Of a stretch of DNA of 64,000 nt, positions 1 to 64,000 are shown piece after piece. Each line of letters opens with the position of its first letter. The first letter of the stretch is position 1. The notes beneath the pieces are model-generated. The model saw nothing but the letters and a program-made list of their open reading frames with translations. It did no database searches and was not told the DNA's origin. The stretch is taken from the NCBI GenBank assembly GCA_047946875.1, contig CP181398.1, positions 777,041 to 841,040 on the forward strand, read 5' to 3'. Source of the DNA: Candidatus Kerfeldbacteria bacterium. GTDB lineage: Bacteria; Patescibacteriota; Patescibacteriia; UBA10025; JAHIVO01. The position numbers were made by a program, and so were the translations under genes.

Positions 1-3000
1 GTAACCCTCCATCAAGACAATACCAAGTAGAAAAATTAGTATCAAAGTTATTATTGGTAGTAATAGTATCTATTTTAGGATATTGAACAGAATCTTCAAA
101 TGGTAAAGTTTCGCCAGCACTAACGTTTGGCCAAGGACTCTCACATAAAATATTCCTTATGGAAACATTCTGGGTCAAAGAACCATAATTAAAAGTTGAA
201 CCATCAGCACCTATGCTTAACGAAGCTGCTCCATTCTGATTATTTGAAGTTATGTATCGACTGTTATCTACTCCTGTTACTGTCGTAGTAAATATATCTA
301 CTGGATCATTCTCAGTCCATGCCCAGGTAAAAGAACCAATGGTAAGATTTTGATTATTATTATCACGGGGCGTTGCAGTATACAAATGTTGATTACCTGG
401 CATTGGTACATAATCTCCAAGACAAGCATCTCCTGCACAAGTAAATAAATCACCATAATATGAAATATCATAGGTGGATAATGGTAAAATAGTTGATTGA
501 ACTAATAAGTTATCAACCTGACAAATAATATCCCCCGTTGTAAATGAAATATGAAAATCAGGATATATATCAGGGTATACATTAGAAGTAAAATATACAG
601 GATCATGTTCCATAGCAATGCCTAGCGTAGATAACACTCCTTCCGGACCTGCTTTCATAAACAAATGATAAACTGTAGTTGGATCCATTAGGCCTGTTGG
701 ACTGATTATTATTTCGTCTCCGGCCAGACTTACAGAAGCTGTAAGTGGAATAAGCACTCCACCCTCTATTATCATAATATTAATGTCATTAACAGTGGCT
801 GGATCAATAGCAGCACCAGCAAAATAAATAGATATTGATGCATTCCTGCATACATTACCCGCACCATCAACTGGGATAGTACTCGTAATAAATGGGCGAT
901 TATAACAGCAAGTATCTTTACCACAAAACTCTGTACCACACTGCGCATCACCAGGGGCTGGGTCCGAAGGATCATAATCACAACCACAATACAGACCTCT
1001 TTGATTATTGGTACAATTACCTTTATTAGCTACGCAAGTCAAACCTGTGCTAGAAATTTGCTGATCATTTGGCTCATTCAGTACATTATTATTATTAACA
1101 TCTGGATCACAACATGTTATACAACTATTATTTGCAGGTACTCCTATAGTTGTTATTGTTTTTGGAGGAGCATCAAAATCTCCATTCCCATCTGGATCAA
1201 GATTTCCAGAATTATCTATACAACGATAATTATTGTCTGTAACTAAAGGTGCCGGTGCCCCACAAAATCCATTACTTGTAAAATTTGCCGGCAGTTGACA
1301 TGCACTTCCTGGACCACCTAAACTACAAAATCCACCAGATGGATCACATATATTAGTAGTAGTATTACAACAACTCCCAAAACCTGCATCGATACAGTGA
1401 CTATTATTACTACAACTGATGCCAAAATTTACCTCATTAGAATCACAATACAATGGTCCCGCAGGTTCAATCACAGAAATTCTAGTCTTGCCAGTAACAG
1501 CACCCAAAGGCACTGTAACATTATCAAAAGTTGTATCAAAACCTTGCCCAGTAATATCATTAATATATCCTCCAACTCCGTCATCAAATCGAGCTATCGT
1601 TTGTGGTGTATTATTCAAAGTTAAATTATAACCATTATAGGTAATTGGGTTAGTCCCTTCATAAGCAGCTGCTGGAACAACATTACATAACCCAGGTAAA
1701 CCCGTTATCGGTGGTTGCGCACCACTAGCACATAAGTTTGTTGCAGTAAACATTACTGTTGGCGCTTGTGCTGCATTTGATAATCCATCGACTGTATTAA
1801 TCCGTACACCATACAGACCTATAGCTGGTACATTTACAGTTGCGATTATTTCACTATCTGTCCAAGGATTAGCACAATTGAAGATTCCAGGGTTCCCACC
1901 AAATTCCAGAACTCCAGTAATATTACCAAAATTACATCCAGTAATTGTTACTGTAGTACCAGTCGGACCAGAGTCAGGATTAAGTCCCCAACCAAGAGGT
2001 TGTATAGGTGGTAATGGAACCGTCAAATCACCCACCCAAGGAGTACATTTAAAAGTAGTCAAATCACAAGTACTATGATTACCGTCAACAGGACAAGCGT
2101 TTTCACAATCAATATTATTAGTACAATCATTAATAGTTAACTCCCCTTGAATAGACGCATTACCGGGACCAATAATATCCTGAGCCGACGCCTCAACGAA
2201 TACTGGGGTTCCGTCGGTATTAACGTCAGTATGAATAACCGCATTATTACCACCTGGATTTGGAGGAACGATTGGGATTGTGGCACGTGCAGGACGTGGC
2301 GGTGCTGGATCAACTACCGTCCAAGTCCAATCAAATCCAATTGGATTCAATACTTGTCCAGCTAAGTTACAAGAATCAGGAAAACCAACCGCAGAACCTA
2401 TATAATTTAAATTTAGATTAATTTGTCTTGTAATAGGTATGCCAGGATTCATAACAACATTATCTATCTCACAAACAGTCGGATCAATCCTTGTTTTGAA
2501 TGTCCATGAATATGCATCAAGAGTTCCATCATCACTATCATCGAAATTCAAACCCCCTAAGCTACTTCCAGGGATAGCATTAATTTCTATCCCTTTCATT
2601 AAAACAACTCTATAATATGTATTTGGTGCAAGATTAGCATTAGGACTAATATCGATATTAGTAAAAGTAGTGAAAATACTAGTTGGATTATTACCTATCT
2701 GAGCTAAGCCAGTTACAAAGCTACAACTAGAATCTGTACAACTATATAATTTTACATTAGCAGCATTAATAGAAGCTGTGACGTCATAACTTACGTCAGC
2801 CTGAATCATCGCATTAACACAAGCGCTATCACAAACAGGACTTCTATTAATGACGACTGGATGGTTTGGAGGAATAGGCATAACTGTAAAATCTACTGGA
2901 TTACTGGCCCCAGCATTATTTATGATGGTTACAGCATTAAGTCCAAAAGTTGCAATATTAGGAGCAATACTTGGCACCTCTGTGCTAATAAAATTATCAA

Positions 3001-5218
3001 CCCAAGAATTAATTGGAGCGTCATTTGCATCAAAATTTACTACTTGAGTCACATTATGAGGATCAAATCTTATACCTGATAAACTCACCGTCGTACCATG
3101 ATAACCACTAGCTGGATTTATCCCCCAAATACAAGGTCCACCTGAAATATTAGGATCACTAACATAATAATAAGCACCAAGATTATCAGACGTAGCCACC
3201 CCAAAGGCTGGATCAATATAAGAAATCTCAATTTGTGGCTTCGGTCTCTCAAACTGCACAAACGGTGCAGGAATCGTACTTGTTAGATTTGTAGCTGTAA
3301 CCCCGCCAACTATACCAGGAGTAATTGGTGCTGGTGGTGGTGGTATAATATTGTGATCAGTAAATTCGAAATTTGTAATTGTTGCTGGATGCGCTGTTGT
3401 ACCTTGAAAACAAGAACCAACTACTGTAATACACTGTTCTCGTAATCCACTACCTGGGGCAATATGTGATATATATGGAGCACACTCACAAAGATCTGGA
3501 GTAGTTACTGAAAAACTCCAATCATATAGCAATGGATTTAAATCTTTATCTATTGGTTTATTTGTAATGACATGCACCGTGTAATCTACTCCGGAAACTA
3601 ATGGTACTGGATTAAGGGCGGCATCTGCTGGATGAAATTGAAATACTCTAAAATGATTATTTATCACATTACCAGCCACAGATAAATCCACGTCATCAAT
3701 TATTTCTATATAACCACCAATACCATAAATAGCATATGGACCAGCTGGTGGACGAGTAGAGGCGTCTATCATGGCCTCAAAATGATCTCCATTAGAACCA
3801 TCTATCATAATAGTAACTTCATCATAATACATGCTTGTATTGAAAGGTACGGTAATAACAATATCAGGACAGACTAATAAATCACCAGGAGCTGGATTTA
3901 CTAGTCCCACGCCAGGAACCAAATCATTAGTTTGAAATTCCCAAGGCAGATAAGCAACCATGTCATTGCCACACAAATCTTGTACTCCTGATACTGTTAC
4001 TCGATACCATGTAAATGGCTCCAAAACTAATCCAGCATCAAGATGAACACTAAAACCTTGTGGCGTAATATAAACATTAAGATCAGTAGTATTATTTACT
4101 GTACTATCTACAGCACCAAGCTGACCATCTAATTGCTCAAGTACAAAATTTGCTACTATTGGATGCCCAGGATTCATTGAATCATCTATAGTCGTCGCAT
4201 CTATTGCTTCATTAAAATTTATACTAAATATTGGGACTCTAGTTACATCTCTGTCTTCATAACTTGGACTTGCCTGATCAGACAATGGATATGTAGAAAC
4301 AATTTCGGGATCAACATCATCTACTGTAGTACCTACTTCAAACTGCCAATAATATGCATCATCAGTAGCTCCTGTTAGCGGATGATCATCTAAAATAGCG
4401 CCAGCTAAAGCATCAGCCAATGGATTAGACTTATTATCAGTTACTGATATAGGTATCCATAATCTGTAATTAGTATTTTGAACAAGACTGCCAAATAAAG
4501 TATCATCATGCTTCAAAGTAAAACCATTATTGAATGTTACTAATTCAAGCGGGGTTAGAAAAGGTGTGGCAGGAGGGCTAGGATAATGCCATCCACTCCA
4601 AATACCTGAGCCTTGTGGCAGAGTTTCTTCTTCAATATATATTAAGTCAGAATTGTCACCAGCAAATACGGCTGCAAAAGTAGCTGGATCAATTTTATTA
4701 TTAAACACAGACTGTAACCTACTACACATAGTTACATCCACAGCCCAATCAGTTCCAGAAGCAACACTTGTCTGAGTATAATTCCAAGTAAACTCATATG
4801 GTGGGAAAACACTACTAGAACCACTACCCGTACCAGGACCACCAGTAACTTTATTAGCTGTATCAACTATAAAGGAAACAATAGCCCAAGATAATAAAAC
4901 AATCACCAAGCCAATAGCAGCTTGGGTAATAATTTTCTTAGCTTTGGCAATTTTATCTTCGTTACCAGCTGCAGTCATCCAAATAAATCCACCGTAAATC
5001 ATCATTATAACCGCCACTAAACCAAGGAATCCTAAAGCCCACTGTATGATATTAATGATTGTTGACTCTAAATCTGCCGTACCTAAGCTCAATGTAGTAC
5101 CAATATTTGGGTCTACGGTCACAGCATATACCTGACTTGCAACAAGTAATCCACCAGCAATCAAAATGAATACAAACAAACCTGTGAATATTCCAAAAAA
5201 TATATTTTTTTTATTCAT
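1..5218 (-). CDS. Giant secreted/surface protein, paralog of the 3314-aa gene; N-terminal ~1740 codons only, 3' end runs off the window start
   Basis: The minus-strand frame is open from the ATG at 5218-5216 (MNKKNIFFGIFTGLFVFILIAGG...) to position 1. The DNA is near-identical to 10026-15243 (offset 10025). The encoded N-terminus matches the 3314-aa protein: signal-anchor, then a two-helix hydrophobic pilin-like segment. It is absent from the ORF track, presumably because it is truncated by the window edge. Confidence 0.6.
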   Translation of the reverse strand, partial: MNKKNIFFGIFTGLFVFILIAGGLLVASQVYAVTVDPNIGTTLSLGTADLESTIINIIQWALGFLGLVAVIMMIYGGFIWMTAAGNEDKIAKAKKIITQAAIGLVIVLLSWAIVSFIVDTANKVTGGPGTGSGSSSVFPPYEFTWNYTQTSVASGTDWAVDVTMCSRLQSVFNNKIDPATFAAVFAGDNSDLIYIEEETLPQGSGIWSGWHYPSPPATPFLTPLELVTFNNGFTLKHDDTLFGSLVQNTNYRLWIPISVTDNKSNPLADALAGAILDDHPLTGATDDAYYWQFEVGTTVDDVDPEIVSTYPLSDQASPSYEDRDVTRVPIFSINFNEAIDATTIDDSMNPGHPIVANFVLEQLDGQLGAVDSTVNNTTDLNVYITPQGFSVHLDAGLVLEPFTWYRVTVSGVQDLCGNDMVAYLPWEFQTNDLVPGVGLVNPAPGDLLVCPDIVITVPFNTSMYYDEVTIMIDGSNGDHFEAMIDASTRPPAGPYAIYGIGGYIEIIDDVDLSVAGNVINNHFRVFQFHPADAALNPVPLVSGVDYTVHVITNKPIDKDLNPLLYDWSFSVTTPDLCECAPYISHIAPGSGLREQCITVVGSCFQGTTAHPATITNFEFTDHNIIPPPPAPITPGIVGGVTATNLTSTIPAPFVQFERPKPQIEISYIDPAFGVATSDNLGAYYYVSDPNISGGPCIWGINPASGYHGTTVSLSGIRFDPHNVTQVVNFDANDAPINSWVDNFISTEVPSIAPNIATFGLNAVTIINNAGASNPVDFTVMPIPPNHPVVINRSPVCDSACVNAMIQADVSYDVTASINAANVKLYSCTDSSCSFVTGLAQIGNNPTSIFTTFTNIDISPNANLAPNTYYRVVLMKGIEINAIPGSSLGGLNFDDSDDGTLDAYSWTFKTRIDPTVCEIDNVVMNPGIPITRQINLNLNYIGSAVGFPDSCNLAGQVLNPIGFDWTWTVVDPAPPRPARATIPIVPPNPGGNNAVIHTDVNTDGTPVFVEASAQDIIGPGNASIQGELTINDCTNNIDCENACPVDGNHSTCDLTTFKCTPWVGDLTVPLPPIQPLGWGLNPDSGPTGTTVTITGCNFGNITGVLEFGGNPGIFNCANPWTDSEIIATVNVPAIGLYGVRINTVDGLSNAAQAPTVMFTATNLCASGAQPPITGLPGLCNVVPAAAYEGTNPITYNGYNLTLNNTPQTIARFDDGVGGYINDITGQGFDTTFDNVTVPLGAVTGKTRISVIEPAGPLYCDSNEVNFGISCSNNSHCIDAGFGSCCNTTTNICDPSGGFCSLGGPGSACQLPANFTSNGFCGAPAPLVTDNNYRCIDNSGNLDPDGNGDFDAPPKTITTIGVPANNSCITCCDPDVNNNNVLNEPNDQQISSTGLTCVANKGNCTNNQRGLYCGCDYDPSDPAPGDAQCGTEFCGKDTCCYNRPFITSTIPVDGAGNVCRNASISIYFAGAAIDPATVNDINIMIIEGGVLIPLTASVSLAGDEIIISPTGLMDPTTVYHLFMKAGPEGVLSTLGIAMEHDPVYFTSNVYPDIYPDFHISFTTGDIICQVDNLLVQSTILPLSTYDISYYGDLFTCAGDACLGDYVPMPGNQHLYTATPRDNNNQNLTIGSFTWAWTENDPVDIFTTTVTGVDNSRYITSNNQNGAASLSIGADGSTFNYGSLTQNVSIRNILCESPWPNVSAGETLPFEDSVQYPKIDTITTNNNFDTNFSTWYCLDGGL

Positions 5219-5227
5219 AAAATGATT
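1..5227. repeat. Copy 1 of a ~5.2-kb direct duplication; ~100% identical to copy 2 from ~1000 to 5227 and ~90% in 1-1000
   Basis: Six-frame ORFs 1001-1246, 1397-1624, 1419-1631, 1878-2078, 2147-2365, 2850-3047 and 2861-3079 have identical translations to ORFs at +10025. Direct reading of lines 4861-5220 against 14881-15245 shows only isolated SNPs, e.g. acctaaGctc versus acctaaActc. Confidence 0.9.
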
Positions 5228-5307
5228 TTTTGTAAAATATATATATTCTCCTATAAGAAACTCTAAAATTCATAGCACTTTAATAAAAATAATTTACTAA
5301 AATATTT

Positions 5308-8300
5308 TTATAACTCAATTATATCCCATATCGTTCCTACGCCAGGTATAGTTCCTTGTAAATTCCATGTTATCCCTTCATCATCCGAACGTGCAACATC
5401 ACCATTGCTTCCATAAACATATAATGCTCCATCTAGAACTTCTATTACTCCGCTCGAAATCGAGGCAGTGCCAACGTTAGTCCAAGTTACTCCATCATTA
5501 TTTGAACGATAAATTTGTGTAGCGGGACCGGACCCGACAGCCGCAAATAAATCACTATTAAATAAAACAATTGAGGATACCATTGTATAAATTCCAAAAT
5601 CTATCTGCATATTCCATGAAATACCATGATCAGGGCTAAGGTATATTCTGCCATACTGATCGTTTAATGCAGATGCTACGTCCTCGAAACGTGCGCCTAC
5701 AATTAAATTGCTATTTTGTTCAATTACCGCATCAACTCTCTTTACATCTACTCCTAAATCGCCGGGGTCGTCAAACCAAGTAATACCGTCATTTAATGAA
5801 TAAAACATATCACCATTTTCTTGAGTACCCGCCCAAAGGTCGCCACCAAAATCAATAATCGACCAAACGCGTATAGCACCCGCCAAATCACCGCTAGGAT
5901 TCCAACTTGCGCCACCATTATCTGAATAAAAAATATTACCTCCAGGACGAGTACCTGCCAGTAATCTATTATTATGATTAAGTATTATATCAATATTACC
6001 AGCATCAAATCCACCGATGGTTAAATTGGCTGTATCATACCACGTTGCCCCATTGTTATCTGAACGATAAATATTTCCATCAGGGCTTGAACCAACATAA
6101 TACGAACCTAATCGTTCGACAAAAGAATCTGCGTACACTTGTCCAGGTAAATCAACAATATGAGTCCAGGTGGCTCCACTATCATTTGTACCCCATATCC
6201 CTCCACTAACATTACCGGTAGCAGCTAAAAAGGTTGCGGCAGCAGGACAATCGGTGTCAGTTGCGAATGTACATACAGGAGCGCCTACTCCAGAAGGACA
6301 ACATCCGTTCCCATCTTGACATCCACAATCTGGATCTTGGACAACAGAACACAAAAGAGGACAACCACCACCACAGAGAGGTGTAGTTGGCACACAAGCA
6401 GGAGCCGCACCACCAAATGCATAAAGAGTAAACACAAAATCTACATCATTGGCAGGATTTACCAAATCAGCAAGTTTTATCCAATTATTACCATTGTCAG
6501 TTGATCTATAAACTGCAGCGCTTGTAGTACCAATAAACATTGCATTGTTATCAGAGGCTGAACTAATTATATTTAAAGCACCTGCGGGTACAGTTCCAAG
6601 GGCTGTCCATGTCCCAATACCAGATCTTCTATAAAAATTTTCACTATCTCCTCCAGCATAAACGAATCCTCCATTTTCCATTAATGTGTATATAGCAAGT
6701 GTAGGCATATTAGTAACAGTCCAAGTTACTCCACTATTTGTAGATTCATAAATATGTCCATTTTGACTAGCAACAATAATTGAACTTCCAAAGGATAATA
6801 TCTCACTTATAGTCCCTCCTCCGGTATCCATTACTTCAATACATGGTAAGGCTCCAGCAACGCATCTATAAACTTTACCGGTAAGCAATCCAGCATAAAC
6901 ATCAGAACCATCTTGAGCCAGGGCATCAACTTGAGTAGTAAAAACAGTCAGTAAATTCCACGTAGTTCCCAAATCAGATGATGTGAAAATTCCTTCATCT
7001 GTAGCTGCATATATTTTACCACCAAAAAATATGAGATCTTCAGCATCACCTGATGTACCAAGAGGATTAGGAGTAACAGCCCAATTAAGACCTCCATCGT
7101 TAGATATAAGAACAACATGTCCCCCTCCGGGTCCAAAAGAACCTTGTAAACCAGCAAATAAAACACCACCAACATTCAGAAAGGATTCAGGATAAGACGT
7201 ACCACCAGCACTAAAATTATTATTCCAAGTGGAACCGCCATCATTAGTTAAAAAAATATCTGCAGTTGAACCGGAATGTGTACCTACCATTATATCCGCA
7301 GCTATCGGTGGAATTGCCGGCGGTGGACAATCATTATCAGTTGCAAATGTACATCCCAATCCTGCAGGACAACACCCATTGTTATCTTGGCATGCACAGT
7401 CAGGATCTTCTACTATCGTACATATAGGAGGGCAAGCTGGGATACCACCACAGAGAGGGACACTAGGAACACAAACAGGGGCACCACATGCACCAGCCAC
7501 ACTAGGTATATTATCATAAAAACTAATATTGCCAGCGTTATCTTCTGCTATCACGTCTACATAAAATGATGTATTTGAAATATCAGAAGTCCAAACACCT
7601 TCAAAAATATTATCTAAGTCTGGGTCTGTCATTGCTACAGGATTATTAGCACTAATTACTGATATTCCATCAGGATTTTGTAATACTGCTTGTACACTAG
7701 CTATACCATCAGCGTCTGTAACCTCAGCCCTAAAACAAAAGTCAGTGCCTGTACCACCAGTAGGCGGATTAACAGTTGGCATGATAATTTGAGGTCCACC
7801 ATTTCCTCTAACATTAACCAATATTTCAATACTTTCACTCCTATTCCCAGCTGTATCTACTGCCTCTGCTTGAATAGAATGCCAACCATCAGTCAATACA
7901 TCTGTATTAATAGCATATGAGTATGGAACCAACGGATCAACAAACTGTCGATGATAATCAATATAGAAATTTACATGCTGAACACCACGATTATCATTAG
8001 CGTCTACTTCAATATCTATATCACCAACTACCGCTGTACCATAAATTGGCGTTGGTGGATGTATAAAAGATATTGTTGGCGCGATCTTATCATTCATCTC
8101 ATTATCTACAGGAATAGTTATAGTAGCACTACCAATATTCCCATACATATCATATGCATCTATCCGAATATCATGCTCTTCATTAAGATACCCTAAGGTG
8201 TCCCATTCCCAAGTCCATTGATTGTTAGCAACATGAGTTGCATTACCTCGGAAAATATTATCAACAAAAACTTGAACATAATCAATCCAATTCAAATCAT

Positions 8301-11300
8301 CTACTGTAATATCTATATCAATTACATCTTTTCTTTGACATATTATTCCAGCTCCACATGGAGTAACTTGATTACAAGGCGGGCCAACACCTGAACAAGT
8401 ACCCGGAATATTACCAATAGTAACTACTGGAGCAGTAGTATCAAAATTTTCTACCTTTACAAAAATAGTTTTAGTAGAAACAAGCGTTGTGTTATCTGTC
8501 GCCGTAGCTATAAGTGTATAAATACCATTTGGCGTATCTGGAGCAATTGGTGGACCAGTACAATCCCCAACAGTATCCCAAAGGTGTGTACCAGAATATG
8601 GATTTGATAATCCTCCAAACACATGAAGGGCACAAGGAGTTTCTACCCCATCACTATCAAACGCATGTATTTCTACACCTATAATACCGCCATCATCAGA
8701 AGCGACAACATCTATTGGTACAGTCCCCGTAATAGTCTGACCATCTGCCAAAGAAATAATATCAATGAAAGGAGGATTGTTAACAACTCCAGAATTATTT
8801 ATTACTAAAGTATATGTAGGGCTATTGCTCCAATTTCCAACATTGTCATATGCTTTTAATAGTAAACTATGATTACCATCAACATACTCATTAGAAATAA
8901 AATTCCATGACCAACTAGCAGGATCATCATCTGTATACTTGTATTGACCATCGATATAAAATTCTACTTTAGCTACACCCGTAGCTGTAGCAATAGGCAG
9001 ATCAGTCAAAATAACTTCTACGGCCTGTGTTCCATTAACATTATTAAAAATATTAGCTACCGGAGCAACAGTATTTAAAGTAACCGCATCAAACTGAGGA
9101 CCAACACGATCTGTGATCGTCCCAGTAACATTCTTAAAATAATTAAAACAATTACAATCTGCATTAGTAAAAGAACTGCATGGATCAAACACTCCAGCCA
9201 AACCGATATTCCAAGTATTGAATCCCCCATATATTAAGTATTCTAAATGTCCATAAAGATCTACATTCTTACCATCTGGAGATACTATATATTGATAAGT
9301 ATAAGAATTTGAAGGGCAGAAATATTCTTGATTTGTATCATCCCAACAAGTACTTGTATTAAAAGGTGCTAAACAAATATCAAAAATATTATAAGGATCA
9401 GTCGGCATACTCAATCCAAGACTTGAGCCCAACTTATCACTCCAAGAAGGCCAACCTGAAGAAGTAAGATTTTTGATATAAGTACCTCCTTCTAGTTTTG
9501 GAAATTCTCCATTTATTTCTTTATATTCCAAAGCGCCAGTATAAATGTCATTAAGATCACTAACTCTCTTCATATCTCGATGCATTTTTTCTTTATTAGT
9601 ATCTGTATCATTAATAGTAAATTTCCAATTAGCTAACAATGCATTATAAATACTTAATGTTTCAGCAGAAGCTCCTTCGTTATATGAAATCAAATATAAT
9701 TGTGGGTATAAGGCATCTCCAACCTGTGCTGCACCGTCAAAACCAGTACCTGAGATATTCCAAGCTGCTACATATACTGTTCTACCTGACCTGATCGCGT
9801 TATATCCATCCACTACAATATCTTGTGGGGCTGGGGCAGCAGAACCAAAATGATTAAAATACCATTCTCTAGCTGACTTACCTTCTTCATTTTCATAAAC
9901 CCTAATACCAATCGCATCGTCTGACAAATCTCGTAAGAAGAAAAATTCTTTTAATAATTCATCCACCCCAATAGTACTAGGTGTACCTTCATGAACCACC
10001 GTATCAATCACTAGTTTTAAGGTTGGTAACCCTCCATCAAGGCAATACCAAGTAGAAAAATTAGTATCAAAGTTATTATTGGTAGTAATAGTATCTATTT
10101 TAGGATATTGAACAGAATCTTCAAATGGTAAAGTTTCGCCAGCACTAACATTTGGCCAAGGACTCTCACATAAAATATTCCTTATGGAAACATTCTGGGT
10201 CAAAGAACCATAATCCGTACTAGCAACACCTATGCTTAACGAAGCTGCTCCATTCTGATTATTTGAAGTTATATATCGAGCATTTGGTGGACCTGGGTTT
10301 GTAGTTGTAAAAATATCTATTGGATCATTCTCGGTCCATGTCCAGGTAAAAGAACCGATGGTAAGATTTTGATTATTGTTATCACGGGGCGCTGCAGTAT
10401 ACGCATGCTGATTACCTGCCAAGCCTGGTACTGGTACATAATCCCCAAGACAAGCATCTCCTGCACAAGTAAATAAATCACCATAATCTGAAATGTCATA
10501 AGTGTATAATGGTAAAATAGTTGATTGAACTAATAAGTTATCAACCTGACAAATAATATCCCCCGTTGTAAATGAAATATGAAAATCAAGATATGGATCA
10601 GGGTATACATTAGAAGTAAAATAGGGACCTGGTTCCATAGCAATGCCTTGCGTAGATAACACTCCTTCCGGACCTGCTTTCATATACAAATCATAATTTG
10701 TAGTTTGATCCATTAGACCTGTTGGACTGATTATTATTTCATCTCCGGCCAAACTTACAGAAGCCGTAAATGGAATAGACACTCCACCATTTTCTAAAAT
10801 AATATTAGTATCATTAACAGTAGCTGGATCAATAGCAGCGCCAGCAAAATAAATAGATATTGATGCATTCCTGCATACATTACCCGCACCATCAGCTGGG
10901 ATAGTACTCGTAACATCTGGGCGATTATAACAGCAAGTATCTTTACCACAAAACTCTGTACCACACTGCGCATCACCAGGGGCTGGGTCCGAAGGATCAT
11001 AATCACAACCACAATACAGACCTCTTTGATTATTGGTACAATTACCTTTATTAGCTACGCAAGTCAAACCTGTGCTAGAAATTTGCTGATCATTTGGCTC
11101 ATTCAGTACATTATTATTATTAACATCTGGATCACAACATGTTATACAACTATTATTTGCAGGTACTCCTATAGTTGTTATTGTTTTTGGAGGAGCATCA
11201 AAATCTCCATTCCCATCTGGATCAAGATTTCCAGAATTATCTATACAACGATAATTATTGTCTGTAACTAAAGGTGCCGGTGCCCCACAAAATCCATTAC

Positions 11301-14300
11301 TTGTAAAATTTGCCGGCAGTTGACATGCACTTCCTGGACCACCTAAACTACAAAATCCACCAGATGGATCACATATATTAGTAGTAGTATTACAACAACT
11401 CCCAAAACCTGCATCGATACAGTGACTATTATTACTACAACTGATGCCAAAATTTACCTCATTAGAATCACAATACAATGGTCCCGCAGGTTCAATCACA
11501 GAAATTCTAGTCTTGCCAGTAACAGCACCCAAAGGCACTGTAACATTATCAAAAGTTGTATCAAAACCTTGCCCAGTAATATCATTAATATATCCTCCAA
11601 CTCCGTCATCAAATCGAGCTATCGTTTGTGGTGTATTATTCAAAGTTAAATTATAACCATTATAGGTAATTGGGTTAGTCCCTTCATAAGCAGCTGCTGG
11701 AACAACATTACATAACCCAGGTAAACCCGTTATCGGTGGTTGCGCACCACTAGCACATAAGTTTGTTGCAGTAAACATTACTGTTGGCGCTTGTGCTGCA
11801 TTTGATAATCCATCGACTGTATTAATCCGTACACCATACAGACCTATAGCTGGTACATTTACAGTTGCGATTATTTCACTATCTGTCCAAGGATTAGCAC
11901 AATTGAAGATTCCAGGGTTCCCACCAAATTCCAGAACTCCAGTAATATTACCAAAATTACATCCAGTAATTGTTACTGTAGTACCAGTCGGACCAGAGTC
12001 AGGATTAAGTCCCCAACCAAGAGGTTGTATAGGTGGTAATGGAACCGTCAAATCACCCACCCAAGGAGTACATTTAAAAGTAGTCAAATCACAAGTACTA
12101 TGATTACCGTCAACAGGACAAGCGTTTTCACAATCAATATTATTAGTACAATCATTAATAGTTAACTCCCCTTGAATAGACGCATTACCGGGACCAATAA
12201 TATCCTGAGCCGACGCCTCAACGAATACTGGGGTTCCGTCGGTATTAACGTCAGTATGAATAACCGCATTATTACCACCTGGATTTGGAGGAACGATTGG
12301 GATTGTGGCACGTGCAGGACGTGGCGGTGCTGGATCAACTACCGTCCAAGTCCAATCAAATCCAATTGGATTCAATACTTGTCCAGCTAAGTTACAAGAA
12401 TCAGGAAAACCAACCGCAGAACCTATATAATTTAAATTTAGATTAATTTGTCTTGTAATAGGTATGCCAGGATTCATAACAACATTATCTATCTCACAAA
12501 CAGTCGGATCAATCCTTGTTTTGAATGTCCATGAATATGCATCAAGAGTTCCATCATCACTATCATCGAAATTCAAACCCCCTAAGCTACTTCCAGGGAT
12601 AGCATTAATTTCTATCCCTTTCATTAAAACAACTCTATAATATGTATTTGGTGCAAGATTAGCATTAGGACTAATATCGATATTAGTAAAAGTAGTGAAA
12701 ATACTAGTTGGATTATTACCTATCTGAGCTAAGCCAGTTACAAAGCTACAACTAGAATCTGTACAACTATATAATTTTACATTAGCAGCATTAATAGAAG
12801 CTGTGACGTCATAACTTACGTCAGCCTGAATCATCGCATTAACACAAGCGCTATCACAAACAGGACTTCTATTAATGACGACTGGATGGTTTGGAGGAAT
12901 AGGCATAACTGTAAAATCTACTGGATTACTGGCCCCAGCATTATTTATGATGGTTACAGCATTAAGTCCAAAAGTTGCAATATTAGGAGCAATACTTGGC
13001 ACCTCTGTGCTAATAAAATTATCAACCCAAGAATTAATTGGAGCGTCATTTGCATCAAAATTTACTACTTGAGTCACATTATGAGGATCAAATCTTATAC
13101 CTGATAAACTCACCGTCGTACCATGATAACCACTAGCTGGATTTATCCCCCAAATACAAGGTCCACCTGAAATATTAGGATCACTAACATAATAATAAGC
13201 ACCAAGATTATCAGACGTAGCCACCCCAAAGGCTGGATCAATATAAGAAATCTCAATTTGTGGCTTCGGTCTCTCAAACTGCACAAACGGTGCAGGAATC
13301 GTACTTGTTAGATTTGTAGCTGTAACCCCGCCAACTATACCAGGAGTAATTGGTGCTGGTGGTGGTGGTATAATATTGTGATCAGTAAATTCGAAATTTG
13401 TAATTGTTGCTGGATGCGCTGTTGTACCTTGAAAACAAGAACCAACTACTGTAATACACTGTTCTCGTAATCCACTACCTGGGGCAATATGTGATATATA
13501 TGGAGCACACTCACAAAGATCTGGAGTAGTTACTGAAAAACTCCAATCATATAGCAATGGATTTAAATCTTTATCTATTGGTTTATTTGTAATGACATGC
13601 ACCGTGTAATCTACTCCGGAAACTAATGGTACTGGATTAAGGGCGGCATCTGCTGGATGAAATTGAAATACTCTAAAATGATTATTTATCACATTACCAG
13701 CCACAGATAAATCCACGTCATCAATTATTTCTATATAACCACCAATACCATAAATAGCATATGGACCAGCTGGTGGACGAGTAGAGGCGTCTATCATGGC
13801 CTCAAAATGATCTCCATTAGAACCATCTATCATAATAGTAACTTCATCATAATACATGCTTGTATTGAAAGGTACGGTAATAACAATATCAGGACAGACT
13901 AATAAATCACCAGGAGCTGGATTTACTAGTCCCACGCCAGGAACCAAATCATTAGTTTGAAATTCCCAAGGCAGATAAGCAACCATGTCATTGCCACACA
14001 AATCTTGTACTCCTGATACTGTTACTCGATACCATGTAAATGGCTCCAAAACTAATCCAGCATCAAGATGAACACTAAAACCTTGTGGCGTAATATAAAC
14101 ATTAAGATCAGTAGTATTATTTACTGTACTATCTACAGCACCAAGCTGACCATCTAATTGCTCAAGTACAAAATTTGCTACTATTGGATGCCCAGGATTC
14201 ATTGAATCATCTATAGTCGTCGCATCTATTGCTTCATTAAAATTTATACTAAATATTGGGACTCTAGTTACATCTCTGTCTTCATAACTTGGACTTGCCT

Positions 14301-15252
14301 GATCAGACAATGGATATGTAGAAACAATTTCGGGATCAACATCATCTACTGTAGTACCTACTTCAAACTGCCAATAATATGCATCATCAGTAGCTCCTGT
14401 TAGCGGATGATCATCTAAAATAGCGCCAGCTAAAGCATCAGCCAATGGATTAGACTTATTATCAGTTACTGATATAGGTATCCATAATCTGTAATTAGTA
14501 TTTTGAACAAGACTGCCAAATAAAGTATCATCATGCTTCAAAGTAAAACCATTATTGAATGTTACTAATTCAAGCGGGGTTAGAAAAGGTGTGGCAGGAG
14601 GGCTAGGATAATGCCATCCACTCCAAATACCTGAGCCTTGTGGCAGAGTTTCTTCTTCAATATATATTAAGTCAGAATTGTCACCAGCAAATACGGCTGC
14701 AAAAGTAGCTGGATCAATTTTATTATTAAACACAGACTGTAACCTACTACACATAGTTACATCCACAGCCCAATCAGTTCCAGAAGCAACACTTGTCTGA
14801 GTATAATTCCAAGTAAACTCATATGGTGGGAAAACACTACTAGAACCACTACCCGTACCAGGACCACCAGTAACTTTATTAGCTGTATCAACTATAAAGG
14901 AAACAATAGCCCAAGATAATAAAACAATCACCAAGCCAATAGCAGCTTGGGTAATAATTTTCTTAGCTTTGGCAATTTTATCTTCGTTACCAGCTGCAGT
15001 CATCCAAATAAATCCACCGTAAATCATCATTATAACCGCCACTAAACCAAGGAATCCTAAAGCCCACTGTATGATATTAATGATTGTTGACTCTAAATCT
15101 GCCGTACCTAAACTCAATGTAGTACCAATATTTGGGTCTACGGTCACAGCATATACCTGACTTGCAACAAGTAATCCACCAGCAATCAAAATGAATACAA
15201 ACAAACCTGTGAATATTCCAAAAAATATATTTTTTTTATTTCGTACCCCCAT
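5308..15252 (-). CDS. Giant secreted surface protein, 3314 aa. It has an N-terminal signal-anchor plus two-helix pilin-like hydrophobic segment, T/N/G-rich Ig-like/beta-rich repeats, two Cys-rich modules and two BNR/Asp-box (SxDxGxTW) beta-propeller-like repeat blocks at the C-terminus.
   Basis: Single 9945-nt ORF with ATG at 15252-15250. N-terminus MGVRNKKNIFFGIFTGLFVFILIAGG, then IINIIQWALGFLGLVAVIMMIYGGFIWMTAAGNEDKIAKAKKIITQAAIGLVIVLLSWAIV. C-terminal third contains about 11 Asp-box motifs (SNDGGLNW, SSDLGTTW, STNSGVTW, STDNGNNW, TNDSGATW, SDNNGATW, SDNGGASW, SLNDGITW, SPDHGISW, SNNDGVTW, SDDEGITW). Two CxxC-rich linkers are present (CGAPVCVPSVPLCGGIPACPPICTIVEDPDCACQDNNGCCP and ACVPTTPLCGGGCPLLCSVVQDPDCGCQDGNGCCP). 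Confidence 0.85.
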   Translation of the reverse strand: MGVRNKKNIFFGIFTGLFVFILIAGGLLVASQVYAVTVDPNIGTTLSLGTADLESTIINIIQWALGFLGLVAVIMMIYGGFIWMTAAGNEDKIAKAKKIITQAAIGLVIVLLSWAIVSFIVDTANKVTGGPGTGSGSSSVFPPYEFTWNYTQTSVASGTDWAVDVTMCSRLQSVFNNKIDPATFAAVFAGDNSDLIYIEEETLPQGSGIWSGWHYPSPPATPFLTPLELVTFNNGFTLKHDDTLFGSLVQNTNYRLWIPISVTDNKSNPLADALAGAILDDHPLTGATDDAYYWQFEVGTTVDDVDPEIVSTYPLSDQASPSYEDRDVTRVPIFSINFNEAIDATTIDDSMNPGHPIVANFVLEQLDGQLGAVDSTVNNTTDLNVYITPQGFSVHLDAGLVLEPFTWYRVTVSGVQDLCGNDMVAYLPWEFQTNDLVPGVGLVNPAPGDLLVCPDIVITVPFNTSMYYDEVTIMIDGSNGDHFEAMIDASTRPPAGPYAIYGIGGYIEIIDDVDLSVAGNVINNHFRVFQFHPADAALNPVPLVSGVDYTVHVITNKPIDKDLNPLLYDWSFSVTTPDLCECAPYISHIAPGSGLREQCITVVGSCFQGTTAHPATITNFEFTDHNIIPPPPAPITPGIVGGVTATNLTSTIPAPFVQFERPKPQIEISYIDPAFGVATSDNLGAYYYVSDPNISGGPCIWGINPASGYHGTTVSLSGIRFDPHNVTQVVNFDANDAPINSWVDNFISTEVPSIAPNIATFGLNAVTIINNAGASNPVDFTVMPIPPNHPVVINRSPVCDSACVNAMIQADVSYDVTASINAANVKLYSCTDSSCSFVTGLAQIGNNPTSIFTTFTNIDISPNANLAPNTYYRVVLMKGIEINAIPGSSLGGLNFDDSDDGTLDAYSWTFKTRIDPTVCEIDNVVMNPGIPITRQINLNLNYIGSAVGFPDSCNLAGQVLNPIGFDWTWTVVDPAPPRPARATIPIVPPNPGGNNAVIHTDVNTDGTPVFVEASAQDIIGPGNASIQGELTINDCTNNIDCENACPVDGNHSTCDLTTFKCTPWVGDLTVPLPPIQPLGWGLNPDSGPTGTTVTITGCNFGNITGVLEFGGNPGIFNCANPWTDSEIIATVNVPAIGLYGVRINTVDGLSNAAQAPTVMFTATNLCASGAQPPITGLPGLCNVVPAAAYEGTNPITYNGYNLTLNNTPQTIARFDDGVGGYINDITGQGFDTTFDNVTVPLGAVTGKTRISVIEPAGPLYCDSNEVNFGISCSNNSHCIDAGFGSCCNTTTNICDPSGGFCSLGGPGSACQLPANFTSNGFCGAPAPLVTDNNYRCIDNSGNLDPDGNGDFDAPPKTITTIGVPANNSCITCCDPDVNNNNVLNEPNDQQISSTGLTCVANKGNCTNNQRGLYCGCDYDPSDPAPGDAQCGTEFCGKDTCCYNRPDVTSTIPADGAGNVCRNASISIYFAGAAIDPATVNDTNIILENGGVSIPFTASVSLAGDEIIISPTGLMDQTTNYDLYMKAGPEGVLSTQGIAMEPGPYFTSNVYPDPYLDFHISFTTGDIICQVDNLLVQSTILPLYTYDISDYGDLFTCAGDACLGDYVPVPGLAGNQHAYTAAPRDNNNQNLTIGSFTWTWTENDPIDIFTTTNPGPPNARYITSNNQNGAASLSIGVASTDYGSLTQNVSIRNILCESPWPNVSAGETLPFEDSVQYPKIDTITTNNNFDTNFSTWYCLDGGLPTLKLVIDTVVHEGTPSTIGVDELLKEFFFLRDLSDDAIGIRVYENEEGKSAREWYFNHFGSAAPAPQDIVVDGYNAIRSGRTVYVAAWNISGTGFDGAAQVGDALYPQLYLISYNEGASAETLSIYNALLANWKFTINDTDTNKEKMHRDMKRVSDLNDIYTGALEYKEINGEFPKLEGGTYIKNLTSSGWPSWSDKLGSSLGLSMPTDPYNIFDICLAPFNTSTCWDDTNQEYFCPSNSYTYQYIVSPDGKNVDLYGHLEYLIYGGFNTWNIGLAGVFDPCSSFTNADCNCFNYFKNVTGTITDRVGPQFDAVTLNTVAPVANIFNNVNGTQAVEVILTDLPIATATGVAKVEFYIDGQYKYTDDDPASWSWNFISNEYVDGNHSLLLKAYDNVGNWSNSPTYTLVINNSGVVNNPPFIDIISLADGQTITGTVPIDVVASDDGGIIGVEIHAFDSDGVETPCALHVFGGLSNPYSGTHLWDTVGDCTGPPIAPDTPNGIYTLIATATDNTTLVSTKTIFVKVENFDTTAPVVTIGNIPGTCSGVGPPCNQVTPCGAGIICQRKDVIDIDITVDDLNWIDYVQVFVDNIFRGNATHVANNQWTWEWDTLGYLNEEHDIRIDAYDMYGNIGSATITIPVDNEMNDKIAPTISFIHPPTPIYGTAVVGDIDIEVDANDNRGVQHVNFYIDYHRQFVDPLVPYSYAINTDVLTDGWHSIQAEAVDTAGNRSESIEILVNVRGNGGPQIIMPTVNPPTGGTGTDFCFRAEVTDADGIASVQAVLQNPDGISVISANNPVAMTDPDLDNIFEGVWTSDISNTSFYVDVIAEDNAGNISFYDNIPSVAGACGAPVCVPSVPLCGGIPACPPICTIVEDPDCACQDNNGCCPAGLGCTFATDNDCPPPAIPPIAADIMVGTHSGSTADIFLTNDGGSTWNNNFSAGGTSYPESFLNVGGVLFAGLQGSFGPGGGHVVLISNDGGLNWAVTPNPLGTSGDAEDLIFFGGKIYAATDEGIFTSSDLGTTWNLLTVFTTQVDALAQDGSDVYAGLLTGKVYRCVAGALPCIEVMDTGGGTISEILSFGSSIIVASQNGHIYESTNSGVTWTVTNMPTLAIYTLMENGGFVYAGGDSENFYRRSGIGTWTALGTVPAGALNIISSASDNNAMFIGTTSAAVYRSTDNGNNWIKLADLVNPANDVDFVFTLYAFGGAAPACVPTTPLCGGGCPLLCSVVQDPDCGCQDGNGCCPSGVGAPVCTFATDTDCPAAATFLAATGNVSGGIWGTNDSGATWTHIVDLPGQVYADSFVERLGSYYVGSSPDGNIYRSDNNGATWYDTANLTIGGFDAGNIDIILNHNNRLLAGTRPGGNIFYSDNGGASWNPSGDLAGAIRVWSIIDFGGDLWAGTQENGDMFYSLNDGITWFDDPGDLGVDVKRVDAVIEQNSNLIVGARFEDVASALNDQYGRIYLSPDHGISWNMQIDFGIYTMVSSIVLFNSDLFAAVGSGPATQIYRSNNDGVTWTNVGTASISSGVIEVLDGALYVYGSNGDVARSDDEGITWNLQGTIPGVGTIWDIIEL
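10026..15252. repeat. Copy 2 of the ~5.2-kb direct duplication (5' half of the 3314-aa gene)
   Basis: Same as copy 1. Identity ends exactly at the start-codon region: both copies share ...aaaaaatatattttttttatt and then diverge (MNKK... versus MGVRNKK...). Upstream regions are unrelated. Confidence 0.9.
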
Positions 15253-15298
15253 AATTATAATTAAAAATTTATTGACAAGCTATTTAAATTTCTAAAGT

Positions 15299-15739
15299 CT
15301 AACCCAACTCATCTTTGACAATCTGGGTCACCAGTTTACCGTCAGCCTGACCATTCAATTTAGCCATTGTCTGACCCATCACTGCCCCAAAATTCTTATT
15401 ATCACCCATTTTATCGATAATTTCTAAAACAATTTTTTTTACATCATCTTCAGACATCTGCTCTGGTAAATATTTTTCTATAATCTTCAATTCATCTTTT
15501 TCTTTTTGTGCCATTTCTTCTCGCCCACCTTTTGCAAAAGAATCCGCTGCTTCTTTTCGTCTTTTTGCTTGGTTGGACAATACTGACAAAACCTCATCAT
15601 CACCTAATTCTTTTTTCTTTAATTCAATAGACTTATTTTGCAATGCACTTTTTACCATACGCAAAACAGACACTTCTAATTCATTTTTCTGTGTCATGGC
15701 TTGTCTAATATCTTGTTCTATTTTGTTTTGCAAAGACAT
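15299..15739 (-). CDS. yqeY: GatB/YqeY domain protein
   Basis: 146 aa. Full-length collinear resemblance to YqeY family (MSLQNKIEQDIRQAMTQKNELEVSVLRMVKSALQNKSIELKKKELGDDEVLSVL...AKRRKEAADSFAKGGREEMAQKEKDELKIIEKYLPEQMSEDDV). Confidence 0.8.
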   Translation of the reverse strand: MSLQNKIEQDIRQAMTQKNELEVSVLRMVKSALQNKSIELKKKELGDDEVLSVLSNQAKRRKEAADSFAKGGREEMAQKEKDELKIIEKYLPEQMSEDDVKKIVLEIIDKMGDNKNFGAVMGQTMAKLNGQADGKLVTQIVKDELG

Positions 15740-15770
15740 AGCTAATAAAAAGTTATGTTTTGTATAAAAA

Positions 15771-16070
15771 TTACTTTTTTATTCTTGCTTGAAGGAGTTT
15801 TTTTATTGTCCCTCTTTTATTAGGTCTTCTTGGATCAATAAAATCATCTAACTTACCGATCTTTCGAAGTAACTCTTTTTTATCTTTGATTAGAGTACGT
15901 CTAGCAGCATCTCCTTTTTTCTCCAATTTACTTTTTTTAATAGAGTAATATCTACCTTTTTTAGCCTGTAATAAAATACCACTTGATTGAACTCGTTTTG
16001 TAAATCTCCTTATTAAACTTTCGGCTGATTCACTGTCTTTCTTTTTTACTTCTACCACTTGAGAATACAC
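15771..16070 (-). CDS. rpsU: 30S ribosomal protein S21
   Basis: 99 aa, basic, with the motif ...SAESLIRRFTKRVQSSGIL...RRYYSIKKSKLEKK typical of S21. GTG start abuts an AAGGAGG Shine-Dalgarno; the true start may be the second GTG at ~16058. Confidence 0.75.
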   Translation of the reverse strand: MYSQVVEVKKKDSESAESLIRRFTKRVQSSGILLQAKKGRYYSIKKSKLEKKGDAARRTLIKDKKELLRKIGKLDDFIDPRRPNKRGTIKKLLQARIKK

Positions 16071-16227
16071 CTCCTTTTCAATATTTTTTTAGTTATTTAA
16101 TATTAATAATATACCACTTATTTAGCACTATTGTCAATTAATGTTATTAATATATTAGAAAAAACAACAAATATATTGTTTAATAATATTCATTAGCTAA
16201 TGTTAGCAATTATTGTTCTTTTTTAAG

Positions 16228-16268
16228 CTGTCCGCCCCCGCCTACGTCGTCACTTTGGCGGGCAGGTC
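16228..16268. other. GC-rich palindromic hairpin (ccgcccccgcc...ggcgggcagg) in an AT-rich intergenic region
   Basis: A ~40-nt island of >70% GC with inverted repeat CCGCC/GGCGG arms between rpsU and the HIT gene. No T-tract in terminator orientation. Resembles the GC-rich inserts in the tRNA-Val loci. Confidence 0.4.
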
Positions 16269-16591
16269 TAGAGGTCTGCCAAAAAATGTATATGTAGATG
16301 CATTACTTCTTGCCCACAATCTTTACCAGTATTTACTACCAACTTATACCCTTTTTCATTTAATCCTAGATTATTTGCAATTTCTTTTGTCCCTAACATC
16401 ATATCTGACAACAACTTACTATCATCCATATCTAGATGTAACATCGATTTGATATGTTTTTTCGGTATAAACAAGTAATGAATCGGCGCCTTAGGAACAA
16501 TATCTTTGATTACTATAAAATTATCTCGATCTAAAATATATTCCGTGGGTATTTCTTTGTTTATTATTTTACAAAAAATGCAATCATCCAT
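16268..16591 (-). CDS. HIT-family (histidine triad) nucleotide hydrolase
   Basis: 107 aa. Histidine triad HLHIHFL near the C-terminus and N-terminal CIFCKII motif typical of HinT-like proteins. Confidence 0.85.
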   Translation of the reverse strand: MDDCIFCKIINKEIPTEYILDRDNFIVIKDIVPKAPIHYLFIPKKHIKSMLHLDMDDSKLLSDMMLGTKEIANNLGLNEKGYKLVVNTGKDCGQEVMHLHIHFLADL

Positions 16592-16603
16592 AATTAGCTC
16601 TAA

Positions 16604-18055
16604 TTATAACTTCTTTTCTTTTTTTTCATTTTTCTCCTTGACTCCATATTTCTCCAATCTTTTTTGTAACTCTGGGATTATCTTATCAAAATCTACAGTT
16701 TCTTGAATTCCGTTTTCCATATCTCTAATTAAGATTGTTCCATCTAATATTTCTTTTTGTCCGATAATAATCGTATACTTTGCATATTTTTTATTTGCTT
16801 GTTCCATCTGATTTTTCAATCCATCTTTAGAAAAATTTTCTGCAATTTTAAAACCTAATAATCTTAAATCCTCAAATAATTTTAAAGATTTTTTTCTAGC
16901 TTCATCACCTAGCTGAGCTACGAATAAATCAGGTTTCTGCTCCCCAGGAACTTTTATATCTCTATTTTTTAGCTCAATAACCAACCTCTCCACACCACAA
17001 GCAAACCCCATGGCAGGAGTTTCTTGACCGCCGAGTGCTTCTACTAATTGATTATACCGACCTCCTCCTCCAAGAGCGCTCTGTGAACCAGGTTTAGCTT
17101 TCTTATCTTCATGATCAGATTCTATATTTTCTTCCTCTTTTTTATCATCTTTCTTTTCTTCAGTTTTAACCAATTCATTTTTTTCTTCCGTCTTTTCTAT
17201 CTCAACCGTATTATCTGGCCAAATTTCAAAAACTGTACCAGAATAATAATCCAAACCACGTACTAAACGTGAATTCAAAACATAAGGGACCTCCATACTA
17301 TCAAGATGCTCTAATACTTTAACGAAATGCTGATTTGAATCTTCATCTAAATAATCAATAATTTGCGGCGCATCTTGAGATAGCAATTTACAATCTTCTT
17401 CTTTACAATCCAGTAATCGTAAAGTATTTTTTGTCATTCTTTTTTTACAGTCTTCACACAATGAATTTTTTCGTGAACGATAATAATCCAATAAAGCTTT
17501 TCTATATACTTCTCTACTCTCAACAGACCCAATACTATTGACCTGCAATGATACTGGTAAACCAAGTTCTTTATATAAATTAAAAGACATCATCATGAGC
17601 TGTGCATCAACGACTGGATGATTCTCTCCAATAACTTCAAATCCAAACTGATGAAATTGTCTATATCGGCCAGCTTGTGGTCGATCATACCTAAAAAACG
17701 GCCCATAATAAAACAATTTAACGGGTTGTGGTCTATTTAGCATCCCGTGTTCTATATAAGCTCTAACTACACCAGCCGTCCCTTCTGGACGAAGTGATAT
17801 TGAATCGCCTCCCCTATCTTCAAATGTATACATTTCCTTTTCAACAATATCTGTCTCTTTACCCACCGATCTTACAAATAAAGATGTATCTTCTAATATA
17901 GGCATATCGATACGTCCATAACTATAAACATTAGCAATCTCCTCAACTTTATTTCTAATATAAATCCAATACTTCTGATCCTCAGGTAAGATATCTTTCA
18001 TCCCTCTTAATTTCTGCAATGATTTTTTTAATTTTACTGGTGCTTTTGTTGGCAT
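16604..18055 (-). CDS. hisS: Histidine--tRNA ligase
   Basis: 483 aa with class II aaRS motifs (RPEGTAGVVRAY, FYYGPFFRYDRPQAGRYRQFHQFG, GGGGRYNQLVEALGG) and a C-terminal anticodon-binding domain. Carries a ~45-aa E/K-rich low-complexity insertion (EKTEEKNELVKTEEKKDDKKEEENIESDHEDKK). Confidence 0.9.
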   Translation of the reverse strand: MPTKAPVKLKKSLQKLRGMKDILPEDQKYWIYIRNKVEEIANVYSYGRIDMPILEDTSLFVRSVGKETDIVEKEMYTFEDRGGDSISLRPEGTAGVVRAYIEHGMLNRPQPVKLFYYGPFFRYDRPQAGRYRQFHQFGFEVIGENHPVVDAQLMMMSFNLYKELGLPVSLQVNSIGSVESREVYRKALLDYYRSRKNSLCEDCKKRMTKNTLRLLDCKEEDCKLLSQDAPQIIDYLDEDSNQHFVKVLEHLDSMEVPYVLNSRLVRGLDYYSGTVFEIWPDNTVEIEKTEEKNELVKTEEKKDDKKEEENIESDHEDKKAKPGSQSALGGGGRYNQLVEALGGQETPAMGFACGVERLVIELKNRDIKVPGEQKPDLFVAQLGDEARKKSLKLFEDLRLLGFKIAENFSKDGLKNQMEQANKKYAKYTIIIGQKEILDGTILIRDMENGIQETVDFDKIIPELQKRLEKYGVKEKNEKKEKKL

Positions 18056-18057
18056 AG

Positions 18058-18708
18058 TTAATTTGTTATTAAATTATATTCTGGGGCTGAGAAACTACTA
18101 AATTGATCAAATGGCCATACTCTCAACCAAGCTCGCCCAATTATATTATCTCCATTTAGAGGTCCAAAACTTCTAGAATCTAAACTCACTGGCCTATTAT
18201 CCCCCATTAAATAATATTCTTCCTCGCCTATTTCTTCTTTTTTATAACCCGATGTTATCATACCATCTTTTAAATAACTTTCAGATAATAAAAATCCATT
18301 AATGTTTTCATTATTATGAATAATAATATCACCATCCTTAATCTCAACAGTTTCACCAGGTAAACCTATGATTCTTTTAATTAAATAATCAGATTTTTTT
18401 TCTGGAACTTTTACTACTACAACATCCCCACGTTCTGGATCAGTAAAACGATAAGTTATTTCATCAACAATTAAATACTCATTATCATAATAATTTGGCT
18501 CCATGGATGCTCCTCGAACATAAAAAGGTTGAAACAAAAAATATCTAATTGGTATTATTACCACTAGTGCTATCAAAACTATTTTAACCAATTCTATAAT
18601 AAAACCTTTTGGAGATTTAGCAAAAGATGGAATATCATCATTTTGATTATCTTTATTATCATTCTCACTCTTCTTATTTTGATTTACTGATTTGTCCGTT
18701 TGTTTCAT
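18058..18708 (-). CDS. lepB: Signal peptidase I
   Basis: 216 aa. TM helix, then catalytic Ser box GASMEP, Lys box YLIKRIIGLPGE and GDNR box typical of S26 peptidases. N-terminal N/K/D-rich low-complexity extension. Confidence 0.9.
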   Translation of the reverse strand: MKQTDKSVNQNKKSENDNKDNQNDDIPSFAKSPKGFIIELVKIVLIALVVIIPIRYFLFQPFYVRGASMEPNYYDNEYLIVDEITYRFTDPERGDVVVVKVPEKKSDYLIKRIIGLPGETVEIKDGDIIIHNNENINGFLLSESYLKDGMITSGYKKEEIGEEEYYLMGDNRPVSLDSRSFGPLNGDNIIGRAWLRVWPFDQFSSFSAPEYNLITN

Positions 18709-18749
18709 AAAATTTTTTTAGTATCGATTGTTTATTTTTATTTGGTGAA

Positions 18750-18811
18750 TGGTGGGTTCGAGAGGAGTTGCCCCGCAGTGCGGGATCCCGTTCGCGAGAA
18801 ACCTCTAAATT
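18750..18811 (-). other. Truncated duplicate of the 3' 28 nt of tRNA-Val(GAC) (T-arm 5' strand to CCA), interrupted in the T-loop by a 29-nt GC-rich palindrome
   Basis: 18750-18770 (tggtgggttcgagaggagttg) is identical to 18852-18872, the tRNA 3' end. 18805-18811 (aacctct) matches 18873-18879. The intervening ccccgcagtgcgggatcccgttcgcgaga forms a CCCGCA/TGCGGG hairpin. No 5' half of a tRNA is present. Confidence 0.6.
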
Positions 18812-18851
18812 ATGTTATCTCTTTCAAATGATTTTATAAAGTTTTCTAAGC

Positions 18852-18928
18852 TGGTGGGTTCGAGAGGAGTTGAACCTCTGACCTCCACAATGTCAATGTG
18901 GCGCTCTAACCAACTGAGCTACGAACCC
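18852..18928 (-). tRNA. tRNA-Val (anticodon GAC), CCA encoded
   Basis: The reverse complement GGGTTCGTAGCTCAGTTGGTTAGAGCGCCACATTGACATTGTGGAGGTCAGAGGTTCAACTCCTCTCGAACCCACCA folds as a canonical cloverleaf. Anticodon loop is TTGACAT; discriminator is A73. Confidence 0.9.
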
Positions 18929-18948
18929 AATATAAATAGTCCTATGAA

Positions 18949-19081
18949 TGGTCGAGGCTGAATTCGAACCAGCGACTTCTGCAATGTGAATACAGCGCTC
19001 CCCGCCCGTACCAAACGGGTACGTTCGGGCGGGTAACTTCATCCCGCCTGTTCTAGGCGGGGCAAGCTGAGCTACACGACC
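18949..19081 (-). tRNA. tRNA-Val (anticodon CAC) interrupted by a 62-nt GC-rich structured insertion in the D-loop (intron-like, or a pseudogene)
   Basis: The reverse complement reads GGTCGTG TA GCTC AGCTTG [62 nt] GAGC G CTGTA TTCACAT TGCAG AAGTC GCTGG TTCGAAT TCAGC CTCGACC A. All canonical positions are in place (U8, A14, U33, anticodon CAC, A37, T54-T55-C56, A58, A73) apart from a U6-U67 mismatch. No encoded CCA. Confidence 0.65.
19001..19062. repeat. 62-nt GC-rich palindromic insert inside the tRNA-Val(CAC) D-loop: two hairpins CCCCGCC-n7-GGCGGG and CCCGCCCG...CGGGCGGG
   Basis: cccgcccgtaccaaacgggtacgttcgggcggg taacttcat cccgcctgttctaggcgggg. >70% GC in a ~30% GC context, with two perfect inverted repeats. 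Confidence 0.7.
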
Positions 19082-19229
19082 ACATTATCTTAAGCGCTGA
19101 TACAAGATTTTTGATATTAAATTAATATTACCAATTCATCAAAAAAACCCTTTAAATACGTAATAATTGGTACAATTATACCACAAAAAAACAAAAAGTC
19201 AAGAAAAAATACCTACCTAAATCAATGCA

Positions 19230-21701
19230 TTACTTATCATCTTCAGGTGCAGAAAGATTACCTAAATCTGACGGTAAATCAGGAATATTTTTATCCTTCC
19301 TTACTTTAGTTTTTTTTGCTTTATCACTCTTTTTATTATTTTTCTTTACTGCTTTTTTTGTAACTTTTTTTTCAGCTGGAGGATTAACATCATTTTTATC
19401 ATCATCATTTGGATCTTTATCCATTACCACTTCTTCATCTTCAAGATGTATCTGCACATCTTTTTCATTCAAATGTTTAACGACCGTTTCTTCTTCACCT
19501 TTAACTTTCTTGTTAAGTTCTGCCGTAAAATGAATTGATCCACGATATTTTCCAATTGAAACTGTTTTACTATGGAAACTAGAATATCCTGATTTAACTA
19601 TAACTAAATAGTATTTACCAGATGGCAACAATGCATTAAATTGACCTCGTGAATTAGTAACTTTAGTAGCCACAACCATGCCAGTTTCTACATTATAAAT
19701 TCTGATAATTGCCATCTCAATTGGGTCTTCTGTATCCTTATCTTTAACTACACCCAAAGATTTACCAAGCCTCTTATTAATCAATGCTCTTAAAGCTAAT
19801 AATACTCCATAAAGGGATAAGATAACAAAATTACTTGTCTTTGGCTGTATAATTAAAGTACCCCAACTCAATAAAGTACCTACTATTAATAACGGTATAC
19901 TTATTTTTTCTAAGATATGACCAATATAACTAATAAATCTTAACCATTTTAATCTGCCTGGCGATATTGCTTTCATATTTGGATCTAACGGAATATTCAT
20001 CGCAAAAAATCCACCCTCTTTACCTTCAATTTCTAAAGTGTCCCCACGATAAACGTTATCATACTGACTAACAGAATCTGTCTTTAAGACATGGGATGGA
20101 AAGACATAACCAGGAGAACTAGCTGTAACAAAATATTTTCCTTTATCAATAATAAAACCAAATCTACCTTGACTATCAGCAATCTGACTTTCTTTTAACT
20201 TATTAAACTCACGGGTAAATATCTTGATAATAGCTCTAGGAATAGGTTTACCACTAATACTATCAAAAACCGTACCCCAAGAACGACGTTTTTTTCCTAA
20301 CATTATTGGTACAAGCCAGAAATATCCAAACCTGAAGAATAAATATAAAATATTATATATATTTGAGGTAGTGGCTACAACCAAAGCAATTCCAGTGGCA
20401 GCTATAACTGCTGAAGTTGCCATCACTGGTGTAACAACTGTTTCTACTACCTCGACAATCCCTTCATTATTTTTCAAAGATTTTAATGCATCGCCAATTG
20501 CTTCTGTAAAATCACGAATAGGTGCAGGTATAATACTATTAAAAGTATCTACTATTTTTTCAGCTAAAGGTTTTGCTAGTTCATCTATCTCTTCAATTAT
20601 TACACCTGGCTTAGCCTCTGGATCTATAATAATAAAACTATTACTAGCGCTCGTAGAATTACTCGCATTATCATAAGCTATAGCAGTCACTGAATGACTA
20701 CCTATTACTAATTCTGGTAAAGTAAATGGCGTAGTATCTCCAATATTAATTCCTACTGGATTACCTTGATCTGTTATTAAATCATAATGATGAATTCCTG
20801 ATGTATCGTCAGTAGTTTCAAAACTAATACGAGGATTTGTAACGGTAGTCCTTTTACCATCAAGTAATGTGATAGGAAAATTATTTGGAGGGGTTGTATC
20901 AATTTGTACTTTAAAGTGACTCGTAGGTCCCCAACCATCTTGATTTTGTGCACGAATATGGAAATACCATACTCCATCTCCAGTACCAACAAAACTAGTA
21001 GAGCTATCCGTAGTATCTACTATTTTGTCAGGGATATTCTCAGCCTGATCATCAAATGAAAAGCTATAACCAACATTATCATTCTCAGTTGACCATGAAA
21101 AAGATGTATCTGGATTTGCATACCAGGAATTCTGATCTGGGTGAGAAGATGAAGAAATAGTAGGTGTAGTAGGTAATTCTAAATCTGGTTCTGGGGGCTC
21201 TTCACCTGGCTCAGCAATAACATAAGTACCAGAGCCTGTACCACTCAACAAATCAGTGCCAACTGTAGCAGCTTCGTTGGACAGAACCAACGCTCCACCC
21301 ATCGTCGCATTTGCCGTCCCAGCTGACTTAGTTCTAAAACTAATTGTAAGCACTAAACCTGAAGTTCCATTATATCCACCTGCCAGACCACCTGGTAACC
21401 CGCCAGCGAATGTAATAGTACCACTAATATTTGAATAATTTGGAATTACTGGCCATAAAGTAAAAATACCACTACTAGAAACATTTGTTACTTCCAACAA
21501 GTTGGTCGGAAAAGATACTGTAGCCTGAGCAGCATTCATCGACTGTCCTCCAGAATTTACATATAATCCTACATTAAAACTATCACCAATCTCATATGAA
21601 GAATTTGAAGGACTAAAAAATAGAGTAGCTGCCTCAGCAATGTTAGGAGCAAACAATAAACCAAATATTAATAATATAGCAACAAAAATCTTTTTTGCCA
21701 T
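19230..21701 (-). CDS. Membrane-anchored surface protein. Domain order: N-terminal signal peptide, cohesin-like domain, FN3/Ig-like beta modules, TM helices, two carboxypeptidase-regulatory-like (transthyretin-fold) domains, K/D-rich C-terminal tail.
   Basis: ATG at 21701 (MAKKIFVAILLIFGLLFAPNIAEA) lies 8 nt after a GAGGG motif. The ORF track starts 22 codons upstream. The cohesin-like signature SFNVGLYVNSGGQSMNAAQATVSFPTNLLEVTNV is present, plus CarbopepD_reg-like stretches GKPIPRAIIKIFTREF...DSQGRFGFIIDKGKYFVTASSPGY and GMVVATKVTNSRGQFNALLPSGKYYLVIVKSGY. Confidence 0.6.
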   Translation of the reverse strand: MAKKIFVAILLIFGLLFAPNIAEAATLFFSPSNSSYEIGDSFNVGLYVNSGGQSMNAAQATVSFPTNLLEVTNVSSSGIFTLWPVIPNYSNISGTITFAGGLPGGLAGGYNGTSGLVLTISFRTKSAGTANATMGGALVLSNEAATVGTDLLSGTGSGTYVIAEPGEEPPEPDLELPTTPTISSSSHPDQNSWYANPDTSFSWSTENDNVGYSFSFDDQAENIPDKIVDTTDSSTSFVGTGDGVWYFHIRAQNQDGWGPTSHFKVQIDTTPPNNFPITLLDGKRTTVTNPRISFETTDDTSGIHHYDLITDQGNPVGINIGDTTPFTLPELVIGSHSVTAIAYDNASNSTSASNSFIIIDPEAKPGVIIEEIDELAKPLAEKIVDTFNSIIPAPIRDFTEAIGDALKSLKNNEGIVEVVETVVTPVMATSAVIAATGIALVVATTSNIYNILYLFFRFGYFWLVPIMLGKKRRSWGTVFDSISGKPIPRAIIKIFTREFNKLKESQIADSQGRFGFIIDKGKYFVTASSPGYVFPSHVLKTDSVSQYDNVYRGDTLEIEGKEGGFFAMNIPLDPNMKAISPGRLKWLRFISYIGHILEKISIPLLIVGTLLSWGTLIIQPKTSNFVILSLYGVLLALRALINKRLGKSLGVVKDKDTEDPIEMAIIRIYNVETGMVVATKVTNSRGQFNALLPSGKYYLVIVKSGYSSFHSKTVSIGKYRGSIHFTAELNKKVKGEEETVVKHLNEKDVQIHLEDEEVVMDKDPNDDDKNDVNPPAEKKVTKKAVKKNNKKSDKAKKTKVRKDKNIPDLPSDLGNLSAPEDDK

Positions 21702-21726
21702 AATATCTACCCTCTCTCTTATATTT

Positions 21727-22881
21727 TTAATCTTCTTTTTTTGGTTGTGAGCGAACTTTAAATGCAAGAAATAATAGTAGTAAGATAATTATACTTATAA
21801 CTATTATTAAAAATAATGAATAAACTGTATCATCTCCAAAAAATGGACTCTTATTTTCAAATGGAACTATACCTAAATTTTTCTGTGTATAATTACCAGC
21901 TCGATCAAATGCAGTGACTGTAATAAGATTACTTCTACTTTGATCTTCTAAAATATATGGTGATGTGACATGGGTTGTAGATTTGTCACCTTCTTTAACA
22001 TCATAATAGTCAATACCGGAGCCTTTGTCAGTGGTAGAAAAAATTAAAATATATTTTCCATCATACAAAGTTGGTTCTTTTGAAATAACTGTATCAATAT
22101 CTAATGGTGCCTTACTATCAATCATAGCTCTCCTCTTACCAATCACTTCCCAATCTCCATCACCTATTTTTTCTTTCAATATAAAATAATATACTCCATC
22201 AGCTAAATCAGAAAAATTGACTTTACCGGTCGTTGATTCTCTATTATTATCAGGTTCTTCATCTGAATAATTACTCAAAATATAACTATAGATTGCATCT
22301 TTCTTTTGCTCCCACTCAACATTAAAATTATTATTTTTATACCAAGTACTCTCTTCTGGATGAGTAGAAGATTCAATATTAATAAATGTTGTATCGCTTA
22401 CACTAAATATTCCTGAAATTTTATTTAATTCTACCTCTGTCCCCAATCCATCATTTAGTAAGACTTTTGTACTTTCATTATCAAAATCTACTTCACCAAC
22501 ACCTGGAATTTTTGTTTTGAAAGTAATTGTTGCAATCTTACCATCTAATACCATGCTACCGCCGGGAATTCCGCCAGCTAATGAAATAATTCCCGCTGAT
22601 TCCTCAACAATCGGTTCTTTTATCCATAAAGTTAAAAAAGAGCCCCCACGTGATACTTTAACAACTTCCAATAAATCTGTTGGATATGTTATTGTTGTTT
22701 TTACCGCATTAATAATTTCTTGCTCACTATTCAAATGTATTTCAGCTAAAAAAGTTTCCCCTTTTGCAAATTCTTTTTGTACGGGATTTACAGAAATTAT
22801 TGCAGCCTGAGCTTGACTGAAAAATATTACACCAAAAATAATTAGTGGTAATATGATTAAAGTTTTTTTGAATGTAAACAT
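21727..22881 (-). CDS. Secreted cohesin-like domain protein with FN3/Ig-like module and a C-terminal TM anchor; paralog of the N-terminal part of the 19230-21701 gene
   Basis: ATG at 22881 (MFTFKKTLIILPLIIFGVIFFSQAQA). The track's 22908 is a TTG start. Cohesin-like signature EIHLNSEQEIINAVKTTITYPTDLLEVVKV...ISLAGGIPGG parallels the neighbouring gene. C-terminal hydrophobic SLFLIIVISIIILLLLFLAF is followed by KVRSQPKKED. Confidence 0.55.
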   Translation of the reverse strand: MFTFKKTLIILPLIIFGVIFFSQAQAAIISVNPVQKEFAKGETFLAEIHLNSEQEIINAVKTTITYPTDLLEVVKVSRGGSFLTLWIKEPIVEESAGIISLAGGIPGGSMVLDGKIATITFKTKIPGVGEVDFDNESTKVLLNDGLGTEVELNKISGIFSVSDTTFINIESSTHPEESTWYKNNNFNVEWEQKKDAIYSYILSNYSDEEPDNNRESTTGKVNFSDLADGVYYFILKEKIGDGDWEVIGKRRAMIDSKAPLDIDTVISKEPTLYDGKYILIFSTTDKGSGIDYYDVKEGDKSTTHVTSPYILEDQSRSNLITVTAFDRAGNYTQKNLGIVPFENKSPFFGDDTVYSLFLIIVISIIILLLLFLAFKVRSQPKKED

Positions 22882-22895
22882 AATATTATAACAAT

Positions 22896-23807
22896 TTATT
22901 CTGTCCAATAAAATAGCATGATACTAAAGTCAACAATATTTACTATACCATCACTATTAATATCTGCTCTTTCATTAGCAGGATTTGCTGTATTCCAATA
23001 AAATAATAAAATACTAAAATCAACTAAATTCACAAAAGTATCACAATTAATATCCCCAGGTAATGCGCCATCACAAATATTTGGCTCATCAGCCGTTACA
23101 TTAAATATAACACTTTTACTAAATTCTGAGACCGCATCATTTACAGGTTCTATGGCTTGAGCCTTTGCCTCATGAGAGCCTTCTGCTAAATCATCAGCAT
23201 CATATAACTGTATCCATCTACCATTTGTATCAGCACTGGCTATACTTACTGCAATATGTTGTTCTCCAGCCGCAGCCCCGACCACTGGTGATGTTAATGT
23301 TACATTTACTTCACTATCAGGCACAGTAGTCCCTGATAAAGTAATAGTTTCACCACTAGAAATATTGGTTTGATCAGCTTCGATTGTCGGTCCTAAAAAG
23401 ATACCGCTGATCGTAGTAGTAGTACCTGTAGTTAAGGTTAATGTAAAATTTGATTGTTTACCCTCTAAACCATCTTGATCAAGACCAATCACAGAAAAGG
23501 TATAAGTGCCTGGATCAATAATTGCAGAAACTTCAAAGATTGCCTGAGATGTTGTAGAAATAATAGACAAAATTGATCCATCCTGACTAAAAGTCACAGT
23601 AGCAGATGGATAAGCTATCCCTCGAAATACAACTGTAGTATCTGGATCTTCTAATGGAGGTTCAGAAGCAACTGTAGCTGTAACAATAACCTGCTGAGAA
23701 GATTGTGCATCTACATAAGATACAACAGAATATCCCGCGACCAATAAGATCAGCGGGATAATCAGATATACAAAAAATTTAATTAAGTTAGGTCTTCTTT
23801 TTTTCAT
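22896..23807 (-). CDS. Secreted Ig-like/beta-rich protein with a C-terminal type-I dockerin domain
   Basis: 303 aa. N-terminal signal-anchor. The C-terminus carries two calcium-binding dockerin repeats: GDINCDTFVNLVDFSILLFYW and ADINSDGIVNIVDFSIMLFYW (D-x-N-x-D-G-x-V-N-x-x-D-F). Confidence 0.7.
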   Translation of the reverse strand: MKKRRPNLIKFFVYLIIPLILLVAGYSVVSYVDAQSSQQVIVTATVASEPPLEDPDTTVVFRGIAYPSATVTFSQDGSILSIISTTSQAIFEVSAIIDPGTYTFSVIGLDQDGLEGKQSNFTLTLTTGTTTTISGIFLGPTIEADQTNISSGETITLSGTTVPDSEVNVTLTSPVVGAAAGEQHIAVSIASADTNGRWIQLYDADDLAEGSHEAKAQAIEPVNDAVSEFSKSVIFNVTADEPNICDGALPGDINCDTFVNLVDFSILLFYWNTANPANERADINSDGIVNIVDFSIMLFYWTE

Positions 23808-23811
23808 TCAC

Positions 23812-24810
23812 CTATTTTTTTGCTTTTTTTATTATCCAAGCGTTATACTTTTTAAACAAGAATATTAATAATAATATCCCAAATACAATTACTATAAACC
23901 AGACTAATAATAAACGCCATGGCATGACCCAAAAAGTAACAGTTCCCGTATCTGAAACTATTTGGCTAGTTCCCGCGGTAATACTCAGAGTTGCTGTGTA
24001 TTTTCCAAAAGCAAAATTATCTTTTTCATTTCCAAATTCTTGCCAAAAGTCTGACCAAAAATTACCTGATACATTATCAACATTACCTTTTTCCCAAACA
24101 ATATCATATTTTCTGGTTGATTTTGGTAAAGTAGCACCTTTACTTGCATTGAAATCCAAAGTATCTGTAGTCTTACCAAATAAATTATTAATTTCTACAT
24201 TACCAACCGGTTTCAGATGAACATTACCAGTATTATTAAATCTAGAAACAAATCCTACAGGCAATCTATTAAACATTTTTTGACCATCTTCTACTATAAA
24301 TTCACTGATTGATCCCTGCTCATTAACATCACCCTCTACACTGGCCAAAATCAATGTACCAATTTTGGAGGCAACTTTAACCTGACCTTCTTCTGGTGCT
24401 GCTGAAGTAAAAAATAATGCTGCATAGTGACCACCTGGATCTGCATTTATCGGAGGATTAATAATAACCGAGACTTCATACCTTTCTCCAGATTCAATAA
24501 CAATAGGTCCTTCTTCGACATTCATCCAAGTACTTAAACCTATAGACTCAGTATTAAAGTCAAAATCAGGTTGACCAGTATCATCTTTTGCTGTGAAACT
24601 TCTAGCCTCTGTATAAAGCTCTATTGTTTCAGATGTTTCATTAAATAACTTAATAACTGTATTTACAGCTTGACCAGGTGTTAGACCTAATTCTAAAGTT
24701 GGAGGAATTAATGTGATTGCTTGAGCGGATGGAGCGATCCCAAAACCTATAATTGCAATAGCAAAAATAAACGCTATATAAATAATTTTCTTCTTAAAAT
24801 GTTGAAACAT
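23812..24810 (-). CDS. Secreted beta-rich cell-surface protein with C-terminal TM anchor (CscA/DUF916-like architecture, tentative)
   Basis: 332 aa. Signal peptide ending SAQA; conserved core ...PGGHYAALFF...KIGTLILASVEGD...; C-terminal LLLVWFIVIVFGILLLIFLF followed by KKYNAWIIKKAKK. Clear paralog of 24833-25768. Confidence 0.5.
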   Translation of the reverse strand: MFQHFKKKIIYIAFIFAIAIIGFGIAPSAQAITLIPPTLELGLTPGQAVNTVIKLFNETSETIELYTEARSFTAKDDTGQPDFDFNTESIGLSTWMNVEEGPIVIESGERYEVSVIINPPINADPGGHYAALFFTSAAPEEGQVKVASKIGTLILASVEGDVNEQGSISEFIVEDGQKMFNRLPVGFVSRFNNTGNVHLKPVGNVEINNLFGKTTDTLDFNASKGATLPKSTRKYDIVWEKGNVDNVSGNFWSDFWQEFGNEKDNFAFGKYTATLSITAGTSQIVSDTGTVTFWVMPWRLLLVWFIVIVFGILLLIFLFKKYNAWIIKKAKK

Positions 24811-24832
24811 TTTTTTTATTTTAACTAATTAT

Positions 24833-25768
24833 TTATTCTTGCTGTGGTGTCTCATTCTTACTAGATTTCTTAGACATTTTAATGATTAAAGCAATCAATA
24901 AAATTAATACTAGAATGATAACAATAACTATTACTATACCCGTAGTAGTCATTACCCAAAATTCAATAGCTTCCGTATCTGTTACAGTGCCGTCTGTCAT
25001 AGTCAATGTAGCTGTGAATTTACCAAAACCAGTAACATCCCAATTTGCAACTGCAAACTCTCTTACAGATCCTGCTAATATTGCACCTTTTTCGCTATTT
25101 ACTGCAATTGATTCAACGTCTTTACCAAACATATCTGTAATTACTACAGTACCAGCTGGTTTTATATGAGCTTCACCAGTATTTTTAAAACGTACTGCAA
25201 ATTTTACGGCACCATCAGAATAGTTTGTTTTATCTGAAGTAAAAGTAGCAATACTACCTGCTTCAGTATAATCTCCTGCTACAGTAGCCATGAATAGAGT
25301 ACCTAATTTTGACTCTATTAATAATTGACCGTCTTGTTGATCAGGTAATGTTTCATTAAAGAATACTGCTACATAATGTCCTCCAGCTGTTGCATTTGCT
25401 GGTGTATCAAAAGTCACAGTTACCTCTTGAGTTGCGCCAACTTTGATTGTAATAGGACCTTCATCAACATCTACCCAAGTAGCAATACCAGTTTGAGCAG
25501 CTTCAAAATCAAAAGCTGGTTGACCAGTCTCGCCCTCGGCAGTAAAATTGATTACTTCTGTTTCTAATTTTATCTCTTCTTGTGTGTCATTTTTTAGTTC
25601 TACGACTGCTACTGTCTTTTCTCCCGCCGTCAGATCAACCTCCATAATAGCGGGGGTAAGACCTAAAGCTGATACCTGTGAAGGTACAACCAGCAAAGCA
25701 GCGAAGAACAGAGTAGTGATTCCTAGAAAAATAGTTTTTTTAAACATATATTCTATTTTATTAATCAT
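24833..25768 (-). CDS. Secreted beta-rich cell-surface protein with C-terminal TM anchor; tandem paralog of 23812-24810
   Basis: 311 aa. AGGAGGGG Shine-Dalgarno upstream of the ATG at 25768. Collinear with the neighbouring gene (GETGQPAFDFEAAQTGIATWVDVDEGPITIKVGATQEV...AGGHYVAVFF...KLGTLFMATVAGD). C-terminal IVIVIVIILVLILLIALII followed by KMSKKSSK. Confidence 0.5.
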   Translation of the reverse strand: MINKIEYMFKKTIFLGITTLFFAALLVVPSQVSALGLTPAIMEVDLTAGEKTVAVVELKNDTQEEIKLETEVINFTAEGETGQPAFDFEAAQTGIATWVDVDEGPITIKVGATQEVTVTFDTPANATAGGHYVAVFFNETLPDQQDGQLLIESKLGTLFMATVAGDYTEAGSIATFTSDKTNYSDGAVKFAVRFKNTGEAHIKPAGTVVITDMFGKDVESIAVNSEKGAILAGSVREFAVANWDVTGFGKFTATLTMTDGTVTDTEAIEFWVMTTTGIVIVIVIILVLILLIALIIKMSKKSSKNETPQQE

Positions 25769-25835
25769 TAATATCTACTCCCCTCCTAATTGTTCTTAAA
25801 TGAATATTTAAGTGAGAGTAAAAAATTTAGTTAGC

Positions 25836-26852
25836 TTAAAATAAACCAGTTGTAACTAAGGTTACAGTGTTGGTATAAGTCCCGGCTTCAGTTGTACCAG
25901 CAATGGATGCCAAGAAACATAATGTAGTAGCATCAGTTGAAACAGCGCCAGTTGCAGCAGCAAAAGTCTGAGGAGAAGCAGTTAATGCTGTAGCATTTGA
26001 TGTAGTTCCTGTATCAGCACAAGATGTTGGACTCCAAATACCTATCGTATTACCTGAATCTGAAGATGAAGCACCAAATTCTTCTGTACCAGCAACGATA
26101 GTACCGCCAGCAGTATCAGAAATAGTATCAGAAGCAACTGAAGTTAATGTATTATCGTAATATACTGTAGAACTATATCCATTTGCAGCATTAGTAGTAA
26201 CTGTTGAAGTAATACCATCTTGTGAGATCAAGGAAGCTGATAATGTCCCAAGATCAATAGTATTGGCACTTAAAGCTACTGTAATTGTTGGTTCAACATC
26301 AGCCGAAACAACTACCTGATCATCAGCTATAATATCTACAGCTACTTGTTGACTATCAATTACTGCCTGAGCAGCAGTTCTAGTCTGAACGGTAATAACT
26401 CCAGTAGTACCGGTAGTTGGTGTACCAAGAGCACCAGCTCCTGAATCAGTTATTAAAACACCGTATTCAGTGGAGGCAGTTAAATTAGTAACCCCTGTAA
26501 TAGTTAGAGTATCTGGTGTACCAGCACAAGTGGCAACTAATGTACCTGGCAATGCATTTGCACCATAGGTTGTACTACCAGCAGCAATAATAGTGTCAGC
26601 TGTGCGACACCATAAACCATTATCAGCAGCCGGGAAAATAATATGCACCTCAGCCTCAGTACCACTATTTCCAGCTGGGACAGTAAATACGATATTATGA
26701 CTAACTCCGCTAGTCAAACTTTGTTTTTGTCGATTCATATGATCCTCGACTGTTTCCAATGATTCTGCTTTTGCAATTTGTGCTGGCAATAACATTACCA
26801 TAACAAAAATCGCCATAAACATTACCATGGACATTTTTTTGAGTAATTTCAT
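25836..26852 (-). CDS. Secreted T/S/G/A-rich surface protein whose C-terminal ~150 aa are homologous to the C-terminus of the 4784-aa giant protein (WxL-like cell-wall-binding domain, tentative)
   Basis: 338 aa. Signal peptide MKLLKKMSMVMFMAIFVMVMLLPAQIAKA. C-terminal TIDLGTLSASLISQDGITSTVTTNAANGYSSTVYYDNTLTSVASDTISDTAGGTIVAGTEEFGASSSDSGNTIGIWSPTSCADTGTTSNATALTASPQTF... aligns residue-by-residue with the giant protein's C-terminus. Confidence 0.6.
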   Translation of the reverse strand: MKLLKKMSMVMFMAIFVMVMLLPAQIAKAESLETVEDHMNRQKQSLTSGVSHNIVFTVPAGNSGTEAEVHIIFPAADNGLWCRTADTIIAAGSTTYGANALPGTLVATCAGTPDTLTITGVTNLTASTEYGVLITDSGAGALGTPTTGTTGVITVQTRTAAQAVIDSQQVAVDIIADDQVVVSADVEPTITVALSANTIDLGTLSASLISQDGITSTVTTNAANGYSSTVYYDNTLTSVASDTISDTAGGTIVAGTEEFGASSSDSGNTIGIWSPTSCADTGTTSNATALTASPQTFAAATGAVSTDATTLCFLASIAGTTEAGTYTNTVTLVTTGLF

Positions 26853-26969
26853 AAGTTTTCTTTATTAATTAACTTATTTTATTAATTTATTAATATTACT
26901 TTATTATTATATCATACTTTTTAAGAAATTGCAACCTAATATATAAATTTTACCACAATATTACAGCTA

Positions 26970-29900
26970 TTAATATAAACTTGTAGCAACTATTGTAATA
27001 GTAGAAGTATAAGCTCCTGCATCAGTTAAACCGCTAATAGAACCTAATATACATAATTCTGTTTGATGAGTGCTAACAACACCTGTGGCCCCTGCAAAAG
27101 TCTGAAGTGAGGTCGTTAAAGCGGTAGCATTCGATGTAGTCCCCGTATCTGCACAAGAAGTAGGACTCCAAATACCAATATCATATCCAGATCTCGATGA
27201 AGATGCACCATATTCCTCTGTGCCAGCTACGATAGTCCCTCCTGTAGTATCAGCAATCGTATTACCTATTGAAGTCAATGAATTATCATAATAAACCGAT
27301 GCTTGATATCCATTGGACGCATCAGTACTTACTGTCAGAGTCACTCCGTCCTGACTTACCAACGACTCTAATAATGTACCAAGATCAATACTGTTTGGAC
27401 TCAGGGATACTGTCATACCTACGAATAACCAACAATCGTTATTTTGAGAATTTACATTTGTCCCACCGGTAGCATCTATAGTATCTCCTCCACAAGCATA
27501 CGAATCTTGAACATCAGTATAAGTAACTATCTGCGTACCATCACTAGTCAGATTCCATTGAGTACCTGGAGTTGATGAGCGTAAAGTAACTAAGTTTCCA
27601 GAGGTGCCATTGAAACTTACGTTATTAAAAGTATAAGTACTACCCGCATTAAATTCTAATTGGGTATTGGCGGTATCAGCCGTGAAATTATTATCAACAT
27701 CAGCGGCTGCCGCAAAATCAACATCCGGATCAGAAGCGCCAGCATTTGTAATTGTAAGATTATAGAATCTATCGGAAGTACCAGTCATTTGACCCGATAA
27801 TATTTGCTGAGAAGAACCGTCTAGATAGACTGTACCGGACTGATCAGTGAAATTATCATTATTAGTCCAATCTCCCGCAAGATATATTGCATTGTCCTCT
27901 CCACTTTTTACATCTAGAGTACCACCGGTTATTAATAAATCATTATTTATATCAAGAATGGATTCAAGGGTAAAGGTAATATTATTTCCCGTATCATCAA
28001 AAGTAATATCATTGAAGTCGTCTGTAGTAGCGCCGGTAGAATCTATTGTCGGTGATCCGCTTGTAGCATCAAATGTTATAGTACCCGATCTGCATAAAAA
28101 TATATCATCATTATCCCAGCTTCCGCCAACTGTGATCGCATTATTTTCACCACTTACCGCATCCAGATGACCGTTTGTAATTGTAACGTTGTTAAGCACA
28201 ACTAACGGATCTTCTACTTCAACAATTAAATTATAAGTGCCAGCACCGTCATCTATAACGAGATTATAGAGTGAGCCAGTACCAGCGGTAATAAGATCAC
28301 TGGTTATATCACTCACAGAAGATGGTATATTAAAGGTTAAAGTAGAACCGACATTCGTTCCAGCGCTATTTAATAATGAAGCGCCTGACTGTAAATCAAA
28401 CTTACCATCTGTATTCATCTGTGTGCCATCTGTTTCTACATCATCATCAACATCCAAAGTACCGCCACCCGAGCCAGCATCAGTGGAAATAGTAATGCCA
28501 CCCAAACCAATATCAAGATCATATCCATTTGTATTAAGTATATCACCATCATTAATAGTTAGAGTTTTAGCTAATAAATCACTGGCTAGATCAGTGGTAT
28601 CCGGAGAAGTACCTATTTCCAAATTACCGACATCCTGCTGTGGTGAAGTATTGTCCGTAAAGGTCAAATCCCCATCCAGTATTAATTCTCCTGTTCCAGC
28701 GGTAGCGTTATTAAATGTCGTTCCGGACGCCAAGGTAAAATTACCTGCAGCATTGAGATTGCTATCTACTTCCTGCGTAAACACACCCGTATCGGCTATA
28801 TCAAACGTACCATTCACATCCATTGCATCAGCGCTAGCAACACTGCCAGTACCTGACACCTTAAAATTCTGCAATGTTTGGCTGGCTGAAGTAACGGTCT
28901 TTGTCGCGCCGGTCATGTCAATTGTCGATGTTCCAGCAGTGACTGTACCACCGGTCATATCAAGATTACCAGCCATGGTATGAGTAGCATTTGCCAGGGT
29001 AACAGAGCCTGAAAGAGTTAAATTTTGTAATGTCTGTGAGGCGGAAGTAAGGGTGCCAGTGCCATTCATTACCAAAGTATTACCTGAAGTAGCCGTGTAG
29101 GTTCCGTCAGTAAAATTCACATTACCGGAAACAGTCCAAGTTCCAGTGCCTGAGGTAATTATTTCAGATCCATCATCCGCACCGATGAAGTCAAAATCTC
29201 CCTCAATATCAAATGCTGGATTATTCGTCACGCCGGCAAACGTAACATTCTGTGTGCCGTCAGCTATGATATATAAATTACCGTCAATATCCTGGGTTGC
29301 CGTTGCAAGCGGAGTAATCGTGTACGGCGTGCTGTTATCATCATTAAATATTTCCACATCACTGCCATATGTGCGCGCGGGCATAGTCGTGGTATTGCCA
29401 TTTGATGTATCAAAGCGCACCAGTGAACTTAATGTACCTGCAGTAGGTATCGTGGTACCGGAATTAATAGTCAGACGGCCGGCGCCAGAAATCGTACCGT
29501 CAAGCGTGAAACCGCTACCGGTCCATGTGACCGTTCGGCTTGTTTCGATAGCAAGTGAATCTCCCGTATCAACATCAAGTGTATTGCTTACTAACGGATC
29601 GTCAGCCCCCGTATCAGTATCAACGGTGATCGTATTCGTCGTTGCACCGTCTCCAATGGTGAGATCATAAAATGTAGTGTCGCCCAAACCATTAATATCA
29701 TGGCTTGCCACGTTTTCACCGGTAAGTGTTACACTACCGGTCCCCGGGGTAAAATTTCCACTGTTGTTTGTCCAGTCACCCTGTACTTCCATTGCTTCAC
29801 CTTGTGCATCAAAATATATACCACTATCAAGTGTGTAGTTTCCCTTCAACACCAATAATTGCTGGCTCGCGTCATTACTCAATAAACACGGCGTACCGAC

Positions 29901-32900
29901 CGTACCGCGGCTGATTTGCAGATTATAAAATTCAGGCGCATCATCACTCCACTGGTACACCTGGCCTTGAGCAGAACTCGCGCCTGACGGATCATCAATG
30001 ACTATAGTCCCGCCGGTAACCGTCGTGGTAGTAAGTGGTTTCTCATTGTACACGATAAACGAACGGCCAGTTAATGTACCGCCGGTCATATTAAAAGTTA
30101 CTGTCTCTCCGCCGTCATTATGCCGCGCGAGTTCAATGGCTCCATCCGCAACAGTACTCGCCCGCACCGTTCCACCCGCCAGCGTGATTATCCCCTGATT
30201 CAAATTAATGTTAGTACCAACATCCACGCTGCCGTCATTGAAATTAGTAATCTGCGAATTACTTCCGCGCATGTTTAACGCACCCGTAACATCAACATTA
30301 GCTCCTGTATTGAAATTGAGAGTACCGGCTTCTTGCCAAATATTGCCGGCAACCGTCACTGCGCTTGCTATTGTTGCTGTACCACCATTAACATAAAAAT
30401 TATCCTTAACATCCACGGTTCCGCCACTAAACGAATTGGTGCCGCCGTTTATTATTAAGTCTTCTGTCGTACCATTACCAATCGTGAGTGTACCCGCGGT
30501 AACATTTATATTCCCGGCAGATGTTATATTATCTCCATTTACTGTTGCGTCGGCACTCACATTAAGTGTTGCATTCGCATCAATGTCTATATCCAGACCA
30601 ATAATCGATGTTGCCGTATCAAGATGAACTGTGGCATTGTCATCAATGTGCAGATTACCGCCAGTTGCGTCAGTGGTTACCATACCGCCAGGATCAAATG
30701 TATCACCGGTCCACGCATGCAGCTCCATGCCCGACTCTGTTGTCAGCGCGCCCGCAATAACCGCATACCGTATGCCAGCATCAGCATTATCACCGGTCAA
30801 TAACTTAGCGTTTGTCATTGGCCCGGCATTCTCATGTCGAACAATCATCCTATTTTGGTATAGATTAAGTCCGGAAATATTCGACGATATGTCAGCCGCT
30901 AGTGTTGCTGTAGTCGCATGTGGTGTTTCGCTATTATCAATATAGAGCACTATAGGATCGCCACCAGCTGTTGGATCTGTTGCCGGGATAGTGAACGTAC
31001 CACCTGCACTATCGCATTCATACTCGGATGCAGTTCCGCCGTTTGTTGCCGCGTGGACTGTCAATGGATCTGCGGAACAGTCATACACACTTATACCATC
31101 ATCACTGTAAATCGTTCCGGTCAACGTAATACCATCAAATATCCAGCAGTCGTTATTTCCGGAATCAGTGTTGGTGCCATTTGACGCATCAATCCAGTCG
31201 CCGCCGCACGCGTACGAGTACTTTACATCAATGTATGATACATCGGTCTGCGTGCCGGTTACCACCAAATTCCAGTCGCTGGTCGTAGAACTTTGGAACG
31301 TTATTTCATTTCCGACACCTGAAGAACCGGCCCAGTTGATATTTGGAAACGTATACGTCGATCCCGCTTCATATTCAACAGTAACGCCCGCTGTTGTAAT
31401 TGTATAGTTATTTTCGGTTTCAACGGCTGCTCCGAAATCAACAGTTCCGCCACTATTGGTAATAGTTAGGTTATAAAAATCAGAAGAACCTGTCATAGTG
31501 CCTGACAATGACTGAGTAGAAGAACCGGCCAAAACAACAGTTCCATTGTTATCAGTAAACGTGCCATTATTGGTATAGTTACCATTAATATCAAGTGTTG
31601 AACTACTGGAAGCAGATAGCGTGGTAGCAGTATCAATACTCACGTCTCCACTCACTACTAATGATGGATCGTTGGTATTCAAATCTACCGTGGTTGCGCC
31701 GGTACCATCTTGGATAAGTATTAAATCACCAGAGATTGGATACGACCCCGATGCGGCTGTAATAGAATTTGATGAATTACTTCCATACAACTCCACATCC
31801 CCTCCGTACGTACGGGCATCAAATGTAGTATTGGCAATATTACCAGCACTGGCATCATAGCGGACAATACTATTGATCGTTCCTCCCGTGCCAGGACCAG
31901 CGGATGTATCAGTAAACCTAAGTGTGCCAGCTCCTTCAACAGTACCTAAATTAGCAAAAGTTGAGCCGGTATGTGTTACTGTACGACCAGCGCCAATCGA
32001 GAGTGTACCACCCGCACCAAAATTTCCATAAGCACTACTGATTGTGAAATCCGTATTTATAACCGAGATAGCTACATCAGACGCCGAATCAAGTTTGAAA
32101 TCATAAAAAGTTTCCCCGCCAACATCTATAGTATTGTCAGCGCCATGCATTATAACTTCTCCGGTCCCTTCTATTAAATCTGTCAGATCGGCCTTAATAT
32201 ATAGATCACCATAAACACTTATATCGCCACTGATATCATAGGTGCCACCACTATCCGGATCGAGCGAAAGATTATCAAAACTTCCACCCCCCGACACAGT
32301 TACTGAGCCAGTATTAGTAAATTTAAATGTTGAATCCTCTGTCGTTTTATTAACTATAACCATACTTGTTATTGGTGTACCACTTCCTGACATTTCCCAT
32401 GTCTTAGCGCCACCTGCTGCAGCTGAAAGTTTAGCAAACCAAACATCGTCCCCTGCTCCAGCACACGTATCCCTTGCTAATGTATTTGTTATCTTGATAT
32501 CACCACTACCCGTAGCTGACAGTATTCGATCTCCACTACACGCCCCTATAATATCAAAATATAAATCATAAAATGTCCACGTACTACTATTGCCACCAAT
32601 ATTACCTGCAGCGGGCAGCCCAACAGTTACTGTCCCACCGGTCATTGTGATAACGCCATCACCTGTAATATCCCCGCCGTTGGCGGTAAGATCGTTTGAA
32701 CCGGTCAGTGTCGTGCCGGTACCAACGGTGACATCACCGTTTGTAGTCAGCGCATCAGCTAAGGTAATGGTGCCGGTACCGGATGTCTCAAAATCATACA
32801 GAGATTTACCCGCCGCGGTGAGTGAGGGAGTAACACCGTCCATTACCAAAGTATGCCCAGAAGTGGCTGTAAATGTATCACAATTAGTAAGGTCTACGTT

Positions 32901-35900
32901 ACCCTCAATGTTCCAGGTTCCAGTGCCGGTATTAATCGTGTTAGTAGACGCTCCGCAGGAGAAATTGCCACCAACGTCTAAACTGACATTATTATCAGCA
33001 CCATCAATCGTTACGCTGTTAGTCCCGTCACCAATTGTTAGGTTATTATTTATATCATTAGCGAGAGCAGAAGCATACTCAAATGTGTATGATGGTGAAC
33101 CTCCTGACGGTATTAATTCTAAGTTATAGTAAGATCCTCCAGATCCATCTCTGGCAATGTCTGTATCCCCAGTACCGGTGTACTGAAAAGTAGAAGTATT
33201 TCCTATTAACCTCCCCTCGTTAAAAAAAGGCATAGTCTCATCAGTAGTACCAGATCCTGAAAGAATCCATGTTTTTTCACCGGCATCCAATGTATGAAAT
33301 CGTTCTATTACCTCACAAAAATCCCAGGTTGTGATCAGCTGATTGGTAATGGTCATACTGCCAGTCCCAATAGCCGTCGTAGTATATTCACCACATGGAA
33401 GTTGCGTAAAAGAGAGATTATAAAATGTCCAGTTGCTGTCTCCGCCTATAGTCCCATCCGTAGACAAGGTTACCGTACCGCCGGTCATATTGACCGTACC
33501 ATCACCAGTCAGGTTACCACCGTGAACAACCAGAGAGCCAGTACCTTGCACGGTGGCACCGGTATCCACATACTGATTACCACCAGTGCCTGACGTGGTC
33601 ACCCCACCACCCGGATCATAGGTATCACCAGTCCAAATATGCAATTCAAATTCTGAATCAATAGTCACGTTATTTGAATCAACCTTAAACTTAATATCGC
33701 TATCACCTGTATCCCGATCGCCTGACTCAAGATTGGTGTTGGTAATAGACGCTCCAGTATCATTCCTGACAATGACTGCGGCCGCGTACACATCAACATC
33801 AGCTGTATCAGTTCCGTCAACCTTGAATGCAGTTGTTCCTTCATAGGTGCCGTGATCATCCAGGTAAATAGTGACAATATCTCCGCTTGAGGATGCAATA
33901 CTGCCGACTGAATAATCCCCATTGCCATCCGTAGTACCAAAATTCATATTATTACCATTAACATTCACCTGAACTAATATGCCAGAACCGGCATTCGTTG
34001 ACTTATTCTCCTGATACACCGTGCCACCAATGGTAATAATATCGCTAAAAAGCCAATTCGTATTGTTTCCACAATGAGTATTAGTCCCGTCATCAGCATC
34101 AATTTGAAAACCAGTATCTGTTGCATCAGACCGCGACACATCCACATACGAAACCACACTAGTATTAGCTACATCCAGAAGCCATGTGCCGGAAGTAAGG
34201 TTTGAATTTCTAAATACAATATCATTACCGGAAGAACCAGTCCAATCAATATTAGTGAACGCATATGTAGATCCAGAATTATATTCCACTTTTACGTTAT
34301 CATTAACGGTAAAGGTGCCGGTAGCTGTAGCTGCGGCCGCAAAATCAATACCAGGGGTAAATGAAGTAGCACAGCCAGAAACACTTCCAGTGGTATTAGT
34401 AATGGTCAGGTTATAAAAATCAGAGGAACCGGTCATCGTACCCGATAAGGTCTGTTGCACGGTACCGGCCAAAACGACTGTCCCGCTGTTGTCAGTAAAC
34501 GTGCCGTTATTGGTATAATCGCTCTTTAAAGTTAGGCTAGTACTGCTTGGCGCGGAAAAAATCGTATTAACGCCAATAGTGATAGTCTTGGTAAAATTAA
34601 TAGTTGGATCGTTTGTATTCAGATCAAAAGTAGTGGCTCCAGTTCCGCCCTGTATCAGTTCCAAGTCTCCATAAACATTATATGTACCCGCTGCTGATGT
34701 GACCGTATTAGAAGAGTTATTACCATATATTTCAACATACAGATAATCACGAGCTGACATCGTTTGGCTGTTGCTTGACGAATCAAAACGCACGATAATA
34801 TTAGTTGCAAATGCTCCTGTTGTTGGGAATGCGGCTGATGGTTGGTAGACCAAAGTGCCATTACCCATCACGTAGCCGTCGAAAGTAAATGATCCCGTAC
34901 TCGTTACAGTCAAAGAACGATCTATACTAATATACAAAAAATCATTAGTGTTAACGTCAAGCGTACCGGTAACGATAGGATCATCAGTGCCCTCTATTGA
35001 TACTGTACCTGCAGATCCATCACCAATAGTAAGATTATTAAACGTGGTATCACTTGAGCCATTTATTGCAGGAGAGCCTGTCATGGTAACGGTACTTGTA
35101 CTTGCTGTAAAGGTGCCATTATTATCCCAATTACCATCCAAGCTATATGTATTAGCTCCATCTGAGGCAAGTGTGCCATCAATACTAATAGTAACATTAT
35201 GCGCGTTCATCGTTCCTGCGGAATCCATAGTTAATGTATCATCAGCCAAAATATCTATGGTGTCGTCAGCATACGCACCATCTTCATCCACATTCAATAC
35301 ACCCGCATTGGCAGTATGCATGATATTGCCATTTTGATCATTATCATAAGAGCCCAGCTGGGTAACAGTTAATGTCACTCCAGTATCAGCACTTCCAACT
35401 GACAATACGTTCTGATTTAGTACCATGCCGGTAATATCATCCGCACCGTCATACTCTGTAACAGCAGTAGATTGATCCCCATCTGTCGCTGTGTCAATGA
35501 ATACGGTTATTACTTCTCCTCCTGACAAAGCTGGGTCCGTATCAACATTCCAGGCACTTGCGCTTATTACGAAACTATCAGCTTGCAACACACCATTGAC
35601 TGCAATTTTCACCGTACCGGAAGAATTTGATGAACCTGCAACATTTGTATTAGATGAAGGAAAAGTCCAAGCAGTATTATTGCTACAGTCGGTGTTAGTA
35701 CCGTCATCAGCATCAATATCCACACCGGGAGTAGCATCAGACCATGACACGTCCACATAGGAAACAACACTTGAGTTGGTCACATCCAAATCCCAAGCGG
35801 ATGAGCCCGTTGAACCTTTGAAGTAGATTTCATTTCCAGATGAACCCGTCCAATCAATATTAGTAAATGCGTAGGTTGATGTGGAATTGTACTCTACGTT

Positions 35901-38900
35901 TGCATTGTCATTAACCGTGAAAGTACCTGTAGCCGTAGCAGCATCAGCGAACACAATGCCAGCAGTAGTAAATGATGCGCAGCCCGTGACAATTCCGGAT
36001 GTATTTGTGACAGTCAAATTATAAAAAGATTCTGAGTCTGATGTTATGGTTTGTGTTGATGAACCATCCAAGACAACCGTATTTCCACTGGTGGCAGTAT
36101 ATGTCCCGTCTGTAAAATCAATGGCTCCAGATACAGTCCACATACCTGTTCCAGAAGTTATAATCCCAATTCCAGAACCACCACCACCATAAGCTAATAC
36201 ACTTGTAATATTTACTGTTGGGTTGTACGTTCCGCCGTCAAGAGTAATATTTTGCGTATTTTGCGCCGAGACATACAAGGAATTCGAAAAATTTAGAGTT
36301 TGACTTGCACCAGTACCTAACATAACTGTACGTGCATTGGTGGTGCTATTATTGTACACCTGAACCTGATGGCCATACGTACGCTGTGACAATATTTGAT
36401 CATTAAACGTAGCGTCCATCCTGAGCGACGATGAAAGCGTTCCAGTCGTAGGGAAAGCTGATGAAGGCTGATATGCAAAAAGTCCACCTCCTGAAATCGT
36501 ACCATCAAGCGTGAGTGAACCCGCATTACCAAGCGTAACAATATTTGAAACGCCAAGTGATAATGTATCACCCGAGTCTATATCAAACGTACCCGTAACA
36601 GTTGGATCTTCAGATCCACCCACTGTTACTGTCCCTGCGGTCCCATCACCAATAGTAAGATTATTAAATGTAGTATCACTAGCGCCATTTATAGAAGAAG
36701 TTCCTGTCATAGTGACTGTACTTGTATCAGCTGTGAAGGTACCGCCATTAGTATAATCTCCTGCAATACTTATAGCACTAGATCCTGCAGTAAACACGGC
36801 ACTACTATTAATAACTAAATCCCCTCCAATAGAAAGGGCTTCATTAGTGGTACCAAATGTTTGAGAACCGTTAATAGTTAAATCATTCGCAACATTGAAT
36901 CCCAAAGAATTCACATCAATAGTCGTAGTATCTGCAATCACAATATTATAGAAACTTACACCGGCCTTACGAATATCAATTCCTCCTACTGAATTATCAT
37001 CATCAATAATAAAAGTTCCCCCTGATATAGTGCCCCATCTAGCCAGCGCTGTATTCGACAAATTTATCTCCTCTGTGGTAATTGTACCTGATCCGGTCAT
37101 GGTAAAATCAAGACCTGTGTCATTTGGAGCCATATAAAAATATCCGGAAGGACCTACAGAATGAGTACCACCATTGAAATTGAAATCACCTTCATTTATT
37201 ACCCAGTATCCAACTTCCGTAACTACAGACCCTGCATTCAGATTTAATACACTTGTTGCCCCGTCAAGAGTAACTCTATCTAGAATATCCACATCAGCGC
37301 TACCACTTATTGTTGCCGTACCACCAGTCAATATAAAATCATCACCAATATCCGTGGTACCACCACTGATATTCACCGCACCTGATGTCATATTTAAATC
37401 TTCTGTAGTGCTATTACCAATTATAAAAGTTCCAGCGGTATGATTCAGAGTCCCTCCACTTACCAAAACTTCATTAGCTTCTACGATTGTAGAATTTTGT
37501 ACATGAAGCGTACCTCCGGATGGAACATCAATATCTCCAGCAATAACATTACTAATCGTATCAAGATAAGCAGTCCCTCTGACATCAAAATCTCCAGTTA
37601 CACTAGTCGTAGTAATCCTACCATTTGGATCAAAAGTATGACCAGTATATACAAAAAGTTGAATCCCTGTCTCCACAACCAAAGTATCAGTTATTGCATC
37701 TATAGCATCATAAAGCATATCTACTGAGTTTTGGTCATTATCATATGCATCCATATCGTCAACATTTATACTGGTTCCTTGCTCATGCCTCACCATTACC
37801 GTATTTTGATATATTCTCAAATTATCTCCGGTAACTATATCCCCTCCGTCACTAACAGTAACCGTATTACCCAATATTGATCCGCCGTCAATATAAAATG
37901 TCAGCTGGTCTCCTGCGCTGGTAGTAACTCCGGTAATGGAAAAATTACCACTAGAATCGGTTGCATCACAATCTCCGCCCGCAGTCGCATTTACAGCCAC
38001 ACAAACACTAGTACCTGTAGTAATTGGGGTTCCTTCAGTATCATCAGTATAAGCTATACCATCAAAATCATAGCCACCGCCACCACCGCCACACGATGTA
38101 CATTCAGCTAATATAAAATTAGTTTGAAGTGGATCATGCGCGGGGGCATTATATCCAGACAATGTAATATCATGCTTATGACCAGCTGTTGCAAATTGAC
38201 TACCTGCGCTTGCACTACCATCTATACCTGCTGAATCTCCTGAAGTCCCAACTGTATTTGAATGAGCAACTCCAGCACTACCACTAGTAGTACCTGAGCT
38301 ATCTGCTGTTTGGATATATCTGTTTTGATAAGGACTAGTGTTAGAGATAGTAGTCCAACCAGTTGGTGGGGTTCCGTCAAATAGAGCAATCATCCCAATA
38401 GGAACAGATGGTGGTGTACCATTTTGCTCATATAATTTAAGAGTTACATATTCAGGTACTGATGTAGCACTAGCCGTAGTAGTAGGAGTGCTAGGTGCAG
38501 CATGAGTATGAACTATTGCATCATGGACATTGGGAGTAATTCCTGAAAATACACCGACACTACCTGAACCAGCGTTAAGAGACCCCCAGGTAACTCCGTG
38601 TGTATGAGTATCACTTCCACCGGTCGTATGTGATGAGTCAAGTTTCACTAAGCGACTATCGGCCGCTGAAAAACGTACCCAAGGACTAGATGGTTCTGAT
38701 CCAGTCTTAAAAAAAGCGAAAGCATCAAGCGGTATAGTGCTTGGCGTGGAATCAAGTGAATCATAACGATAAAGATAATATGTATAATGTGCCGGATTAT
38801 TATCAGCAGCTGCCACAGTAGTAGTATTAGCTGTATGAGTATGAGCTCCTGTCGATATCAACGTACATCCTCTTCCACATATAGTATCTGGACCCGTACT

Positions 38901-41270
38901 ACTTGATCCACTACCAACGCCCGTAGAGAAAGTATGACTATGAGTTGCCGCGCCACCACTAGTAGAAAATGCAGATGCTCCTCTTACAAAATCACCATCA
39001 TAGGTTGTAATATTAGTCCAACCAGCTCCTGGCGTAGAATCAGCACCTAATAAATATAAATAAGTTGCATCAATAGCCATCTGCCATTGTCGTCCTTCAT
39101 CCCAAGTATCTCCTACTGAAGCTGGTCCTACAAAATAAAGAGCTGGACTTTCTTCTGGAGTTTTAAAATTATAAGTTACTTCTATAGATTCCCCTGCCTT
39201 AATAGTTCTATTCCAAGATAAGGTATTTAATATTTCTGTACCCGAATCATATTTACCCAAAGAAGCATCACCATAATCTTTTAATTCATAATCACTGTTC
39301 ACAATTTCTTTAATTTCACCAACGATATCTTCATAAGCAGTAACTTTTAATGTCATTGGTTGATATATGTAAGGAAATACCCTAGTTGGACCATCTCTCT
39401 GGATTGTAAATCTTGGCGATTCTTTGATTTGAAAAGTATCCGATATCGAATTGGTACCATTATAATGAGTAGCGGTAACATTAATTTGATAAGTTCCTGG
39501 AACATCGGTTGTATAAGTAGCAAAATAATCAGGTCCATGATATTCACCCTTAATCTGGCAAAATTCACTAATTGTTATAGTTCCATCAGCTGTTTTTTTT
39601 GTTATTACATTTCCATTTGGATCAATAATATCTAACACAACATCAGCATTACAAACTATGTCACCTGCATGATCTAGAACACCAATTGAAAAAAGTGTTT
39701 CCTGACCTATTTTTTGAATAGCAAAGTCAGGATTAATAGCTAATACCCCCCAAGTAAAGTCTTGTATTATTTCCTTTATCACACCTTCCTGGTCAATAAT
39801 CATTTTGACCTGATATTTGCCTGGTTTATCAAATTTCGCGTTATCAAATGAATATTTATCAGTTTTTATCTTACCTTTATCAACCTTTTCTACTGTGTAT
39901 GTTGCCTCAATAACCTCTCCTTTTGGATTTAATAATTGTATATCAGTCACTACTCTTTGTTTTGGATCAACTCCCAAAAATGCAAAAGATGATTCTTCTT
40001 CTACATCAACTTCAATTATAGGTTTTTCATTTACCGTCAGATCATTGTCTTCGATAGTAACACTTTGTTCTATTTCTGCTACCACTTTTTCAGCTTCTTG
40101 TAACTCAATGTCAAAAAATAGTCCATCTAAATATGCCGTTGATTCTTCTGCCCCTGGAACAGCATTATAATCTAATTTAACTTGAAACTTATTAAATTCT
40201 TCTAATTCATAGATATTATCAATATCAACTTTAAAATATCCCTCATTGGTTGCATTACTCACTTCTTCATAAAGAGAAATTGATCTAGCAATCTGCCAAG
40301 TATCTCCATCATCAACAGAATATGATAAAATTACCACATCTTCATTATCGGGAAATGTATCCGCAGCAAATGAGACATATAGTGAAATTCTGGTGATCAG
40401 CGCTGTATCTAACACAGAATCTGGAATGCTATATCCCCAAGCCTTGAAAATATTATTTTGATTCGGTACTACCAACTCTGGCTCAGCAATTTCTACAACT
40501 ATATCTTCTACTTCAGTGGCAACTTCAATCTCCTCAACTAGAGGATCTGGTTTCTCAATAATTTCTATTATAGTTTCTTCTGGTTCAGTTGTAGTATCTT
40601 CAATTGGCACTTCTGGTAAATCATTAACATCTGAAGTAACAACTTCATCTATCGTACCTACTGGAATAATAATTTCGTCTTCCTCTCCCAATACTTGAAT
40701 TGGCTTGTTGTTAAAAAAAGCAGAATTATCTTTTGTGAAATTATTTTTAGGAGAGTTGGATAATAAATCTACCTTCTTAGCATTTTCTGCACTCATCCAA
40801 CCGCTTACTTCTGTTGGCTCTAAAATAATATTATAAATTTTAGATGAGTTTTCATCCGCTTGGACCATAAATATATATGTAAAAAAAGTTACCTGAATTG
40901 TTAAAAATGCAAAAGCAACTAGCGACACCGAGTAAATAAAGACGGAAAACTTTTTACTGATCCATAATAATTTTATTTTTTCAAAAGACCAACCAGGTTG
41001 AATAACATACTTACTTACTTCTGGCTCAGGTAATTTTTCTTTATCATTTTCATTTCCAAAGTTTGATTTTTTAGAAGAAGGTAGTAATTCCAAATACAAT
41101 TTTTCTACTGTTTCATTTTCATATCGTCTATCTTTTCTTACTCCGATTCTTACTGCTTTTAATTTTCCCGTTTTATCCCAATTCCGGAGTGTGTTTGGAT
41201 GAATACTAAAGATCTTACTGACTTGATCAATAGTCAATAAAGTAGGCAAAGACTTAAAATTAACCCCCAT
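26970..41270 (-). CDS. Giant (~4766-4784 aa) cell-surface protein. Domain order: N-terminal MerR/excisionase-type HTH, TM signal-anchor, acidic linker, Ig-like domains, phage-tail-collar-like HxH modules, >3000 aa of T/G/N/S-rich beta-helix-type repeats in four large modules, C-terminal ~150-aa domain shared with the 338-aa protein.
   Basis: One uninterrupted 14.3-kb ORF. The track start at 41324 is TTG; the first ATG is 41270 (MGVNFKSLPTLLTIDQVSKIFSIHPNTLRNWDKTGKLKAVRIGVRKDRRY = HTH_17-like). The only TM segment is FSVFIYSVSLVAFAFLTIQVTFFTYIFMV, 110 aa further on. The module-terminal motif ...YTF.NIDW.GSSGN...SYVDV...GTNT..NN..W.F recurs four times. Confidence 0.8.
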   Translation of the reverse strand: MGVNFKSLPTLLTIDQVSKIFSIHPNTLRNWDKTGKLKAVRIGVRKDRRYENETVEKLYLELLPSSKKSNFGNENDKEKLPEPEVSKYVIQPGWSFEKIKLLWISKKFSVFIYSVSLVAFAFLTIQVTFFTYIFMVQADENSSKIYNIILEPTEVSGWMSAENAKKVDLLSNSPKNNFTKDNSAFFNNKPIQVLGEEDEIIIPVGTIDEVVTSDVNDLPEVPIEDTTTEPEETIIEIIEKPDPLVEEIEVATEVEDIVVEIAEPELVVPNQNNIFKAWGYSIPDSVLDTALITRISLYVSFAADTFPDNEDVVILSYSVDDGDTWQIARSISLYEEVSNATNEGYFKVDIDNIYELEEFNKFQVKLDYNAVPGAEESTAYLDGLFFDIELQEAEKVVAEIEQSVTIEDNDLTVNEKPIIEVDVEEESSFAFLGVDPKQRVVTDIQLLNPKGEVIEATYTVEKVDKGKIKTDKYSFDNAKFDKPGKYQVKMIIDQEGVIKEIIQDFTWGVLAINPDFAIQKIGQETLFSIGVLDHAGDIVCNADVVLDIIDPNGNVITKKTADGTITISEFCQIKGEYHGPDYFATYTTDVPGTYQINVTATHYNGTNSISDTFQIKESPRFTIQRDGPTRVFPYIYQPMTLKVTAYEDIVGEIKEIVNSDYELKDYGDASLGKYDSGTEILNTLSWNRTIKAGESIEVTYNFKTPEESPALYFVGPASVGDTWDEGRQWQMAIDATYLYLLGADSTPGAGWTNITTYDGDFVRGASAFSTSGGAATHSHTFSTGVGSGSSSTGPDTICGRGCTLISTGAHTHTANTTTVAAADNNPAHYTYYLYRYDSLDSTPSTIPLDAFAFFKTGSEPSSPWVRFSAADSRLVKLDSSHTTGGSDTHTHGVTWGSLNAGSGSVGVFSGITPNVHDAIVHTHAAPSTPTTTASATSVPEYVTLKLYEQNGTPPSVPIGMIALFDGTPPTGWTTISNTSPYQNRYIQTADSSGTTSGSAGVAHSNTVGTSGDSAGIDGSASAGSQFATAGHKHDITLSGYNAPAHDPLQTNFILAECTSCGGGGGGYDFDGIAYTDDTEGTPITTGTSVCVAVNATAGGDCDATDSSGNFSITGVTTSAGDQLTFYIDGGSILGNTVTVSDGGDIVTGDNLRIYQNTVMVRHEQGTSINVDDMDAYDNDQNSVDMLYDAIDAITDTLVVETGIQLFVYTGHTFDPNGRITTTSVTGDFDVRGTAYLDTISNVIAGDIDVPSGGTLHVQNSTIVEANEVLVSGGTLNHTAGTFIIGNSTTEDLNMTSGAVNISGGTTDIGDDFILTGGTATISGSADVDILDRVTLDGATSVLNLNAGSVVTEVGYWVINEGDFNFNGGTHSVGPSGYFYMAPNDTGLDFTMTGSGTITTEEINLSNTALARWGTISGGTFIIDDDNSVGGIDIRKAGVSFYNIVIADTTTIDVNSLGFNVANDLTINGSQTFGTTNEALSIGGDLVINSSAVFTAGSSAISIAGDYTNGGTFTADTSTVTMTGTSSINGASDTTFNNLTIGDGTAGTVTVGGSEDPTVTGTFDIDSGDTLSLGVSNIVTLGNAGSLTLDGTISGGGLFAYQPSSAFPTTGTLSSSLRMDATFNDQILSQRTYGHQVQVYNNSTTNARTVMLGTGASQTLNFSNSLYVSAQNTQNITLDGGTYNPTVNITSVLAYGGGGSGIGIITSGTGMWTVSGAIDFTDGTYTATSGNTVVLDGSSTQTITSDSESFYNLTVTNTSGIVTGCASFTTAGIVFADAATATGTFTVNDNANVEYNSTSTYAFTNIDWTGSSGNEIYFKGSTGSSAWDLDVTNSSVVSYVDVSWSDATPGVDIDADDGTNTDCSNNTAWTFPSSNTNVAGSSNSSGTVKIAVNGVLQADSFVISASAWNVDTDPALSGGEVITVFIDTATDGDQSTAVTEYDGADDITGMVLNQNVLSVGSADTGVTLTVTQLGSYDNDQNGNIMHTANAGVLNVDEDGAYADDTIDILADDTLTMDSAGTMNAHNVTISIDGTLASDGANTYSLDGNWDNNGTFTASTSTVTMTGSPAINGSSDTTFNNLTIGDGSAGTVSIEGTDDPIVTGTLDVNTNDFLYISIDRSLTVTSTGSFTFDGYVMGNGTLVYQPSAAFPTTGAFATNIIVRFDSSSNSQTMSARDYLYVEIYGNNSSNTVTSAAGTYNVYGDLELIQGGTGATTFDLNTNDPTINFTKTITIGVNTIFSAPSSTSLTLKSDYTNNGTFTDNSGTVVLAGTVQQTLSGTMTGSSDFYNLTITNTTGSVSGCATSFTPGIDFAAAATATGTFTVNDNVKVEYNSGSTYAFTNIDWTGSSGNDIVFRNSNLTSGTWLLDVANTSVVSYVDVSRSDATDTGFQIDADDGTNTHCGNNTNWLFSDIITIGGTVYQENKSTNAGSGILVQVNVNGNNMNFGTTDGNGDYSVGSIASSSGDIVTIYLDDHGTYEGTTAFKVDGTDTADVDVYAAAVIVRNDTGASITNTNLESGDRDTGDSDIKFKVDSNNVTIDSEFELHIWTGDTYDPGGGVTTSGTGGNQYVDTGATVQGTGSLVVHGGNLTGDGTVNMTGGTVTLSTDGTIGGDSNWTFYNLSFTQLPCGEYTTTAIGTGSMTITNQLITTWDFCEVIERFHTLDAGEKTWILSGSGTTDETMPFFNEGRLIGNTSTFQYTGTGDTDIARDGSGGSYYNLELIPSGGSPSYTFEYASALANDINNNLTIGDGTNSVTIDGADNNVSLDVGGNFSCGASTNTINTGTGTWNIEGNVDLTNCDTFTATSGHTLVMDGVTPSLTAAGKSLYDFETSGTGTITLADALTTNGDVTVGTGTTLTGSNDLTANGGDITGDGVITMTGGTVTVGLPAAGNIGGNSSTWTFYDLYFDIIGACSGDRILSATGSGDIKITNTLARDTCAGAGDDVWFAKLSAAAGGAKTWEMSGSGTPITSMVIVNKTTEDSTFKFTNTGSVTVSGGGSFDNLSLDPDSGGTYDISGDISVYGDLYIKADLTDLIEGTGEVIMHGADNTIDVGGETFYDFKLDSASDVAISVINTDFTISSAYGNFGAGGTLSIGAGRTVTHTGSTFANLGTVEGAGTLRFTDTSAGPGTGGTINSIVRYDASAGNIANTTFDARTYGGDVELYGSNSSNSITAASGSYPISGDLILIQDGTGATTVDLNTNDPSLVVSGDVSIDTATTLSASSSSTLDINGNYTNNGTFTDNNGTVVLAGSSTQSLSGTMTGSSDFYNLTITNSGGTVDFGAAVETENNYTITTAGVTVEYEAGSTYTFPNINWAGSSGVGNEITFQSSTTSDWNLVVTGTQTDVSYIDVKYSYACGGDWIDASNGTNTDSGNNDCWIFDGITLTGTIYSDDGISVYDCSADPLTVHAATNGGTASEYECDSAGGTFTIPATDPTAGGDPIVLYIDNSETPHATTATLAADISSNISGLNLYQNRMIVRHENAGPMTNAKLLTGDNADAGIRYAVIAGALTTESGMELHAWTGDTFDPGGMVTTDATGGNLHIDDNATVHLDTATSIIGLDIDIDANATLNVSADATVNGDNITSAGNINVTAGTLTIGNGTTEDLIINGGTNSFSGGTVDVKDNFYVNGGTATIASAVTVAGNIWQEAGTLNFNTGANVDVTGALNMRGSNSQITNFNDGSVDVGTNINLNQGIITLAGGTVRASTVADGAIELARHNDGGETVTFNMTGGTLTGRSFIVYNEKPLTTTTVTGGTIVIDDPSGASSAQGQVYQWSDDAPEFYNLQISRGTVGTPCLLSNDASQQLLVLKGNYTLDSGIYFDAQGEAMEVQGDWTNNSGNFTPGTGSVTLTGENVASHDINGLGDTTFYDLTIGDGATTNTITVDTDTGADDPLVSNTLDVDTGDSLAIETSRTVTWTGSGFTLDGTISGAGRLTINSGTTIPTAGTLSSLVRFDTSNGNTTTMPARTYGSDVEIFNDDNSTPYTITPLATATQDIDGNLYIIADGTQNVTFAGVTNNPAFDIEGDFDFIGADDGSEIITSGTGTWTVSGNVNFTDGTYTATSGNTLVMNGTGTLTSASQTLQNLTLSGSVTLANATHTMAGNLDMTGGTVTAGTSTIDMTGATKTVTSASQTLQNFKVSGTGSVASADAMDVNGTFDIADTGVFTQEVDSNLNAAGNFTLASGTTFNNATAGTGELILDGDLTFTDNTSPQQDVGNLEIGTSPDTTDLASDLLAKTLTINDGDILNTNGYDLDIGLGGITISTDAGSGGGTLDVDDDVETDGTQMNTDGKFDLQSGASLLNSAGTNVGSTLTFNIPSSVSDITSDLITAGTGSLYNLVIDDGAGTYNLIVEVEDPLVVLNNVTITNGHLDAVSGENNAITVGGSWDNDDIFLCRSGTITFDATSGSPTIDSTGATTDDFNDITFDDTGNNITFTLESILDINNDLLITGGTLDVKSGEDNAIYLAGDWTNNDNFTDQSGTVYLDGSSQQILSGQMTGTSDRFYNLTITNAGASDPDVDFAAAADVDNNFTADTANTQLEFNAGSTYTFNNVSFNGTSGNLVTLRSSTPGTQWNLTSDGTQIVTYTDVQDSYACGGDTIDATGGTNVNSQNNDCWLFVGMTVSLSPNSIDLGTLLESLVSQDGVTLTVSTDASNGYQASVYYDNSLTSIGNTIADTTGGTIVAGTEEYGASSSRSGYDIGIWSPTSCADTGTTSNATALTTSLQTFAGATGVVSTHQTELCILGSISGLTDAGAYTSTITIVATSLY

Positions 41271-41484
41271 TTTTTTTGGGTGCTTATTTTTTTTACCTAG
41301 TTTAAACACTTTAAATATATGCAAAACTTTTTTATTATTTTAGCTTTGCTTAAGTTAGCAAAAAATTTAACTTAACTTAACAAACATAACAAAACTATTA
41401 TATAATATTATTATGATTTTGTCCAATAAAAATAACTCTCATCATCTTTATAAATGATTCGAATGATTTAAATTATGATTAAAC

Positions 41485-42195
41485 TTATTTAACTTTAGAA
41501 AACCTTAACTTAATAACATTGATAAAACTTTCCAATATTATCCCACTATTAAATTTTGAATTACCTGCTCGCCTCTCAACAAAAATGATCGGAGTCTCTA
41601 CAATTGAAAAACCTTTTTTTTCTGCTTTGTAAGATAGCTCTATCTGAAAATTATATCCGCTCGATTGAATGTTATCCAAATCTAAATTTTCCAAAACTTT
41701 TCTATTCCAACATTTATAGCCACCTGTTAGATCTTTGATAGGTGTCATTAGTATTGCCCTAACCATAGTATTGGCTAGCCAGCTAATAAATCTACGAAAC
41801 CAATTCCAATTCTCTACTCCACCGCCAGGGATATTTCTGGAACCAAGCACTACATCATATTTTTTTGCCTTGTCTAAAAAATCAGGAAGATACTTTGGCT
41901 GATGAGAAAAATCGGCATCCATTTCAAAAATATATTCGTTGCTCGGGTCTTCTAATGCTTTTTTGAAACCTGCAACATAGGCAGGGCCTAAGCCTTCTTT
42001 TTTTTCACGATGTATCACTGAAATATTTTCGTTACTATTGGCCAGTTGATCAGCAATCTGACCCGTACCATCTGGAGAATTATCATCAACAATTATTATC
42101 TTCAAATCTCTTATTCCAATAGAAAAAATTTCCTTGGTGATTGCCAAGATATTTTCCTTCTCATTATAAGTAGGTAATATAATTATCGGTCTCAT
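41485..42195 (-). CDS. Family 2 glycosyltransferase, polyprenol-phosphate mannose/glucose synthase (DPM1-like)
   Basis: 236 aa. Motifs ILPTYNE, IIVDDNSPDGT, DADFSH and GSRN are typical of Dpm1/GtrB-type GT2 enzymes. Confidence 0.8.
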   Translation of the reverse strand: MRPIIILPTYNEKENILAITKEIFSIGIRDLKIIIVDDNSPDGTGQIADQLANSNENISVIHREKKEGLGPAYVAGFKKALEDPSNEYIFEMDADFSHQPKYLPDFLDKAKKYDVVLGSRNIPGGGVENWNWFRRFISWLANTMVRAILMTPIKDLTGGYKCWNRKVLENLDLDNIQSSGYNFQIELSYKAEKKGFSIVETPIIFVERRAGNSKFNSGIILESFINVIKLRFSKVK

Positions 42196-42277
42196 AATAT
42201 TGGCATTTTAGCATAACTAATACCCCTTTTCAACTTTGACCTAAGCTGATTTTTTTATTATAATATAATAAGTTTAT

Positions 42278-43762
42278 ATGCCAAACTTAATTGATGAAAA
42301 TGAAAAAAAGATAGACACAAAGGTAGATACTAGTGTATATCATACCAAAACCAAAAATAAGAAAAAGTCGCGATGGTGGTGGTCGACTTTAATATTATTT
42401 CTGGTAATTTTTTTAATTGGCGTAGGATTTTTGTCAAAGATTGTCTTAGCAATTAATAGTACTAATAGTGAATCAGGTGAAAAAGTTAATTTTTTCGACC
42501 AAATTAGGCATCTTATAATCAACCCAGAAAAAAATATTGTTGGAGAAGAAGAGGATAGAATTAATATTCTACTTGCTGGAATTGGTGGATCGGGACATGA
42601 TGGTGCTTATTTAGCTGACACTATCATAATAGCTAGCATTAAACCGTCCACTCAGGAAGTTGCAACTATCTCAATTCCACGTGATCTATATGTAGAAATA
42701 CCTGAATATGGTTGGCGTAAAATCAATAATGCTCTGGCTTTTGGTTATATATATGATTATCCGGGTGGCGGAGAAATATTATTAAAAGAAACAATAGAAA
42801 ATTTACTAGATATTCCTATTCATTATTACGCTCGTATTGATTTTAATGGTTTTAGTCAGGTAATAGATGATGTAGGTGGTCTAGAAATTATGGTTGAAAA
42901 CAGCTTTACAGACTATTCATATCCCGATAACAACTATGGGTATCAAACAATCAGCTTTACCGAAGGATTGGAGAAAATGGATGGTGATCGCGCCCTAAAA
43001 TATGTACGTTCCCGAAAAGGAACAAATGGTGAAGGGTCGGATTTTGCAAGATCTAGAAGACAACAAATAGTATTACTTGCCCTTAGAGACAAACTAGTTT
43101 CACTAAATACCCTACTAAATCCCTCAAAAATTATTACAATCCTTGATAATTTAGGTAAACATAACAAAACCAACCTTGAAATATGGGAAATACTTGAATT
43201 AGGAAAAATGGTACAAGGATTAGATCAAAATAGTATTATTACGCAAGTTATTGACAATGGGACAAACGGTTTACTCATATCTGATCATACGATAGATGGT
43301 GCATATATTTTGAGACCAGAAAGTGGTGATTTTTTAGAAATACAATATTTAGTAAAAAACATTTTTGATAATACCTTTATAAATAAAGAAAATGCTCGTC
43401 TTGAAATCCAAAACAGCACAAAAGAGGCAGGCCTTGCTTCAAAAACAGCAGATAAACTTGAAGCGCTAAATTATACTGTCGCTGGTATTGGGAATGCTGA
43501 CACTGATACACCACTAGAAAAAACAACTATTTATGACTTGTCAGGAGGAACAAAACCATATACTATAATAAACCTTAAGAATATGTTAAATGCTGACATA
43601 TCCTCATTATTACCTCCTTTTATGGTAGAAAGTCATCCAACTTACCAAGCATTAATAGCTCCCACTACCAATAAAAATCTAAATACTAACGAAGAAGAAG
43701 TAGATATTTTGATAGTCATAGGTAGTGATCAAATCATTACTAACGAAACTGAAACTCAATAA
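42278..43762 (+). CDS. LytR-CpsA-Psr (LCP) family cell-envelope phosphotransferase with C-terminal LytR_C domain
   Basis: 494 aa. N-terminal TM; LCP core (INILLAGIGG...TIIIASI...ISIPRDLYVEIP...DGDRALKYVRSRKG...DFARSRRQQ). C-terminal domain with conserved patterns. Confidence 0.8.
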   Translation: MPNLIDENEKKIDTKVDTSVYHTKTKNKKKSRWWWSTLILFLVIFLIGVGFLSKIVLAINSTNSESGEKVNFFDQIRHLIINPEKNIVGEEEDRINILLAGIGGSGHDGAYLADTIIIASIKPSTQEVATISIPRDLYVEIPEYGWRKINNALAFGYIYDYPGGGEILLKETIENLLDIPIHYYARIDFNGFSQVIDDVGGLEIMVENSFTDYSYPDNNYGYQTISFTEGLEKMDGDRALKYVRSRKGTNGEGSDFARSRRQQIVLLALRDKLVSLNTLLNPSKIITILDNLGKHNKTNLEIWEILELGKMVQGLDQNSIITQVIDNGTNGLLISDHTIDGAYILRPESGDFLEIQYLVKNIFDNTFINKENARLEIQNSTKEAGLASKTADKLEALNYTVAGIGNADTDTPLEKTTIYDLSGGTKPYTIINLKNMLNADISSLLPPFMVESHPTYQALIAPTTNKNLNTNEEEVDILIVIGSDQIITNETETQ

Positions 43763-43777
43763 AAAAATAACCACTTT

Positions 43778-45100
43778 ATGAAAAAAAATTTACCACGCGT
43801 TGCCTTAGTTGGGAGGATAAATGCTGGCAAGTCAACTCTTTTTAATACCCTAACAGAAACCACCAAAGCAATCGTCTCGCCCGTACCAGGCACGACGCGT
43901 GATTTAAATTTATCTGATATTTCATGGCGAGACAAATCATTCACTCTTATTGATACTGGTGGTCTTGATGCCGCATACTTAGGAGAGATAGAAGGATATG
44001 TCCAGAAGAAGGCTTACGAAACTATCATGGACTCAGATCTTATTTTATATGTAATAGATGGTAAACAAGAAATCACAGCCGAAGATAGGAAAATTGCCAG
44101 GTTTCTTAAAAAAAGTAAAAAGAAAGTAATTTTAGCAATAAACAAAGTTGATGGACCAAGAATAAAAAAAAATGTTTCCCCAGACATCTTTAAACTAGGC
44201 TTCAAAGTTATTGCTTATTGTTCAGCTGCTTCTGGAGTAGGCACAGGAGATTTATTAGATACATTAATTAAACATGTACCTCTAAAAAAACTAGTTGAAC
44301 GACAGATAGACCTTCGCTTATCGATAATTGGTAAAACAAACGTAGGAAAATCATCCATCTTAAATTCATTGCTTGGAGATGACAGAGCTATAGTTACTCC
44401 CGTTCCTCACACTACTCGTGAACCACAAGATACTGAGATTAAATACAAAGGAAAAAATATTCTAATAGTTGATACCGCAGGATTAAGAAAAAAAAGAAAA
44501 CTTTCAGATGATATAGAAAAAAAGAGCGTCCTAAGAACCTATGAAGCGATAAAAAGCTCTCACATATCTTTATTCGTCGTAGATGCCGACCAACCACTTA
44601 GTAGCCAAGACCAAAATATAGCTGAACTTGCCTTGGAAAGTAAAAACGGCGTTATTATAGTTGTAAATAAATGGGATTTAATAAAAGATAAAGACCCGGC
44701 TACCATAAATAAGTTTACCAAATATTACGATCGTTTTTTACCTTGGATGGACTGGGCTCCATATATATTTACCTCTGTCAAAGAGAAAAAAAGAATTCAT
44801 AAACTATTACAATTAGCTCTAGATATACAAGCTGAACGTGAAAAAGAAATACCAGAAGAAGAACTAAAAAACATTGTCAAAAGGACGTACAGAAAGAAAG
44901 CAAAGGCAAGTCGTGGGAAAAAATCCACAGAACCAATTACTATGCAACAAAGTGGAATCAATCCCCCATTTTTCGAATTACTTGTTTACAAACCACACCT
45001 CATTCATCAGGCATATCTAAACTTATTAAAGAATAAAATCAGAGAAAAATATGGCTTCAAAGGTACGCCTATTGTAATTAATATGAAAAAAGTAAAATAA
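43778..45100 (+). CDS. der: Ribosome-biogenesis GTPase Der (EngA), two tandem GTPase domains plus KH-like C-terminus
   Basis: 440 aa. Two P-loops (GRINAGKSTLFN and GKTNVGKSSILN) and two DTGG/DTAG motifs. Confidence 0.9.
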   Translation: MKKNLPRVALVGRINAGKSTLFNTLTETTKAIVSPVPGTTRDLNLSDISWRDKSFTLIDTGGLDAAYLGEIEGYVQKKAYETIMDSDLILYVIDGKQEITAEDRKIARFLKKSKKKVILAINKVDGPRIKKNVSPDIFKLGFKVIAYCSAASGVGTGDLLDTLIKHVPLKKLVERQIDLRLSIIGKTNVGKSSILNSLLGDDRAIVTPVPHTTREPQDTEIKYKGKNILIVDTAGLRKKRKLSDDIEKKSVLRTYEAIKSSHISLFVVDADQPLSSQDQNIAELALESKNGVIIVVNKWDLIKDKDPATINKFTKYYDRFLPWMDWAPYIFTSVKEKKRIHKLLQLALDIQAEREKEIPEEELKNIVKRTYRKKAKASRGKKSTEPITMQQSGINPPFFELLVYKPHLIHQAYLNLLKNKIREKYGFKGTPIVINMKKVK

Positions 45101-45104
45101 TTAT

Positions 45105-45686
45105 ATGAAACTTATCGTCGGCTTAGGAAATCCAGGAAAAGAATATCAAAATACAAGACATAATATTGGTTTTCAAATTTTGGATACATTAAATAATCTA
45201 CCAAATTATAATCACCTTTCTTTCAATGAAGATAAAAAATTCCATGGAATTATGGCTAAAGACCAAAATATTATTTTATTTAAGCCGTCTACTTTTATGA
45301 ACAATTCTGGAGAAGCAGTGAGAGCAGTTACTGATTATTTTAAAATTAATTCAAAAGATATACTAATAATTCATGACGACCTAGATATTGATTTTGGTAA
45401 CATTAAAATCCAACAAGGTAAGTCAGCTGCTGGACACAATGGGGTATCCTCTATTATTAGTCATCTTGGCAACAATGATTTCTGGAGACTTAGATATGGG
45501 GTAGCAGGCGAATCAAGAGGTCAAATACCTGGTGATAAATACGTATTATCTAGATTTTCCGCTGAAGAAGAGATTGATCTTCCAGAAAAAACAATGATTG
45601 CTACGAATGCTGTAAAAAACTTTATTGAACAAGGAGCTGAAATAACTGCTCAAAAATATAACCAAATTGCTAAAAAAGAGGTATAA
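45105..45686 (+). CDS. pth: Peptidyl-tRNA hydrolase
   Basis: 193 aa. MKLIVGLGNPGKEY...TRHNIGF signature and conserved catalytic His in HN. Confidence 0.9.
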   Translation: MKLIVGLGNPGKEYQNTRHNIGFQILDTLNNLPNYNHLSFNEDKKFHGIMAKDQNIILFKPSTFMNNSGEAVRAVTDYFKINSKDILIIHDDLDIDFGNIKIQQGKSAAGHNGVSSIISHLGNNDFWRLRYGVAGESRGQIPGDKYVLSRFSAEEEIDLPEKTMIATNAVKNFIEQGAEITAQKYNQIAKKEV

Positions 45687-45713
45687 TAAAAACATAAATA
45701 ATAACTACTCTTT

Positions 45714-46787
45714 ATGGACACACAAAGTAAGCTACTGATGGATAAAATATTAAGTGTTGTAGCAGAACAAAGAGCCTCTGACTTACATTTGTCAGTAGGG
45801 AGTGTTCCTATTATTAGATTAGATGACAAACTTATTACTCTTGAGAATGAAGATGTTATTACTAAAGAATTTATTCAAGGATTTGTTGATGATCTACTTG
45901 ATAAAGACCAAAAAAAAACATTGGAAGAGAAAAAAGAAGTAGTCCTTGCTTATCAATTCCAAAAAAGAGCAAGATTTAGAATTAATATTTTTTATCAAAA
46001 AGGTGTATTGGCTGTATATTTTAGACTTATTGGTGATACCATTATCCCATTACAAAAACTTGGTCTACCGGATACCCTCCAAAAATTTACTCAGCTACCC
46101 AAAGGTTTGGTCATAACTAGTGGATCATTTGGCTCTGGTAAAACAAGTACTGCAGCTTCAATGATAGATTATATCAATCAAACGACTTCATCATATATAC
46201 TTACTATAGAAGAGCCGATCGAATATATCTTTCAAAACAAAAAAAGCATTATCGAACAACGAGAAGTTGGTCGTGACACTATCTCTTTTGAACAAGCATT
46301 GAGTACAATCACTCAAGAAGATGTTGACCTACTATATGTTTCTGAATTAACAACAAAAAAAATAATTAAAGATATTTTGAATATTGCTGCCTCAGGTAGA
46401 TTGGTCATCGCAAATATTGAAGCAGATACAATTATAAAAACATTTGAAGCAGTCATATATAATTTCCCATCAAATGAACAACAGCAGATAAGAGAATTAT
46501 TATCACAAAACTTAGCAGGTATTATCTGCCAAAGATTAGTACCAAAGATTGGCGGCGGACAAATAGCAGTAGCAGAAATTCTAACTTCTACTCCCCCAAT
46601 CCAATCACTAATCAAAGAAGGATCTCTATATCAAATGAATAATATAATCCAAACATCTAGAGAAGAGGGTATGGTTTCCTTAGACTGGTCACTAGCAGAA
46701 CTAATAAAAACAAATCAAATTTCTTTAGATGATGCTCTTAAAAACGCAAGCGACCCTCAACAACTAAAGTATATGCTCAAAGCCTAA
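45714..46787 (+). CDS. pilT: Type IV pilus retraction ATPase PilT/PilU family
   Basis: 357 aa. ASDLHLSVGSVPIIRLDD..., ARFRINIFYQKG..AVYFRLI, Walker A GSFGSGKTS. The size excludes PilB (no N-terminal domain). Confidence 0.8.
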   Translation: MDTQSKLLMDKILSVVAEQRASDLHLSVGSVPIIRLDDKLITLENEDVITKEFIQGFVDDLLDKDQKKTLEEKKEVVLAYQFQKRARFRINIFYQKGVLAVYFRLIGDTIIPLQKLGLPDTLQKFTQLPKGLVITSGSFGSGKTSTAASMIDYINQTTSSYILTIEEPIEYIFQNKKSIIEQREVGRDTISFEQALSTITQEDVDLLYVSELTTKKIIKDILNIAASGRLVIANIEADTIIKTFEAVIYNFPSNEQQQIRELLSQNLAGIICQRLVPKIGGGQIAVAEILTSTPPIQSLIKEGSLYQMNNIIQTSREEGMVSLDWSLAELIKTNQISLDDALKNASDPQQLKYMLKA

Positions 46788-46799
46788 CTTTATAAAAAT

Positions 46800-47855
46800 A
46801 TGTTAAAAAAATTATTCACAAACAAAGATAGTACTAACTCAATGGTAGGAGTAGATCTTGGTGTTGCAACTATTAAAATTGTAGAATTAAAAAATGAAAA
46901 TAAGAAACCAACTCTAGTCACTTACGGGGTGTCCTCAGGAGACCGCCAAGCTACCAAAGAAATACATCAAAATATTTCCCCAGATTTAATATACTTAATG
47001 CAACAGGCAAGAACAACAACAACTAACGTTGTTGGCGCTCTACCAACATCAAGTGTCTTTAGTACAATTATTGATTTTCCAAAAATGCCTACCAAAGAAA
47101 TTGATTCTGCAATCAAATGGGAAGCTAGAAAATTAATTCCCCTACCTTTAGAAAAAATGTCACTTCACTGGCACATTTTACCGACAGTCGGTAAAACCAA
47201 AGATGATGATTCTATTAAAGTAATACTGAGCGCGGCACCAACTGAAACAACTACAAAATATCTTAAAATTTTTAAAGCGGCAAATTTAAGTCTACTTAGT
47301 CTAGAAACAGAAATCAAAGCTCTACAAAGATCTTTACTAACCCCCACTGATAAAACCAGTTTAATTATAGATATTGGCGCAAATAATACTAATATGATTA
47401 TTTATGATAATAATCTTCCTTTACTAAATAAAAATATCGATATTGGTGGAGAAACTCTAACCTCTCATATTGCAAAAACTATAAATATTAATTTTGAACG
47501 TGCAGCCCAATTAAAAAAACAACTAGGAATGTCTACTTTTGACCAAGCTTCACATCCTGCAGTCAAAGCTATGAAATTTGCTATTGATAATATTATTATT
47601 AGAGATATTAAACATTTAATTACAGTACTAGGAAACTCTACACAGAATAAAATTAATAATATTATTTTAACTGGCGGTGGTGCCCACTTAAAAAATCTAG
47701 ATAAATATCTGGAAAATGAATTAAAAATAAATACAAGAGTAGGAGACCCTTGGCATAAAATATCTTATCCAAAAGAACTAAAATCAGAACTAGGAAAAAT
47801 TGGTACGAAAATGTCAGTAGCCATAGGTCTAGCTCTCAAGGTAGTTGAAAAATAA
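46800..47855 (+). CDS. pilM: Type IV pilus assembly protein PilM (actin-like ATPase)
   Basis: 351 aa. VGVDLGVATIKIVEL N-terminus and ILTGGGAHLKNL near the C-terminus, typical of PilM. No pilN/pilO follows. Confidence 0.75.
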   Translation: MLKKLFTNKDSTNSMVGVDLGVATIKIVELKNENKKPTLVTYGVSSGDRQATKEIHQNISPDLIYLMQQARTTTTNVVGALPTSSVFSTIIDFPKMPTKEIDSAIKWEARKLIPLPLEKMSLHWHILPTVGKTKDDDSIKVILSAAPTETTTKYLKIFKAANLSLLSLETEIKALQRSLLTPTDKTSLIIDIGANNTNMIIYDNNLPLLNKNIDIGGETLTSHIAKTININFERAAQLKKQLGMSTFDQASHPAVKAMKFAIDNIIIRDIKHLITVLGNSTQNKINNIILTGGGAHLKNLDKYLENELKINTRVGDPWHKISYPKELKSELGKIGTKMSVAIGLALKVVEK

Positions 47856-48100
47856 ATATAAAAAAAATACCGCCCAATTTACTGCCTCCAAGCGTAAGGT
47901 ATCATAGAATAATCTACAAAACCTTAACTCAAGGCTACTCGTAGGATTCTAGGAGGGGTGAATCATACTTTTACCGCTTGATAGGCAGAAAACTAAACGA
48001 TATCGTTTTTTAGTTTTCCACTTGATTTTTTAAGATTCAACTGTAATAATGCATAGTAGCAAACCTTAAATAATATGTCAAGACTTCCCATCAATATGTT

Positions 48101-51100
48101 ATGGGAAAATTGGCTTATTTAAGCGTTTTTTGCCATTTTAACCAAAACAAAGTGACGGAAAAATCCAAAAAATTGAAGACCGGCAAACCTGAAATTAATC
48201 AAAATATTGCAAAAATACTAAAAAAAGAAAATGCAATATCAATTACAGGACTGCCCAATCTTACTTCTCTAACATATTTCATATCAGTAAATCATGCCTT
48301 AGATGAAAAGGTTGTCTTTTGGTTGATAAAAAAAGAAGAAATGTCCGCAAGTCAGCAACTTCTGTACCATTGGCACAAAATATTTAAAAACAAAAGAATT
48401 ATCTGGTCACTTGATGAAATAAATCCAATGCGCGCTCAAGAATTATCTAGTCAAATACCACAAATTATTCTCGTCGATATTGCCAGCCTTAATGAAAAAC
48501 TCCCCTCTCTAAACAATAAGATTGAACATGAACTAACATTATCAAGAGGTCAACAATTTACCCCAGCTACTCTTTCACAAAAAATGATCTCTTTTGGCTA
48601 TGAATTTAGCAACCACGCAAGTCAATCAGGATATTTTTCTAGGCGAGGTGGCGTTGTAGACATTTATCCAACTAACCATGAAGATCCGATCAAAATAGAA
48701 TTTGATAATAACAGTATAAATCAAATAAACACCTATAATCCTATCAACAAAAGGATCAATGAAGAAATAAAAAATATTACATTAATAGCTAATAAATTCT
48801 CAGGAGCAAATAGTCGTACTAATTGGTTAGGCTACTTAGAAAGTATTAATAAATCTATAATTATTTACCAGGATAATGAAGAATTCAATAATATTCTAGT
48901 CAACTGGCGAGAATTAAGAAATAAAATAAAACCTTATCAACAAATTATAATTAAAGATTTTGAAAAAAATGCTACAGACCTTGGTTTCAAAACAGCTGAT
49001 ATATATCATCAAGATTACAATAAATTTGTTTCTGATTTAAAATCTTATAATAAGAATAAATGGAAAATTGGGATAGCAACTGACAAAATTAAAAATATTC
49101 AAGAATTATTAAAAGAAAAGAAATCAGATAAAATTCCGATCGCATATTGGCCATTTATTAATCATCTAAATGGCTTTGTTAATGAAACAGAAAAAATTGC
49201 CCTCATAACTGACAAAGAAATTTTTGGTGAAGAGACTATAAAAAGCGAGTCACCTCATCAGCGAGTTGATCAAGCTTTTATGATTGGTTTAAAAGAAGGT
49301 GATTACGTAGTTCACCTCGACCATGGTATAGGTAGATTTGTTGGTATGAGCAAACATGAAATTGAAGGAATATTAAAAGAATATTTTGTAGTACAATATG
49401 CAGAAGGTGACAAAATATCTGTACCAGTAGAAACAGCTGATAAGCTTTCAAAATATATTGGTATGGCTCATCCAAAGATGCATCGACTCTCAGGCGGACA
49501 TTGGTATCAGATTACTAGAAAAGTGAAACAAGAAGCAAAAGTACTAGCGCAAGAATTATTAAAAATATATGCCAGTAGAGAAATGATAAAAATAAAGCCC
49601 TTTGCAAAAAATCTAGAAATAGAGAATGAACTAGCAGAAACATTCCCCTACAAAGAAACACCAGATCAAGCAAGGGCAATTGCCGATGTAAAAAATGAAT
49701 TAGAGAAAGAAACTCCTATGGATCACTTGATTTGTGGTGATGTAGGGTTTGGTAAAACAGAAGTTGCTGTTCGAGCTGCCTTCAAAGCAGTAGCTAACAA
49801 AAAACAAGTTGCTCTACTATCTCCTACTACTATCCTAACTCAACAACACTATGATACTTTTAGAGAAAGATTAAAAAAATTTCCAATCAAAGTTGGTATA
49901 TTATCCAGATTTGAATCTGATAAAGAACAAGCCGATACCATAGAAAAATTAAAAAGTGGTTTAATAGATATAGTTATAGGTACTCACAGGCTACTCTCCA
50001 GTGATGTTAATTTCAAAAATTTAGGATTAATCATTATTGATGAAGAACAGAGATTTGGAGTAAAAGCTAAAGAAAGATTAAAAGCTTACAGGTCTCAATC
50101 TCATATCCTCACCTTAACAGCCACTCCAATACCACGTACTTTGAATATTGCTTTATCTGGTGTACGTGACGTTAGTATTATTGAGACTCCACCAGAAGGT
50201 AGACTACCAATCGACACTTTCATAGAACCATATACAGATGAAACTGTTAAAAAAGCAATAGTAAAAGAGCTTAAACGTGATGGTCAAGTTTATTATCTTC
50301 ATAACAAAGTAGAAACAATAAATATCGCCGCTCGTGAAATACAAAAACTAGTCCCCAAAGCTAAAATTGGAATCGCCCACGGTCGTTTACCAGAAAAAGA
50401 TCTAGCAAAAGCAATGGGAGATTTTGATACAAGAAAAACAAATATTTTGGTATGTTCTACAATTATAGAAAATGGACTAGATCTACCAAATGTAAATACA
50501 ATGATAGTTAATAATGCTACTAATTTCGGACTAGCCCAACTTTACCAACTTCGAGGAAGAATAGGACGCGGAAATAGACAGGCCTATGCTTATTTTCTTT
50601 ATCATCGCAAGAAACTAAAAGGAAACGCCAAAAAAAGATTACAAGCTTTAATGGAAGCAAAAAAATTAGGAAGTGGTTTTCAACTTGCTCTAAGAGATCT
50701 AGAAATTAGAGGGGCTGGTAATATTTTAGGAAAAGAACAACATGGTAAAGTTTCGGCAATTGGCCTCTCATTATATACAAGGTTATTAGCCCAAGCGATT
50801 GAAGAACTAAAATTTGGCAAAGTGCAAGATCCTATTCGTGATATTATTATAGATCTTCCTCTCCCCGCATATATACCTGCAGAATTTTTACAAGAAGAAG
50901 AAAGATTATTGCTCTATCAAAAAATGGCAAGTATTACTAAGCTAGAAGAATTAAAAGAACTACATGATAGAATTATTCGTTCGCGAACTCGCGAAGAGCA
51001 AAGGACTTTCCCACAAGAAATTACAAATCTATTTTCAATTTTAGAAATAAAACTACTTTGTCAGCAAACTGACATCTCTCATATTGACACTACACAAATG

Positions 51101-51301
51101 ACTGACGATTTCGGACATAAACAACGTCGAATTATTATTAAATTCCTCTTCCCACTCAAACCAGAACCACTAGCAAAACTTTTGCAAAAGAATCCTAAAT
51201 GGCAATTCAAAGATGATAATATAAAAATCGATCTTACTGATCTAGGTACAGAATGGTTAACTGAACTAAAAAAAGTGCTCAGACTATTTAAAAATAAATA
51301 A
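48101..51301 (+). CDS. mfd: Transcription-repair coupling factor
   Basis: 1066 aa. UvrB-homology N-region, RNAP-interacting domain, superfamily-2 helicase motifs (CGDVGFGKTEVAVRAAF, DEEQRFGV, TATPIPRT) and TRCF C-terminal domain. Confidence 0.9.
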   Translation: MGKLAYLSVFCHFNQNKVTEKSKKLKTGKPEINQNIAKILKKENAISITGLPNLTSLTYFISVNHALDEKVVFWLIKKEEMSASQQLLYHWHKIFKNKRIIWSLDEINPMRAQELSSQIPQIILVDIASLNEKLPSLNNKIEHELTLSRGQQFTPATLSQKMISFGYEFSNHASQSGYFSRRGGVVDIYPTNHEDPIKIEFDNNSINQINTYNPINKRINEEIKNITLIANKFSGANSRTNWLGYLESINKSIIIYQDNEEFNNILVNWRELRNKIKPYQQIIIKDFEKNATDLGFKTADIYHQDYNKFVSDLKSYNKNKWKIGIATDKIKNIQELLKEKKSDKIPIAYWPFINHLNGFVNETEKIALITDKEIFGEETIKSESPHQRVDQAFMIGLKEGDYVVHLDHGIGRFVGMSKHEIEGILKEYFVVQYAEGDKISVPVETADKLSKYIGMAHPKMHRLSGGHWYQITRKVKQEAKVLAQELLKIYASREMIKIKPFAKNLEIENELAETFPYKETPDQARAIADVKNELEKETPMDHLICGDVGFGKTEVAVRAAFKAVANKKQVALLSPTTILTQQHYDTFRERLKKFPIKVGILSRFESDKEQADTIEKLKSGLIDIVIGTHRLLSSDVNFKNLGLIIIDEEQRFGVKAKERLKAYRSQSHILTLTATPIPRTLNIALSGVRDVSIIETPPEGRLPIDTFIEPYTDETVKKAIVKELKRDGQVYYLHNKVETINIAAREIQKLVPKAKIGIAHGRLPEKDLAKAMGDFDTRKTNILVCSTIIENGLDLPNVNTMIVNNATNFGLAQLYQLRGRIGRGNRQAYAYFLYHRKKLKGNAKKRLQALMEAKKLGSGFQLALRDLEIRGAGNILGKEQHGKVSAIGLSLYTRLLAQAIEELKFGKVQDPIRDIIIDLPLPAYIPAEFLQEEERLLLYQKMASITKLEELKELHDRIIRSRTREEQRTFPQEITNLFSILEIKLLCQQTDISHIDTTQMTDDFGHKQRRIIIKFLFPLKPEPLAKLLQKNPKWQFKDDNIKIDLTDLGTEWLTELKKVLRLFKNK

Positions 51302-51345
51302 TTAATTTTCTTGCTATAAATCAAATACCAATGTATAATTGCAAT

Positions 51346-51376
51346 AGACCTTCCCCAAAGAAAGGTCTTTTTTTAT
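51346..51376 (+). terminator. Rho-independent terminator after mfd (agacctt-ccccaaaga-aaggtct + T7), abutting the dprA start codon
   Basis: Perfect 7-bp stem, 9-nt loop and a run of 8 T. A TATAAT box at 51334-51339 lies just upstream, so dprA expression may involve read-through. Confidence 0.6.
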
Positions 51377-52483
51377 ATGCAAACAAAAAAATCTAATTTA
51401 TCAACAGACATTCAATATTGGATAGCCTTCTCATATATAAATGGGATTGGTCCACAAAAAATTAAATTAATTTATAATCATTTTTCCAGTTTAAAAGATG
51501 CCTGGCAAGCACCCAAAGAAGAGTATTTTAAAATTGGTTTAAATACTAAAGATATTCATGCTCTCAACGAAGCAAGAAATAAATTAATACCAGAAAAATT
51601 ATACAATGATATAATAAAAAATAAAATTAATATAGTTACGCTGAAAGATAATAATTATCCTCTTCTTTTAAGAGAGATTTATTCTCCACCACCAATTCTT
51701 TATTATAAAGGTAAATTGCCAGATAACTCTAATATGTCATTAGGGGTAGTAGGTACTAGGAAAACAAGTATCTACGGTAGACAGGCTTCCCTTGATCTGG
51801 TTAGCATACTAGCTAAGACTGGATTAATAATAGTGTCGGGTCTAGCTCTTGGCATAGACACCCTAGCTCATCAAACTACTCTGAAATATGGAGGAATAAC
51901 CATGGCTATTCTAGGCTGTGGACTTGATATTATTTATCCATCATCGAATTATCAACTAGCTAAAAATATTGTTTTCAATGGTGGGTGTATAATATCTGAA
52001 TATCCACCTGGTACCAAGCCACTAAAACAGCATTTTCCAGCCCGTAATCGTATTATTGCAGGTATTACCAAGGGAGTGCTTGTTATAGAAGGTGGTCATA
52101 AATCCGGCTCACTGATCACTGCTCGCTTTTCACTAGACTATAATAGAGAGGTAATGGCTATTCCGGGTAGCATATTTAATACTAATGCGGAAGGAACTAA
52201 CCATTTACTAAAAAATGGCGCTCATTTAATAAGTAATGCAGAAGATGTATTAAATGTTCTAGACTTACAATATATTCAAAAATATAAAGAAACTCAACAA
52301 GCTTTACCAAAAAACTCAGAAGAAAAAATATTATACGAAATAATAACAAAATCACCTATCCATATTGACGAAATAATTCAACAGTGTAAACTACAAATCA
52401 GTATTATAAATGCCACACTGACTATCATGGAAATGAAAGGTTTAATAAAAAATCTTGGTGGTGGAAATTTTATACGAAATTAA
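51377..52483 (+). CDS. dprA: DNA-processing protein DprA (Smf)
   Basis: 368 aa. Rossmann-like core GVVGTRKTSIYGRQ...VSGLALGIDTLAHQTTL...ILGCGLDIIYP. Confidence 0.85.
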   Translation: MQTKKSNLSTDIQYWIAFSYINGIGPQKIKLIYNHFSSLKDAWQAPKEEYFKIGLNTKDIHALNEARNKLIPEKLYNDIIKNKINIVTLKDNNYPLLLREIYSPPPILYYKGKLPDNSNMSLGVVGTRKTSIYGRQASLDLVSILAKTGLIIVSGLALGIDTLAHQTTLKYGGITMAILGCGLDIIYPSSNYQLAKNIVFNGGCIISEYPPGTKPLKQHFPARNRIIAGITKGVLVIEGGHKSGSLITARFSLDYNREVMAIPGSIFNTNAEGTNHLLKNGAHLISNAEDVLNVLDLQYIQKYKETQQALPKNSEEKILYEIITKSPIHIDEIIQQCKLQISIINATLTIMEMKGLIKNLGGGNFIRN

Positions 52484-52573
52484 TATCTACCTGCCTATTC
52501 ATGGGCACAATAAATTTTTTCTACTTTAAAAAACTTGCATTATTTTTCAAAGTATTGTACATATATAGTTATT

Positions 52574-54769
52574 ATGAAATTATTAATAGTTGAGTCGCCA
52601 ACCAAAGCAAAAACAGTTTCCAAATTATTAGGAACAAAATCTCCTTACACCGTTAAAGCAAGTGTTGGGCATGTTCGCGATTTACCAAAAAGTAATAAAA
52701 AAGCGATTGACATTGAAGGTGGTTTTATTCCTCATTATGAGATATCCCCCAAGAAACAAGATATAGTAGATGAATTACGAAAATTAGCAAAAAAATCTGA
52801 TGAAGTTCTATTGGCCACTGATCCAGATCGTGAAGGAGAAGCAATCGCCTGGCATATTGCTGAAATATTAAAAGAAGCTAATTATAAAAAAGAGATAAAA
52901 AGAGTTGAATTTCATGAAATAACCAAAGCAGCTATTGACGAAGCAGTTAGCCATCCAAAAGAAATAGACCAAAACCTACGTATAGCTCAGGAAGCTAGGC
53001 GTGTTTTAGATAGACTAGTGGGCTACGATCTAAGTGGCTTAATATGGAAAAAGCTAAGATATGGTCTATCAGCTGGTAGAGTACAATCACCCGCTCTTAG
53101 AATCATAGTAGAGAAAGAAAGAGAAATACAAAAATTCACCCCCGAAACGTTTTGGGTACTGACTGCCGATCTAATTTTAAATAAAAAAGATCCCATAACC
53201 TTTAACTGTGCTGTAGAACCTCGAGACAAAAAAGAAGTTGATAATATTGTAAAACTAGGAAAAAAGGGAAATTGGGAAATTATCAGTGTAAAAGAAACAG
53301 AAACCAAACGATCCCCTCGCGCACCATTTACCACCTCTACTCTACAACAAACTGCAAGCTCCCGTTTTGGCTATACTCCATCTCGTACTATGAGAACTGC
53401 TCAAAAACTATATGAAGCGGGACATATCACTTATATGCGTACTGATAGCACAAATCTTAGTACCGAATCTCTAAAAAATATTAACAAAACTATATCTGAT
53501 GAATTTGGTGCAGAACTTTTTTTAGAAAAAACATATAAGACTAAAAGTAAAAATGCTCAAGAAGCTCATGAAGCAATAAGGCCATCTGATTTTTCCAAAA
53601 AAACTGCTGGTAATACAGATGATCAAAAAAAAGTATATGAATTAATATGGAGTAGAACTGTAGCCTCTCAGATGATAGATGCAAAATTATTAAGAACAAA
53701 AATTATTGCCAACATTACTAATGGTGAAATTCCAAATTTTAGTATTAATGGCACTCGCATCTTAAGCCAAGGATGGCTAATGGCAGATCCTGCCGCTCGA
53801 AATGATGAAGTAAATTTACCAATAGTTCAAGCATCAGATCCTCTTACTCTAGAAAAAATGAATTCACTAGAAAAAGAAACTCAACCTCCTCCACGCTATT
53901 CAGAAGCTGGTTTGGTTAAAGAATTAGAAAAACGAGGAATCGGACGACCCAGTACTTATGCTTCAATTATAAAAACTATAATTACTCGTGGGTATGTAGA
54001 AAAAGAAGGAAGTGCTCTCAAACCTACAGACACTGGAGAAGTTGTTAGTAAATTTCTTGAAGATCATTTTACTGATTATATTAGCGACTCCTTTACAGCA
54101 GAAATGGAAAATAATCTTGATGATATTGCAAATGGTAAAAAAGAATACAAAAAGACTCTAACTGATTTTTATAACCCATTTACTAAAGTAGTTAAATCAA
54201 AAGATAAAATTGATAAAATCACCAACCTCGGAGATGCTGATCCAAAACTTAAATGCCCAGAATGTGATGGCAAGATGATAATCAAGTTGGGTCGAACTGG
54301 TAAATTTATAAGTTGCGCAAAATTTCCTGACTGCAAAGGTGCTAGGACTATAGATGGCAATGAACTAGCCGGACCTAAAGAAATCGGAGAAGACTGTCCA
54401 AAATGTAAAGATGGTAAATTAGTAGAAAGAGAAGGTCGTTTTGGACTTTTTATCTCTTGTAACAATTATCCAAAATGTAAATTTATTAAAGATAGTGAAA
54501 ATAACCAAAATTCAACTGGTATTAAATGTCCAACATGTAATAAAGGTGAGATGATAGAAAGAAGAGGTAGGTTTGGATTATTCTATAGTTGTTCAGCATA
54601 TCCTGATTGTAAATATGCTATTAAAGCAAAACCAACTGGAAATCATTGTGAATATATGGGAGAGAATGGTAAATGTGGAGCATTAATGATGGAAGGAACA
54701 AAAACCATACCTGAAAGATGTAGTGACAAAGCATGTCCAAATCATAATCCTCATAAATTAAATAAATAA
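52574..54769 (+). CDS. topA: DNA topoisomerase I with four C-terminal C4 zinc ribbons
   Basis: Start MKLLIVESPTKAK (TOPRIM); the track ORF begins 13 codons earlier. Active-site region GHITYMRTDS. Zinc ribbons CPECDGKM...CAKFPDCKG repeat four times. Confidence 0.9.
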   Translation: MKLLIVESPTKAKTVSKLLGTKSPYTVKASVGHVRDLPKSNKKAIDIEGGFIPHYEISPKKQDIVDELRKLAKKSDEVLLATDPDREGEAIAWHIAEILKEANYKKEIKRVEFHEITKAAIDEAVSHPKEIDQNLRIAQEARRVLDRLVGYDLSGLIWKKLRYGLSAGRVQSPALRIIVEKEREIQKFTPETFWVLTADLILNKKDPITFNCAVEPRDKKEVDNIVKLGKKGNWEIISVKETETKRSPRAPFTTSTLQQTASSRFGYTPSRTMRTAQKLYEAGHITYMRTDSTNLSTESLKNINKTISDEFGAELFLEKTYKTKSKNAQEAHEAIRPSDFSKKTAGNTDDQKKVYELIWSRTVASQMIDAKLLRTKIIANITNGEIPNFSINGTRILSQGWLMADPAARNDEVNLPIVQASDPLTLEKMNSLEKETQPPPRYSEAGLVKELEKRGIGRPSTYASIIKTIITRGYVEKEGSALKPTDTGEVVSKFLEDHFTDYISDSFTAEMENNLDDIANGKKEYKKTLTDFYNPFTKVVKSKDKIDKITNLGDADPKLKCPECDGKMIIKLGRTGKFISCAKFPDCKGARTIDGNELAGPKEIGEDCPKCKDGKLVEREGRFGLFISCNNYPKCKFIKDSENNQNSTGIKCPTCNKGEMIERRGRFGLFYSCSAYPDCKYAIKAKPTGNHCEYMGENGKCGALMMEGTKTIPERCSDKACPNHNPHKLNK

Positions 54770-54777
54770 TATATAAT

Positions 54778-55269
54778 ATGACAGATACAAATCAAATGTG
54801 TGAAAAATGTGGGAAACCATTGGCAGTAAAAGAAGGTAAATTTGGAGAATTCTTAGCTTGTACTGGTTACCCAGAATGCACTAACACACAACAAATGAAT
54901 CCTGCAGATAAATCCCCTGGCGAAATTGAAATCCCAGCCGAAGATAAAACTTGTGAAAAATGTAGCAAACCGATGGCTATCAAAAATGGAAAATTTGGTC
55001 CTTTCTTAGCTTGTACTGGTTATCCTGACTGTCATAATATAAAAAATATTGAACAAAAGACTGGCGTCAAATGTCCTGAATGTGGCAAAGGTGATATAAT
55101 AGTAAAAAGATCAAGACAAGGTAAAATATTCTATGCTTGTAATCAATATCCTCAATGTAAATTTGCCCTCTGGTCAAAACCAACAGGTAAAAATTGTGAA
55201 AAATGTAAATCATTAATGATAGCGTCTGGTCAAGATTCTTCCATCTGCTCAAATAAGGAATGTAAGTAG
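54778..55269 (+). CDS. Stand-alone topoisomerase-type C4 zinc-ribbon protein (four zf-C4_Topoisom-like repeats)
   Basis: 163 aa of CEKCGKPLAVKEGKFGEFLACTGYPEC-type repeats, immediately downstream of topA and in a different frame. Confidence 0.7.
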   Translation: MTDTNQMCEKCGKPLAVKEGKFGEFLACTGYPECTNTQQMNPADKSPGEIEIPAEDKTCEKCSKPMAIKNGKFGPFLACTGYPDCHNIKNIEQKTGVKCPECGKGDIIVKRSRQGKIFYACNQYPQCKFALWSKPTGKNCEKCKSLMIASGQDSSICSNKECK

Positions 55270-55293
55270 TAGTAATAAATACACTCTAGTATT

Positions 55294-57726
55294 ATGTCCC
55301 ATAATAACGGCGATAATATATCCAATGAAACAATAAACAATAATTGGTATTTTAATAATACCTTTTTATATTTTATTATATTTTTTTCTGGTTTAGCTGC
55401 TCTTATTTATGAGCTAATTTGGATCAGGATGTTAAACTTAACCTTTGGAGTAAGTAGCTTTGCTATTGCTACTGTTATTTCAGTTTTTCTTCTAGGGATT
55501 GGCTTAGGTAGTTACTACTTTGGTAAAAAAGCAGAAACTATAAATAATATTTTAAAGACATACGCGTTTATTGAGTTGAGTATTGGAATTTTTTCTATTC
55601 TATCTTTCTTAATACTAAAATATGCCAATATTTATGAATTTATTATTTCTAATATTGGTAGCAGTGAAAACCTTTACCTACTTTCTTTAATTAGACTAAT
55701 TATCTCCATCATAATATTAATTATCCCAACTTTTCTAATTGGTGGAACTATTCCATTAATTGTTAAATTTTTAATTACTACTAATAAAAATTTAGGATCA
55801 AAATTCAGTACTATTTACTATATAAATATTTTAGGGGGTGTTACTGGAATTCTTCTAACTGGCCTAGTATTAATTCGTCAGTTTGGCGTCTGGAAAAGTT
55901 TTTCTATTGCTATTATTATAAATATTATTATTTTTATTAGTATAATTATTTTTAAAAAAAATATAAATTTTCAATCAGAAATTCATAACGAAATAACCGA
56001 ACAAGAAAATAATCAGTATAAACCTATAAAAAATTTCCTGCCAATCCTCTTCTTTAGTGGATTCATTGTACTTGGATTTGAGATCTTATGGATGCGGGTA
56101 CTTATTAACTTTGGTTCTGGAACCACCCTTTCATCAACCATGATTTTAGGAGGATTTTTACTAGGATTTTCGGCCGGAAGTTTTTATATTGCAAAACGAA
56201 TTGATAAAATGCTCAAACCTCTTAAAAACTTTGTTATATATTCTTTTCTTACTGGTTTGACCGGAGCTTTAATAATTTTCTTATTTGGACAATTAAATAC
56301 ATTTCTATCAGCACAATTCAGTACCTATGCCAGACTATTATTAGAATCGTGGTTAGGGCTTATTTTTGCATTTATTATTGCTGCAATCAGTGGCACCCTA
56401 TTTCCTTTAGGTCTTCGTTTATATGCAGGAAATAAAGAATCCATTGGAATAAAGACTGGAAAAATATATTTTATAAACTCAATTGGAACGGTGTTAGGGA
56501 GCTTGGTAACCGGTTTCATATTTATCCCGTTTTTTGGAATAAAAATATCTGGAATAATACTAATTATGCTCTGTTTCATTATTTCAATATATATAATATT
56601 TAAACAAAATTTAAATAAAAAGAAACTGCTAACACCAGCTATATCATTTTTTATTATTTCCTTAATATTTATTATTGTTAGTGGAAACACATTCCACCGT
56701 CAAAATGAAAATGAAACTGAGCTTTTTTATTCAGAAGGATTATCCGGAACTGTTACTGTTTTAGAAAATAATAATACCAACATTCCATATAAAACATTAT
56801 ATGTTGACAGCCAAGCAGTGGCAGGAACCTATCCGTCTGGCATTATTGATTCTAAAATTTTGGCACACATACCTATCCTTCTAACAAAGAACCCTTCCTC
56901 TGTGGCAACAATAGGTTATGGTACCGGTGGTACTAGTTATAGCATGATGCAATATGGTTTAGAAACTTATGCTATGGAAATTGAAGAACAGGTCATTGAA
57001 GCAAGTAAATTTTTTAATGATTTAAATCATGGCATAGAAACTGATCCATCTTTACATATTATTATTGACGATGCTAGATATACACTACAACAAACTAATA
57101 AAAAATTTGATACTATAGTTACTGATGTAACAAATCTTAAATATAAAAGTAATCCGTACTTATATACTGTAGAATATTTTCAAATAATGAAAGACAGCCT
57201 TACTCCACAAGGTGTTGGATCTGCTTGGGTCCCTCTTGGTGGTCTTTCATTTAACGATTTAAAAATTTTAACAGCAAGTTTTGAAAAAATATTCCCCCAT
57301 ACAACAATCTGGTATTACAATCTTGAAATAACAAGCTTTCTTGTTTTGATTGGTACGCCAGAAAAATTATCTATTAATCTTAATGATATAAAAAATAAAA
57401 TGGAACCAGTTCAAGAAGATCTATCAAGTATTTATATTAACAATGAATATGTTTTTAGTTCAATGCTTTTTCTTGGTGAAAATGATGTGGATGACCTAGT
57501 ACAAGGAATGCAACTACATACTGACGACTTTCCAATTTTAGAATTCTCAGATATTAGCTTCTATGTTTTATTCAACCCTATGGATAACTTAAAAAAATTA
57601 TTAAACTATCAAAAAGAATTATATAACACTTACTTTATTATGGATGAAGAGCAGGACTCCAACCTAATACAAGAATTTTATAATGGCAGACAATTAATCC
57701 ATCACTATATTGATGAACACAATTAA
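55294..57726 (+). CDS. Polytopic membrane protein fused to a spermidine-synthase-like (class I SAM-dependent) domain
   Basis: 810 aa. N-terminal ~470 aa has 10 or more TM helices (FFSGLAALIYELIWIRMLNLTFGVS...). The C-terminal fold is signalled by TIGYGTGGTS...IIIDDARYTL...FDTIVTDVT. Confidence 0.6.
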   Translation: MSHNNGDNISNETINNNWYFNNTFLYFIIFFSGLAALIYELIWIRMLNLTFGVSSFAIATVISVFLLGIGLGSYYFGKKAETINNILKTYAFIELSIGIFSILSFLILKYANIYEFIISNIGSSENLYLLSLIRLIISIIILIIPTFLIGGTIPLIVKFLITTNKNLGSKFSTIYYINILGGVTGILLTGLVLIRQFGVWKSFSIAIIINIIIFISIIIFKKNINFQSEIHNEITEQENNQYKPIKNFLPILFFSGFIVLGFEILWMRVLINFGSGTTLSSTMILGGFLLGFSAGSFYIAKRIDKMLKPLKNFVIYSFLTGLTGALIIFLFGQLNTFLSAQFSTYARLLLESWLGLIFAFIIAAISGTLFPLGLRLYAGNKESIGIKTGKIYFINSIGTVLGSLVTGFIFIPFFGIKISGIILIMLCFIISIYIIFKQNLNKKKLLTPAISFFIISLIFIIVSGNTFHRQNENETELFYSEGLSGTVTVLENNNTNIPYKTLYVDSQAVAGTYPSGIIDSKILAHIPILLTKNPSSVATIGYGTGGTSYSMMQYGLETYAMEIEEQVIEASKFFNDLNHGIETDPSLHIIIDDARYTLQQTNKKFDTIVTDVTNLKYKSNPYLYTVEYFQIMKDSLTPQGVGSAWVPLGGLSFNDLKILTASFEKIFPHTTIWYYNLEITSFLVLIGTPEKLSINLNDIKNKMEPVQEDLSSIYINNEYVFSSMLFLGENDVDDLVQGMQLHTDDFPILEFSDISFYVLFNPMDNLKKLLNYQKELYNTYFIMDEEQDSNLIQEFYNGRQLIHHYIDEHN

Positions 57727-57776
57727 CTAATAATATTATCTTATAAAATCCTATACTAATCTAGTAAAAATTAAAA

Positions 57777-57806
57777 AGTCCTGTTTTTAGGAAGCAGGAC
57801 TTTTGT
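57777..57806. terminator. Bidirectional rho-independent terminator (agtcctg-n11-caggact flanked by A and T runs) between convergent genes
   Basis: 7-bp perfect stem, TTTTGTG on the plus side and AAAAA before the stem. Sits between the 55294-57726 (+) gene and the 57808-58233 (-) gene. Confidence 0.65.
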
Positions 57807-57807
57807 G

Positions 57808-58233
57808 TTACTCATTTGTGAGTAAATCACTTTCGTTTATATCAAGAAATTTCAAAACTGTTATATTCTTCATAACATCATTAGTTTCAAAATATACCAA
57901 CAAAAACATTTTAAATACTAAGTCAGCAGCATTATCAATACTGGTACCAGGAAATAATTCTTGATGATGTTTTTTTACAAATTCAGCTAAATTATCACTT
58001 AGCACATCAGCAAGATGAGGAATTGGCAATTTTTTCAAAATTGAAAATCCAAATCCAGAGACCTGACTTATTACTTGTAAAGTACTATTTGCGTTATCGA
58101 TATCAAAATCGACATTTGCTATATCAGTATTGTTGGTAATTAACTTCTGTATTAATCTCATTTCATCACTAGATTTACCTAGTTTTGTTTCATATTTGAT
58201 TAATACTGCTTTCAACAAATCCTGTAATTGCAT
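57808..58233 (-). CDS. Hypothetical protein
   Basis: 141-aa ORF with an ATG start. Compositionally coding. No motif recognised. Confidence 0.45.
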   Translation of the reverse strand: MQLQDLLKAVLIKYETKLGKSSDEMRLIQKLITNNTDIANVDFDIDNANSTLQVISQVSGFGFSILKKLPIPHLADVLSDNLAEFVKKHHQELFPGTSIDNAADLVFKMFLLVYFETNDVMKNITVLKFLDINESDLLTNE

Positions 58234-58308
58234 CTCCTCTATCCTTTTTTATTATTATTTTTGTACAATAAAACGATTATAACACACAAGGCCCTGGTGT
58301 CAAAAAAA

Positions 58309-60555
58309 TTATTCTACAATCTCTTTAGGGTTGATCTCAGATAGAGATTTATTCAATTCTTCAATTTTTTGTAAAACTGTTTGATTATTAACATCTAATA
58401 CTATAATTCTCTCAAGATATTCTATTGATTTATCGATATCCCCTTTTAGTTCAAAAATGAATGCTACCTGCCATAATAAATCTATTGCATCAGGATACCT
58501 ATTTAACTCTTTTATAAACAACTCTAAAGATTTATCATATTCACCTTTTGTTTGATAAACTAGGCCAATATTATAATCAACTAAAAGATAATTTTCTTTT
58601 AATTGACGAGTTTTCTCAAAATCTTGTATCGCATAATCTAAAACAGACATAGCTTCAGCTAAAGATGATTCACTATTACTTGCAGTTAATATTGTTTGTG
58701 CCAATAATAATTTTGAACGACCTAAATTGAAATGAATTAATGGATTGTTCGGCTCAAGTTCTACAGCTAATAAATAGTCTTTTACGGCTAACTCATCTAC
58801 ATTGCCGACTATAGGACGTAGACTGTCATATATTATTGCCGATTTTTTATATACCAATGAATTTCCTTCATCGTATTGTTTGGCTAAATTTATATTATTT
58901 ATAACTTGCTGAGTAATTGTTCTGATATTTTCACTATTAACATCCTCAGTTTGACTAACTAACAATACTTGAGTTGTATAACCTTGTGCCAATGTTAAAT
59001 AATATTTCGACTCATACTTATTTAAATCTATTGCCTTATCAAGCTGCTTAAAAATATTATCCATATCTTCACCGGAGTTTATTTCATCTTGAACTTTTGT
59101 ATAATTATAATCAGCTAACCAAACGCGCAACCCAAATACTAAAAATAATATAATGCCTGCAGAAAAAATAATTATAATTGGTAAAAATACACGCTGCTCT
59201 TTACTTTTATTATTTAATTTTATTTCGTAAACATTATCATCTTTTTTATTCTCTTTGAATAAAGAAATACCAATAGCAAGAAACAACCAAAACATCCAAT
59301 AAATAATAAAATTAAATGGTATAAAAAATCCAACAACAAAAATGATTAATGAAATTGAAAATATCAATATCAACCAAACTGACTGACTATTTATTTGTTT
59401 ATAACTCATTATAAAGAAGAATCCTCTCTTAATATAGAACATCCCAAGTAATACAAATGCCAACATACCTCCTAAGCCTATGGTTGTAAAAATATTCCAA
59501 AATTCACTGCCTGATTTCAAAAATTGTAAATCCCATAATCCAGTAGAATTCAACATTTCCGGTCTTAATAAAGTAAAATCATAGACAAACGTTTGAGGAC
59601 CCGATCCAAACAAAGGAGATTTCACAAAACTATCCCAAGCAATTGAAGCAGATGTTTTTTGGTTTAAAAATATACTATCACTTACACCCTCAGGAATTAT
59701 ATTAGTAAAATCAATTAAAATAAATACTAATAATAGTACAACCAATAAAGTTGGAATAATAATCCATAATTTGGAAAGTTTCTTATCATCTAAAAATATT
59801 ATTTTTAATAACCAGATTAATAATATCCCTACTAATAAATAAATTATTAAAACTTTATTTAATAATAGTATTAATATTAAAGATAAAACTGTAACGATCC
59901 CTGCTGTAATTTTAAGCCACTTTTTATCATTAAATAACAAAAATCCAAAAGACAATACAAATATAATTAAAGAAAATATAGCTAAAGTTAGCGAAGAATT
60001 AGCTAATAAATTAAAATTAATATTCTGAGTAAATTCCCAAGGCAAAATGTGAATATTTCCTAATTGAAATAAATTAAACAGAACTATAATTATTCCTGAC
60101 CACCAAAATGAATATATTAATTTTTTTATCCCTTCCCAATCTCTAAATATATTAATAATCAAATAAAAAAATAGTATGTAACTAACAATACTAATAATAC
60201 TGGCACTAAAATATCCACTTATACCAACCGTACTAATATAATAATTTTTTGAAAATAAAAATGATATCAAATTAAAAAACAAAAACGCCAAAATAAACCA
60301 ATCTAAAAATGTTTTATTAAAATTTATTTTTTTTAATATAAATAACCTCCAAAGGTATAAACCAGTAATAATAAAAACGACAATCTGAAACAATAATGTT
60401 TTATTAAACTCTAATGGACTACTACTTACAGACAAAAAGAAAATCGGTAACACAAAAACCAACCCAATCATTATCCATTCGATTACTTTTCCTAAAGTGT
60501 CAGTATCTTTTTGGCGATTAAAAATACTTTTTTTAAATAGAGTCTTGAAATTCAT
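58309..60555 (-). CDS. Polytopic membrane protein with C-terminal TPR repeats (O-antigen-ligase/Wzy_C-like, tentative)
   Basis: 748 aa. ~12 predicted TM helices in the first 450 aa, with a large loop. C-terminal ~250 aa has TPR-like helical repeats (YESKYYLTLAQGY..., NNPLIHFNLGRSKL..., DYNIGLVYQTKGEYDKSLELF...). Confidence 0.4.
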   Translation of the reverse strand: MNFKTLFKKSIFNRQKDTDTLGKVIEWIMIGLVFVLPIFFLSVSSSPLEFNKTLLFQIVVFIITGLYLWRLFILKKINFNKTFLDWFILAFLFFNLISFLFSKNYYISTVGISGYFSASIISIVSYILFFYLIINIFRDWEGIKKLIYSFWWSGIIIVLFNLFQLGNIHILPWEFTQNINFNLLANSSLTLAIFSLIIFVLSFGFLLFNDKKWLKITAGIVTVLSLILILLLNKVLIIYLLVGILLIWLLKIIFLDDKKLSKLWIIIPTLLVVLLLVFILIDFTNIIPEGVSDSIFLNQKTSASIAWDSFVKSPLFGSGPQTFVYDFTLLRPEMLNSTGLWDLQFLKSGSEFWNIFTTIGLGGMLAFVLLGMFYIKRGFFFIMSYKQINSQSVWLILIFSISLIIFVVGFFIPFNFIIYWMFWLFLAIGISLFKENKKDDNVYEIKLNNKSKEQRVFLPIIIIFSAGIILFLVFGLRVWLADYNYTKVQDEINSGEDMDNIFKQLDKAIDLNKYESKYYLTLAQGYTTQVLLVSQTEDVNSENIRTITQQVINNINLAKQYDEGNSLVYKKSAIIYDSLRPIVGNVDELAVKDYLLAVELEPNNPLIHFNLGRSKLLLAQTILTASNSESSLAEAMSVLDYAIQDFEKTRQLKENYLLVDYNIGLVYQTKGEYDKSLELFIKELNRYPDAIDLLWQVAFIFELKGDIDKSIEYLERIIVLDVNNQTVLQKIEELNKSLSEINPKEIVE

Positions 60556-60557
60556 AT

Positions 60558-61421
60558 TTAATTTACTATCTTTCTTATTATTTCTTGAAGCTCCGCATTA
60601 GAATAAAAATGTATAGAAATTACTCCCTGACCTTTTTTATAACTTAATTCTACTTTGGTTCCTAGTGCTTCCTGTAGTAATTCTTCTTTTTCAGTCATAT
60701 TTACATCTTTAGAATTTCGATTTCGAGTATGTTTTTTTATAATGACTTTACCAGCCTTACTCTCAGTCTTTCTAACACTTAAACTGCCTGATAATATTTC
60801 CTTGAATAATCTTCTCCGTTGATCAACATCTTTTATTCCTAATAATACCTTAGCATGCCCTTCCGTTATCTTTCCTTCCTGCAATGATTTTTGTATCTCT
60901 GCTGATAATGTCAAGAGTCTAAGACTATTAGTTACAGCTGTGCGAGATTGTCCAATTTTTTTTGACACCTCCTCTTGAGTCAGATTAAACTCAGCTGCTA
61001 ATCTCTGATAGCCATAAGCTTTTTCTATTGGATTCAAATTCTGTCTCTGTACATTTTCGACTATGGCTAATTCCAATTTTTGCTGTTCTGTTGCTGTCCT
61101 TACTACAACAGGTACTTTTGATAAGCCAGCAATTTTAGATGCTCGCAAACGTCTCTCACCCGCGATCAATTCATATCCACTACCAACTTCATTAACAATC
61201 AAAGGTTGAATAATCCCATGCTCTTTGATGGAATTTACCAAATCTTCCAGCATATCTCTATCAAAATGATGACGAGGTTGATGGGGATTTGGTTGTATTT
61301 TATCCAAAGAAATTTCAAAAGTCTTTTCTTTGCCACCTATAATTTCTTCACTGATATTTTCTTTAATACTTTTTACTGGGATCAATGAGCCTAACCCTCG
61401 GCCAAGTGAACTATTACTCAT
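60558..61421 (-). CDS. parB: Chromosome partitioning protein ParB/Spo0J
   Basis: 287 aa. GRGLGSLIP, ParB box IQPLIVNEVGSGYELIAGERRLRASKIAGL, HTH region. Confidence 0.9.
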   Translation of the reverse strand: MSNSSLGRGLGSLIPVKSIKENISEEIIGGKEKTFEISLDKIQPNPHQPRHHFDRDMLEDLVNSIKEHGIIQPLIVNEVGSGYELIAGERRLRASKIAGLSKVPVVVRTATEQQKLELAIVENVQRQNLNPIEKAYGYQRLAAEFNLTQEEVSKKIGQSRTAVTNSLRLLTLSAEIQKSLQEGKITEGHAKVLLGIKDVDQRRRLFKEILSGSLSVRKTESKAGKVIIKKHTRNRNSKDVNMTEKEELLQEALGTKVELSYKKGQGVISIHFYSNAELQEIIRKIVN

Positions 61422-61427
61422 ATTATA

Positions 61428-62189
61428 TTATTCTAAACTAATTAATTCTTGTGCTAATCTTTTGTAAGCCTTACCACCAGCAGACCTCTTATCATAGTGT
61501 AAAATACTTTTACCAAAACTAGGCGCTTCAGCTAGTTTTACATTACGAGGAATTACTGTTCGAAAAATTCTATCTGGAAAATATTTATATAATTCTTCAA
61601 AAACATCTTTTGATAATTTATTTCTATCATCATACATAGTCATGACCGCTCCCATTATTGATAAACCTGGTTTTAAACCATCTCTCACTAAATTAACAGT
61701 ATTTAACAACTGACCCAATCCTTCTAAAGCATAATATTCTGTCTGAACAGGTATCAAAGCATGATCAGAAGCAACTAAACCATTGACTGTTAGTAAACAT
61801 AAGGATGGCGGACAATCAATAAGAATATAATCATAATCATTACGTACTTCCAATATTGCGTCATGTAGTCTAAACTCTCTTTTTTCCATATCAACCAACT
61901 CAACTCTTGCTCCGGCCAAAGAAGGTGTGGCTGGGGCAATACTTAATCCATCAACATTAGATGGTTTGATTACTTTTTTAATAGATAGTTCTGAAATTAT
62001 GGGGTTATATATACCATGCTCTAATTCATTATTATTAATACCTAATCCTGAAGATGCATTGCCTTGAGGATCAAGATCAACTAATAAGACAAATTTACCA
62101 TGATGTGCTAAAAATGCAGCTAAATTAACTGCTGTGGTAGTCTTACCAACCCCCCCTTTTTGATTAACTATTGATATTATTTTAGACAT
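61428..62189 (-). CDS. parA: Chromosome partitioning ATPase ParA/Soj
   Basis: 253 aa. Deviant Walker A NQKGGVGKTTTAVNLA, then DLDPQGN, DCPPSL. Confidence 0.9.
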   Translation of the reverse strand: MSKIISIVNQKGGVGKTTTAVNLAAFLAHHGKFVLLVDLDPQGNASSGLGINNNELEHGIYNPIISELSIKKVIKPSNVDGLSIAPATPSLAGARVELVDMEKREFRLHDAILEVRNDYDYILIDCPPSLCLLTVNGLVASDHALIPVQTEYYALEGLGQLLNTVNLVRDGLKPGLSIMGAVMTMYDDRNKLSKDVFEELYKYFPDRIFRTVIPRNVKLAEAPSFGKSILHYDKRSAGGKAYKRLAQELISLE

Positions 62190-62228
62190 AAGTAAAAATA
62201 TTTATGAATATATTATAGCAAATAAACG

Positions 62229-62257
62229 TTGACAAAAACAGTGTTTTTCTTTAGAAT
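62229..62257 (+). promoter_or_regulatory. Consensus sigma70-type promoter TTGACA-N17-TAGAAT, 22 nt upstream of tRNA-Leu
   Basis: The -35 TTGACA (62229-62234), a 17-nt spacer and the -10 TAGAAT (62252-62257) are read directly from the sequence. Confidence 0.6.
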
Positions 62258-62279
62258 CAGTCTATCATCATTTTTATAA

Positions 62280-62363
62280 GCCGGGATGGCGGAACTGGTA
62301 GACGCACAGGACTCAAAATCCTGCGGGGGCAACTCCATGAGAGTTCAAGTCTCTCTCCCGGCA
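62280..62363 (+). tRNA. tRNA-Leu (anticodon CAA), class II with long variable arm, no encoded CCA
   Basis: GCCGGGA TG GCGG AACTGGTAGA CGC A CAGGA CTCAAAA TCCTG [variable arm] GAGAG TTCAAGT CTCTC TCCCGGC A. Confidence 0.9.
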
Positions 62364-62380
62364 TATTTAATCTCAAATAC

Positions 62381-62409
62381 TTGCATTTATTAGCAATTTC
62401 CTATATAAT
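62381..62409 (+). promoter_or_regulatory. Consensus sigma70-type promoter TTGCAT-N17-TATAAT, 20 nt upstream of the initiator tRNA
   Basis: The -35 TTGCAT (62381-62386), a 17-nt spacer and the -10 TATAAT (62404-62409). Confidence 0.6.
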
Positions 62410-62429
62410 TGCTAAGAACTTTTATACAA

Positions 62430-62504
62430 CGCCGGGTAGAGCAGTGGCAGCTCGCGGGGCTCATAATCCCGAGGTCGTCGGTTCGAATCCGACCCCGGCA
62501 ACCA
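62430..62504 (+). tRNA. Initiator tRNA-fMet (anticodon CAT), CCA encoded
   Basis: C1-A72 mismatch, A11:U24 pair in the D-stem, G-C run in the anticodon stem, loop CTCATAA, T-loop TTCGAAT. These are hallmarks of bacterial initiator tRNA. Confidence 0.85.
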
Positions 62505-62634
62505 AATTTAACATCTTTTTATATAATATATCTCCACCGAACTCCGCATTGCGGGGTGAGGAAAAGGAGCAATGCAGGAAAGGTGGAGCTTTCTGGTTTA
62601 CCAGTAAGCGTAACCTGTGATGCTATTGCGACGC

Positions 62635-62708
62635 GGCAGGGTAGCTCAGATGGTTAGAGCGCGGGACTCATAAGCCCGAGGTCGCGGGTTCAATTCCCGC
62701 CCCTGCTA
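62635..62708 (+). tRNA. tRNA with anticodon CAT (elongator Met or lysidine-modified Ile2), no encoded CCA
   Basis: GGCAGGG TA GCTC AGATGGTTA GAGC G CGGGA CTCATAA GCCCG AGGTC GCGGG TTCAATT CCCGC CCCTGCT A. G1-U72 wobble and an A31-G39 mismatch. Confidence 0.8.
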
Positions 62709-62719
62709 TAAATAACTCT

Positions 62720-63520
62720 TCAAACTGAGTTATTTTTTTTGAAATTTATATAAATAAAAAATATTGTCCCAATAAAAAGTAAAATACTTATCCACTGAGT
62801 TAACAATAATGGCCCTACTGTTAATAAATCTACTTTAATGAAATCCAAACTAAAACGTACAACAGAAAACATAATAAAATACATCAAAGTCAACTTACCA
62901 ACTGGCCAATGTTTTTTATTATTAAACAACCAAAGCATCACGAAAAACACTCCCAACATTAATATTGATTCATACAAAAAAACTGGGTGAAAAAAATTTT
63001 CATTTATATACTCCAACGGCCTTCTATTAGTTTCTATAGGTAGTCCCCAGGTCACACTTGTGGGTAAACCAAATAATTCTTGATTGAAATAATTACCCCA
63101 ACGACCTATAGATTGCATCAATGGAAGCGCTATTACAATTAGATCTGTAAAGGCTAGAAAATTAATTTTTTTTATTCGTCCATAAATATACACTACCAAC
63201 AAATCCATTATCATTATCCCCTGTATCGCTAATCCACCATGCCATATTTTTACCAGCTCATTTAAATTTTCTACATAATAATCCCATTCACCAATAATAT
63301 GTCCAATTCTTCCACCAATCAAACTACTAATCAAAAGAATAAATAACAAATTATAAATGTGATTAACGTCAATGTTTCTTTTTTTTGCAAATTTTGTTAT
63401 CAATAATAATCCAACTATAACTACTAAAGCAATAATAATCCCATACCAATATATATCCAAAAAGCCAATCGAAAATGCGATTGGCTCTGGATTATAGTTA
63501 TGGAGAAAATTAATCCCCAT
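62720..63520 (-). CDS. lgt: Prolipoprotein diacylglyceryl transferase
   Basis: 266 aa. Seven TM helices and the Lgt signature GRWGNYFNQELFG. Confidence 0.9.
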   Translation of the reverse strand: MGINFLHNYNPEPIAFSIGFLDIYWYGIIIALVVIVGLLLITKFAKKRNIDVNHIYNLLFILLISSLIGGRIGHIIGEWDYYVENLNELVKIWHGGLAIQGIMIMDLLVVYIYGRIKKINFLAFTDLIVIALPLMQSIGRWGNYFNQELFGLPTSVTWGLPIETNRRPLEYINENFFHPVFLYESILMLGVFFVMLWLFNNKKHWPVGKLTLMYFIMFSVVRFSLDFIKVDLLTVGPLLLTQWISILLFIGTIFFIYINFKKNNSV

Positions 63521-63525
63521 ATTAT

Positions 63526-64000
63526 TTATTTTGCTAAAGCAGCATCAATAGCAGCAGCGAAACTTGCATAAGGCTGAGCACCTGATATCATTGTACCATT
63601 TACAAATATAGCTGGTGTACCCTGTACTCCTATTGCAGCCCCTTCATTAAAGTCATCAGTAATATCACTTGCATGTTCACCACCATCTAAACAACTGTCA
63701 AAAGTAGAAGTGTTCAAACCTAAAGTTACGGCATGAGCTTTCAAATCAGCAATAGTAATATTATCTTGGTCTGCATAGATTAAATCGTGCATCTCCCAAA
63801 ATTTATCTTGATCAGCTGCACACTCAGAAGCCTCAGCTGCTTTTTGTGCATTCTCATGAAACGATAATGGGAAATGTCTATAAATTAATTTAACTTTTCC
63901 ATCATACTCTTCTAATACCTGTTCAATTGTAGGTACTACACGACTACAAAATGGACATTCAAAATCAGAATATTCAATCAATGTTACAGTAGCATTTTTA
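63526..64000 (-). CDS. DsbA-like thiol:disulfide oxidoreductase (thioredoxin fold), probably N-terminally truncated by the window end
   Basis: CPFC active site 9 residues after the first Met of the listed ORF. The frame is still open to position 64000; DsbA proteins normally have a signal/TM segment upstream of CxxC. Confidence 0.7.
   Translation of the reverse strand, partial: KNATVTLIEYSDFECPFCSRVVPTIEQVLEEYDGKVKLIYRHFPLSFHENAQKAAEASECAADQDKFWEMHDLIYADQDNITIADLKAHAVTLGLNTSTFDSCLDGGEHASDITDDFNEGAAIGVQGTPAIFVNGTMISGAQPYASFAAAIDAALAK

Follow-up and report, generated by a model that had tools for sequence, protein, structure and literature searches.

The window analysed here, a 64,000 nt stretch of a Candidatus Kerfeldbacteria genome, contains a cluster of genes that all lie on the minus strand and are separated from their neighbours by 4–117 nt; no terminator-like site was found within the cluster on that strand. 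Read 5' to 3', the cluster encodes (i) a giant protein, the putative adhesin, (ii) a pilin, (iii) two chaperone-like proteins, (iv) a dockerin protein, and (v) two membrane cohesin proteins. The dockerin gene and the first cohesin gene ("cohesin domain-containing protein") are already annotated as such by NCBI in a Ca. Kerfeldbacteria genome. The original prediction, made from the bare sequence, drew attention to the dockerin gene and its cohesin-like neighbours; the span it singled out omits the 845-aa cohesin gene (19230–21767).

The dockerin protein (303 aa; 22896..23807, minus strand) consists of a signal peptide, a donor-strand motif (SQQVIVTATVASEP; nt 23658–23699, minus strand), two Ig/FnIII-like domains and a C-terminal, double-repeat dockerin of 59 aa (aa 245–303; nt 22899–23075, minus strand). 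The C-terminus of the ORF contains two near-identical segments, DINCDTFVNLVDFSILLFYW and DINSDGIVNIVDFSIMLFYW, in which a stretch of ~22 residues is duplicated in tandem, each copy comprising a D-x-N/D-x-D-x6-D loop and then a helix. The repeats read DINCDTFVNLVD followed by FSILLFYW and DINSDGIVNIVD followed by FSIMLFYW, a tandem arrangement of EF-hand-like Ca2+ loops and helices. Both repeats had been read correctly in the original prediction, with the exception that the first has T where G was written. The dockerin itself is borne out by three lines of evidence: the Pfam model Dockerin_1 (PF00404) matches with 32.4 bits (E=1.1e-7; gathering score 22.9), the closest PDB sequence match is the cellulosomal type I dockerin 2y3n_B (E=3e-5), and the AF2 model places helices at aa 261–269 and 291–302 with pLDDT >90. 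Across 30 homologues the Ca2+-loop residues are invariant, and in this protein family no other module is as well conserved as the dockerin (0.78; 16/59 columns invariant). It lies at the C-terminus in 109 of the 112 small family representatives, none of which ends in a TM segment; in the 303-aa protein, neither a TM helix beyond the signal peptide nor a pilin acceptor domain was found. Judged from sequence, then, the C-terminal module is a genuine dockerin with two repeats, and it is predicted to bind cohesin in a Ca2+-dependent manner. The two Ig domains occupy aa 58–137 and 148–238 of the AF2 model. Vibrio cholerae RbmA is among the top PDB matches of this tandem Ig part (ranks 5–7; 8 chains in the top 50), these being tandem-Ig matches of low TM that lie amid many generic ones.

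Two cohesin genes follow. The start of the first, a 393-aa ORF, is likely the ATG at 22881, which gives the 384-aa protein of the NCBI record (21727..22881, minus strand). This single-pass membrane protein is composed of a signal peptide, a cohesin module (nt 22387–22803, minus strand), two Ig-like stalk domains, a C-terminal TM helix (nt 21748–21831, minus strand) and a short basic tail. The second is an 845-aa ORF (gene 19230–21767; 19230..21701 from a probable ATG at 21701, minus strand). It contains, in order, a signal peptide, a cohesin module (nt 21213–21632, minus strand), Ig-like domains, a hydrophobic block (~aa 437–497), a CarboxypepD_reg domain, a TM hairpin (aa 615–663), a second CarboxypepD_reg domain (nt 19479–19754, minus strand) and an 80-aa K/D-rich tail. 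The two proteins are paralogues (BLASTP, 30% identity over 350 aa, E=1e-30).

The cohesin assignment draws on profiles and on a structural model. Pfam Cohesin (PF00963) matches the 393-aa protein below threshold (18.9 bits against 24.1; E=0.0018) and does not match the 845-aa protein at E<=0.1. The same model matches 23 of 26 orthologues of the 393-aa protein at E<=0.01 (best 2.8e-8), many of which carry a precomputed PF00963 annotation, and the family cohesin HMM covers aa 46–185 of the 845-aa protein at E=7e-41. Searched against the PDB, the cohesin family profile finds cohesin 4ums_A at E=0.088. The AF2 model of the 393-aa protein (pLDDT 87) contains a beta domain at aa 27–165 with the nine-stranded, flattened beta-sandwich (jelly-roll) of cohesins; its top PDB matches in Foldseek include 6kge_A, 6kgc_A, 1g1k_A, 4ums, 3ul4_A and 4dh2_A (E from 1e-10 to 1e-7; target TM-score 0.70–0.77, rmsd ~3 Å), and the alignment with the top match, 2w1n (E=3e-10), spans both the cohesin and the next Ig/FnIII domain. 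Generic Ig or Big domains did not take the place of these cohesin matches. The conserved stretches noticed originally, NAVKTTITYPTDLLEVVKV in the 393-aa ORF and NAAQATVSFPTNLLEVTNV in the 845-aa ORF, are both present, and invariant residues of the family are grouped in the motifs SFLTLW, GGIPxGS and LNDGxGT; the cohesin is the most conserved module within the cohesin-protein family. On profile and model evidence we regard the N-terminal domains of both proteins as cohesins, with dockerin as their predicted ligand. The original prediction of cohesin-fold modules in the neighbouring ORFs is thereby upheld, while its placement of these ORFs is not: they lie downstream of the dockerin gene in transcription, rather than upstream.

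The 845-aa protein had also been described as polytopic, with CarboxypepD_reg-like domains and a charged tail, and this description is confirmed: CarboxypepD_reg matches in two stretches (64.5 bits), there are several hydrophobic segments, and basic, positive-inside motifs flank the CarboxypepD_reg domains. Its topology, with these domains and the tail in the cytoplasm, is predicted from hydropathy. An orthologue of ~800 aa is encoded at the equivalent position in 14 loci, and the second cohesin proteins of other lineages possess a conserved cytoplasmic tail motif.

The side-by-side arrangement of dockerin and cohesin genes extends far beyond the window. In 75 of 76 loci, no more than 700 nt (median 86 nt) separate the stop of the dockerin gene from the start of a cohesin domain, and the conservation of this adjacency makes a cognate pairing between the dockerin and its neighbouring cohesins plausible. 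Conserved gene adjacency is not in itself proof of physical interaction. One could suppose that the two do not bind each other: the dockerin, stabilized by Ca2+, would bind the cell wall, an S-layer or a host surface, the cohesin-fold modules would be distal Ig-like domains on unconnected surface proteins, and adjacency would reflect co-regulation only. The sub-threshold score of the window cohesin fits such a view, as do the modules resembling cohesins and dockerins, of unknown partner, that Peer et al. reportedly found in 2009 to be widespread outside cellulosomes. However, the adjacency recurs across deep CPR lineages, each module is the most conserved of its own protein, and the best structural matches are to type I cohesins whose structures were determined with a bound dockerin; we consider the absence of mutual binding very improbable.

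The genes upstream of the dockerin gene give the pair its context. The shaft pilin (338 aa; 25836..26852, minus strand) comprises a signal peptide, an N-terminal beta domain, a linker or donor strand (DDQVVVSADVEP; nt 26289–26324, minus strand) and a C-terminal acceptor domain. It appears to be related to the pilin of the Pam pilus, described in 2026 in Candidatus Mycosynbacter amalyticus (Troman et al., bioRxiv 10.64898/2026.03.03.709456; NCBIfam NF058581, NF058579). NF058581 (CPR_Pam_pilin_C) aligns with the 338-aa pilin over positions 3–148 of 148 (E=1.1e-10; 41.8 bits, with a cutoff of 55) and matches 35 of the 38 syntenic pilin orthologues (best 1e-36), 21 of which are matched by the PamT model. 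No WxL Pfam model matches the 338-aa pilin at E<=0.1, and its C-domain contains a single Trp ("IGIWSP").

First in the cluster is the giant surface protein, our proposed tip adhesin (4784 aa; 26970..41324, minus strand). Its last ~148 aa form a pilin acceptor domain (nt 26973–27416, minus strand) that is 70% identical to aa 190–338 of the pilin and is recognized by the family CTD HMM (aa 4637–4783, E=1.3e-37), with no donor or linker strand before it. The giant proteins of other loci likewise pass from "...DCW.." directly into the CTD, with the linker motif missing. At its N-terminus the giant protein has a leader with a TM segment, which might keep it membrane-bound.

Between the pilin and dockerin genes lie those of two paralogous chaperone-like proteins (39% identity, E=5e-66). 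The first (311 aa; 24833..25768, minus strand) has a signal peptide, two beta-rich domains and a C-terminal TM segment (aa 278–296); the second (332 aa; 23812..24810, minus strand) has its C-terminal TM segment at aa 300–318, and its gene keeps its place in syntenic loci. Pfam WxLIP_PGBD (PF06030) matches the 311-aa protein at E=0.0019 (18.7 bits against a threshold of 27.3) and 20 of the 42 family members (best 2e-9), and the family profile finds EfmWxLIP1 in the PDB (9i25_C, 9i1y_A; E=2.4e-6). The NCBIfam Pam chaperone models do not match these proteins. We consider the 311-aa protein to be analogous to PamC/PamD and to WxLIP, and predict a role as a chaperone.

The same gene order—giant protein with pilin CTD, pilin, one or two chaperone-like genes, dockerin gene, two to four cohesin genes—recurs across Patescibacteria, as judged in loci L001 and L002 and in most of 80 genome loci. 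A chaperone-like gene lies immediately 5' of the dockerin gene in 61/76 loci, and a pilin CTD gene is found <=4.5 kb upstream of it in 36/55; in the remaining ~19/55, the more distant loci, the family HMM did not detect an upstream pilin gene. The dockerin protein is present in at least 552 species-level patescibacterial genomes. From this synteny, we read the dockerin and cohesin genes as closing, at its 3' end, a pilus operon of Pam/WxL type that is conserved between loci. The surplus of cohesin genes (two to four per locus, against one dockerin gene) is not explained by a simple one-to-one anchor. Within the 64-kb window there is a single dockerin, borne by a non-catalytic protein, and one cohesin per cohesin protein; this does not support a cellulosome-type scaffoldin system, with its several cohesins and set of dockerin-bearing enzymes.

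Examination of the dockerin protein's N-terminus reveals a connection with the pilin. Every shaft-pilin CTD is immediately preceded by a linker of the form DDxVxV(T/S)ATV(D/P)P, which the giant proteins do not have, and the 303-aa protein displays the pilin donor-strand motif QVIVTATV (within QQVIVTATVA) immediately after its signal peptide. Within this strand V40, A44, V46 and P51 are invariant or nearly so. The AF2 monomer, in contrast, has no secondary structure at aa 29–57 and pLDDT <50 over aa 32–44; a segment that is conserved and yet unstructured in the monomer model behaves as expected of a donor strand. The strand also matches a PSSM trained on the pilin linkers only. Of 85 dockerin proteins, 23 reach >=12 bits with this PSSM, with all but one of the hits at aa 26–49, against a background of 2/2728 unrelated ORFs at >=12 bits. 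By eye, V-x-V-(S/T)-A-x-V can be seen after the signal peptide in many further loci. Some dockerin proteins of more distant loci have a different N-terminus. Eight long-form relatives consist of a Pam pilin NTD (E down to 1e-39), the linker strand, two Ig domains and the dockerin. Because these long forms carry the pilin NTD before the strand, the N-terminal strand of the 303-aa protein is homologous to the pilin linker. In the pilin profile, this linker aligns with NITVTASVDPVI, the donor strand of CfaB as present in the dscCfaE fusion (2hb0).

These observations bear on the suggestion, made with the original prediction, that a membrane cohesin protein serves as a scaffoldin for dockerin-bearing cargo. 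More broadly, the membrane cohesins could be mini-scaffoldins that present such cargo, the 303-aa protein being one such cargo, or an adaptor, that takes no part in pilus assembly. Given the single cohesins, the lone dockerin of the window on a protein without a catalytic domain, the pilin donor strand (and, in the long forms, a full pilin N-domain) and, in almost every locus, the fixed place of the pair within a pilus operon, we do not retain the scaffoldin proposal and consider a display role unlikely. The strand/Ig-Ig/dockerin layout of 109/112 small representatives is also not the variety of cargo domains that display would lead one to expect. In its favour, the cohesin and dockerin modules are genuine, the structural matches include the single-cohesin anchors OlpA and OlpC of Clostridium thermocellum (3ul4_A, 4dh2_A), and two to four cohesin genes per dockerin gene leave room for ligands encoded elsewhere.

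We lean, by a modest degree, towards a different reading: the locus encodes a Pam-type donor-strand-exchange pilus, and the dockerin protein is its terminating basal subunit, plugged into membrane cohesins. In the course of assembly that we infer, all components would be Sec-exported. The 4784-aa adhesin would take the tip position, since it has a C-terminal acceptor domain but lacks a donor strand. Below it, 338-aa pilin subunits would join, each inserting its linker (DDQVVVSADVEP) into the acceptor domain of the preceding subunit, while the two membrane-anchored WxLIP-like proteins would hold subunits as chaperones. The 303-aa protein would then cap the last pilin through its donor strand (QQVIVTATVA); the peptide SQQVIVTATVASEP is predicted to complement the pilin C-domain. 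With a donor strand but no acceptor domain of its own, it would let nothing add below, and pilus growth would end. Its two Ig domains would act as a spacer, and its C-terminal, Ca2+-type dockerin would plug into the cohesin of the 384-aa protein, the 845-aa protein, or both. The cohesin proteins would provide the anchor to the cytoplasmic membrane, the cohesin of the 384-aa protein being at its outer end. The cohesin–dockerin joint would thus substitute for the TM helix of PamR, with strand-Ig-Ig-dockerin plus cohesin-Ig-Ig-TM replacing one chain.

In another reading, the cohesin proteins would not be a lasting anchor. They, and chiefly the polytopic 845-aa protein, could form an usher-like or regulatory platform that transiently recruits the terminator or chaperone–subunit complexes and controls pilus length or release, with the cytoplasmic CarboxypepD_reg domains and charged tail coupling it to the cell interior. 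Such a role is vacant in the published Pam model, in which no dedicated trans-envelope machinery was found (Troman et al., bioRxiv 10.64898/2026.03.03.709456). The two CarboxypepD_reg domains with their flanking basic motifs and long K/D-rich tail and the conserved tail motif in other lineages speak for such a platform, and the several cohesin genes per locus suggest something beyond passive anchoring. Nevertheless, profile searches revealed no likeness to an usher pore in the cohesin proteins, the 384-aa protein is a stalk and TM helix only, as befits a passive anchor, and the topology invoked for the 845-aa protein is itself a hydropathy prediction. We judge a platform role to be improbable.

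CPR bacteria have a host-attached lifestyle, and to our knowledge the construction and attachment of their surface filaments are barely understood. More tentatively than for the locus itself, we suggest it is possible that a large share of Patescibacteria possess donor-strand pili tipped by giant adhesins and held by a non-covalent, Ca2+-dependent cohesin–dockerin joint, rather than by a TM helix or sortase. This would suggest a second, phylogenetically broad solution to pilus anchoring, in which a pilin-like terminator is docked in membrane cohesins. In mechanical strength, cohesin–dockerin bonds rank among the highest known for non-covalent links between proteins, and the pair is compact (dockerin 59 aa, cohesin 140 aa). 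If the suggestion is correct, (i) a cellulosome connector serves as a load-bearing pilus root and gains a role beyond polysaccharide degradation, (ii) the cohesin paralogues are alternative sockets, and (iii) the cytoplasmic CarboxypepD_reg domains and charged tail of the 845-aa protein connect the pilus root with the cell interior.

The closest known system is the Pam pilus. As in Pam, the pilin (here deduced from sequence) appears to combine an N-domain, a linker donor strand and a truncated-Ig C-domain; the tip protein, here the giant protein, has an acceptor domain only with respect to strand exchange; and two-domain, chaperone-like proteins are held by a C-terminal TM helix, the PapD-like fold being a feature of PamC/PamD. 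Both systems also have a terminator, here a proposed one, with tandem FnIII/Ig domains and an N-terminal strand for donation, lack an usher, and are restricted to CPR bacteria. In PamR a single chain carries the N-terminal strand, a pair of FnIII domains and a C-terminal TM helix of its own, and RbmA is reported as a structural neighbour of PamR too (Troman et al., bioRxiv 10.64898/2026.03.03.709456). The terminator proposed here departs from the PamR type: its C-terminus is a dockerin, and separate cohesin proteins bear the TM anchor. Neither cohesin nor dockerin is mentioned by Troman et al. (bioRxiv 10.64898/2026.03.03.709456), and the Pam-specific models do not match our dockerin or cohesin proteins. 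The tip also differs: PamT is a single domain, while the 4784-aa adhesin has ~4600 aa extra. Finally, the lineage here is of Kerfeldbacteria/Paceibacteria type, whereas Pam belongs to Saccharimonadia or Microgenomatia.

A second parallel is provided by the WxL clusters of Firmicutes, which encode a small and a large WxL protein and a WxLIP of DUF916-DUF3324-TM architecture (Hassan et al. 2023, PMC10599100). Like these, our cluster pairs a small and a large protein sharing a common C-domain (C-terminal in the large one) with a two-Ig, TM-anchored partner for which strand insertion into the C-domain is predicted (PMC10599100). At the level of the family, the chaperone-like proteins are detectably homologous to EfmWxLIP1, and a shared WxLIP-like chaperone would tie CPR Pam pili to the WxL clusters. 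[quoted passage not shown]

With respect to chaperone-usher pili, the donor motif V-x-V-T-A-(S/T)-V-D-P is nearly identical to the CfaB donor strand of CFA/I fimbriae (dscCfaE, 2hb0), a likeness that may be convergent. In P pili, PapH, a subunit able to donate a strand but not to be extended, ends polymerization at the base. Unlike in these systems, there is no outer membrane, usher or periplasmic chaperone here, and the proposed terminator carries a dockerin.

The predicted joint has its own relatives. Cell-bound, stalked cohesins, of type I or II, that capture a dockerin partner are known from OlpA, OlpC and SdbA of C. thermocellum, and the two near-identical Ca2+-loop/helix repeats resemble those of type I dockerins with a dual binding mode. 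The anchor here is a TM helix, as opposed to the SLH domains of cellulosomal anchors; a pilus subunit is the proposed partner, in place of an enzyme or multi-cohesin scaffoldin, and glycoside hydrolases are not involved; and the recognition positions are hydrophobic (L/I-V), where cellulosomal dockerins have Ser-Thr. Protein–protein assembly by cohesin and dockerin outside cellulosomes has a precedent in Clostridium perfringens GH84C (2w1n). There, the modules join secreted, toxin-like enzymes and are neither membrane-anchored nor tied to pili, whereas the pair described here is predicted to join a pilus to its membrane anchor.

The 303-aa ORF at 22896–23807 (minus strand) encodes a protein whose C-terminal end reads DINCDTFVNLVDFSILLFYW...DINSDGIVNIVDFSIMLFYW. 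The dockerin repeats that the original prediction had read in it are borne out by a Pfam scan (Dockerin_1, 32.4 bits against a gathering score of 22.9), and its closest PDB sequence match is the cellulosomal dockerin 2y3n_B (3e-5). The dockerin occupies aa 245–303 and is the most conserved module of the protein family. Across 30 homologues the Ca2+-loop residues and helices are almost invariant, and both helices are modelled with pLDDT >90 (AF2 model). A nearly invariant Cys pair, C245 and C255, flanks the start of the first Ca2+ loop (aa 245–255; window 23043–23075) and may form a disulfide clasp of the dockerin.

Two cohesin ORFs follow on the same strand: one of 393 aa (21727–22908; likely ATG at 22881, giving a single-pass protein of 384 aa), and one of 845 aa (19230–21767; probable ATG at 21701). 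The span first proposed for the pair, 21727–23807, covers the dockerin gene and the 393-aa ORF, while the 845-aa ORF lies just outside it. The N-terminal domain of the 393-aa protein is a cohesin, as originally read, on the evidence of both AF2-model matches and Pfam matches of orthologues. Alone, the protein scores 18.9 bits against Pfam Cohesin, under the threshold of 24.1; of its 26 orthologues, 23 match (best 2.8e-8). A PDB search with the single sequence returned no cohesin (the sole match, 5vky_A, is weak and irrelevant), and the family profile gave a weak cohesin match. The clear answer came from a fold search with the AF2 model (pLDDT 87), in which cohesin modules are the top PDB matches (E 3e-10 to 1e-7, target TM-score 0.70–0.77, rmsd ~3 Å), including C. 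acetobutylicum CohA2, C. cellulolyticum Coh, OlpA, OlpC, ScaB and C. perfringens GH84C Coh-FN3. Matches to generic Ig/Big domains only, named beforehand as the outcome that would speak against a cohesin, were not obtained.

The cohesin is the most conserved module of its protein family. In the 384-aa protein it covers aa 27–165 and is the most membrane-distal domain; two Ig-like stalk domains come next, and a TM helix lies at the C-terminus, an arrangement that would suit the capture of a dockerin. The 845-aa protein is a paralogue across the cohesin and the two next Ig-like domains (E=1e-30; family cohesin HMM, 7e-41 at aa 46–185). It also bears the features originally ascribed to a polytopic cohesin protein: two CarboxypepD_reg stretches (64.5 bits, Pfam), at least four or five hydrophobic segments, and a charged, K/D-rich tail of 80 aa. 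By positive-inside reasoning, the CarboxypepD_reg domains are predicted to be cytoplasmic. The dockerin/cohesin observation is confirmed, and it was already present in public annotation: the dockerin and cohesin proteins are 100% identical to NCBI proteins of a Candidatus Kerfeldbacteria genome, named 'dockerin type I domain-containing protein' and 'cohesin domain-containing protein'.

The three genes close a run of seven, arranged head-to-tail on the minus strand with intergenic gaps of 4–117 nt. The order is (i) a 4784-aa giant protein, (ii) a 338-aa protein, (iii) a 311-aa and (iv) a 332-aa protein, (v) the dockerin protein, and (vi) the 384-aa and (vii) the 845-aa cohesin proteins. The 338-aa protein covers the whole of the NCBIfam model CPR_Pam_pilin_C, described there as 'Pam pilus system pilin subunit' (E=1e-10; 41.8 bits, under the cutoff of 55). 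The last 148 aa of the giant protein are 70% identical to the C-terminal domain (C-domain) of this pilin, which spans aa 189–338; in the HMM search, HMMER --max detected this C-domain in the giant protein, whereas default filters missed it. The 311-aa and 332-aa proteins are paralogues (39% identity), each with a signal peptide and a C-terminal TM helix; their family profile matches Enterococcus faecium WxL-interacting protein (WxLIP) structures (9i25_C, 9i1y_A; E=2.4e-6), and 20 of 42 family members match Pfam WxLIP_PGBD. In NCBIfam scans, the dockerin, cohesin and chaperone-like families matched none of the Pam-specific models. A promoter and terminator scan gave site counts no higher than in shuffled controls, and so added little. 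It is very probable that the dockerin/cohesin pair is part of a pilus operon.

The Pam pilus is known from a 2026 cryo-EM study of filaments of Ca. Mycosynbacter amalyticus (Troman et al., bioRxiv 10.64898/2026.03.03.709456). Its pilins, consisting of an N-domain, a linker strand and a truncated-Ig C-domain, polymerise via donor-strand exchange; PamT, with a C-domain only, is the tip protein, PamC and PamD are PapD-like chaperones on a C-terminal TM helix, and PamR, the terminator, combines an N-terminal strand with two RbmA-like FnIII domains and ends in a TM helix (bioRxiv 10.64898/2026.03.03.709456).

Several further features of the window were observed. It is AT-rich (GC 0.30–0.46), with GC of 0.42–0.46 inside the giant gene (28000–36000) versus 0.30–0.35 across most of the window, a rise that is probably due to the composition of its G/T/S/N-rich repeats. 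The N-terminus of the giant protein (aa 1–155; 40870–41324, minus strand) contains a BldC/MerR/excisionase-like HTH domain (aa 29–76, E=5e-6); ~50 aa beyond it lies a TM segment, along with a possible cleavage site, V-Q-A|D. The giant proteins of three homologous loci (L048, L071 and L073) likewise have a cytoplasmic leader of 80–100 aa ahead of the TM segment. A DNA-binding-like domain is an unexpected element in the leader of a giant surface adhesin. Around 520 nt downstream of the cluster lies a signal peptidase I gene (18058–18708, minus strand; TIGR02227, E=4e-43), and after it comes the gene for histidyl-tRNA synthetase. The peptidase gene has a promoter-like site of its own, and homologous loci L001 and L002 do not share this arrangement. 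A second giant protein (3314 aa; 5308–15252, minus strand) carries an N-terminal Mbov_0395-family pilin-like conjugal-transfer domain (35 bits against a cutoff of 40), OmpL47-type beta-barrel repeats and C-terminal F510_1955 glycosylhydrolase-like repeats (E=1e-20), and may be a giant enzyme or adhesin with a T4SS-pilin-like anchor.

The gene order of the window recurs in L001 and L002, two loci that each encode a distant cohesin orthologue. When one genome per species was scanned, at least 552 genomes proved to carry a relative of the dockerin protein; the informatively titled records among them are Patescibacteria MAGs, many others being titled generically or evidently unreliably. Iterated HMMs, run on all ORFs of 80 fetched loci, showed an arrangement that keeps recurring: a giant protein bearing the pilin C-domain, one or more pilins, one or two chaperone-like proteins, the dockerin protein, and two to four cohesin proteins. 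CPR_Pam_pilin_C is matched by 35 of the 38 pilins of fetched loci (best 1e-36). Longest-ORF starts overlap neighbouring genes, and adjacency was measured from domain coordinates: in 75 of 76 distinct loci, no more than 700 nt (median 86 nt) separate the dockerin gene stop from the start of a cohesin domain, and in the sole remaining locus the dockerin gene is frameshifted. A chaperone-like gene lies immediately upstream of the dockerin gene in 61/76 loci, and a pilin C-domain gene within 4.5 kb upstream in 36/55; the loci missing either belong mostly to the most divergent lineages. That the dockerin and cohesins do not bind each other is, given their near-perfect gene adjacency across deep lineages, quite improbable. 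Apparent cohesin+dockerin fusions in Paceibacteria-type loci share Ig domains only, without a dockerin, and thus provide no Rosetta-stone fusion.

In three loci (L015, L019 and L028), a second pilin and chaperone pair lies downstream of the cohesin genes, or additional cohesin genes lie upstream, which points to modular duplication of the system. In the Paceibacteria-type loci (L032–L083), the last cohesin protein (~560–620 aa; e.g., L033:12952–14637) has, in place of the K/D-rich tail of the 845-aa protein, a conserved cytoplasmic C-terminal tail (consensus ...IEYFDxKPGLSxxEKxxRDxLxxxLxxSEKxIxKEIxDIEKEL).

The link between the dockerin protein and the pilus would be a donor strand. Every shaft pilin carries the linker motif DDxVxV(T/S)ATV(D/P)P immediately N-terminal to its C-domain (window version DDQVVVSADVEP), and the motif is absent from the giant proteins of the loci compared. 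Locus-by-locus comparison located it right behind the signal peptide of dockerin proteins (window version SQQVIVTATVASEP). A PSSM trained on pilin linkers only matched, at a threshold of 12 bits, 23 of 85 dockerin proteins versus 2 of 2728 unrelated ORFs, and all except one of the dockerin-protein matches fall at aa 26–49. The strand segment counts among the family's conserved regions, yet AF2 models it, in the monomer, without secondary structure (pLDDT <50); two well-folded Ig domains and then the dockerin come after it. When the strand-Ig-Ig part was used for an exhaustive profile search, the best 150 representatives were either small and dockerin-ended or giant repeat proteins; 109 of the 112 small representatives among them were dockerin-ended, and none was a TM-ended, PamR-like relative. 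Eight long members have the Pam pilin N-domain (best E 1e-39) and, after it, a linker strand (e.g., ...DTVQVTATVPSPTPP...), Ig-Ig and dockerin. These members mark the strand behind the signal peptide of the 303-aa protein as a homologue of the pilin donor strand. Judged by sequence, the family would in effect be a pilin with its acceptor domain swapped for a stalk and dockerin, and the dockerin protein is probably a strand-donating subunit. A subunit able to donate but unable to accept would be the last, cell-proximal one—terminal-subunit logic that is established for PapH. The same donate-only logic has been proposed for PamR (Troman et al., bioRxiv 10.64898/2026.03.03.709456).

Two weak resemblances to other systems were seen: the pilin profile aligns the linker (26289–26324) with the donor strand of CfaB that was built into dscCfaE (2hb0: NITVTASVDPVI), and V. 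cholerae RbmA is among the best PDB matches of the tandem Ig part. The pilin linker consensus V-x-V-T-A-T-V-D-P is almost that of the CfaB N-terminal donor strand of enterotoxigenic E. coli CFA/I fimbriae. The tandem Ig module is repeated 8–46 times in 38 giant proteins of 1500–6800 aa (among representatives P0241–P0326), none with a dockerin.

In the model that we propose, the giant adhesin would occupy the pilus tip, the pilin shaft would be built with the help of WxLIP-like membrane chaperones, and the dockerin protein would terminate the pilus, its dockerin inserting into the distal cohesin of the membrane proteins. Strand insertion, this order of assembly, physical cohesin-dockerin binding and the choice between the two cohesins are what we infer. 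Two other roles for the cohesins were weighed. Firstly, since cohesin genes outnumber dockerin genes, the membrane cohesins could conceivably form a display scaffold presenting other dockerin-bearing cargo; however, the window's single dockerin sits on a non-catalytic protein, and the architecture of the dockerin-protein family is uniform, and we consider such a scaffold unlikely. Secondly, the elaborate, presumably cytoplasmic portions of the polytopic cohesin protein, along with the conserved cohesin-protein tails in other lineages, would suit a transient assembly or regulatory platform, to which we likewise give a small chance. A role of the cohesin-dockerin pair as the root of a Pam-type pilus appears well supported by the sequence comparisons; the complete model of tip adhesin, shaft, dockerin terminator and membrane cohesins has, in our estimate, slightly better than even odds of being right.

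The modules are already known and annotated; what is new is their proposed role as pilus root. We found no description of cohesin-dockerin within a pilus operon in the searchable literature, and the Pam pilus paper mentions neither term (bioRxiv 10.64898/2026.03.03.709456). Like the Pam pilus, the window system would work by the same principle, and at family level its pilins fall within CPR_Pam_pilin_C; unlike it, the system lacks one defining feature, PamR's own TM anchor, and its dockerin and cohesin proteins are covered by no curated Pam model. With the Firmicutes WxL clusters, in which a small and a large protein have a common C-domain (Hassan et al. 2023, PMC10599100), it shares the chaperone family and the gene logic, but not the WxL motif. 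The CPR chaperone-like proteins (23812–25768 in the window; family alignment A4) are homologous in sequence to Firmicutes WxLIP (DUF916-DUF3324-TM; 9i25_C, E=2.4e-6). This homology, together with the same small/large-protein C-domain logic, suggests that Pam pili and WxL systems may be one superfamily. Finally, as in cellulosomal anchoring of the OlpA/OlpC type, an anchored cohesin is proposed to capture a dockerin; there, the anchor consists of SLH domains and the captured partner is an enzyme, whereas here the anchor is a TM helix and the partner would be a pilus subunit.

Follow-up and report, generated by a model that had tools for sequence, protein, structure and literature searches.

Why would a giant surface protein of 4784 residues and an adjacent secreted protein of only 338 residues end in the same domain? 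The question is raised by a locus on the minus strand (19230..41324) of a Candidatus Kerfeldbacteria genome, which we analysed in a window of 64,000 nucleotides (the whole stretch of DNA studied; all coordinates below are positions in this window, and all features lie on the minus strand). As described below, profile, structure-prediction and synteny evidence suggests that the shared domain is a pilin domain that joins subunits, and the gene content of the locus reads like a complete donor-strand pilus that has no usher.

A shared domain at two C-termini

A sequence-only reading of the locus had claimed that the last ~150 residues of the two proteins align almost position-for-position, and pairwise alignment bore this out. 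In BLASTP with compositional adjustment, residues 190-338 of the small protein (25836..26852; domain, 25839..26285) and residues 4637-4784 of the giant (an ORF with a TTG start, 26970..41324; domain, 26973..27416) were identical at 104 of 149 positions (70%), with 84% positives, a single 1-residue gap, and an E-value of 3e-62, and the collinearity was also present in the DNA. An HMM of this C-terminal domain (CTD) matched only these two proteins, and no further CTD-bearing ORF, among the 294 six-frame ORFs of the window (E 6e-63 and, for the giant, 4.5e-50; next match, E 0.7). A profile of the N-terminal domain (NTD) of the small protein gave no match to the giant, and the CTD is the sole part common to both. 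Cys278 and Cys312 of the small protein are conserved as Cys4724 and Cys4758 of the giant. The domain is rich in threonine (23%), alanine (14%) and serine (13%), and each copy has one tryptophan, within a 'WSP' sequence, and no W-x-L motif.

The CTD is widespread. A profile search of 1.84 billion proteins recovered 2393 cluster representatives at E<=1e-3, and of the 259 sequences examined that bear the domain, 244 end exactly where the domain ends. Among close relatives, the CTDs of giants and those of small proteins formed separate clades, which indicates that the duplication is old and that both copies have been maintained. In distant lineages (V1916 and L008), the two CTDs paired by genome.

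Profile matches to Pam pilins

The Pam pilus is a CPR-specific structure described in a 2026 preprint (bioRxiv 10.64898/2026.03.03.709456), and its pilin CTD is represented in NCBIfam by the model NF058581. Judged by profile comparison, the shared domain is the C-terminal donor-strand-accepting domain of the Pam pilins of these ultrasmall (CPR) bacteria. First, NF058581 ('CPR_Pam_pilin_C') covered both CTDs end to end (profile positions 3-148 of 148), with E 1.1e-10 and 41.8 bits for the 338-residue protein and E 6.2e-7 and 29.6 bits for the giant. Both scores are below the curated cutoff of 55, so the NCBI pipeline would not name either protein; homology of both copies to the Pam CTD is supported at a level that does not reach curated membership. 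Second, 48 of 59 members of our CTD family matched this model (best E 6.7e-14), and 9 of the 59 also matched the PamT model. Third, in the reverse direction, our CTD HMM recognized an above-cutoff Pam pilin (173 bits to NF058581; E 1.7e-11) and an above-cutoff PamT protein (285 bits, cutoff 240; E 6e-8), as well as, in a canonical pam operon adjoining ATP synthase genes and encoding PamR too (384 bits, cutoff 300), a third pilin. Finally, the bona fide pilin that the CTD HMM matched at E 1.7e-11 lies in a canonical pam operon, and our NTD HMM matched its NTD (E 1.8e-4). A PDB sequence search returned nothing at E<=10, and when the predicted structure of the 338-residue protein was searched with Foldseek, all matches were of a generic tandem-Ig kind (TM < 0.3). 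The suggestion, made from sequence alone, that the common module might serve as an anchoring or oligomerisation site is supported by this assignment, under which it would be the Pam acceptor domain that joins subunits.

The 338-residue protein resembles a shaft pilin

The 338-residue protein, hereafter the pilin, belongs to a family of 140 Patescibacteria proteins, mostly of about 330-380 residues, and has the architecture reported for Pam pilins, in which the NTD is a beta-sandwich of about nine strands: a signal peptide (1-29), a beta-sandwich NTD (30-173), a linker (174-189), a truncated Ig-like CTD (190-338), and paired cysteines (Cys82/109 and Cys278/312). In the AF2 model (pLDDT 91.6), a signal helix (3-21) is followed by two beta domains, with ten DSSP strand segments in residues 35-173, two of which (82-84 and 86-92) are adjacent, and with the CTD strands spanning residues 190-336. 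The linker between these domains ('IIADDQVVVSADVEPT'; 26286..26333) is predicted to be extended and unpaired (pLDDT about 92). In Pam pilins, the linker and the CTD groove are the parts with the highest conservation, and in this family, too, no segment is better conserved than the linker (mean conservation 0.69, compared with 0.57 for the NTD and 0.57 for the CTD); residue 178 begins the best-conserved 12-residue window. In cryo-EM filaments, PamA and PamB donate the corresponding linker strand (bioRxiv 10.64898/2026.03.03.709456). Possession of an NTD, a conserved linker and a CTD marks the 338-residue protein as a proposed shaft subunit. Within the 117 bp that separate the giant gene from the pilin gene lies the best promoter-like site in the region (TTGCAA-17-TATAAT, in which a TG directly precedes the -10 hexamer; 26906..26934). 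It is a match to 10 of 12 consensus positions that, if functional, would let the cell produce more pilin than giant.

The giant has an acceptor domain and no linker motif

The giant starts with an HTH and a hydrophobic segment, continues as a long body of repeats resembling a beta-helix, and ends in the Pam CTD; Pfam recognized the HTH only. Directly before its CTD, in place of the pilin donor linker, is a two-cysteine junction module ('DSYACGGDTIDATGGTNVNSQNNDCWLFVG'; 27417..27509). The same junction, 'DS.AC...IDA..GTN....N.CW.F', is also found directly before the CTD of unrelated giants, 2200-3400 residues long, from other genomes, whereas CTD proteins of 600-960 residues retain a linker of the form 'QV.I[ST]A.V[DE]P' instead. 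The linker motif is absent from all 4784 residues of the giant. A protein that has an acceptor CTD and neither NTD nor linker would probably sit at a tip, and we consider it reasonably probable, from this domain arrangement, that the giant serves as an adhesin at the end of a thin fibre of the 338-residue protein. Orthologous giants in matching synteny have 3391 and at least 7660 residues. The N-terminus, a cytoplasmic-type HTH followed by a long hydrophobic segment with a possible cleavage site ('VQA|DE'), counts against this proposal if it remains uncleaved there, since the giant would then be N-terminally tethered and would not fit a free distal tip. Neither the Pam preprint nor one literature search yielded a tip role for such a giant.

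Two membrane-anchored chaperone-like paralogs

Directly downstream of the pilin gene are genes for two paralogs of 311 residues (24833..25768) and 332 residues (23812..24810), which are 39% identical over 305 residues (E 2e-67) and are both kept in the relative L002. In the 311-residue protein, a signal peptide is followed by two Ig-like domains and, at the C-terminus, by a TM helix (AF2 pLDDT 84; helix 275-305), and the 332-residue protein likewise ends in a TM helix. The predicted fold of the 311-residue protein is that of the PapD/CsuC chaperones: its closest Foldseek matches were CsuC (6e-10) and the WxLIP structures 9i1y/9i25 (8e-10), followed by CfaA, Caf1M, PapD and DraB, with E-values from 6e-10 to 6e-7 for CsuC, CfaA, Caf1M and PapD. 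The paralogs thus have the PapD/FimC-like fold and C-terminal TM helix of PamC and PamD, for which such a helix is reported (bioRxiv 10.64898/2026.03.03.709456), and one homolog of the 311-residue protein (P0142) sits inside a canonical pam operon.

By sequence comparison, the two paralogs are also homologs of Firmicute WxLIP (DUF916/DUF3324). PF06030 matched 21 of 24 members of the chaperone-like family (best E 5.5e-9), hhalign aligned the family with WxLIP (DUF916-DUF3324-TM) across both domains (98.2% probability, E 3e-14, 211 columns), and the best PDB sequence matches were to EfmWxLIP1 (9i25/9i1y; E 3.8e-5).

A putative donor-strand motif on a dockerin protein

The next gene encodes a 303-residue protein (22896..23807) with a signal peptide, an N-terminal donor-strand motif, Ig-like domains, and a C-terminal type I dockerin (residues 250-297; 22917..23060; Dockerin_1, 32.4 bits, cutoff 22.9). 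Its family comprises 302 Patescibacteria proteins, many of which share contigs with pilins. The motif, 'QVIVTATV' (23670..23693), lies just past the predicted signal-peptide cleavage site and matches 'QVVVSADV' of the pilin linker. The expression Q[VI].[VI][ST]A.[VI], which we composed after seeing both sites, occurs twice in the 39,610 residues of six-frame ORFs, once in the pilin linker and once at this N-terminus. In the family, the strict motif directly follows the signal peptide in 108 of 120 members, and in a natural chimera (P0382) a pilin NTD is joined to the body of the 303-residue protein exactly at the motif.

Two genes further downstream encode candidate partners for the dockerin. 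A 393-residue membrane protein (21727..22908) has an N-terminal cohesin-like domain (22.7 bits, cutoff 24.1; L008 ortholog, 28.7 bits) and a C-terminal TM helix, visible as a hydrophobic tail in the translation. An 845-residue membrane protein (19230..21767) has an N-terminal cohesin-like domain (21.9 bits against the cutoff of 24.1; orthologs, 38.0 in L002 and 25.5 in L008), hydrophobic segments, and CarboxypepD_reg domains (64.5 bits). On these domain matches, we put the prospect that the pilus is anchored by a dockerin-cohesin link at somewhat better than even. We found this kind of pilus anchor neither in the Pam preprint nor through our literature search.

The locus compared with the pam operon

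L002 and L008 keep the gene order giant, pilin, chaperone(s), dockerin, cohesin, cohesin; their pilins are 79% and 46% identical to the one studied here; L008 has a single chaperone for its two CTD proteins. In Candidatus Mycosynbacter amalyticus, the Pam system comprises the pilins PamA, PamB and PamE, the tip protein PamT, the chaperones PamC and PamD, and the anchor PamR; PamT is a small single-domain protein to which the tip role is given, PamR is an RbmA-like transmembrane anchor, and PamA and PamB are abundant (bioRxiv 10.64898/2026.03.03.709456). The Kerfeldbacteria locus and this system are both CPR-specific and Sec-dependent, have no usher but two PapD-like chaperones with C-terminal TM helices, and have a pilin with paired cysteines in which a conserved linker joins a beta-sandwich NTD to a truncated-Ig CTD; both CTD and NTD of the Kerfeldbacteria pilin are homologous to those of bona fide Pam pilins.

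There are also clear differences. Kerfeldbacteria belong to the Parcubacteria group, not to the Saccharimonadia or Microgenomatia; the locus has one pilin gene rather than three; and its CTDs score below the NCBIfam cutoff. Of the Pam NCBIfam models (NF058578, NF058579 and NF058581), NF058579 and NF058578 matched none of the proteins encoded at the locus (E<=0.1), and thus neither PamT nor PamR was found; an acceptor domain on the 4784-residue giant is present instead of the former, and a dockerin-bearing donor-strand protein with cohesin membrane proteins instead of the latter. With PamR and PamT not found and no adjacent ATP synthase genes, the locus departs from the published pam operon. 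No usher-like protein was found among the locus genes, and no ORF of the window has an LPxT[GAN] motif near its C-terminus.

A model for the pilus

Drawing on what was observed, namely homology and arrangement of the domains, homology of the chaperones, a shared motif and conserved synteny, we propose a Sec-dependent, usher-less donor-strand pilus in which the CTD is the Pam pilin domain, and regard this reading, with the parts assigned as follows, as quite likely. The CTD would have an incomplete Ig-like fold, and a neighboring subunit would donate the beta strand that completes its groove. The 338-residue pilin would polymerise as the shaft, its linker DDQVVVSADVEPT filling the CTD groove of the subunit ahead; polymerisation through this strand is established for homologs only, namely PamA and PamB in cryo-EM filaments, and is proposed here by analogy, with donor-acceptor pairing inferred from the motifs. 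The giant could be joined to a pilin but could itself be followed by nothing distally, which would make it an outsized adhesin at the distal tip, in keeping with the logic of FimH and PapG. The 311- and 332-residue PapD/CsuC/WxLIP-like paralogs would hold subunits by strand complementation until exchange. At the other end, the last pilin would receive the linker-motif copy at the N-terminus of the 303-residue protein, which, having no acceptor, would end the fibre; the dockerin of this protein would then plug into the cohesin domains of the 393-residue protein, the 845-residue protein, or both. The giant and the 303-residue protein would thereby substitute for PamT and PamR, with the dockerin-cohesin link standing in for the transmembrane anchor.

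Alternative explanations

The parallel with the WxL/Csc clusters of Firmicutes suggests a different arrangement. These clusters encode a small WxL protein, a large WxL protein, WxLIP (DUF916-DUF3324-TM), and a small LPXTG protein (PMC9772566, PMC10599100; PDB 9i1y, 9i25), and at our locus, too, small and large secreted proteins with a common CTD lie beside a homologous membrane-anchored two-Ig protein, with the cell anchor on a separate small protein. Small WxL and LPXTG proteins also have a common short N-terminal strand motif, just as a motif is shared here by the pilin linker and the N-terminus of the 303-residue protein. In such a scheme, the CTD would be a handle permanently held by a strand from the WxLIP-like membrane proteins, and the giant and the small protein would each be displayed singly on the surface, one per paralog, with no polymer or fibre. 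The paralogs are true WxLIP homologs, there are two of them for two CTD proteins, the published model is of a stable WxLIP-WxL complex in which a DUF916 strand is inserted into WxL (PMC10599100), and a 2026 PDB entry (9i25) has WxLIP bound to a long WxL protein. Nevertheless, single display leaves unexplained why the linker is the most conserved pilin segment, why the motif recurs at the mature N-terminus of a CTD-less dockerin protein (in the 108 of 120 members noted above), and why an NTD-linker-dockerin chimera exists; moreover, the homologs PamA and PamB polymerise through the linker in cryo-EM filaments, and the single chaperone of L008 serves two CTD proteins. We therefore regard this arrangement as unlikely. 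The clusters differ in other ways as well: WxL proteins are described as peptidoglycan binders and not as pilins, and a WxLIP homolog is adjacent here but a small LPXTG-anchored protein is not, the proposed dockerin-cohesin link taking the place of LPXTG and sortase.

It is also improbable that the CTD is a general socket through which the giant is joined straight to the 303-residue adaptor, or to very few pilins, and held on the cell surface, with the 338-residue protein in separate fibres or short stalks. The N-terminal motif of the adaptor should fit any CTD of the locus, the two CTDs being 70% identical; the hydrophobic segment of the giant could hold it near the membrane; and the pairing of CTDs by genome in V1916 and L008 is expected if the same donor strands fit both. 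This arrangement amounts to a variant of the proposed pilus with a shaft of zero length, however. A large number of pilins for each tip is suggested both by the separate promoter-like site before the pilin gene and by the finding that PamA and PamB are abundant in M. amalyticus.

A genuine WxL or TasA-like wall-binding module, attaching both proteins non-covalently to peptidoglycan, is very unlikely and at the sequence level is largely refuted. The layout is alike, in that the domain begins with 'xIDLGTL' and its last strand reads 'YTxTxT', and the sequence-only reading had drawn the WxL parallel and listed TasA/camelysin as a further family to compare. Pfam WxL (PF13731) nevertheless matched none of the 59 family members at E<=1, although positive controls from Listeria and Enterococcus scored 134-147 bits; when the CTD profile was compared by hhalign with a WxL alignment that we assembled from clusters of Listeria and Enterococcus, the probability was 0.2%, with the last strand alone aligned; and the Pfam model has 214 positions, compared with ~150 residues for the CTD, which has one tryptophan and no W-x-L motif. 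WxL proteins searched with the Pam models gave no match, and the significant family matches of the CTD go to the Pam pilin and PamT models. TasA/camelysin (Peptidase_M73) matched neither the pilin nor the giant at E<=0.1 and none of the 59 family members at E<=1. The WxL parallel thus holds for the gene cluster, with its WxLIP homologs downstream and its small and large proteins sharing a CTD, but fails for the domain, for which no relationship to WxL is detectable in the sequence. The T/A/S-rich composition and the adjacent genes might raise the suspicion that the similarity is due to chance or composition, or to a recent local duplication without common function, but this reading is refuted by the compositionally adjusted E-value of 3e-62, the specificity of the HMM in the window, the collinear DNA, the 2393 representatives, the nearly constant position at the exact C-terminus, and the separate clades of an old duplication with both copies maintained.

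Relation to cellulosomes and chaperone-usher pili

The proposed pilus has features of two further systems. As in the anchoring scaffoldins of clostridial cellulosomes, a type I dockerin is encoded beside cell-bound cohesin-domain proteins, but nothing enzymatic is attached here, a pilin donor-strand motif is present on the dockerin protein, TM helices rather than SLH domains anchor the cohesin proteins, and dockerin-cohesin binding is a prediction. CPR cells are not known to have an outer membrane, and the locus differs from the chaperone-usher pili of Gram-negative bacteria (two-domain tip adhesins FimH, PapG and CsuE; terminator PapH) in having neither outer membrane nor usher and in having membrane-anchored chaperones in place of a soluble periplasmic one. 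The proposed donor strand is an inter-domain linker and not an N-terminal extension, the adhesin would have about 4600 residues rather than about 150, and the proposed terminator is a dockerin-tethered donor without an acceptor. The two nonetheless would share donor-strand complementation and exchange, a tip adhesin in which a binding region is fused to a pilin domain that accepts a strand and has none to donate, a terminator subunit that ends growth, and a chaperone fold that matches CsuC, CfaA, Caf1M and PapD.

A shared assembly domain at the C-termini of the giant and the pilin

The 338-residue pilin (window 25836..26852, minus strand) and the adjacent 4784-residue giant protein (26970..41324, minus strand) end in the same ~150-residue C-terminal domain (CTD). 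In a BLASTP alignment, residues 4637-4784 of the giant matched residues 190-338 of the pilin with 104 of 149 positions identical (70%), one single-residue gap, and an E-value of 3e-62, and the same collinearity was present in the DNA. These results confirm the shared tail that the sequence-only reading had described, and show that it consists of collinear conserved positions and not merely of similar composition. Thr, Ala, and Ser abound in the CTD, but composition can be ruled out as the source of the match, as of the 294 six-frame ORFs in the window, a hidden Markov model (HMM) of the domain recognized only the pilin and the giant. When 1.84 billion representative proteins were searched, the CTD profile recovered 2393 clusters at E<=1e-3, and the domain formed the exact C-terminal end of 244 of the 259 CTD-bearing sequences examined.

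The CTD probably belongs to the recently described Pam kind of pilus and would act as an assembly socket. The model NF058581 ('CPR_Pam_pilin_C, Pam pilus system pilin subunit') aligned end to end with both C-termini (profile positions 3-148 of 148; E-values of 1.1e-10 and 6.2e-7), with both scores below the curated cutoff of 55 bits, and matched 48 of 59 aligned family members; the PamT model was also matched by 9. The common anchoring or oligomerization site envisaged from sequence alone is supported in this form by the match to NF058581. The source of the model is a 2026 preprint, in which filaments of Ca. Mycosynbacter amalyticus were solved by cryo-EM and found to contain two pilins, PamA and PamB, each with a beta-sandwich N-terminal domain (NTD), a single linker strand that is the most conserved stretch of Pam pilins, and a truncated Ig-like CTD that takes up the linker of the neighboring subunit (bioRxiv 10.64898/2026.03.03.709456). 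The same operon encodes PamT, which has an acceptor domain only and is the proposed tip, the PapD-like chaperones PamC and PamD, which have a C-terminal TM helix, and the RbmA-like PamR, which has an N-terminal strand and a TM anchor (bioRxiv 10.64898/2026.03.03.709456).

The AlphaFold model of the window pilin (pLDDT 91.6) has a corresponding layout: a signal helix is followed by the beta NTD (residues 35-173), residues 174-189 are unpaired, and residues 190-336 form the beta CTD, with paired cysteines in each of the two domains. No stretch of the family is more conserved than this unpaired segment, IIADDQVVVSADVEPT. An independent tie to Pam came from tracing the contig of P0142, a distant homolog of the 311-residue chaperone-like protein, which sits in a canonical pam operon adjoining ATP synthase genes and containing PamT, a Pam pilin, and PamR, which score 285, 173, and 384 bits against cutoffs of 240, 55, and 300, respectively. 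Our CTD HMM matched the pilin (E 1.7e-11), PamT (6e-8), and a third pilin (5e-5) of this operon, and our NTD HMM matched the NTD of its Pam pilin (E 1.8e-4). Searched by sequence with the pilin itself and with profiles of the full family and of the CTD, the PDB returned nothing meaningful at E<=10, the copy used evidently having no PamA or PamB structures or only ones that are too distant, and Foldseek comparison of the pilin model with the PDB gave generic tandem-Ig matches only (integrin, SdrE, Als, PapG, CsuE, and FimH; TM <0.3), which are not diagnostic. Whereas adjacency to ATP synthase genes is conserved in published pam operons, these genes do not adjoin the window locus. New relative to the published systems are a putative giant tip, a putative dockerin-cohesin base, the setting in Kerfeldbacteria, a lineage placed by NCBI in the Parcubacteria group of Patescibacteria, and a sequence link to WxL-interacting proteins (WxLIPs).

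In a small neighbor-joining tree of CTDs (window, L002, L008, V1916, P0002/P0078, and P0010/P0100), the giant and pilin CTDs of close relatives fell into separate groups; in the more distant genomes V1916 and L008, the nearest neighbor of the giant CTD was the pilin CTD encoded in the same genome. Such grouping by genome suggests co-evolution of, or occasional gene conversion between, giant and pilin sockets.

The giant probably accepts a strand and has none to donate

Several observations bear on the place of the giant in the fiber. First, the CTD was the only region common to giant and pilin: the pilin NTD profile had no match in the giant, a relaxed linker motif was not found in its 4784 residues, and Pfam found nothing in its 4600-residue body. 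Second, a two-cysteine module, DSYACGGDTIDATGGTNVNSQNNDCWLFVG, stands immediately N-terminal to the giant CTD, and a junction of this type also precedes the CTD in giants of 2200-3400 residues from other genomes; CTD proteins of 600-960 residues retain a 'QV.I[ST]A.V[DE]P' linker in place of the Cys junction. Third, orthologous loci encode a CTD-terminated giant at the same position, of at least 7660 residues in the relative L002 and 3391 residues in the relative L008. Finally, neither the NCBIfam model nor the CTD HMM found PamT in the window. Because a protein that accepts a strand and has none to donate could occupy only the distal end of a donor-strand fiber, as proposed for PamT and by the same logic as for FimH and PapG, and because PamT was not found in the window, we infer that the giant is a tip adhesin.

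CPR bacteria (Patescibacteria) are believed to lead a life of attachment to other microbes, and their Pam pili were first identified in 2026. Giant proteins are common but unexplained in CPR genomes, and this locus suggests how one is mounted on the cell, by a standard 150-residue socket plugged onto a pilus. The best matches of the CTD profile include giants of 2100-3400 residues, annotated as hypothetical and, where the source is named, from Kerfeldbacteria, Parcubacteria, or unclassified MAGs, so that the CTD could give many proteins of this kind their first structural role.

The N-terminus of the giant contains an HTH_17/MerR-type DNA-binding domain (residues 29-77; 41094..41240, minus strand; E 3e-5), followed by a hydrophobic segment of 31 residues that ends in 'VQA|DE' (40857..40949, minus strand). 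If this segment stays uncleaved, the giant would be tethered by its N-terminus, a weak point of the tip reading. The L008 giant has the same HTH and hydrophobic segment at its start; a cytoplasmic HTH ahead of the export signal of a surface protein is an odd fusion. Between giant and pilin, L008 also encodes a 527-residue protein (L008 18342..19925) with weak, glycoside-hydrolase-like Pfam matches and no CTD, NTD, or chaperone match.

A dockerin protein with the pilin linker motif

The gene after the chaperones encodes a 303-residue protein, in which a type I dockerin scores 32.4 bits (cutoff 22.9) and QSSQQVIVTATVASEPP stands right after the predicted signal-peptide cleavage site. Three lines of evidence link this segment to the pilin linker. 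First, the six-frame ORFs, 39,610 residues in all, contain just two occurrences of the pattern Q[VI].[VI][ST]A.[VI], one in the pilin linker and one in the 303-residue protein. Second, because this pattern was devised after both occurrences had been seen, the motif was tested on the family of the 303-residue protein; the strict motif directly followed the signal peptide in 108 of 120 homologs and lay elsewhere in only 5. Third, the natural chimera P0382 joins a pilin NTD (E 3e-22) to the body of the dockerin protein (E 5e-70), and the two alignments overlap exactly at 'ATDQITVTATV'. A 25-position linker HMM, which is too short for the purpose, did not detect the N-terminus of the 303-residue protein by hmmsearch. 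The chimera consists of pilin NTD, linker, Ig domains, and dockerin, so that an anchor module replaces the acceptor domain of the pilin; P0371, P0384, P0385, and P0403 also match the 303-residue protein and are similar in length to P0382 (439-460 residues).

The next two genes encode membrane proteins with cohesin-like domains, whose scores fall slightly short of the Pfam cutoff in the window and exceed it in orthologs. Relatives with pilin identities down to 46% keep the gene order giant, pilin, chaperone(s), dockerin, cohesin, cohesin. NCBIfam model searches gave no PamR match among the locus proteins, and an LPXTG anchor was not found in the window ORFs. On the simplest reading of these sequences, the 303-residue protein would be a donor-only terminator whose dockerin ties the fiber to the membrane cohesins. 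In a less likely variant model, the giant may be coupled directly to this dockerin adaptor. The locus suggests a pilus anchored via a cohesin-dockerin pair, and our incomplete coverage of the literature yielded no earlier description of such an anchor or of a giant tip.

Chaperone-like proteins and WxL gene clusters

The two genes after the pilin encode paralogs of 311 and 332 residues (39% identical), each of which has two Ig-like domains between a signal peptide and a C-terminal TM helix. Foldseek matched the 311-residue model to the archaic usher-pathway chaperone CsuC (6e-10) and to E. faecium WxLIP structures 9i1y and 9i25 (8e-10), with further matches to CfaA, Caf1M, PapD, and DraB. The WxLIP domain PF06030 (WxLIP_PGBD/DUF916) was matched by 21 of 24 chaperone-family members, the best match of the family profile among PDB sequences was EfmWxLIP1, and hhalign aligned the family with five WxLIP proteins from Listeria and Enterococcus plasmid records at 98.2% probability over both domains. 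Based upon these matches, the paralogs are both PamC/PamD-type chaperones and homologs of the WxLIPs of Firmicutes, a link not mentioned in the Pam preprint (bioRxiv 10.64898/2026.03.03.709456). Pam chaperones are thereby tied by sequence to the WxLIPs of enterococci, listeriae, and lactobacilli, and a donor-strand mechanism becomes a hypothesis that can be tested in WxL surface clusters, which are themselves poorly understood.

The sequence-only reading had likened the CTD to WxL domains and named the WxL and TasA/camelysin families for comparison. TasA can be rejected, as none of 59 family members matches the Pfam family. The WxL parallel failed for the domain and held for the gene cluster. 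No family member matched Pfam WxL, hhalign of the CTD with a WxL alignment gave 0.2% probability, WxL proteins had no match to the Pam models, and the W-x-L motif was not found in either CTD; the CTD is thus not a WxL domain by any available test. At the level of the cluster, WxL loci and the window locus alike pair a small and a large protein having a common C-terminal domain beside a WxLIP homolog.

In the Firmicute clusters of these plasmid records (L003-L007), small WxL proteins and a small LPXTG protein have a common strand motif at the mature N-terminus (e.g., 'Y.SNG.I.F'), followed by a Pro-rich linker, and the WxL N-termini match the NCBIfam EF0750_LPXTG model with E-values down to 8e-7. 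This sharing echoes the relation between pilin linker and 303-residue terminator in the window, and the motif could, as a lead and not a result, be a donor strand common to subunit and anchor. We consider it conceivable, if rather unlikely, that the Pam pili of CPR and the WxL/Csc clusters of Firmicutes are branches of one ancient, usher-less, chaperone-assisted donor-strand system of single-membrane bacteria. In such a modular system, a small subunit would combine a donor strand with an acceptor domain, the tip would be formed by a large or giant protein that has an acceptor only, and a terminal donor-only subunit would bear an interchangeable anchor, which might be a TM helix (PamR), a dockerin with its cohesin (window locus), or LPXTG (Firmicutes). 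Were this common origin true, WxL proteins would resemble pilins, and binding to peptidoglycan would not be their primary role.

Neighboring genes

Two tandem giant genes lie at 1..5269 and 5308..15252 (both minus strand). Over ~4.4 kb, window positions of about 700-5100 repeat 10725-15125 with 100% identity (offset 10025 bp). The repeat is either an assembly artefact or the product of a very recent tandem duplication, which would have copied the 5' part of the gene for the 3314-residue giant. The N-terminus of this giant is a T4SS_pilin domain (VirB2-like, PF18895; 14803..15252, minus strand; 50.3 bits, cutoff 26.6), and its remainder contains Big_7, BNR/sortilin-like, and DUF6242 repeats. 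Given the PF18895 match, the genome appears to fuse giants to two different filament subunits, an N-terminal T4SS pilin in the 3314-residue protein and a C-terminal Pam pilin domain in the 4784-residue protein.

Directly downstream of the locus is a signal peptidase I gene (18058..18708, minus strand), which has the same position in L002 and not in L008 and is perhaps no more than the housekeeping LepB. A GT2 glycosyltransferase gene (41485..42195, minus strand) adjoins the giant on its upstream side, replaced in L008 by a GT4 enzyme, and after it a divergently transcribed gene for a LytR-CpsA-Psr protein (42278..43762, plus strand). Glycosylation of the S/T-rich pilus proteins is possible; a modification was seen on a serine of PamA (bioRxiv 10.64898/2026.03.03.709456). 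Type IV pilus genes for a T2SSE-family ATPase and PilM (45714..47855, plus strand) lie ~4 kb from the Pam-type locus, and two or more pilus systems are probably present in the organism.

Follow-up and report, generated by a model that had tools for sequence, protein, structure and literature searches.

Residues 748–1078 of a giant surface protein from Candidatus Kerfeldbacteria, a tiny symbiotic-type bacterium, form a unit of three tandem, diverged modules of ∼110 amino acids each. By sequence comparison, this 330-residue domain is a member of a large, unannotated cellular family rather than a one-off phage graft. We consider it fairly probable that the unit is an autonomous extracellular single-chain pseudo-trimer with two axial metal sites, each formed by a cluster of His, and with three loops of variable sequence. 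A six-frame hmmsearch of the window (the whole 64-kb stretch of DNA that was analysed) located only this one three-module unit. The relevant features are as follows.

26970..41324, minus strand: giant ORF, 4784 amino acids counted from TTG
38091..39083, minus strand: complete three-module unit, residues 748–1078, from alignments and AF2
38745..39083, minus strand: module 1, residues 748–860
38934..38942, minus strand: first HxH of module 1 (H795, H797), 90%/80% His, right after G-G
38835..38843, minus strand: second HxH of module 1 (H828, H830), 98% His in 171 units, invariant in one alignment
38412..38744, minus strand: module 2, residues 861–971
38598..38606, minus strand: first HxH of module 2 (H907, H909), 95%/93% His
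38502..38510, minus strand: second HxH of module 2 (H939, H941), 99%/98% His
38091..38411, minus strand: module 3, residues 972–1078
38262..38270, minus strand: first motif of module 3 (V1019, H1021), degenerate VAHSNT, 89%/85% His in the family
38172..38180, minus strand: second HxH of module 3 (H1049, H1051), 99%/99% His

The likely true start of the giant ORF is an ATG 18 codons inside the TTG. The protein consists of an N-terminal HTH, one hydrophobic anchor (about residues 119–154), and a very long Thr/Gly/Ser/Asn-rich region that is presumably extracellular; the 4600 residues beyond the anchor are Thr/Gly/Asn-rich and contain recurring motifs. A Pfam scan of the whole protein matched no adhesin families. 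Genes for the cell envelope (GT2, LytR-CpsA-Psr) lie next to the ORF. The giant protein shares a C-terminal domain with its neighbour, and this domain gave no significant Pfam match. A plus-strand reading of 38100–38960 was dismissed, as the frame is full of stops.

Modules and histidine motifs of the triple unit

The modules are built in the same order: a hydrophobic strand, P-x-G-W, F-x-R-G, G-G, a first HxH, a variable loop of 28 residues, a second HxH, and a closing P-x-Y strand. Module 1 opens with YLYLLG...P765-x-x-G-W769, F779-V-R-G, and G790-G791, continues through H795-S-H797, the loop, and H828-T-H830, and ends with P844 and a closing strand at residues 846–854. Module 2 comprises P865..AFAFF872..W882, G902-G903, H907-T-H909, the loop, H939-T-H941, and P957 with its closing strand. 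Module 3 begins with IGMIALF982..P986..W990..S994, G1015, and V1019-A-H1021, in which Val1019 stands in place of His, and is completed by the loop, H1049-K-H1051, and P1065 with its closing strand.

Exactly five HxH motifs are present in the giant protein (at 795, 828, 907, 939, and 1049), all of them inside residues 757–1080. This segment contains 15 His among 324 residues (4.6%), as compared with 33 among 4460 (0.74%) elsewhere, and 41% of it is Thr, Ser, or Gly. Shuffled versions of the segment contained a mean of 0.65 HxH, with five or more in 0.015% of shuffles. The second motifs form a complete set of three HxH and six His (828/830, 939/941, and 1049/1051) that are 98–99% conserved. With the first motif of module 3 degenerate, five His remain in the proposed first site of this protein, and five-of-six first-site patterns are common in the family (62 of 171 units).

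All six peptide strings quoted in the preliminary description are real and occur solely in the minus-strand translation of the giant ORF; TGAHTHTANT corresponds to residues 825–834, AIVHTHAAPS to residues 936–945, GGSDTHTHGVTWGS to residues 902–915, and TAGHKHDITLSGYNAPAHDP to residues 1046–1065. The feature does lie at 38100–38960, where it had been placed, but the unit begins ∼41 residues earlier. The HxH motifs that had been quoted were recovered, whereas GGAATHSHT (795–797) and the degenerate VAHSNT of module 3 had been missed. Where two 'G.I..F...P.GW' segments had been claimed, three are present, the first being YLYLLGADSTPGAGW (residues 754–769); residues 867–886 read DAFAFFKTGSEPSSPWVRFS and residues 977–994 read GMIALFDGTPPTGWTTIS. 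Repetition of modules had thus been seen, but not that there are exactly three and that they make up one conserved unit.

An AF2 model of the unit built from 60 sequences has a pLDDT of 88.6 and a pTM of 0.85; of its 331 residues, 243 score 90 or more. The HxH blocks have pLDDT values of 90–97 in this model, and the strand pattern is equal in each module; the motifs are therefore not located in disordered linkers, an outcome that had been named earlier as a possible refutation. An initial model from a shallow alignment had given only 60–85 in the HxH regions. Foldseek searches of the PDB with both models returned nothing with a TM above 0.12, and the unit is without a solved structural counterpart.

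Family conservation and the link to phage tail-fibre modules

A search of 1.84 billion proteins with a profile of the unit matched ∼1950 representative clusters at E≤1e-3, of which 484 reached E≤1e-30; the window sequence is included in this profile, so that its own score is not independent, and independent support comes from the first single-sequence search, in which the window segment gave eight matches down to E 3.5e-29. A locus search with the single window sequence found two close relatives. Nearly all profile matches span positions ∼3–327 as one stretch, in proteins of 325–6807 amino acids, and 38 of the retrieved proteins carrying the full unit exceed 2000 amino acids. Residues 748–1078 share 23–35% identity with 59 full-length family members, and the family of the window type is encoded in cellular genomes.

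The modules are position-specific. For 135 of 138, the nearest neighbour is the same-position module of another protein, identities averaging 34% between same positions and 27% between different positions, and the m1-m2-m3 positions of the window unit are concordant with the three-module family. The triplication is ancestral, judging from the module sequences. Over 171 homologous units, His conservation is 80–95% at the first site and 98–99% at the second, all six second-site His being present in 156; Trp769 is 100% conserved, Trp990 99%, and five prolines 97–98%. Units lacking at least four first-site His are over-represented (6 observed versus 0.3 expected, kinship ignored). Between the two HxH motifs the median spacing is 28 in each of the three modules, with a standard deviation below 2, and the fraction of the most common residue is 0.26–0.29 in the loops versus ∼0.5 in the core.

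The preliminary description had assigned the modules directly to the phage tail-collar family PF07484. No match to PF07484 was obtained for the whole protein (E≤1), the 323-aa segment, or single modules (E≤10), with a Collar gathering score of 24 bits and a score of 51.9 bits for T4 gp12 as a positive control; direct membership therefore fails. The accompanying claim that the terminal HxH is part of the Collar domain is not supported either, since the Collar model itself contains no HxH and the Zn-binding His of gp12 are in PF14928 (PMC3004832), to which the window protein has no match in Pfam. Module 1 gave weak Pfam matches to Apex (E 1.2) and to a Phage_fiber motif (E 5.9). The segment and its close homologues matched nothing in NCBIfam or PHROGs, and a tblastn search of 50,697 phage records with the segment gave no match; among the tblastn queries on these records, only the phage-type relative P0024 reached phage collar proteins.

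What stands of the proposed tail-collar pattern is remote homology through phage-type units. The window-unit profile aligned with a phage-type triple-unit profile over 319 columns with 99.8% probability (hhalign, E 2.3e-29). Phage-type members match the PHROG tail families phrog_5795, phrog_1800 ('tail collar fiber protein'), and phrog_8469, and P0021 of this group scores 31.2 bits on Pfam Collar, above the gathering score. A phage-type module profile matched the T4 gp12 collar with a probability of 91% (P 1e-6). Aligned globally to gp12, the phage-type module gave an unconvincing result (probability 8%). The close-family module profile aligned with the single gp12 sequence over the first strand only (hhalign, 20–24 columns, P 7e-4 to 9e-5), and the Collar link thus rests on intermediates. 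Full phage-type units are present in Pas28 (residues 732–1149, E 5e-88) and Pas29 (374–789, E 4e-68) of Actinoplanes phage phiAsp2, both of which are encoded right behind the large tail protein Pas27, among the tail genes of the phage; Foldseek matched the first AF2 model to the predicted Pas28 and Pas29 structures with E values of 1e-14 and 1.7e-12 (TMq 0.54–0.59). The Collar core 'W.xCDG ... Y.xLF..IG..YGG ... F.LPDLRGR' is reduced in the unit to 'P.GW' plus 'F.RG', the alignment showing that CDG and the Y..L..IG..YGG stretch are missing from all three modules. These comparisons support a remote homology between the modules and the collar/HxH modules of phage tail fibres.

Proposed architecture and alternatives

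We infer for the unit a pseudo-C3 geometry, metal binding, the identity of the metal, and a role in binding or adhesion. The three anciently triplicated and now non-interchangeable modules would make up one autonomous extracellular domain, each module being homologous to one chain's share of a trimeric phage fibre tip such as that of T4 gp12, a share consisting of collar strand, G-G, HxH, insert, and closing strand. The modules may pack about a pseudo-threefold axis inside the single chain, such that the second HxH motifs (H828/830, H939/941, and H1049/1051) contribute six imidazoles to an axial octahedral metal, Fe or Zn, and the first motifs (H795/797, H907/909, and H1021) make up a second site of five His. 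The metals would clamp the fold into a rigid knob, on which the three 28-residue Gly/Ser-rich, sequence-variable loops would provide an exposed, evolvable face, a candidate ligand or host-surface binding site of the membrane-anchored giant protein. The domain is located in the membrane-proximal quarter of the protein, away from the far end, a position that fits poorly with a receptor-binding tip.

Alternatively, the giant protein or part of it may homotrimerise, each module building a threefold collar layer together with its counterparts in two further chains and each HxH giving rise to a His6 site of its own, as along T4 gp37. We regard such a stack as unlikely. All solved precedents described in PMC3004832 and PMC4901313 are homotrimeric, with one HxH per chain supplying a third of the site; phage-type relatives are found in phage tail proteins, and the single-module relative P0023 has its module at the end of a fibre-like protein. 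However, an open stack should allow any copy number, whereas among 171 proteins 145 have three modules, 21 have six, and none has four or five, with 173 contiguous runs of three, in a top-150 list that favours full three-module matches, so that one- and two-module relatives would be under-sampled. Position-specific modules likewise argue against it, as does the compact, confident AF2 monomer, which would be unusual for a chain needing two partners, and in the Pfam scan neither a coiled coil nor any other motif for trimerisation turned up in the sequence flanking the unit.

A second alternative, that the His clusters serve as a metal centre for catalysis or substrate binding in a hydrolase or oxidase that attacks polymers of the host cell wall, appears highly improbable. 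HxH motifs are known in metal-dependent hydrolases, cell-envelope genes adjoin the ORF, and the lone match of the profile to PDB sequences was to the His tag/HxH region of an organophosphorus hydrolase; this match is non-significant (E 1.3). We dismissed an enzyme active site because no enzyme family was matched in Pfam, NCBIfam, or the PDB and, in columns with at least 70% conservation, the His are not joined by any conserved Asp, Glu, Cys, or Lys. The conserved set is, moreover, threefold-repeated and all-beta, like fibre tips. Finally, a chance effect of composition, or a His-rich metal sponge without a defined fold, as the Thr/Ser/Gly content and the low motif pLDDT of the shallow-alignment model might suggest, is effectively refuted by the shuffling result (p 1.5e-4), the number of homologous clusters, the position-specific His conservation, and the rise in motif pLDDT with the deeper alignment.

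If the pseudo-trimer with axial His6 sites is correct, the unit would illustrate clearly how triplication has turned the homotrimeric tip of a viral fibre into a monomeric domain, and would provide a scaffold that is compact, probably very stable, and equipped with three variable loops. A broader proposal, which we put forward as rather doubtful, is that ultrasmall episymbiotic lineages, Patescibacteria and DPANN archaea (e.g., Woesearchaeota), have domesticated a phage receptor-binding tip as a single-chain, metal-stapled pseudo-trimer that serves as the variable host-recognition head of giant surface proteins. Such a head would be installed once or twice per protein and would set which host cell the symbiont attaches to, and the ∼2000 clusters would constitute a previously undescribed fold family. 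To our knowledge, the host-attachment mechanisms of Patescibacteria and DPANN are largely unknown. No model of the unit exists in Pfam, NCBIfam, or PHROGs, and a family definition would give an annotation to a recurring part of these groups' 'dark' giant surface proteins; the link between cellular surface proteins and the phage tail proteins Pas28 and Pas29 also bears on gene flow between phages and these symbionts.

Comparison with known systems

Collar proteins of the MdpB (microcystin-dependent protein) type are bacterial and non-phage, and in them a His motif comes after a collar-type module; unlike the window unit, they contain a single module and are matched by PF07484. The C-terminal region of the T4 gp12 short tail fibre (Pfam Collar PF07484 plus S_tail_recep_bd PF14928) is represented by PDB 1H6W and 1OCY. 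In gp12, Zn is bound octahedrally on the threefold axis by His445 and His447 from three chains, residues within the receptor-binding domain PF14928 (433–525) that follows Collar (344–400) (PMC3004832). The gp12 module has, in equal order to those of the unit, a hydrophobic strand with P..W, 'RG-F-x-RG', G-G, HxH, an insert, and a closing 'P-x-(Y/W)...I' strand. It differs in that gp12 has one module per chain in a homotrimer rather than three diverged modules in a single chain, one HxH per module rather than two, and an insert of ∼100 rather than ∼50 amino acids; the 'CDG...yp.L...G..YGG...LPD' part of Collar is deleted in the window unit.

HxH-bound Fe is described in PMC4901313 for the spikes of phages P2, phi92, and T4 and cited in PMC11705849 for T4 gp37; in the gp37 needle and at the apex of P2 gpV and phi92 gp138, six HxH imidazoles hold an octahedral Fe on the threefold axis. 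Unlike the unit, these proteins are intertwined homotrimeric beta-helices without a collar strand, and the unit has no significant sequence or fold match to spikes of this type.

The phage-type modules are longer than those of the window unit (130–160 amino acids), retain 'W.lCDG..tPDLR', and contain four HxH each rather than two, and the window-type family is set apart from them by its cellular genomes and the lack of a PHROG match. Like the window unit, phiAsp2 Pas28 and Pas29 and the phrog_5795 'tail protein' nevertheless carry the full three-module unit in a single chain, and the annotation of Pas29 mentions HXHY motifs and a possible role in recognising the receptor.

The giant protein and its triple HxH unit

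The interval 38100-38960, where a preliminary description had noticed repeated His-x-His (HxH) motifs, is not open in any plus-strand frame and lies within a 14.4-kb minus-strand ORF (26970..41324) of 4784 codons from a TTG. The TTG is doubtful and translation more likely begins at an ATG 18 codons in; residue numbers start at the TTG. All six peptides of that description were found in this frame, so the motifs are where it had put them once the strand, the extent (residues 748-1078) and the completeness of the set are corrected. The giant protein contains 48 histidines and exactly five H-x-H motifs, every one inside residues 757-1080, where histidine makes up 4.6% of residues versus 0.74% in the rest of the protein. 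Shuffling this segment produced at least five HxH motifs in 0.015% of trials, confirming the repetition.

Features of the giant protein and its neighborhood
41094..41240, minus: MerR_1/HTH_17-like helix-turn-helix, residues 29-77 (MerR_1 24.3 bits, cutoff 21.6)
Residues ~119-154: single hydrophobic segment, ~40 residues after the helix-turn-helix
38091..39083, minus: triple unit, residues 748-1078, tandem modules of 113, 111 and 107 residues
26970..38090, minus: Thr/Gly/Asn/Ser-rich region, residues ~1085-4640 (~3500 residues), with recurring motifs TFNNLTIGDG (1552, 2094), FYNLTITN (2303, 3283, 4520), NIDWTGSSGN (1822, 2358) and DADDGTNT (1871, 2409)
26970..27416, minus: C-terminal domain, residues 4637-4784
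25836..26852, minus: 338-aa ORF directly downstream of the giant gene
22896..23807, minus: 303-aa protein between the giant genes, type I dockerin (E 1.1e-7) and weak Big_13 match
19230..21767, minus: 845-aa protein between the giant genes, CarboxypepD_reg domains
5308..15252, minus: second giant ORF, 3314 aa, ~12 kb downstream of the first

Each module runs through a hydrophobic strand (YLYLL, AFAFF and MIALF in modules 1, 2 and 3), P-x-x-G-W (P-W in module 2), an F/V-x-R/K-G-type turn, a G-G pair, a first HxH (HSH 795-797, HTH 907-909 and a degenerate V-A-H 1019-1021), a Gly/Ser-rich stretch, a second HxH (HTH 828-830, HTH 939-941 and HKH 1049-1051), and a conserved proline followed by a long closing strand. 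The three modules are 21-25% identical to one another. A C-x3-C pair (ICGRGC, residues 816-820, ~38865..38879, minus) in the variable loop of module 1 aligns with GCVIGC in the closest homologue, P0001, and is missing from most others; a local disulfide or extra metal ligands are possible roles.

Beyond the helix-turn-helix and the hydrophobic segment, the giant protein is Thr/Gly/Ser/Asn-rich and has no Pfam match. Residues ~1085-4640, which gave zero Pfam matches and zero self-BLAST pairs at E<=1e-20, are probably a diverged beta-helix-like repeat region. The joining of a cytoplasmic DNA-binding-like head to a 4600-residue, presumably extracellular part is an odd combination; the triple unit occupies the anchor-proximal quarter.

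The surrounding genes encode cellular proteins (Der GTPase, HisRS, LytR-CpsA-Psr, GT2 glycosyltransferase). Der is identical to XOU93994.1 of a Candidatus Kerfeldbacteria MAG, which places the window in a Patescibacteria genome. The last 149 residues of the 338-aa ORF are 70% identical to the giant protein's C-terminal domain. This common domain has no significant Pfam match and may be an anchoring/sorting domain or a C-terminal exchange cassette. The second giant ORF, on the same strand, lacks a triple unit and is not similar to the first in BLAST at E<=1e-5; no second triple unit was found in the 64-kb window. A same-strand gene run separates the two giant genes, and apart from the 303-aa and 845-aa proteins its genes gave zero Pfam matches. 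A predicted dockerin encoded by Patescibacteria points to a possible cohesin-dockerin-type surface assembly.

A family with modules in threes

A single-sequence search retrieved eight proteins (350-565 aa, lowest E 3.5e-29), each with the same three modules and none with a Pfam domain; one is labelled Patescibacteria. A HMMER search of 1.84 billion representative proteins with a profile of nine trimmed units (A3) matched 1950 clusters at E<=1e-3, of which 945 had E<=1e-10 and 484 had E<=1e-30. The matches almost always covered profile positions ~3-327 in one stretch, in carriers of 325-6807 aa. The retrieved sequences comprise 171 full units in 156 proteins, and 38 proteins exceed 2000 aa. Named members are a Patescibacteria group bacterium, Ca. 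Paceibacterota, a Ca. Woesearchaeota archaeon and one 'Actinomycetota' MAG. In the genome collection, the two closest relatives share 52% and 47% identity with the window unit, the latter on a 680-kb Patescibacteria scaffold. The former (locus L005, CAZJUO010000063.1) lies on a 7-kb contig whose MAG carries the label 'uncultured Gammaproteobacteria', probably a binning error because all other labelled members are Patescibacteria or DPANN.

Counting with a single-module HMM established the unit structure: 145 proteins have three modules, 21 have six and none has four or five, in a list that favours full matches and so under-samples proteins with fewer modules without missing four- or five-module ones. 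Contiguous runs included 173 of three modules and 5 of six, and the rare counts of 1, 2 and 7 reflect truncated contigs, partly detected long phage-type modules and a few divergent proteins. Fifteen proteins (P0025-P0035, P0038, P0041, P0045 and P0052) carry two full units, directly adjacent as six contiguous modules in P0026, P0028, P0032, P0034 and P0035; the unit can therefore duplicate as a whole. In 135 of 138 cases a module had as its nearest neighbor the same-position module of another protein (identity 34% for same-position pairs versus 27% between positions), indicating that triplication predates the family and that the three modules have lost their equivalence.

Across the 171 units, the six histidines of the second site (the three second HxH motifs) are 98-99% His and those of the first site 80-95%, with Pro at position 797 in 28 units and His at 1019, Val in the window, in 89%. 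Trp769 (100%), Trp990 (99%), Pro765, Pro844, Pro865, Pro957 and Pro1065 (97-98%) and the G-G pairs (80-95%) are also conserved. The full set of six second-site histidines is present in 156 of 171 units; the first site has six in 92 and five in 62, and units in which four or more first-site histidines are missing are over-represented (6 observed versus 0.3 expected, a statistic that ignores phylogeny). The spacing from first to second HxH has a median of 28 residues in each module (sd <2), and sequence conservation is 0.26-0.29 between the HxH pairs versus about 0.5 in the cores.

Homology to phage tail proteins

The modules had been assigned to the phage tail-collar domain PF07484, but the profile matched neither the giant protein (E<=1) nor the segment or single modules (E<=10). 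Pfam searches of module 1 returned only motif-level, non-significant Apex (E 1.2) and Phage_fiber (E 5.9) matches. The window-type unit had zero matches in NCBIfam, PHROGs, PDB sequences (profile search) and phage genomes (tblastn). In the positive control, T4 gp12, Pfam placed Collar at 344-400 and the receptor-binding domain PF14928 at 433-525; the zinc ligands His445 and His447 (PMC3004832) thus lie outside the Collar model, and the proposed metal-binding 'terminal HxH' of Collar merges two gp12 domains.

The link runs through distant three-module proteins (P0013, P0019-22 and P0024) also retrieved with A3, whose phage-type modules follow the pattern '...IW.GT.A.IP.GW.lCDG...TPDLR..F.KG...TGGS.THTHT...'. 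Collar was detected at E<=0.01 in 4 of 24 aligned proteins, above the Pfam gathering threshold in P0021. In PHROGs, the hits of the distant members were phrog_5795 ('tail protein'), phrog_1800 ('tail collar fiber protein') and phrog_8469. Residues 2-420 of P0024 cover profile positions 391-826 of 968 in phrog_5795 (E 1.5e-34), so this phage family itself includes a triple unit; by tblastn P0024 also matches annotated tail collar or tail fibre proteins of Vibrio, Ralstonia, Prochlorococcus and Synechococcus phages. Alignment of A3 to the phage-type triple-unit profile A6 by hhalign (99.8% probability, E 2.3e-29, 319 columns) establishes the homology.

Actinoplanes phage phiAsp2 encodes full phage-type units in Pas28 (732-1149, E 5e-88) and Pas29 (374-789, E 4e-68), directly after the large tail protein Pas27; these have four HxH per module, whereas window modules have two HxH positions. 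The depositors' annotation of Pas29 names HXHY motifs and a possible role in receptor recognition. The phage-type module profile matched the gp12 collar (IPVGAIMMW...LP..W.FC.G...LPDMRGLFVRGSG; Prob 91%, P 1e-6), and an extended low-confidence alignment put the gp12 G-G, HKH and C-terminal 'RPWNISLNYIIKV' strand on matching module elements; the window-type module profile alone aligned to the first strand only (P 7e-4 to 9e-5). P0017, a free-standing unit of 338 aa, is encoded on a 137-kb contig among co-oriented unknown genes including a baseplate-like protein, whereas P0005 sits among ordinary Patescibacteria genes. Taken together, we conclude that the window unit belongs to a large, unannotated triple collar/HxH family of Patescibacteria/DPANN giant surface proteins and phage tail proteins. 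The original tail-collar suggestion was substantially right at the superfamily level and fails as strict PF07484 membership.

Predicted fold and comparison with gp12

Structure predictions for the triple unit
From 24 sequences (A4): mean pLDDT 76.7, pTM 0.74, HxH regions about 60-85
From 60 sequences (A5): mean pLDDT 88.6, pTM 0.85, HxH 10-residue blocks 90-97

In the A5 model, 243 of 331 residues have pLDDT of at least 90, poor prediction is confined to parts of the Gly/Ser loops, and the strand succession repeats in each module. At pTM 0.85, the model places the three modules of the chain confidently relative to one another, as one compact domain. The HxH blocks are thus well ordered in the model, contrary to the disordered linkers that the preliminary description had considered.

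T4 gp12 has one collar module and one HxH per chain, and its octahedral zinc on the threefold axis is bound by His445 and His447 of three chains (PMC3004832). Axial HxH-bound Fe ions are described for gp37 and the P2, phi92 and T4 spikes in PMC4901313 and PMC11705849. With three such modules inside one chain and two HxH sets, the most economical reading is that the triple unit would be a single-chain pseudo-trimer. We infer a geometry in which two axial His-cluster metal sites, one His6 and, in the giant protein, one His5, would clamp the fold and three equal-length, sequence-variable loops would form an exposed face. The main alternative, in which the modules stack as three layers in a homotrimeric fibre, is less likely given a copy number quantised in threes, position-specific modules and the confident monomer model. 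A ligand- or host-binding role of this anchor-proximal domain is plausible from the variable loops and by analogy with fibre tips. Compared with gp12, the window unit has exactly three collar/HxH modules in one chain, fixed in number and order, and supplies two sets of three HxH motifs where gp12 has one HxH per chain.
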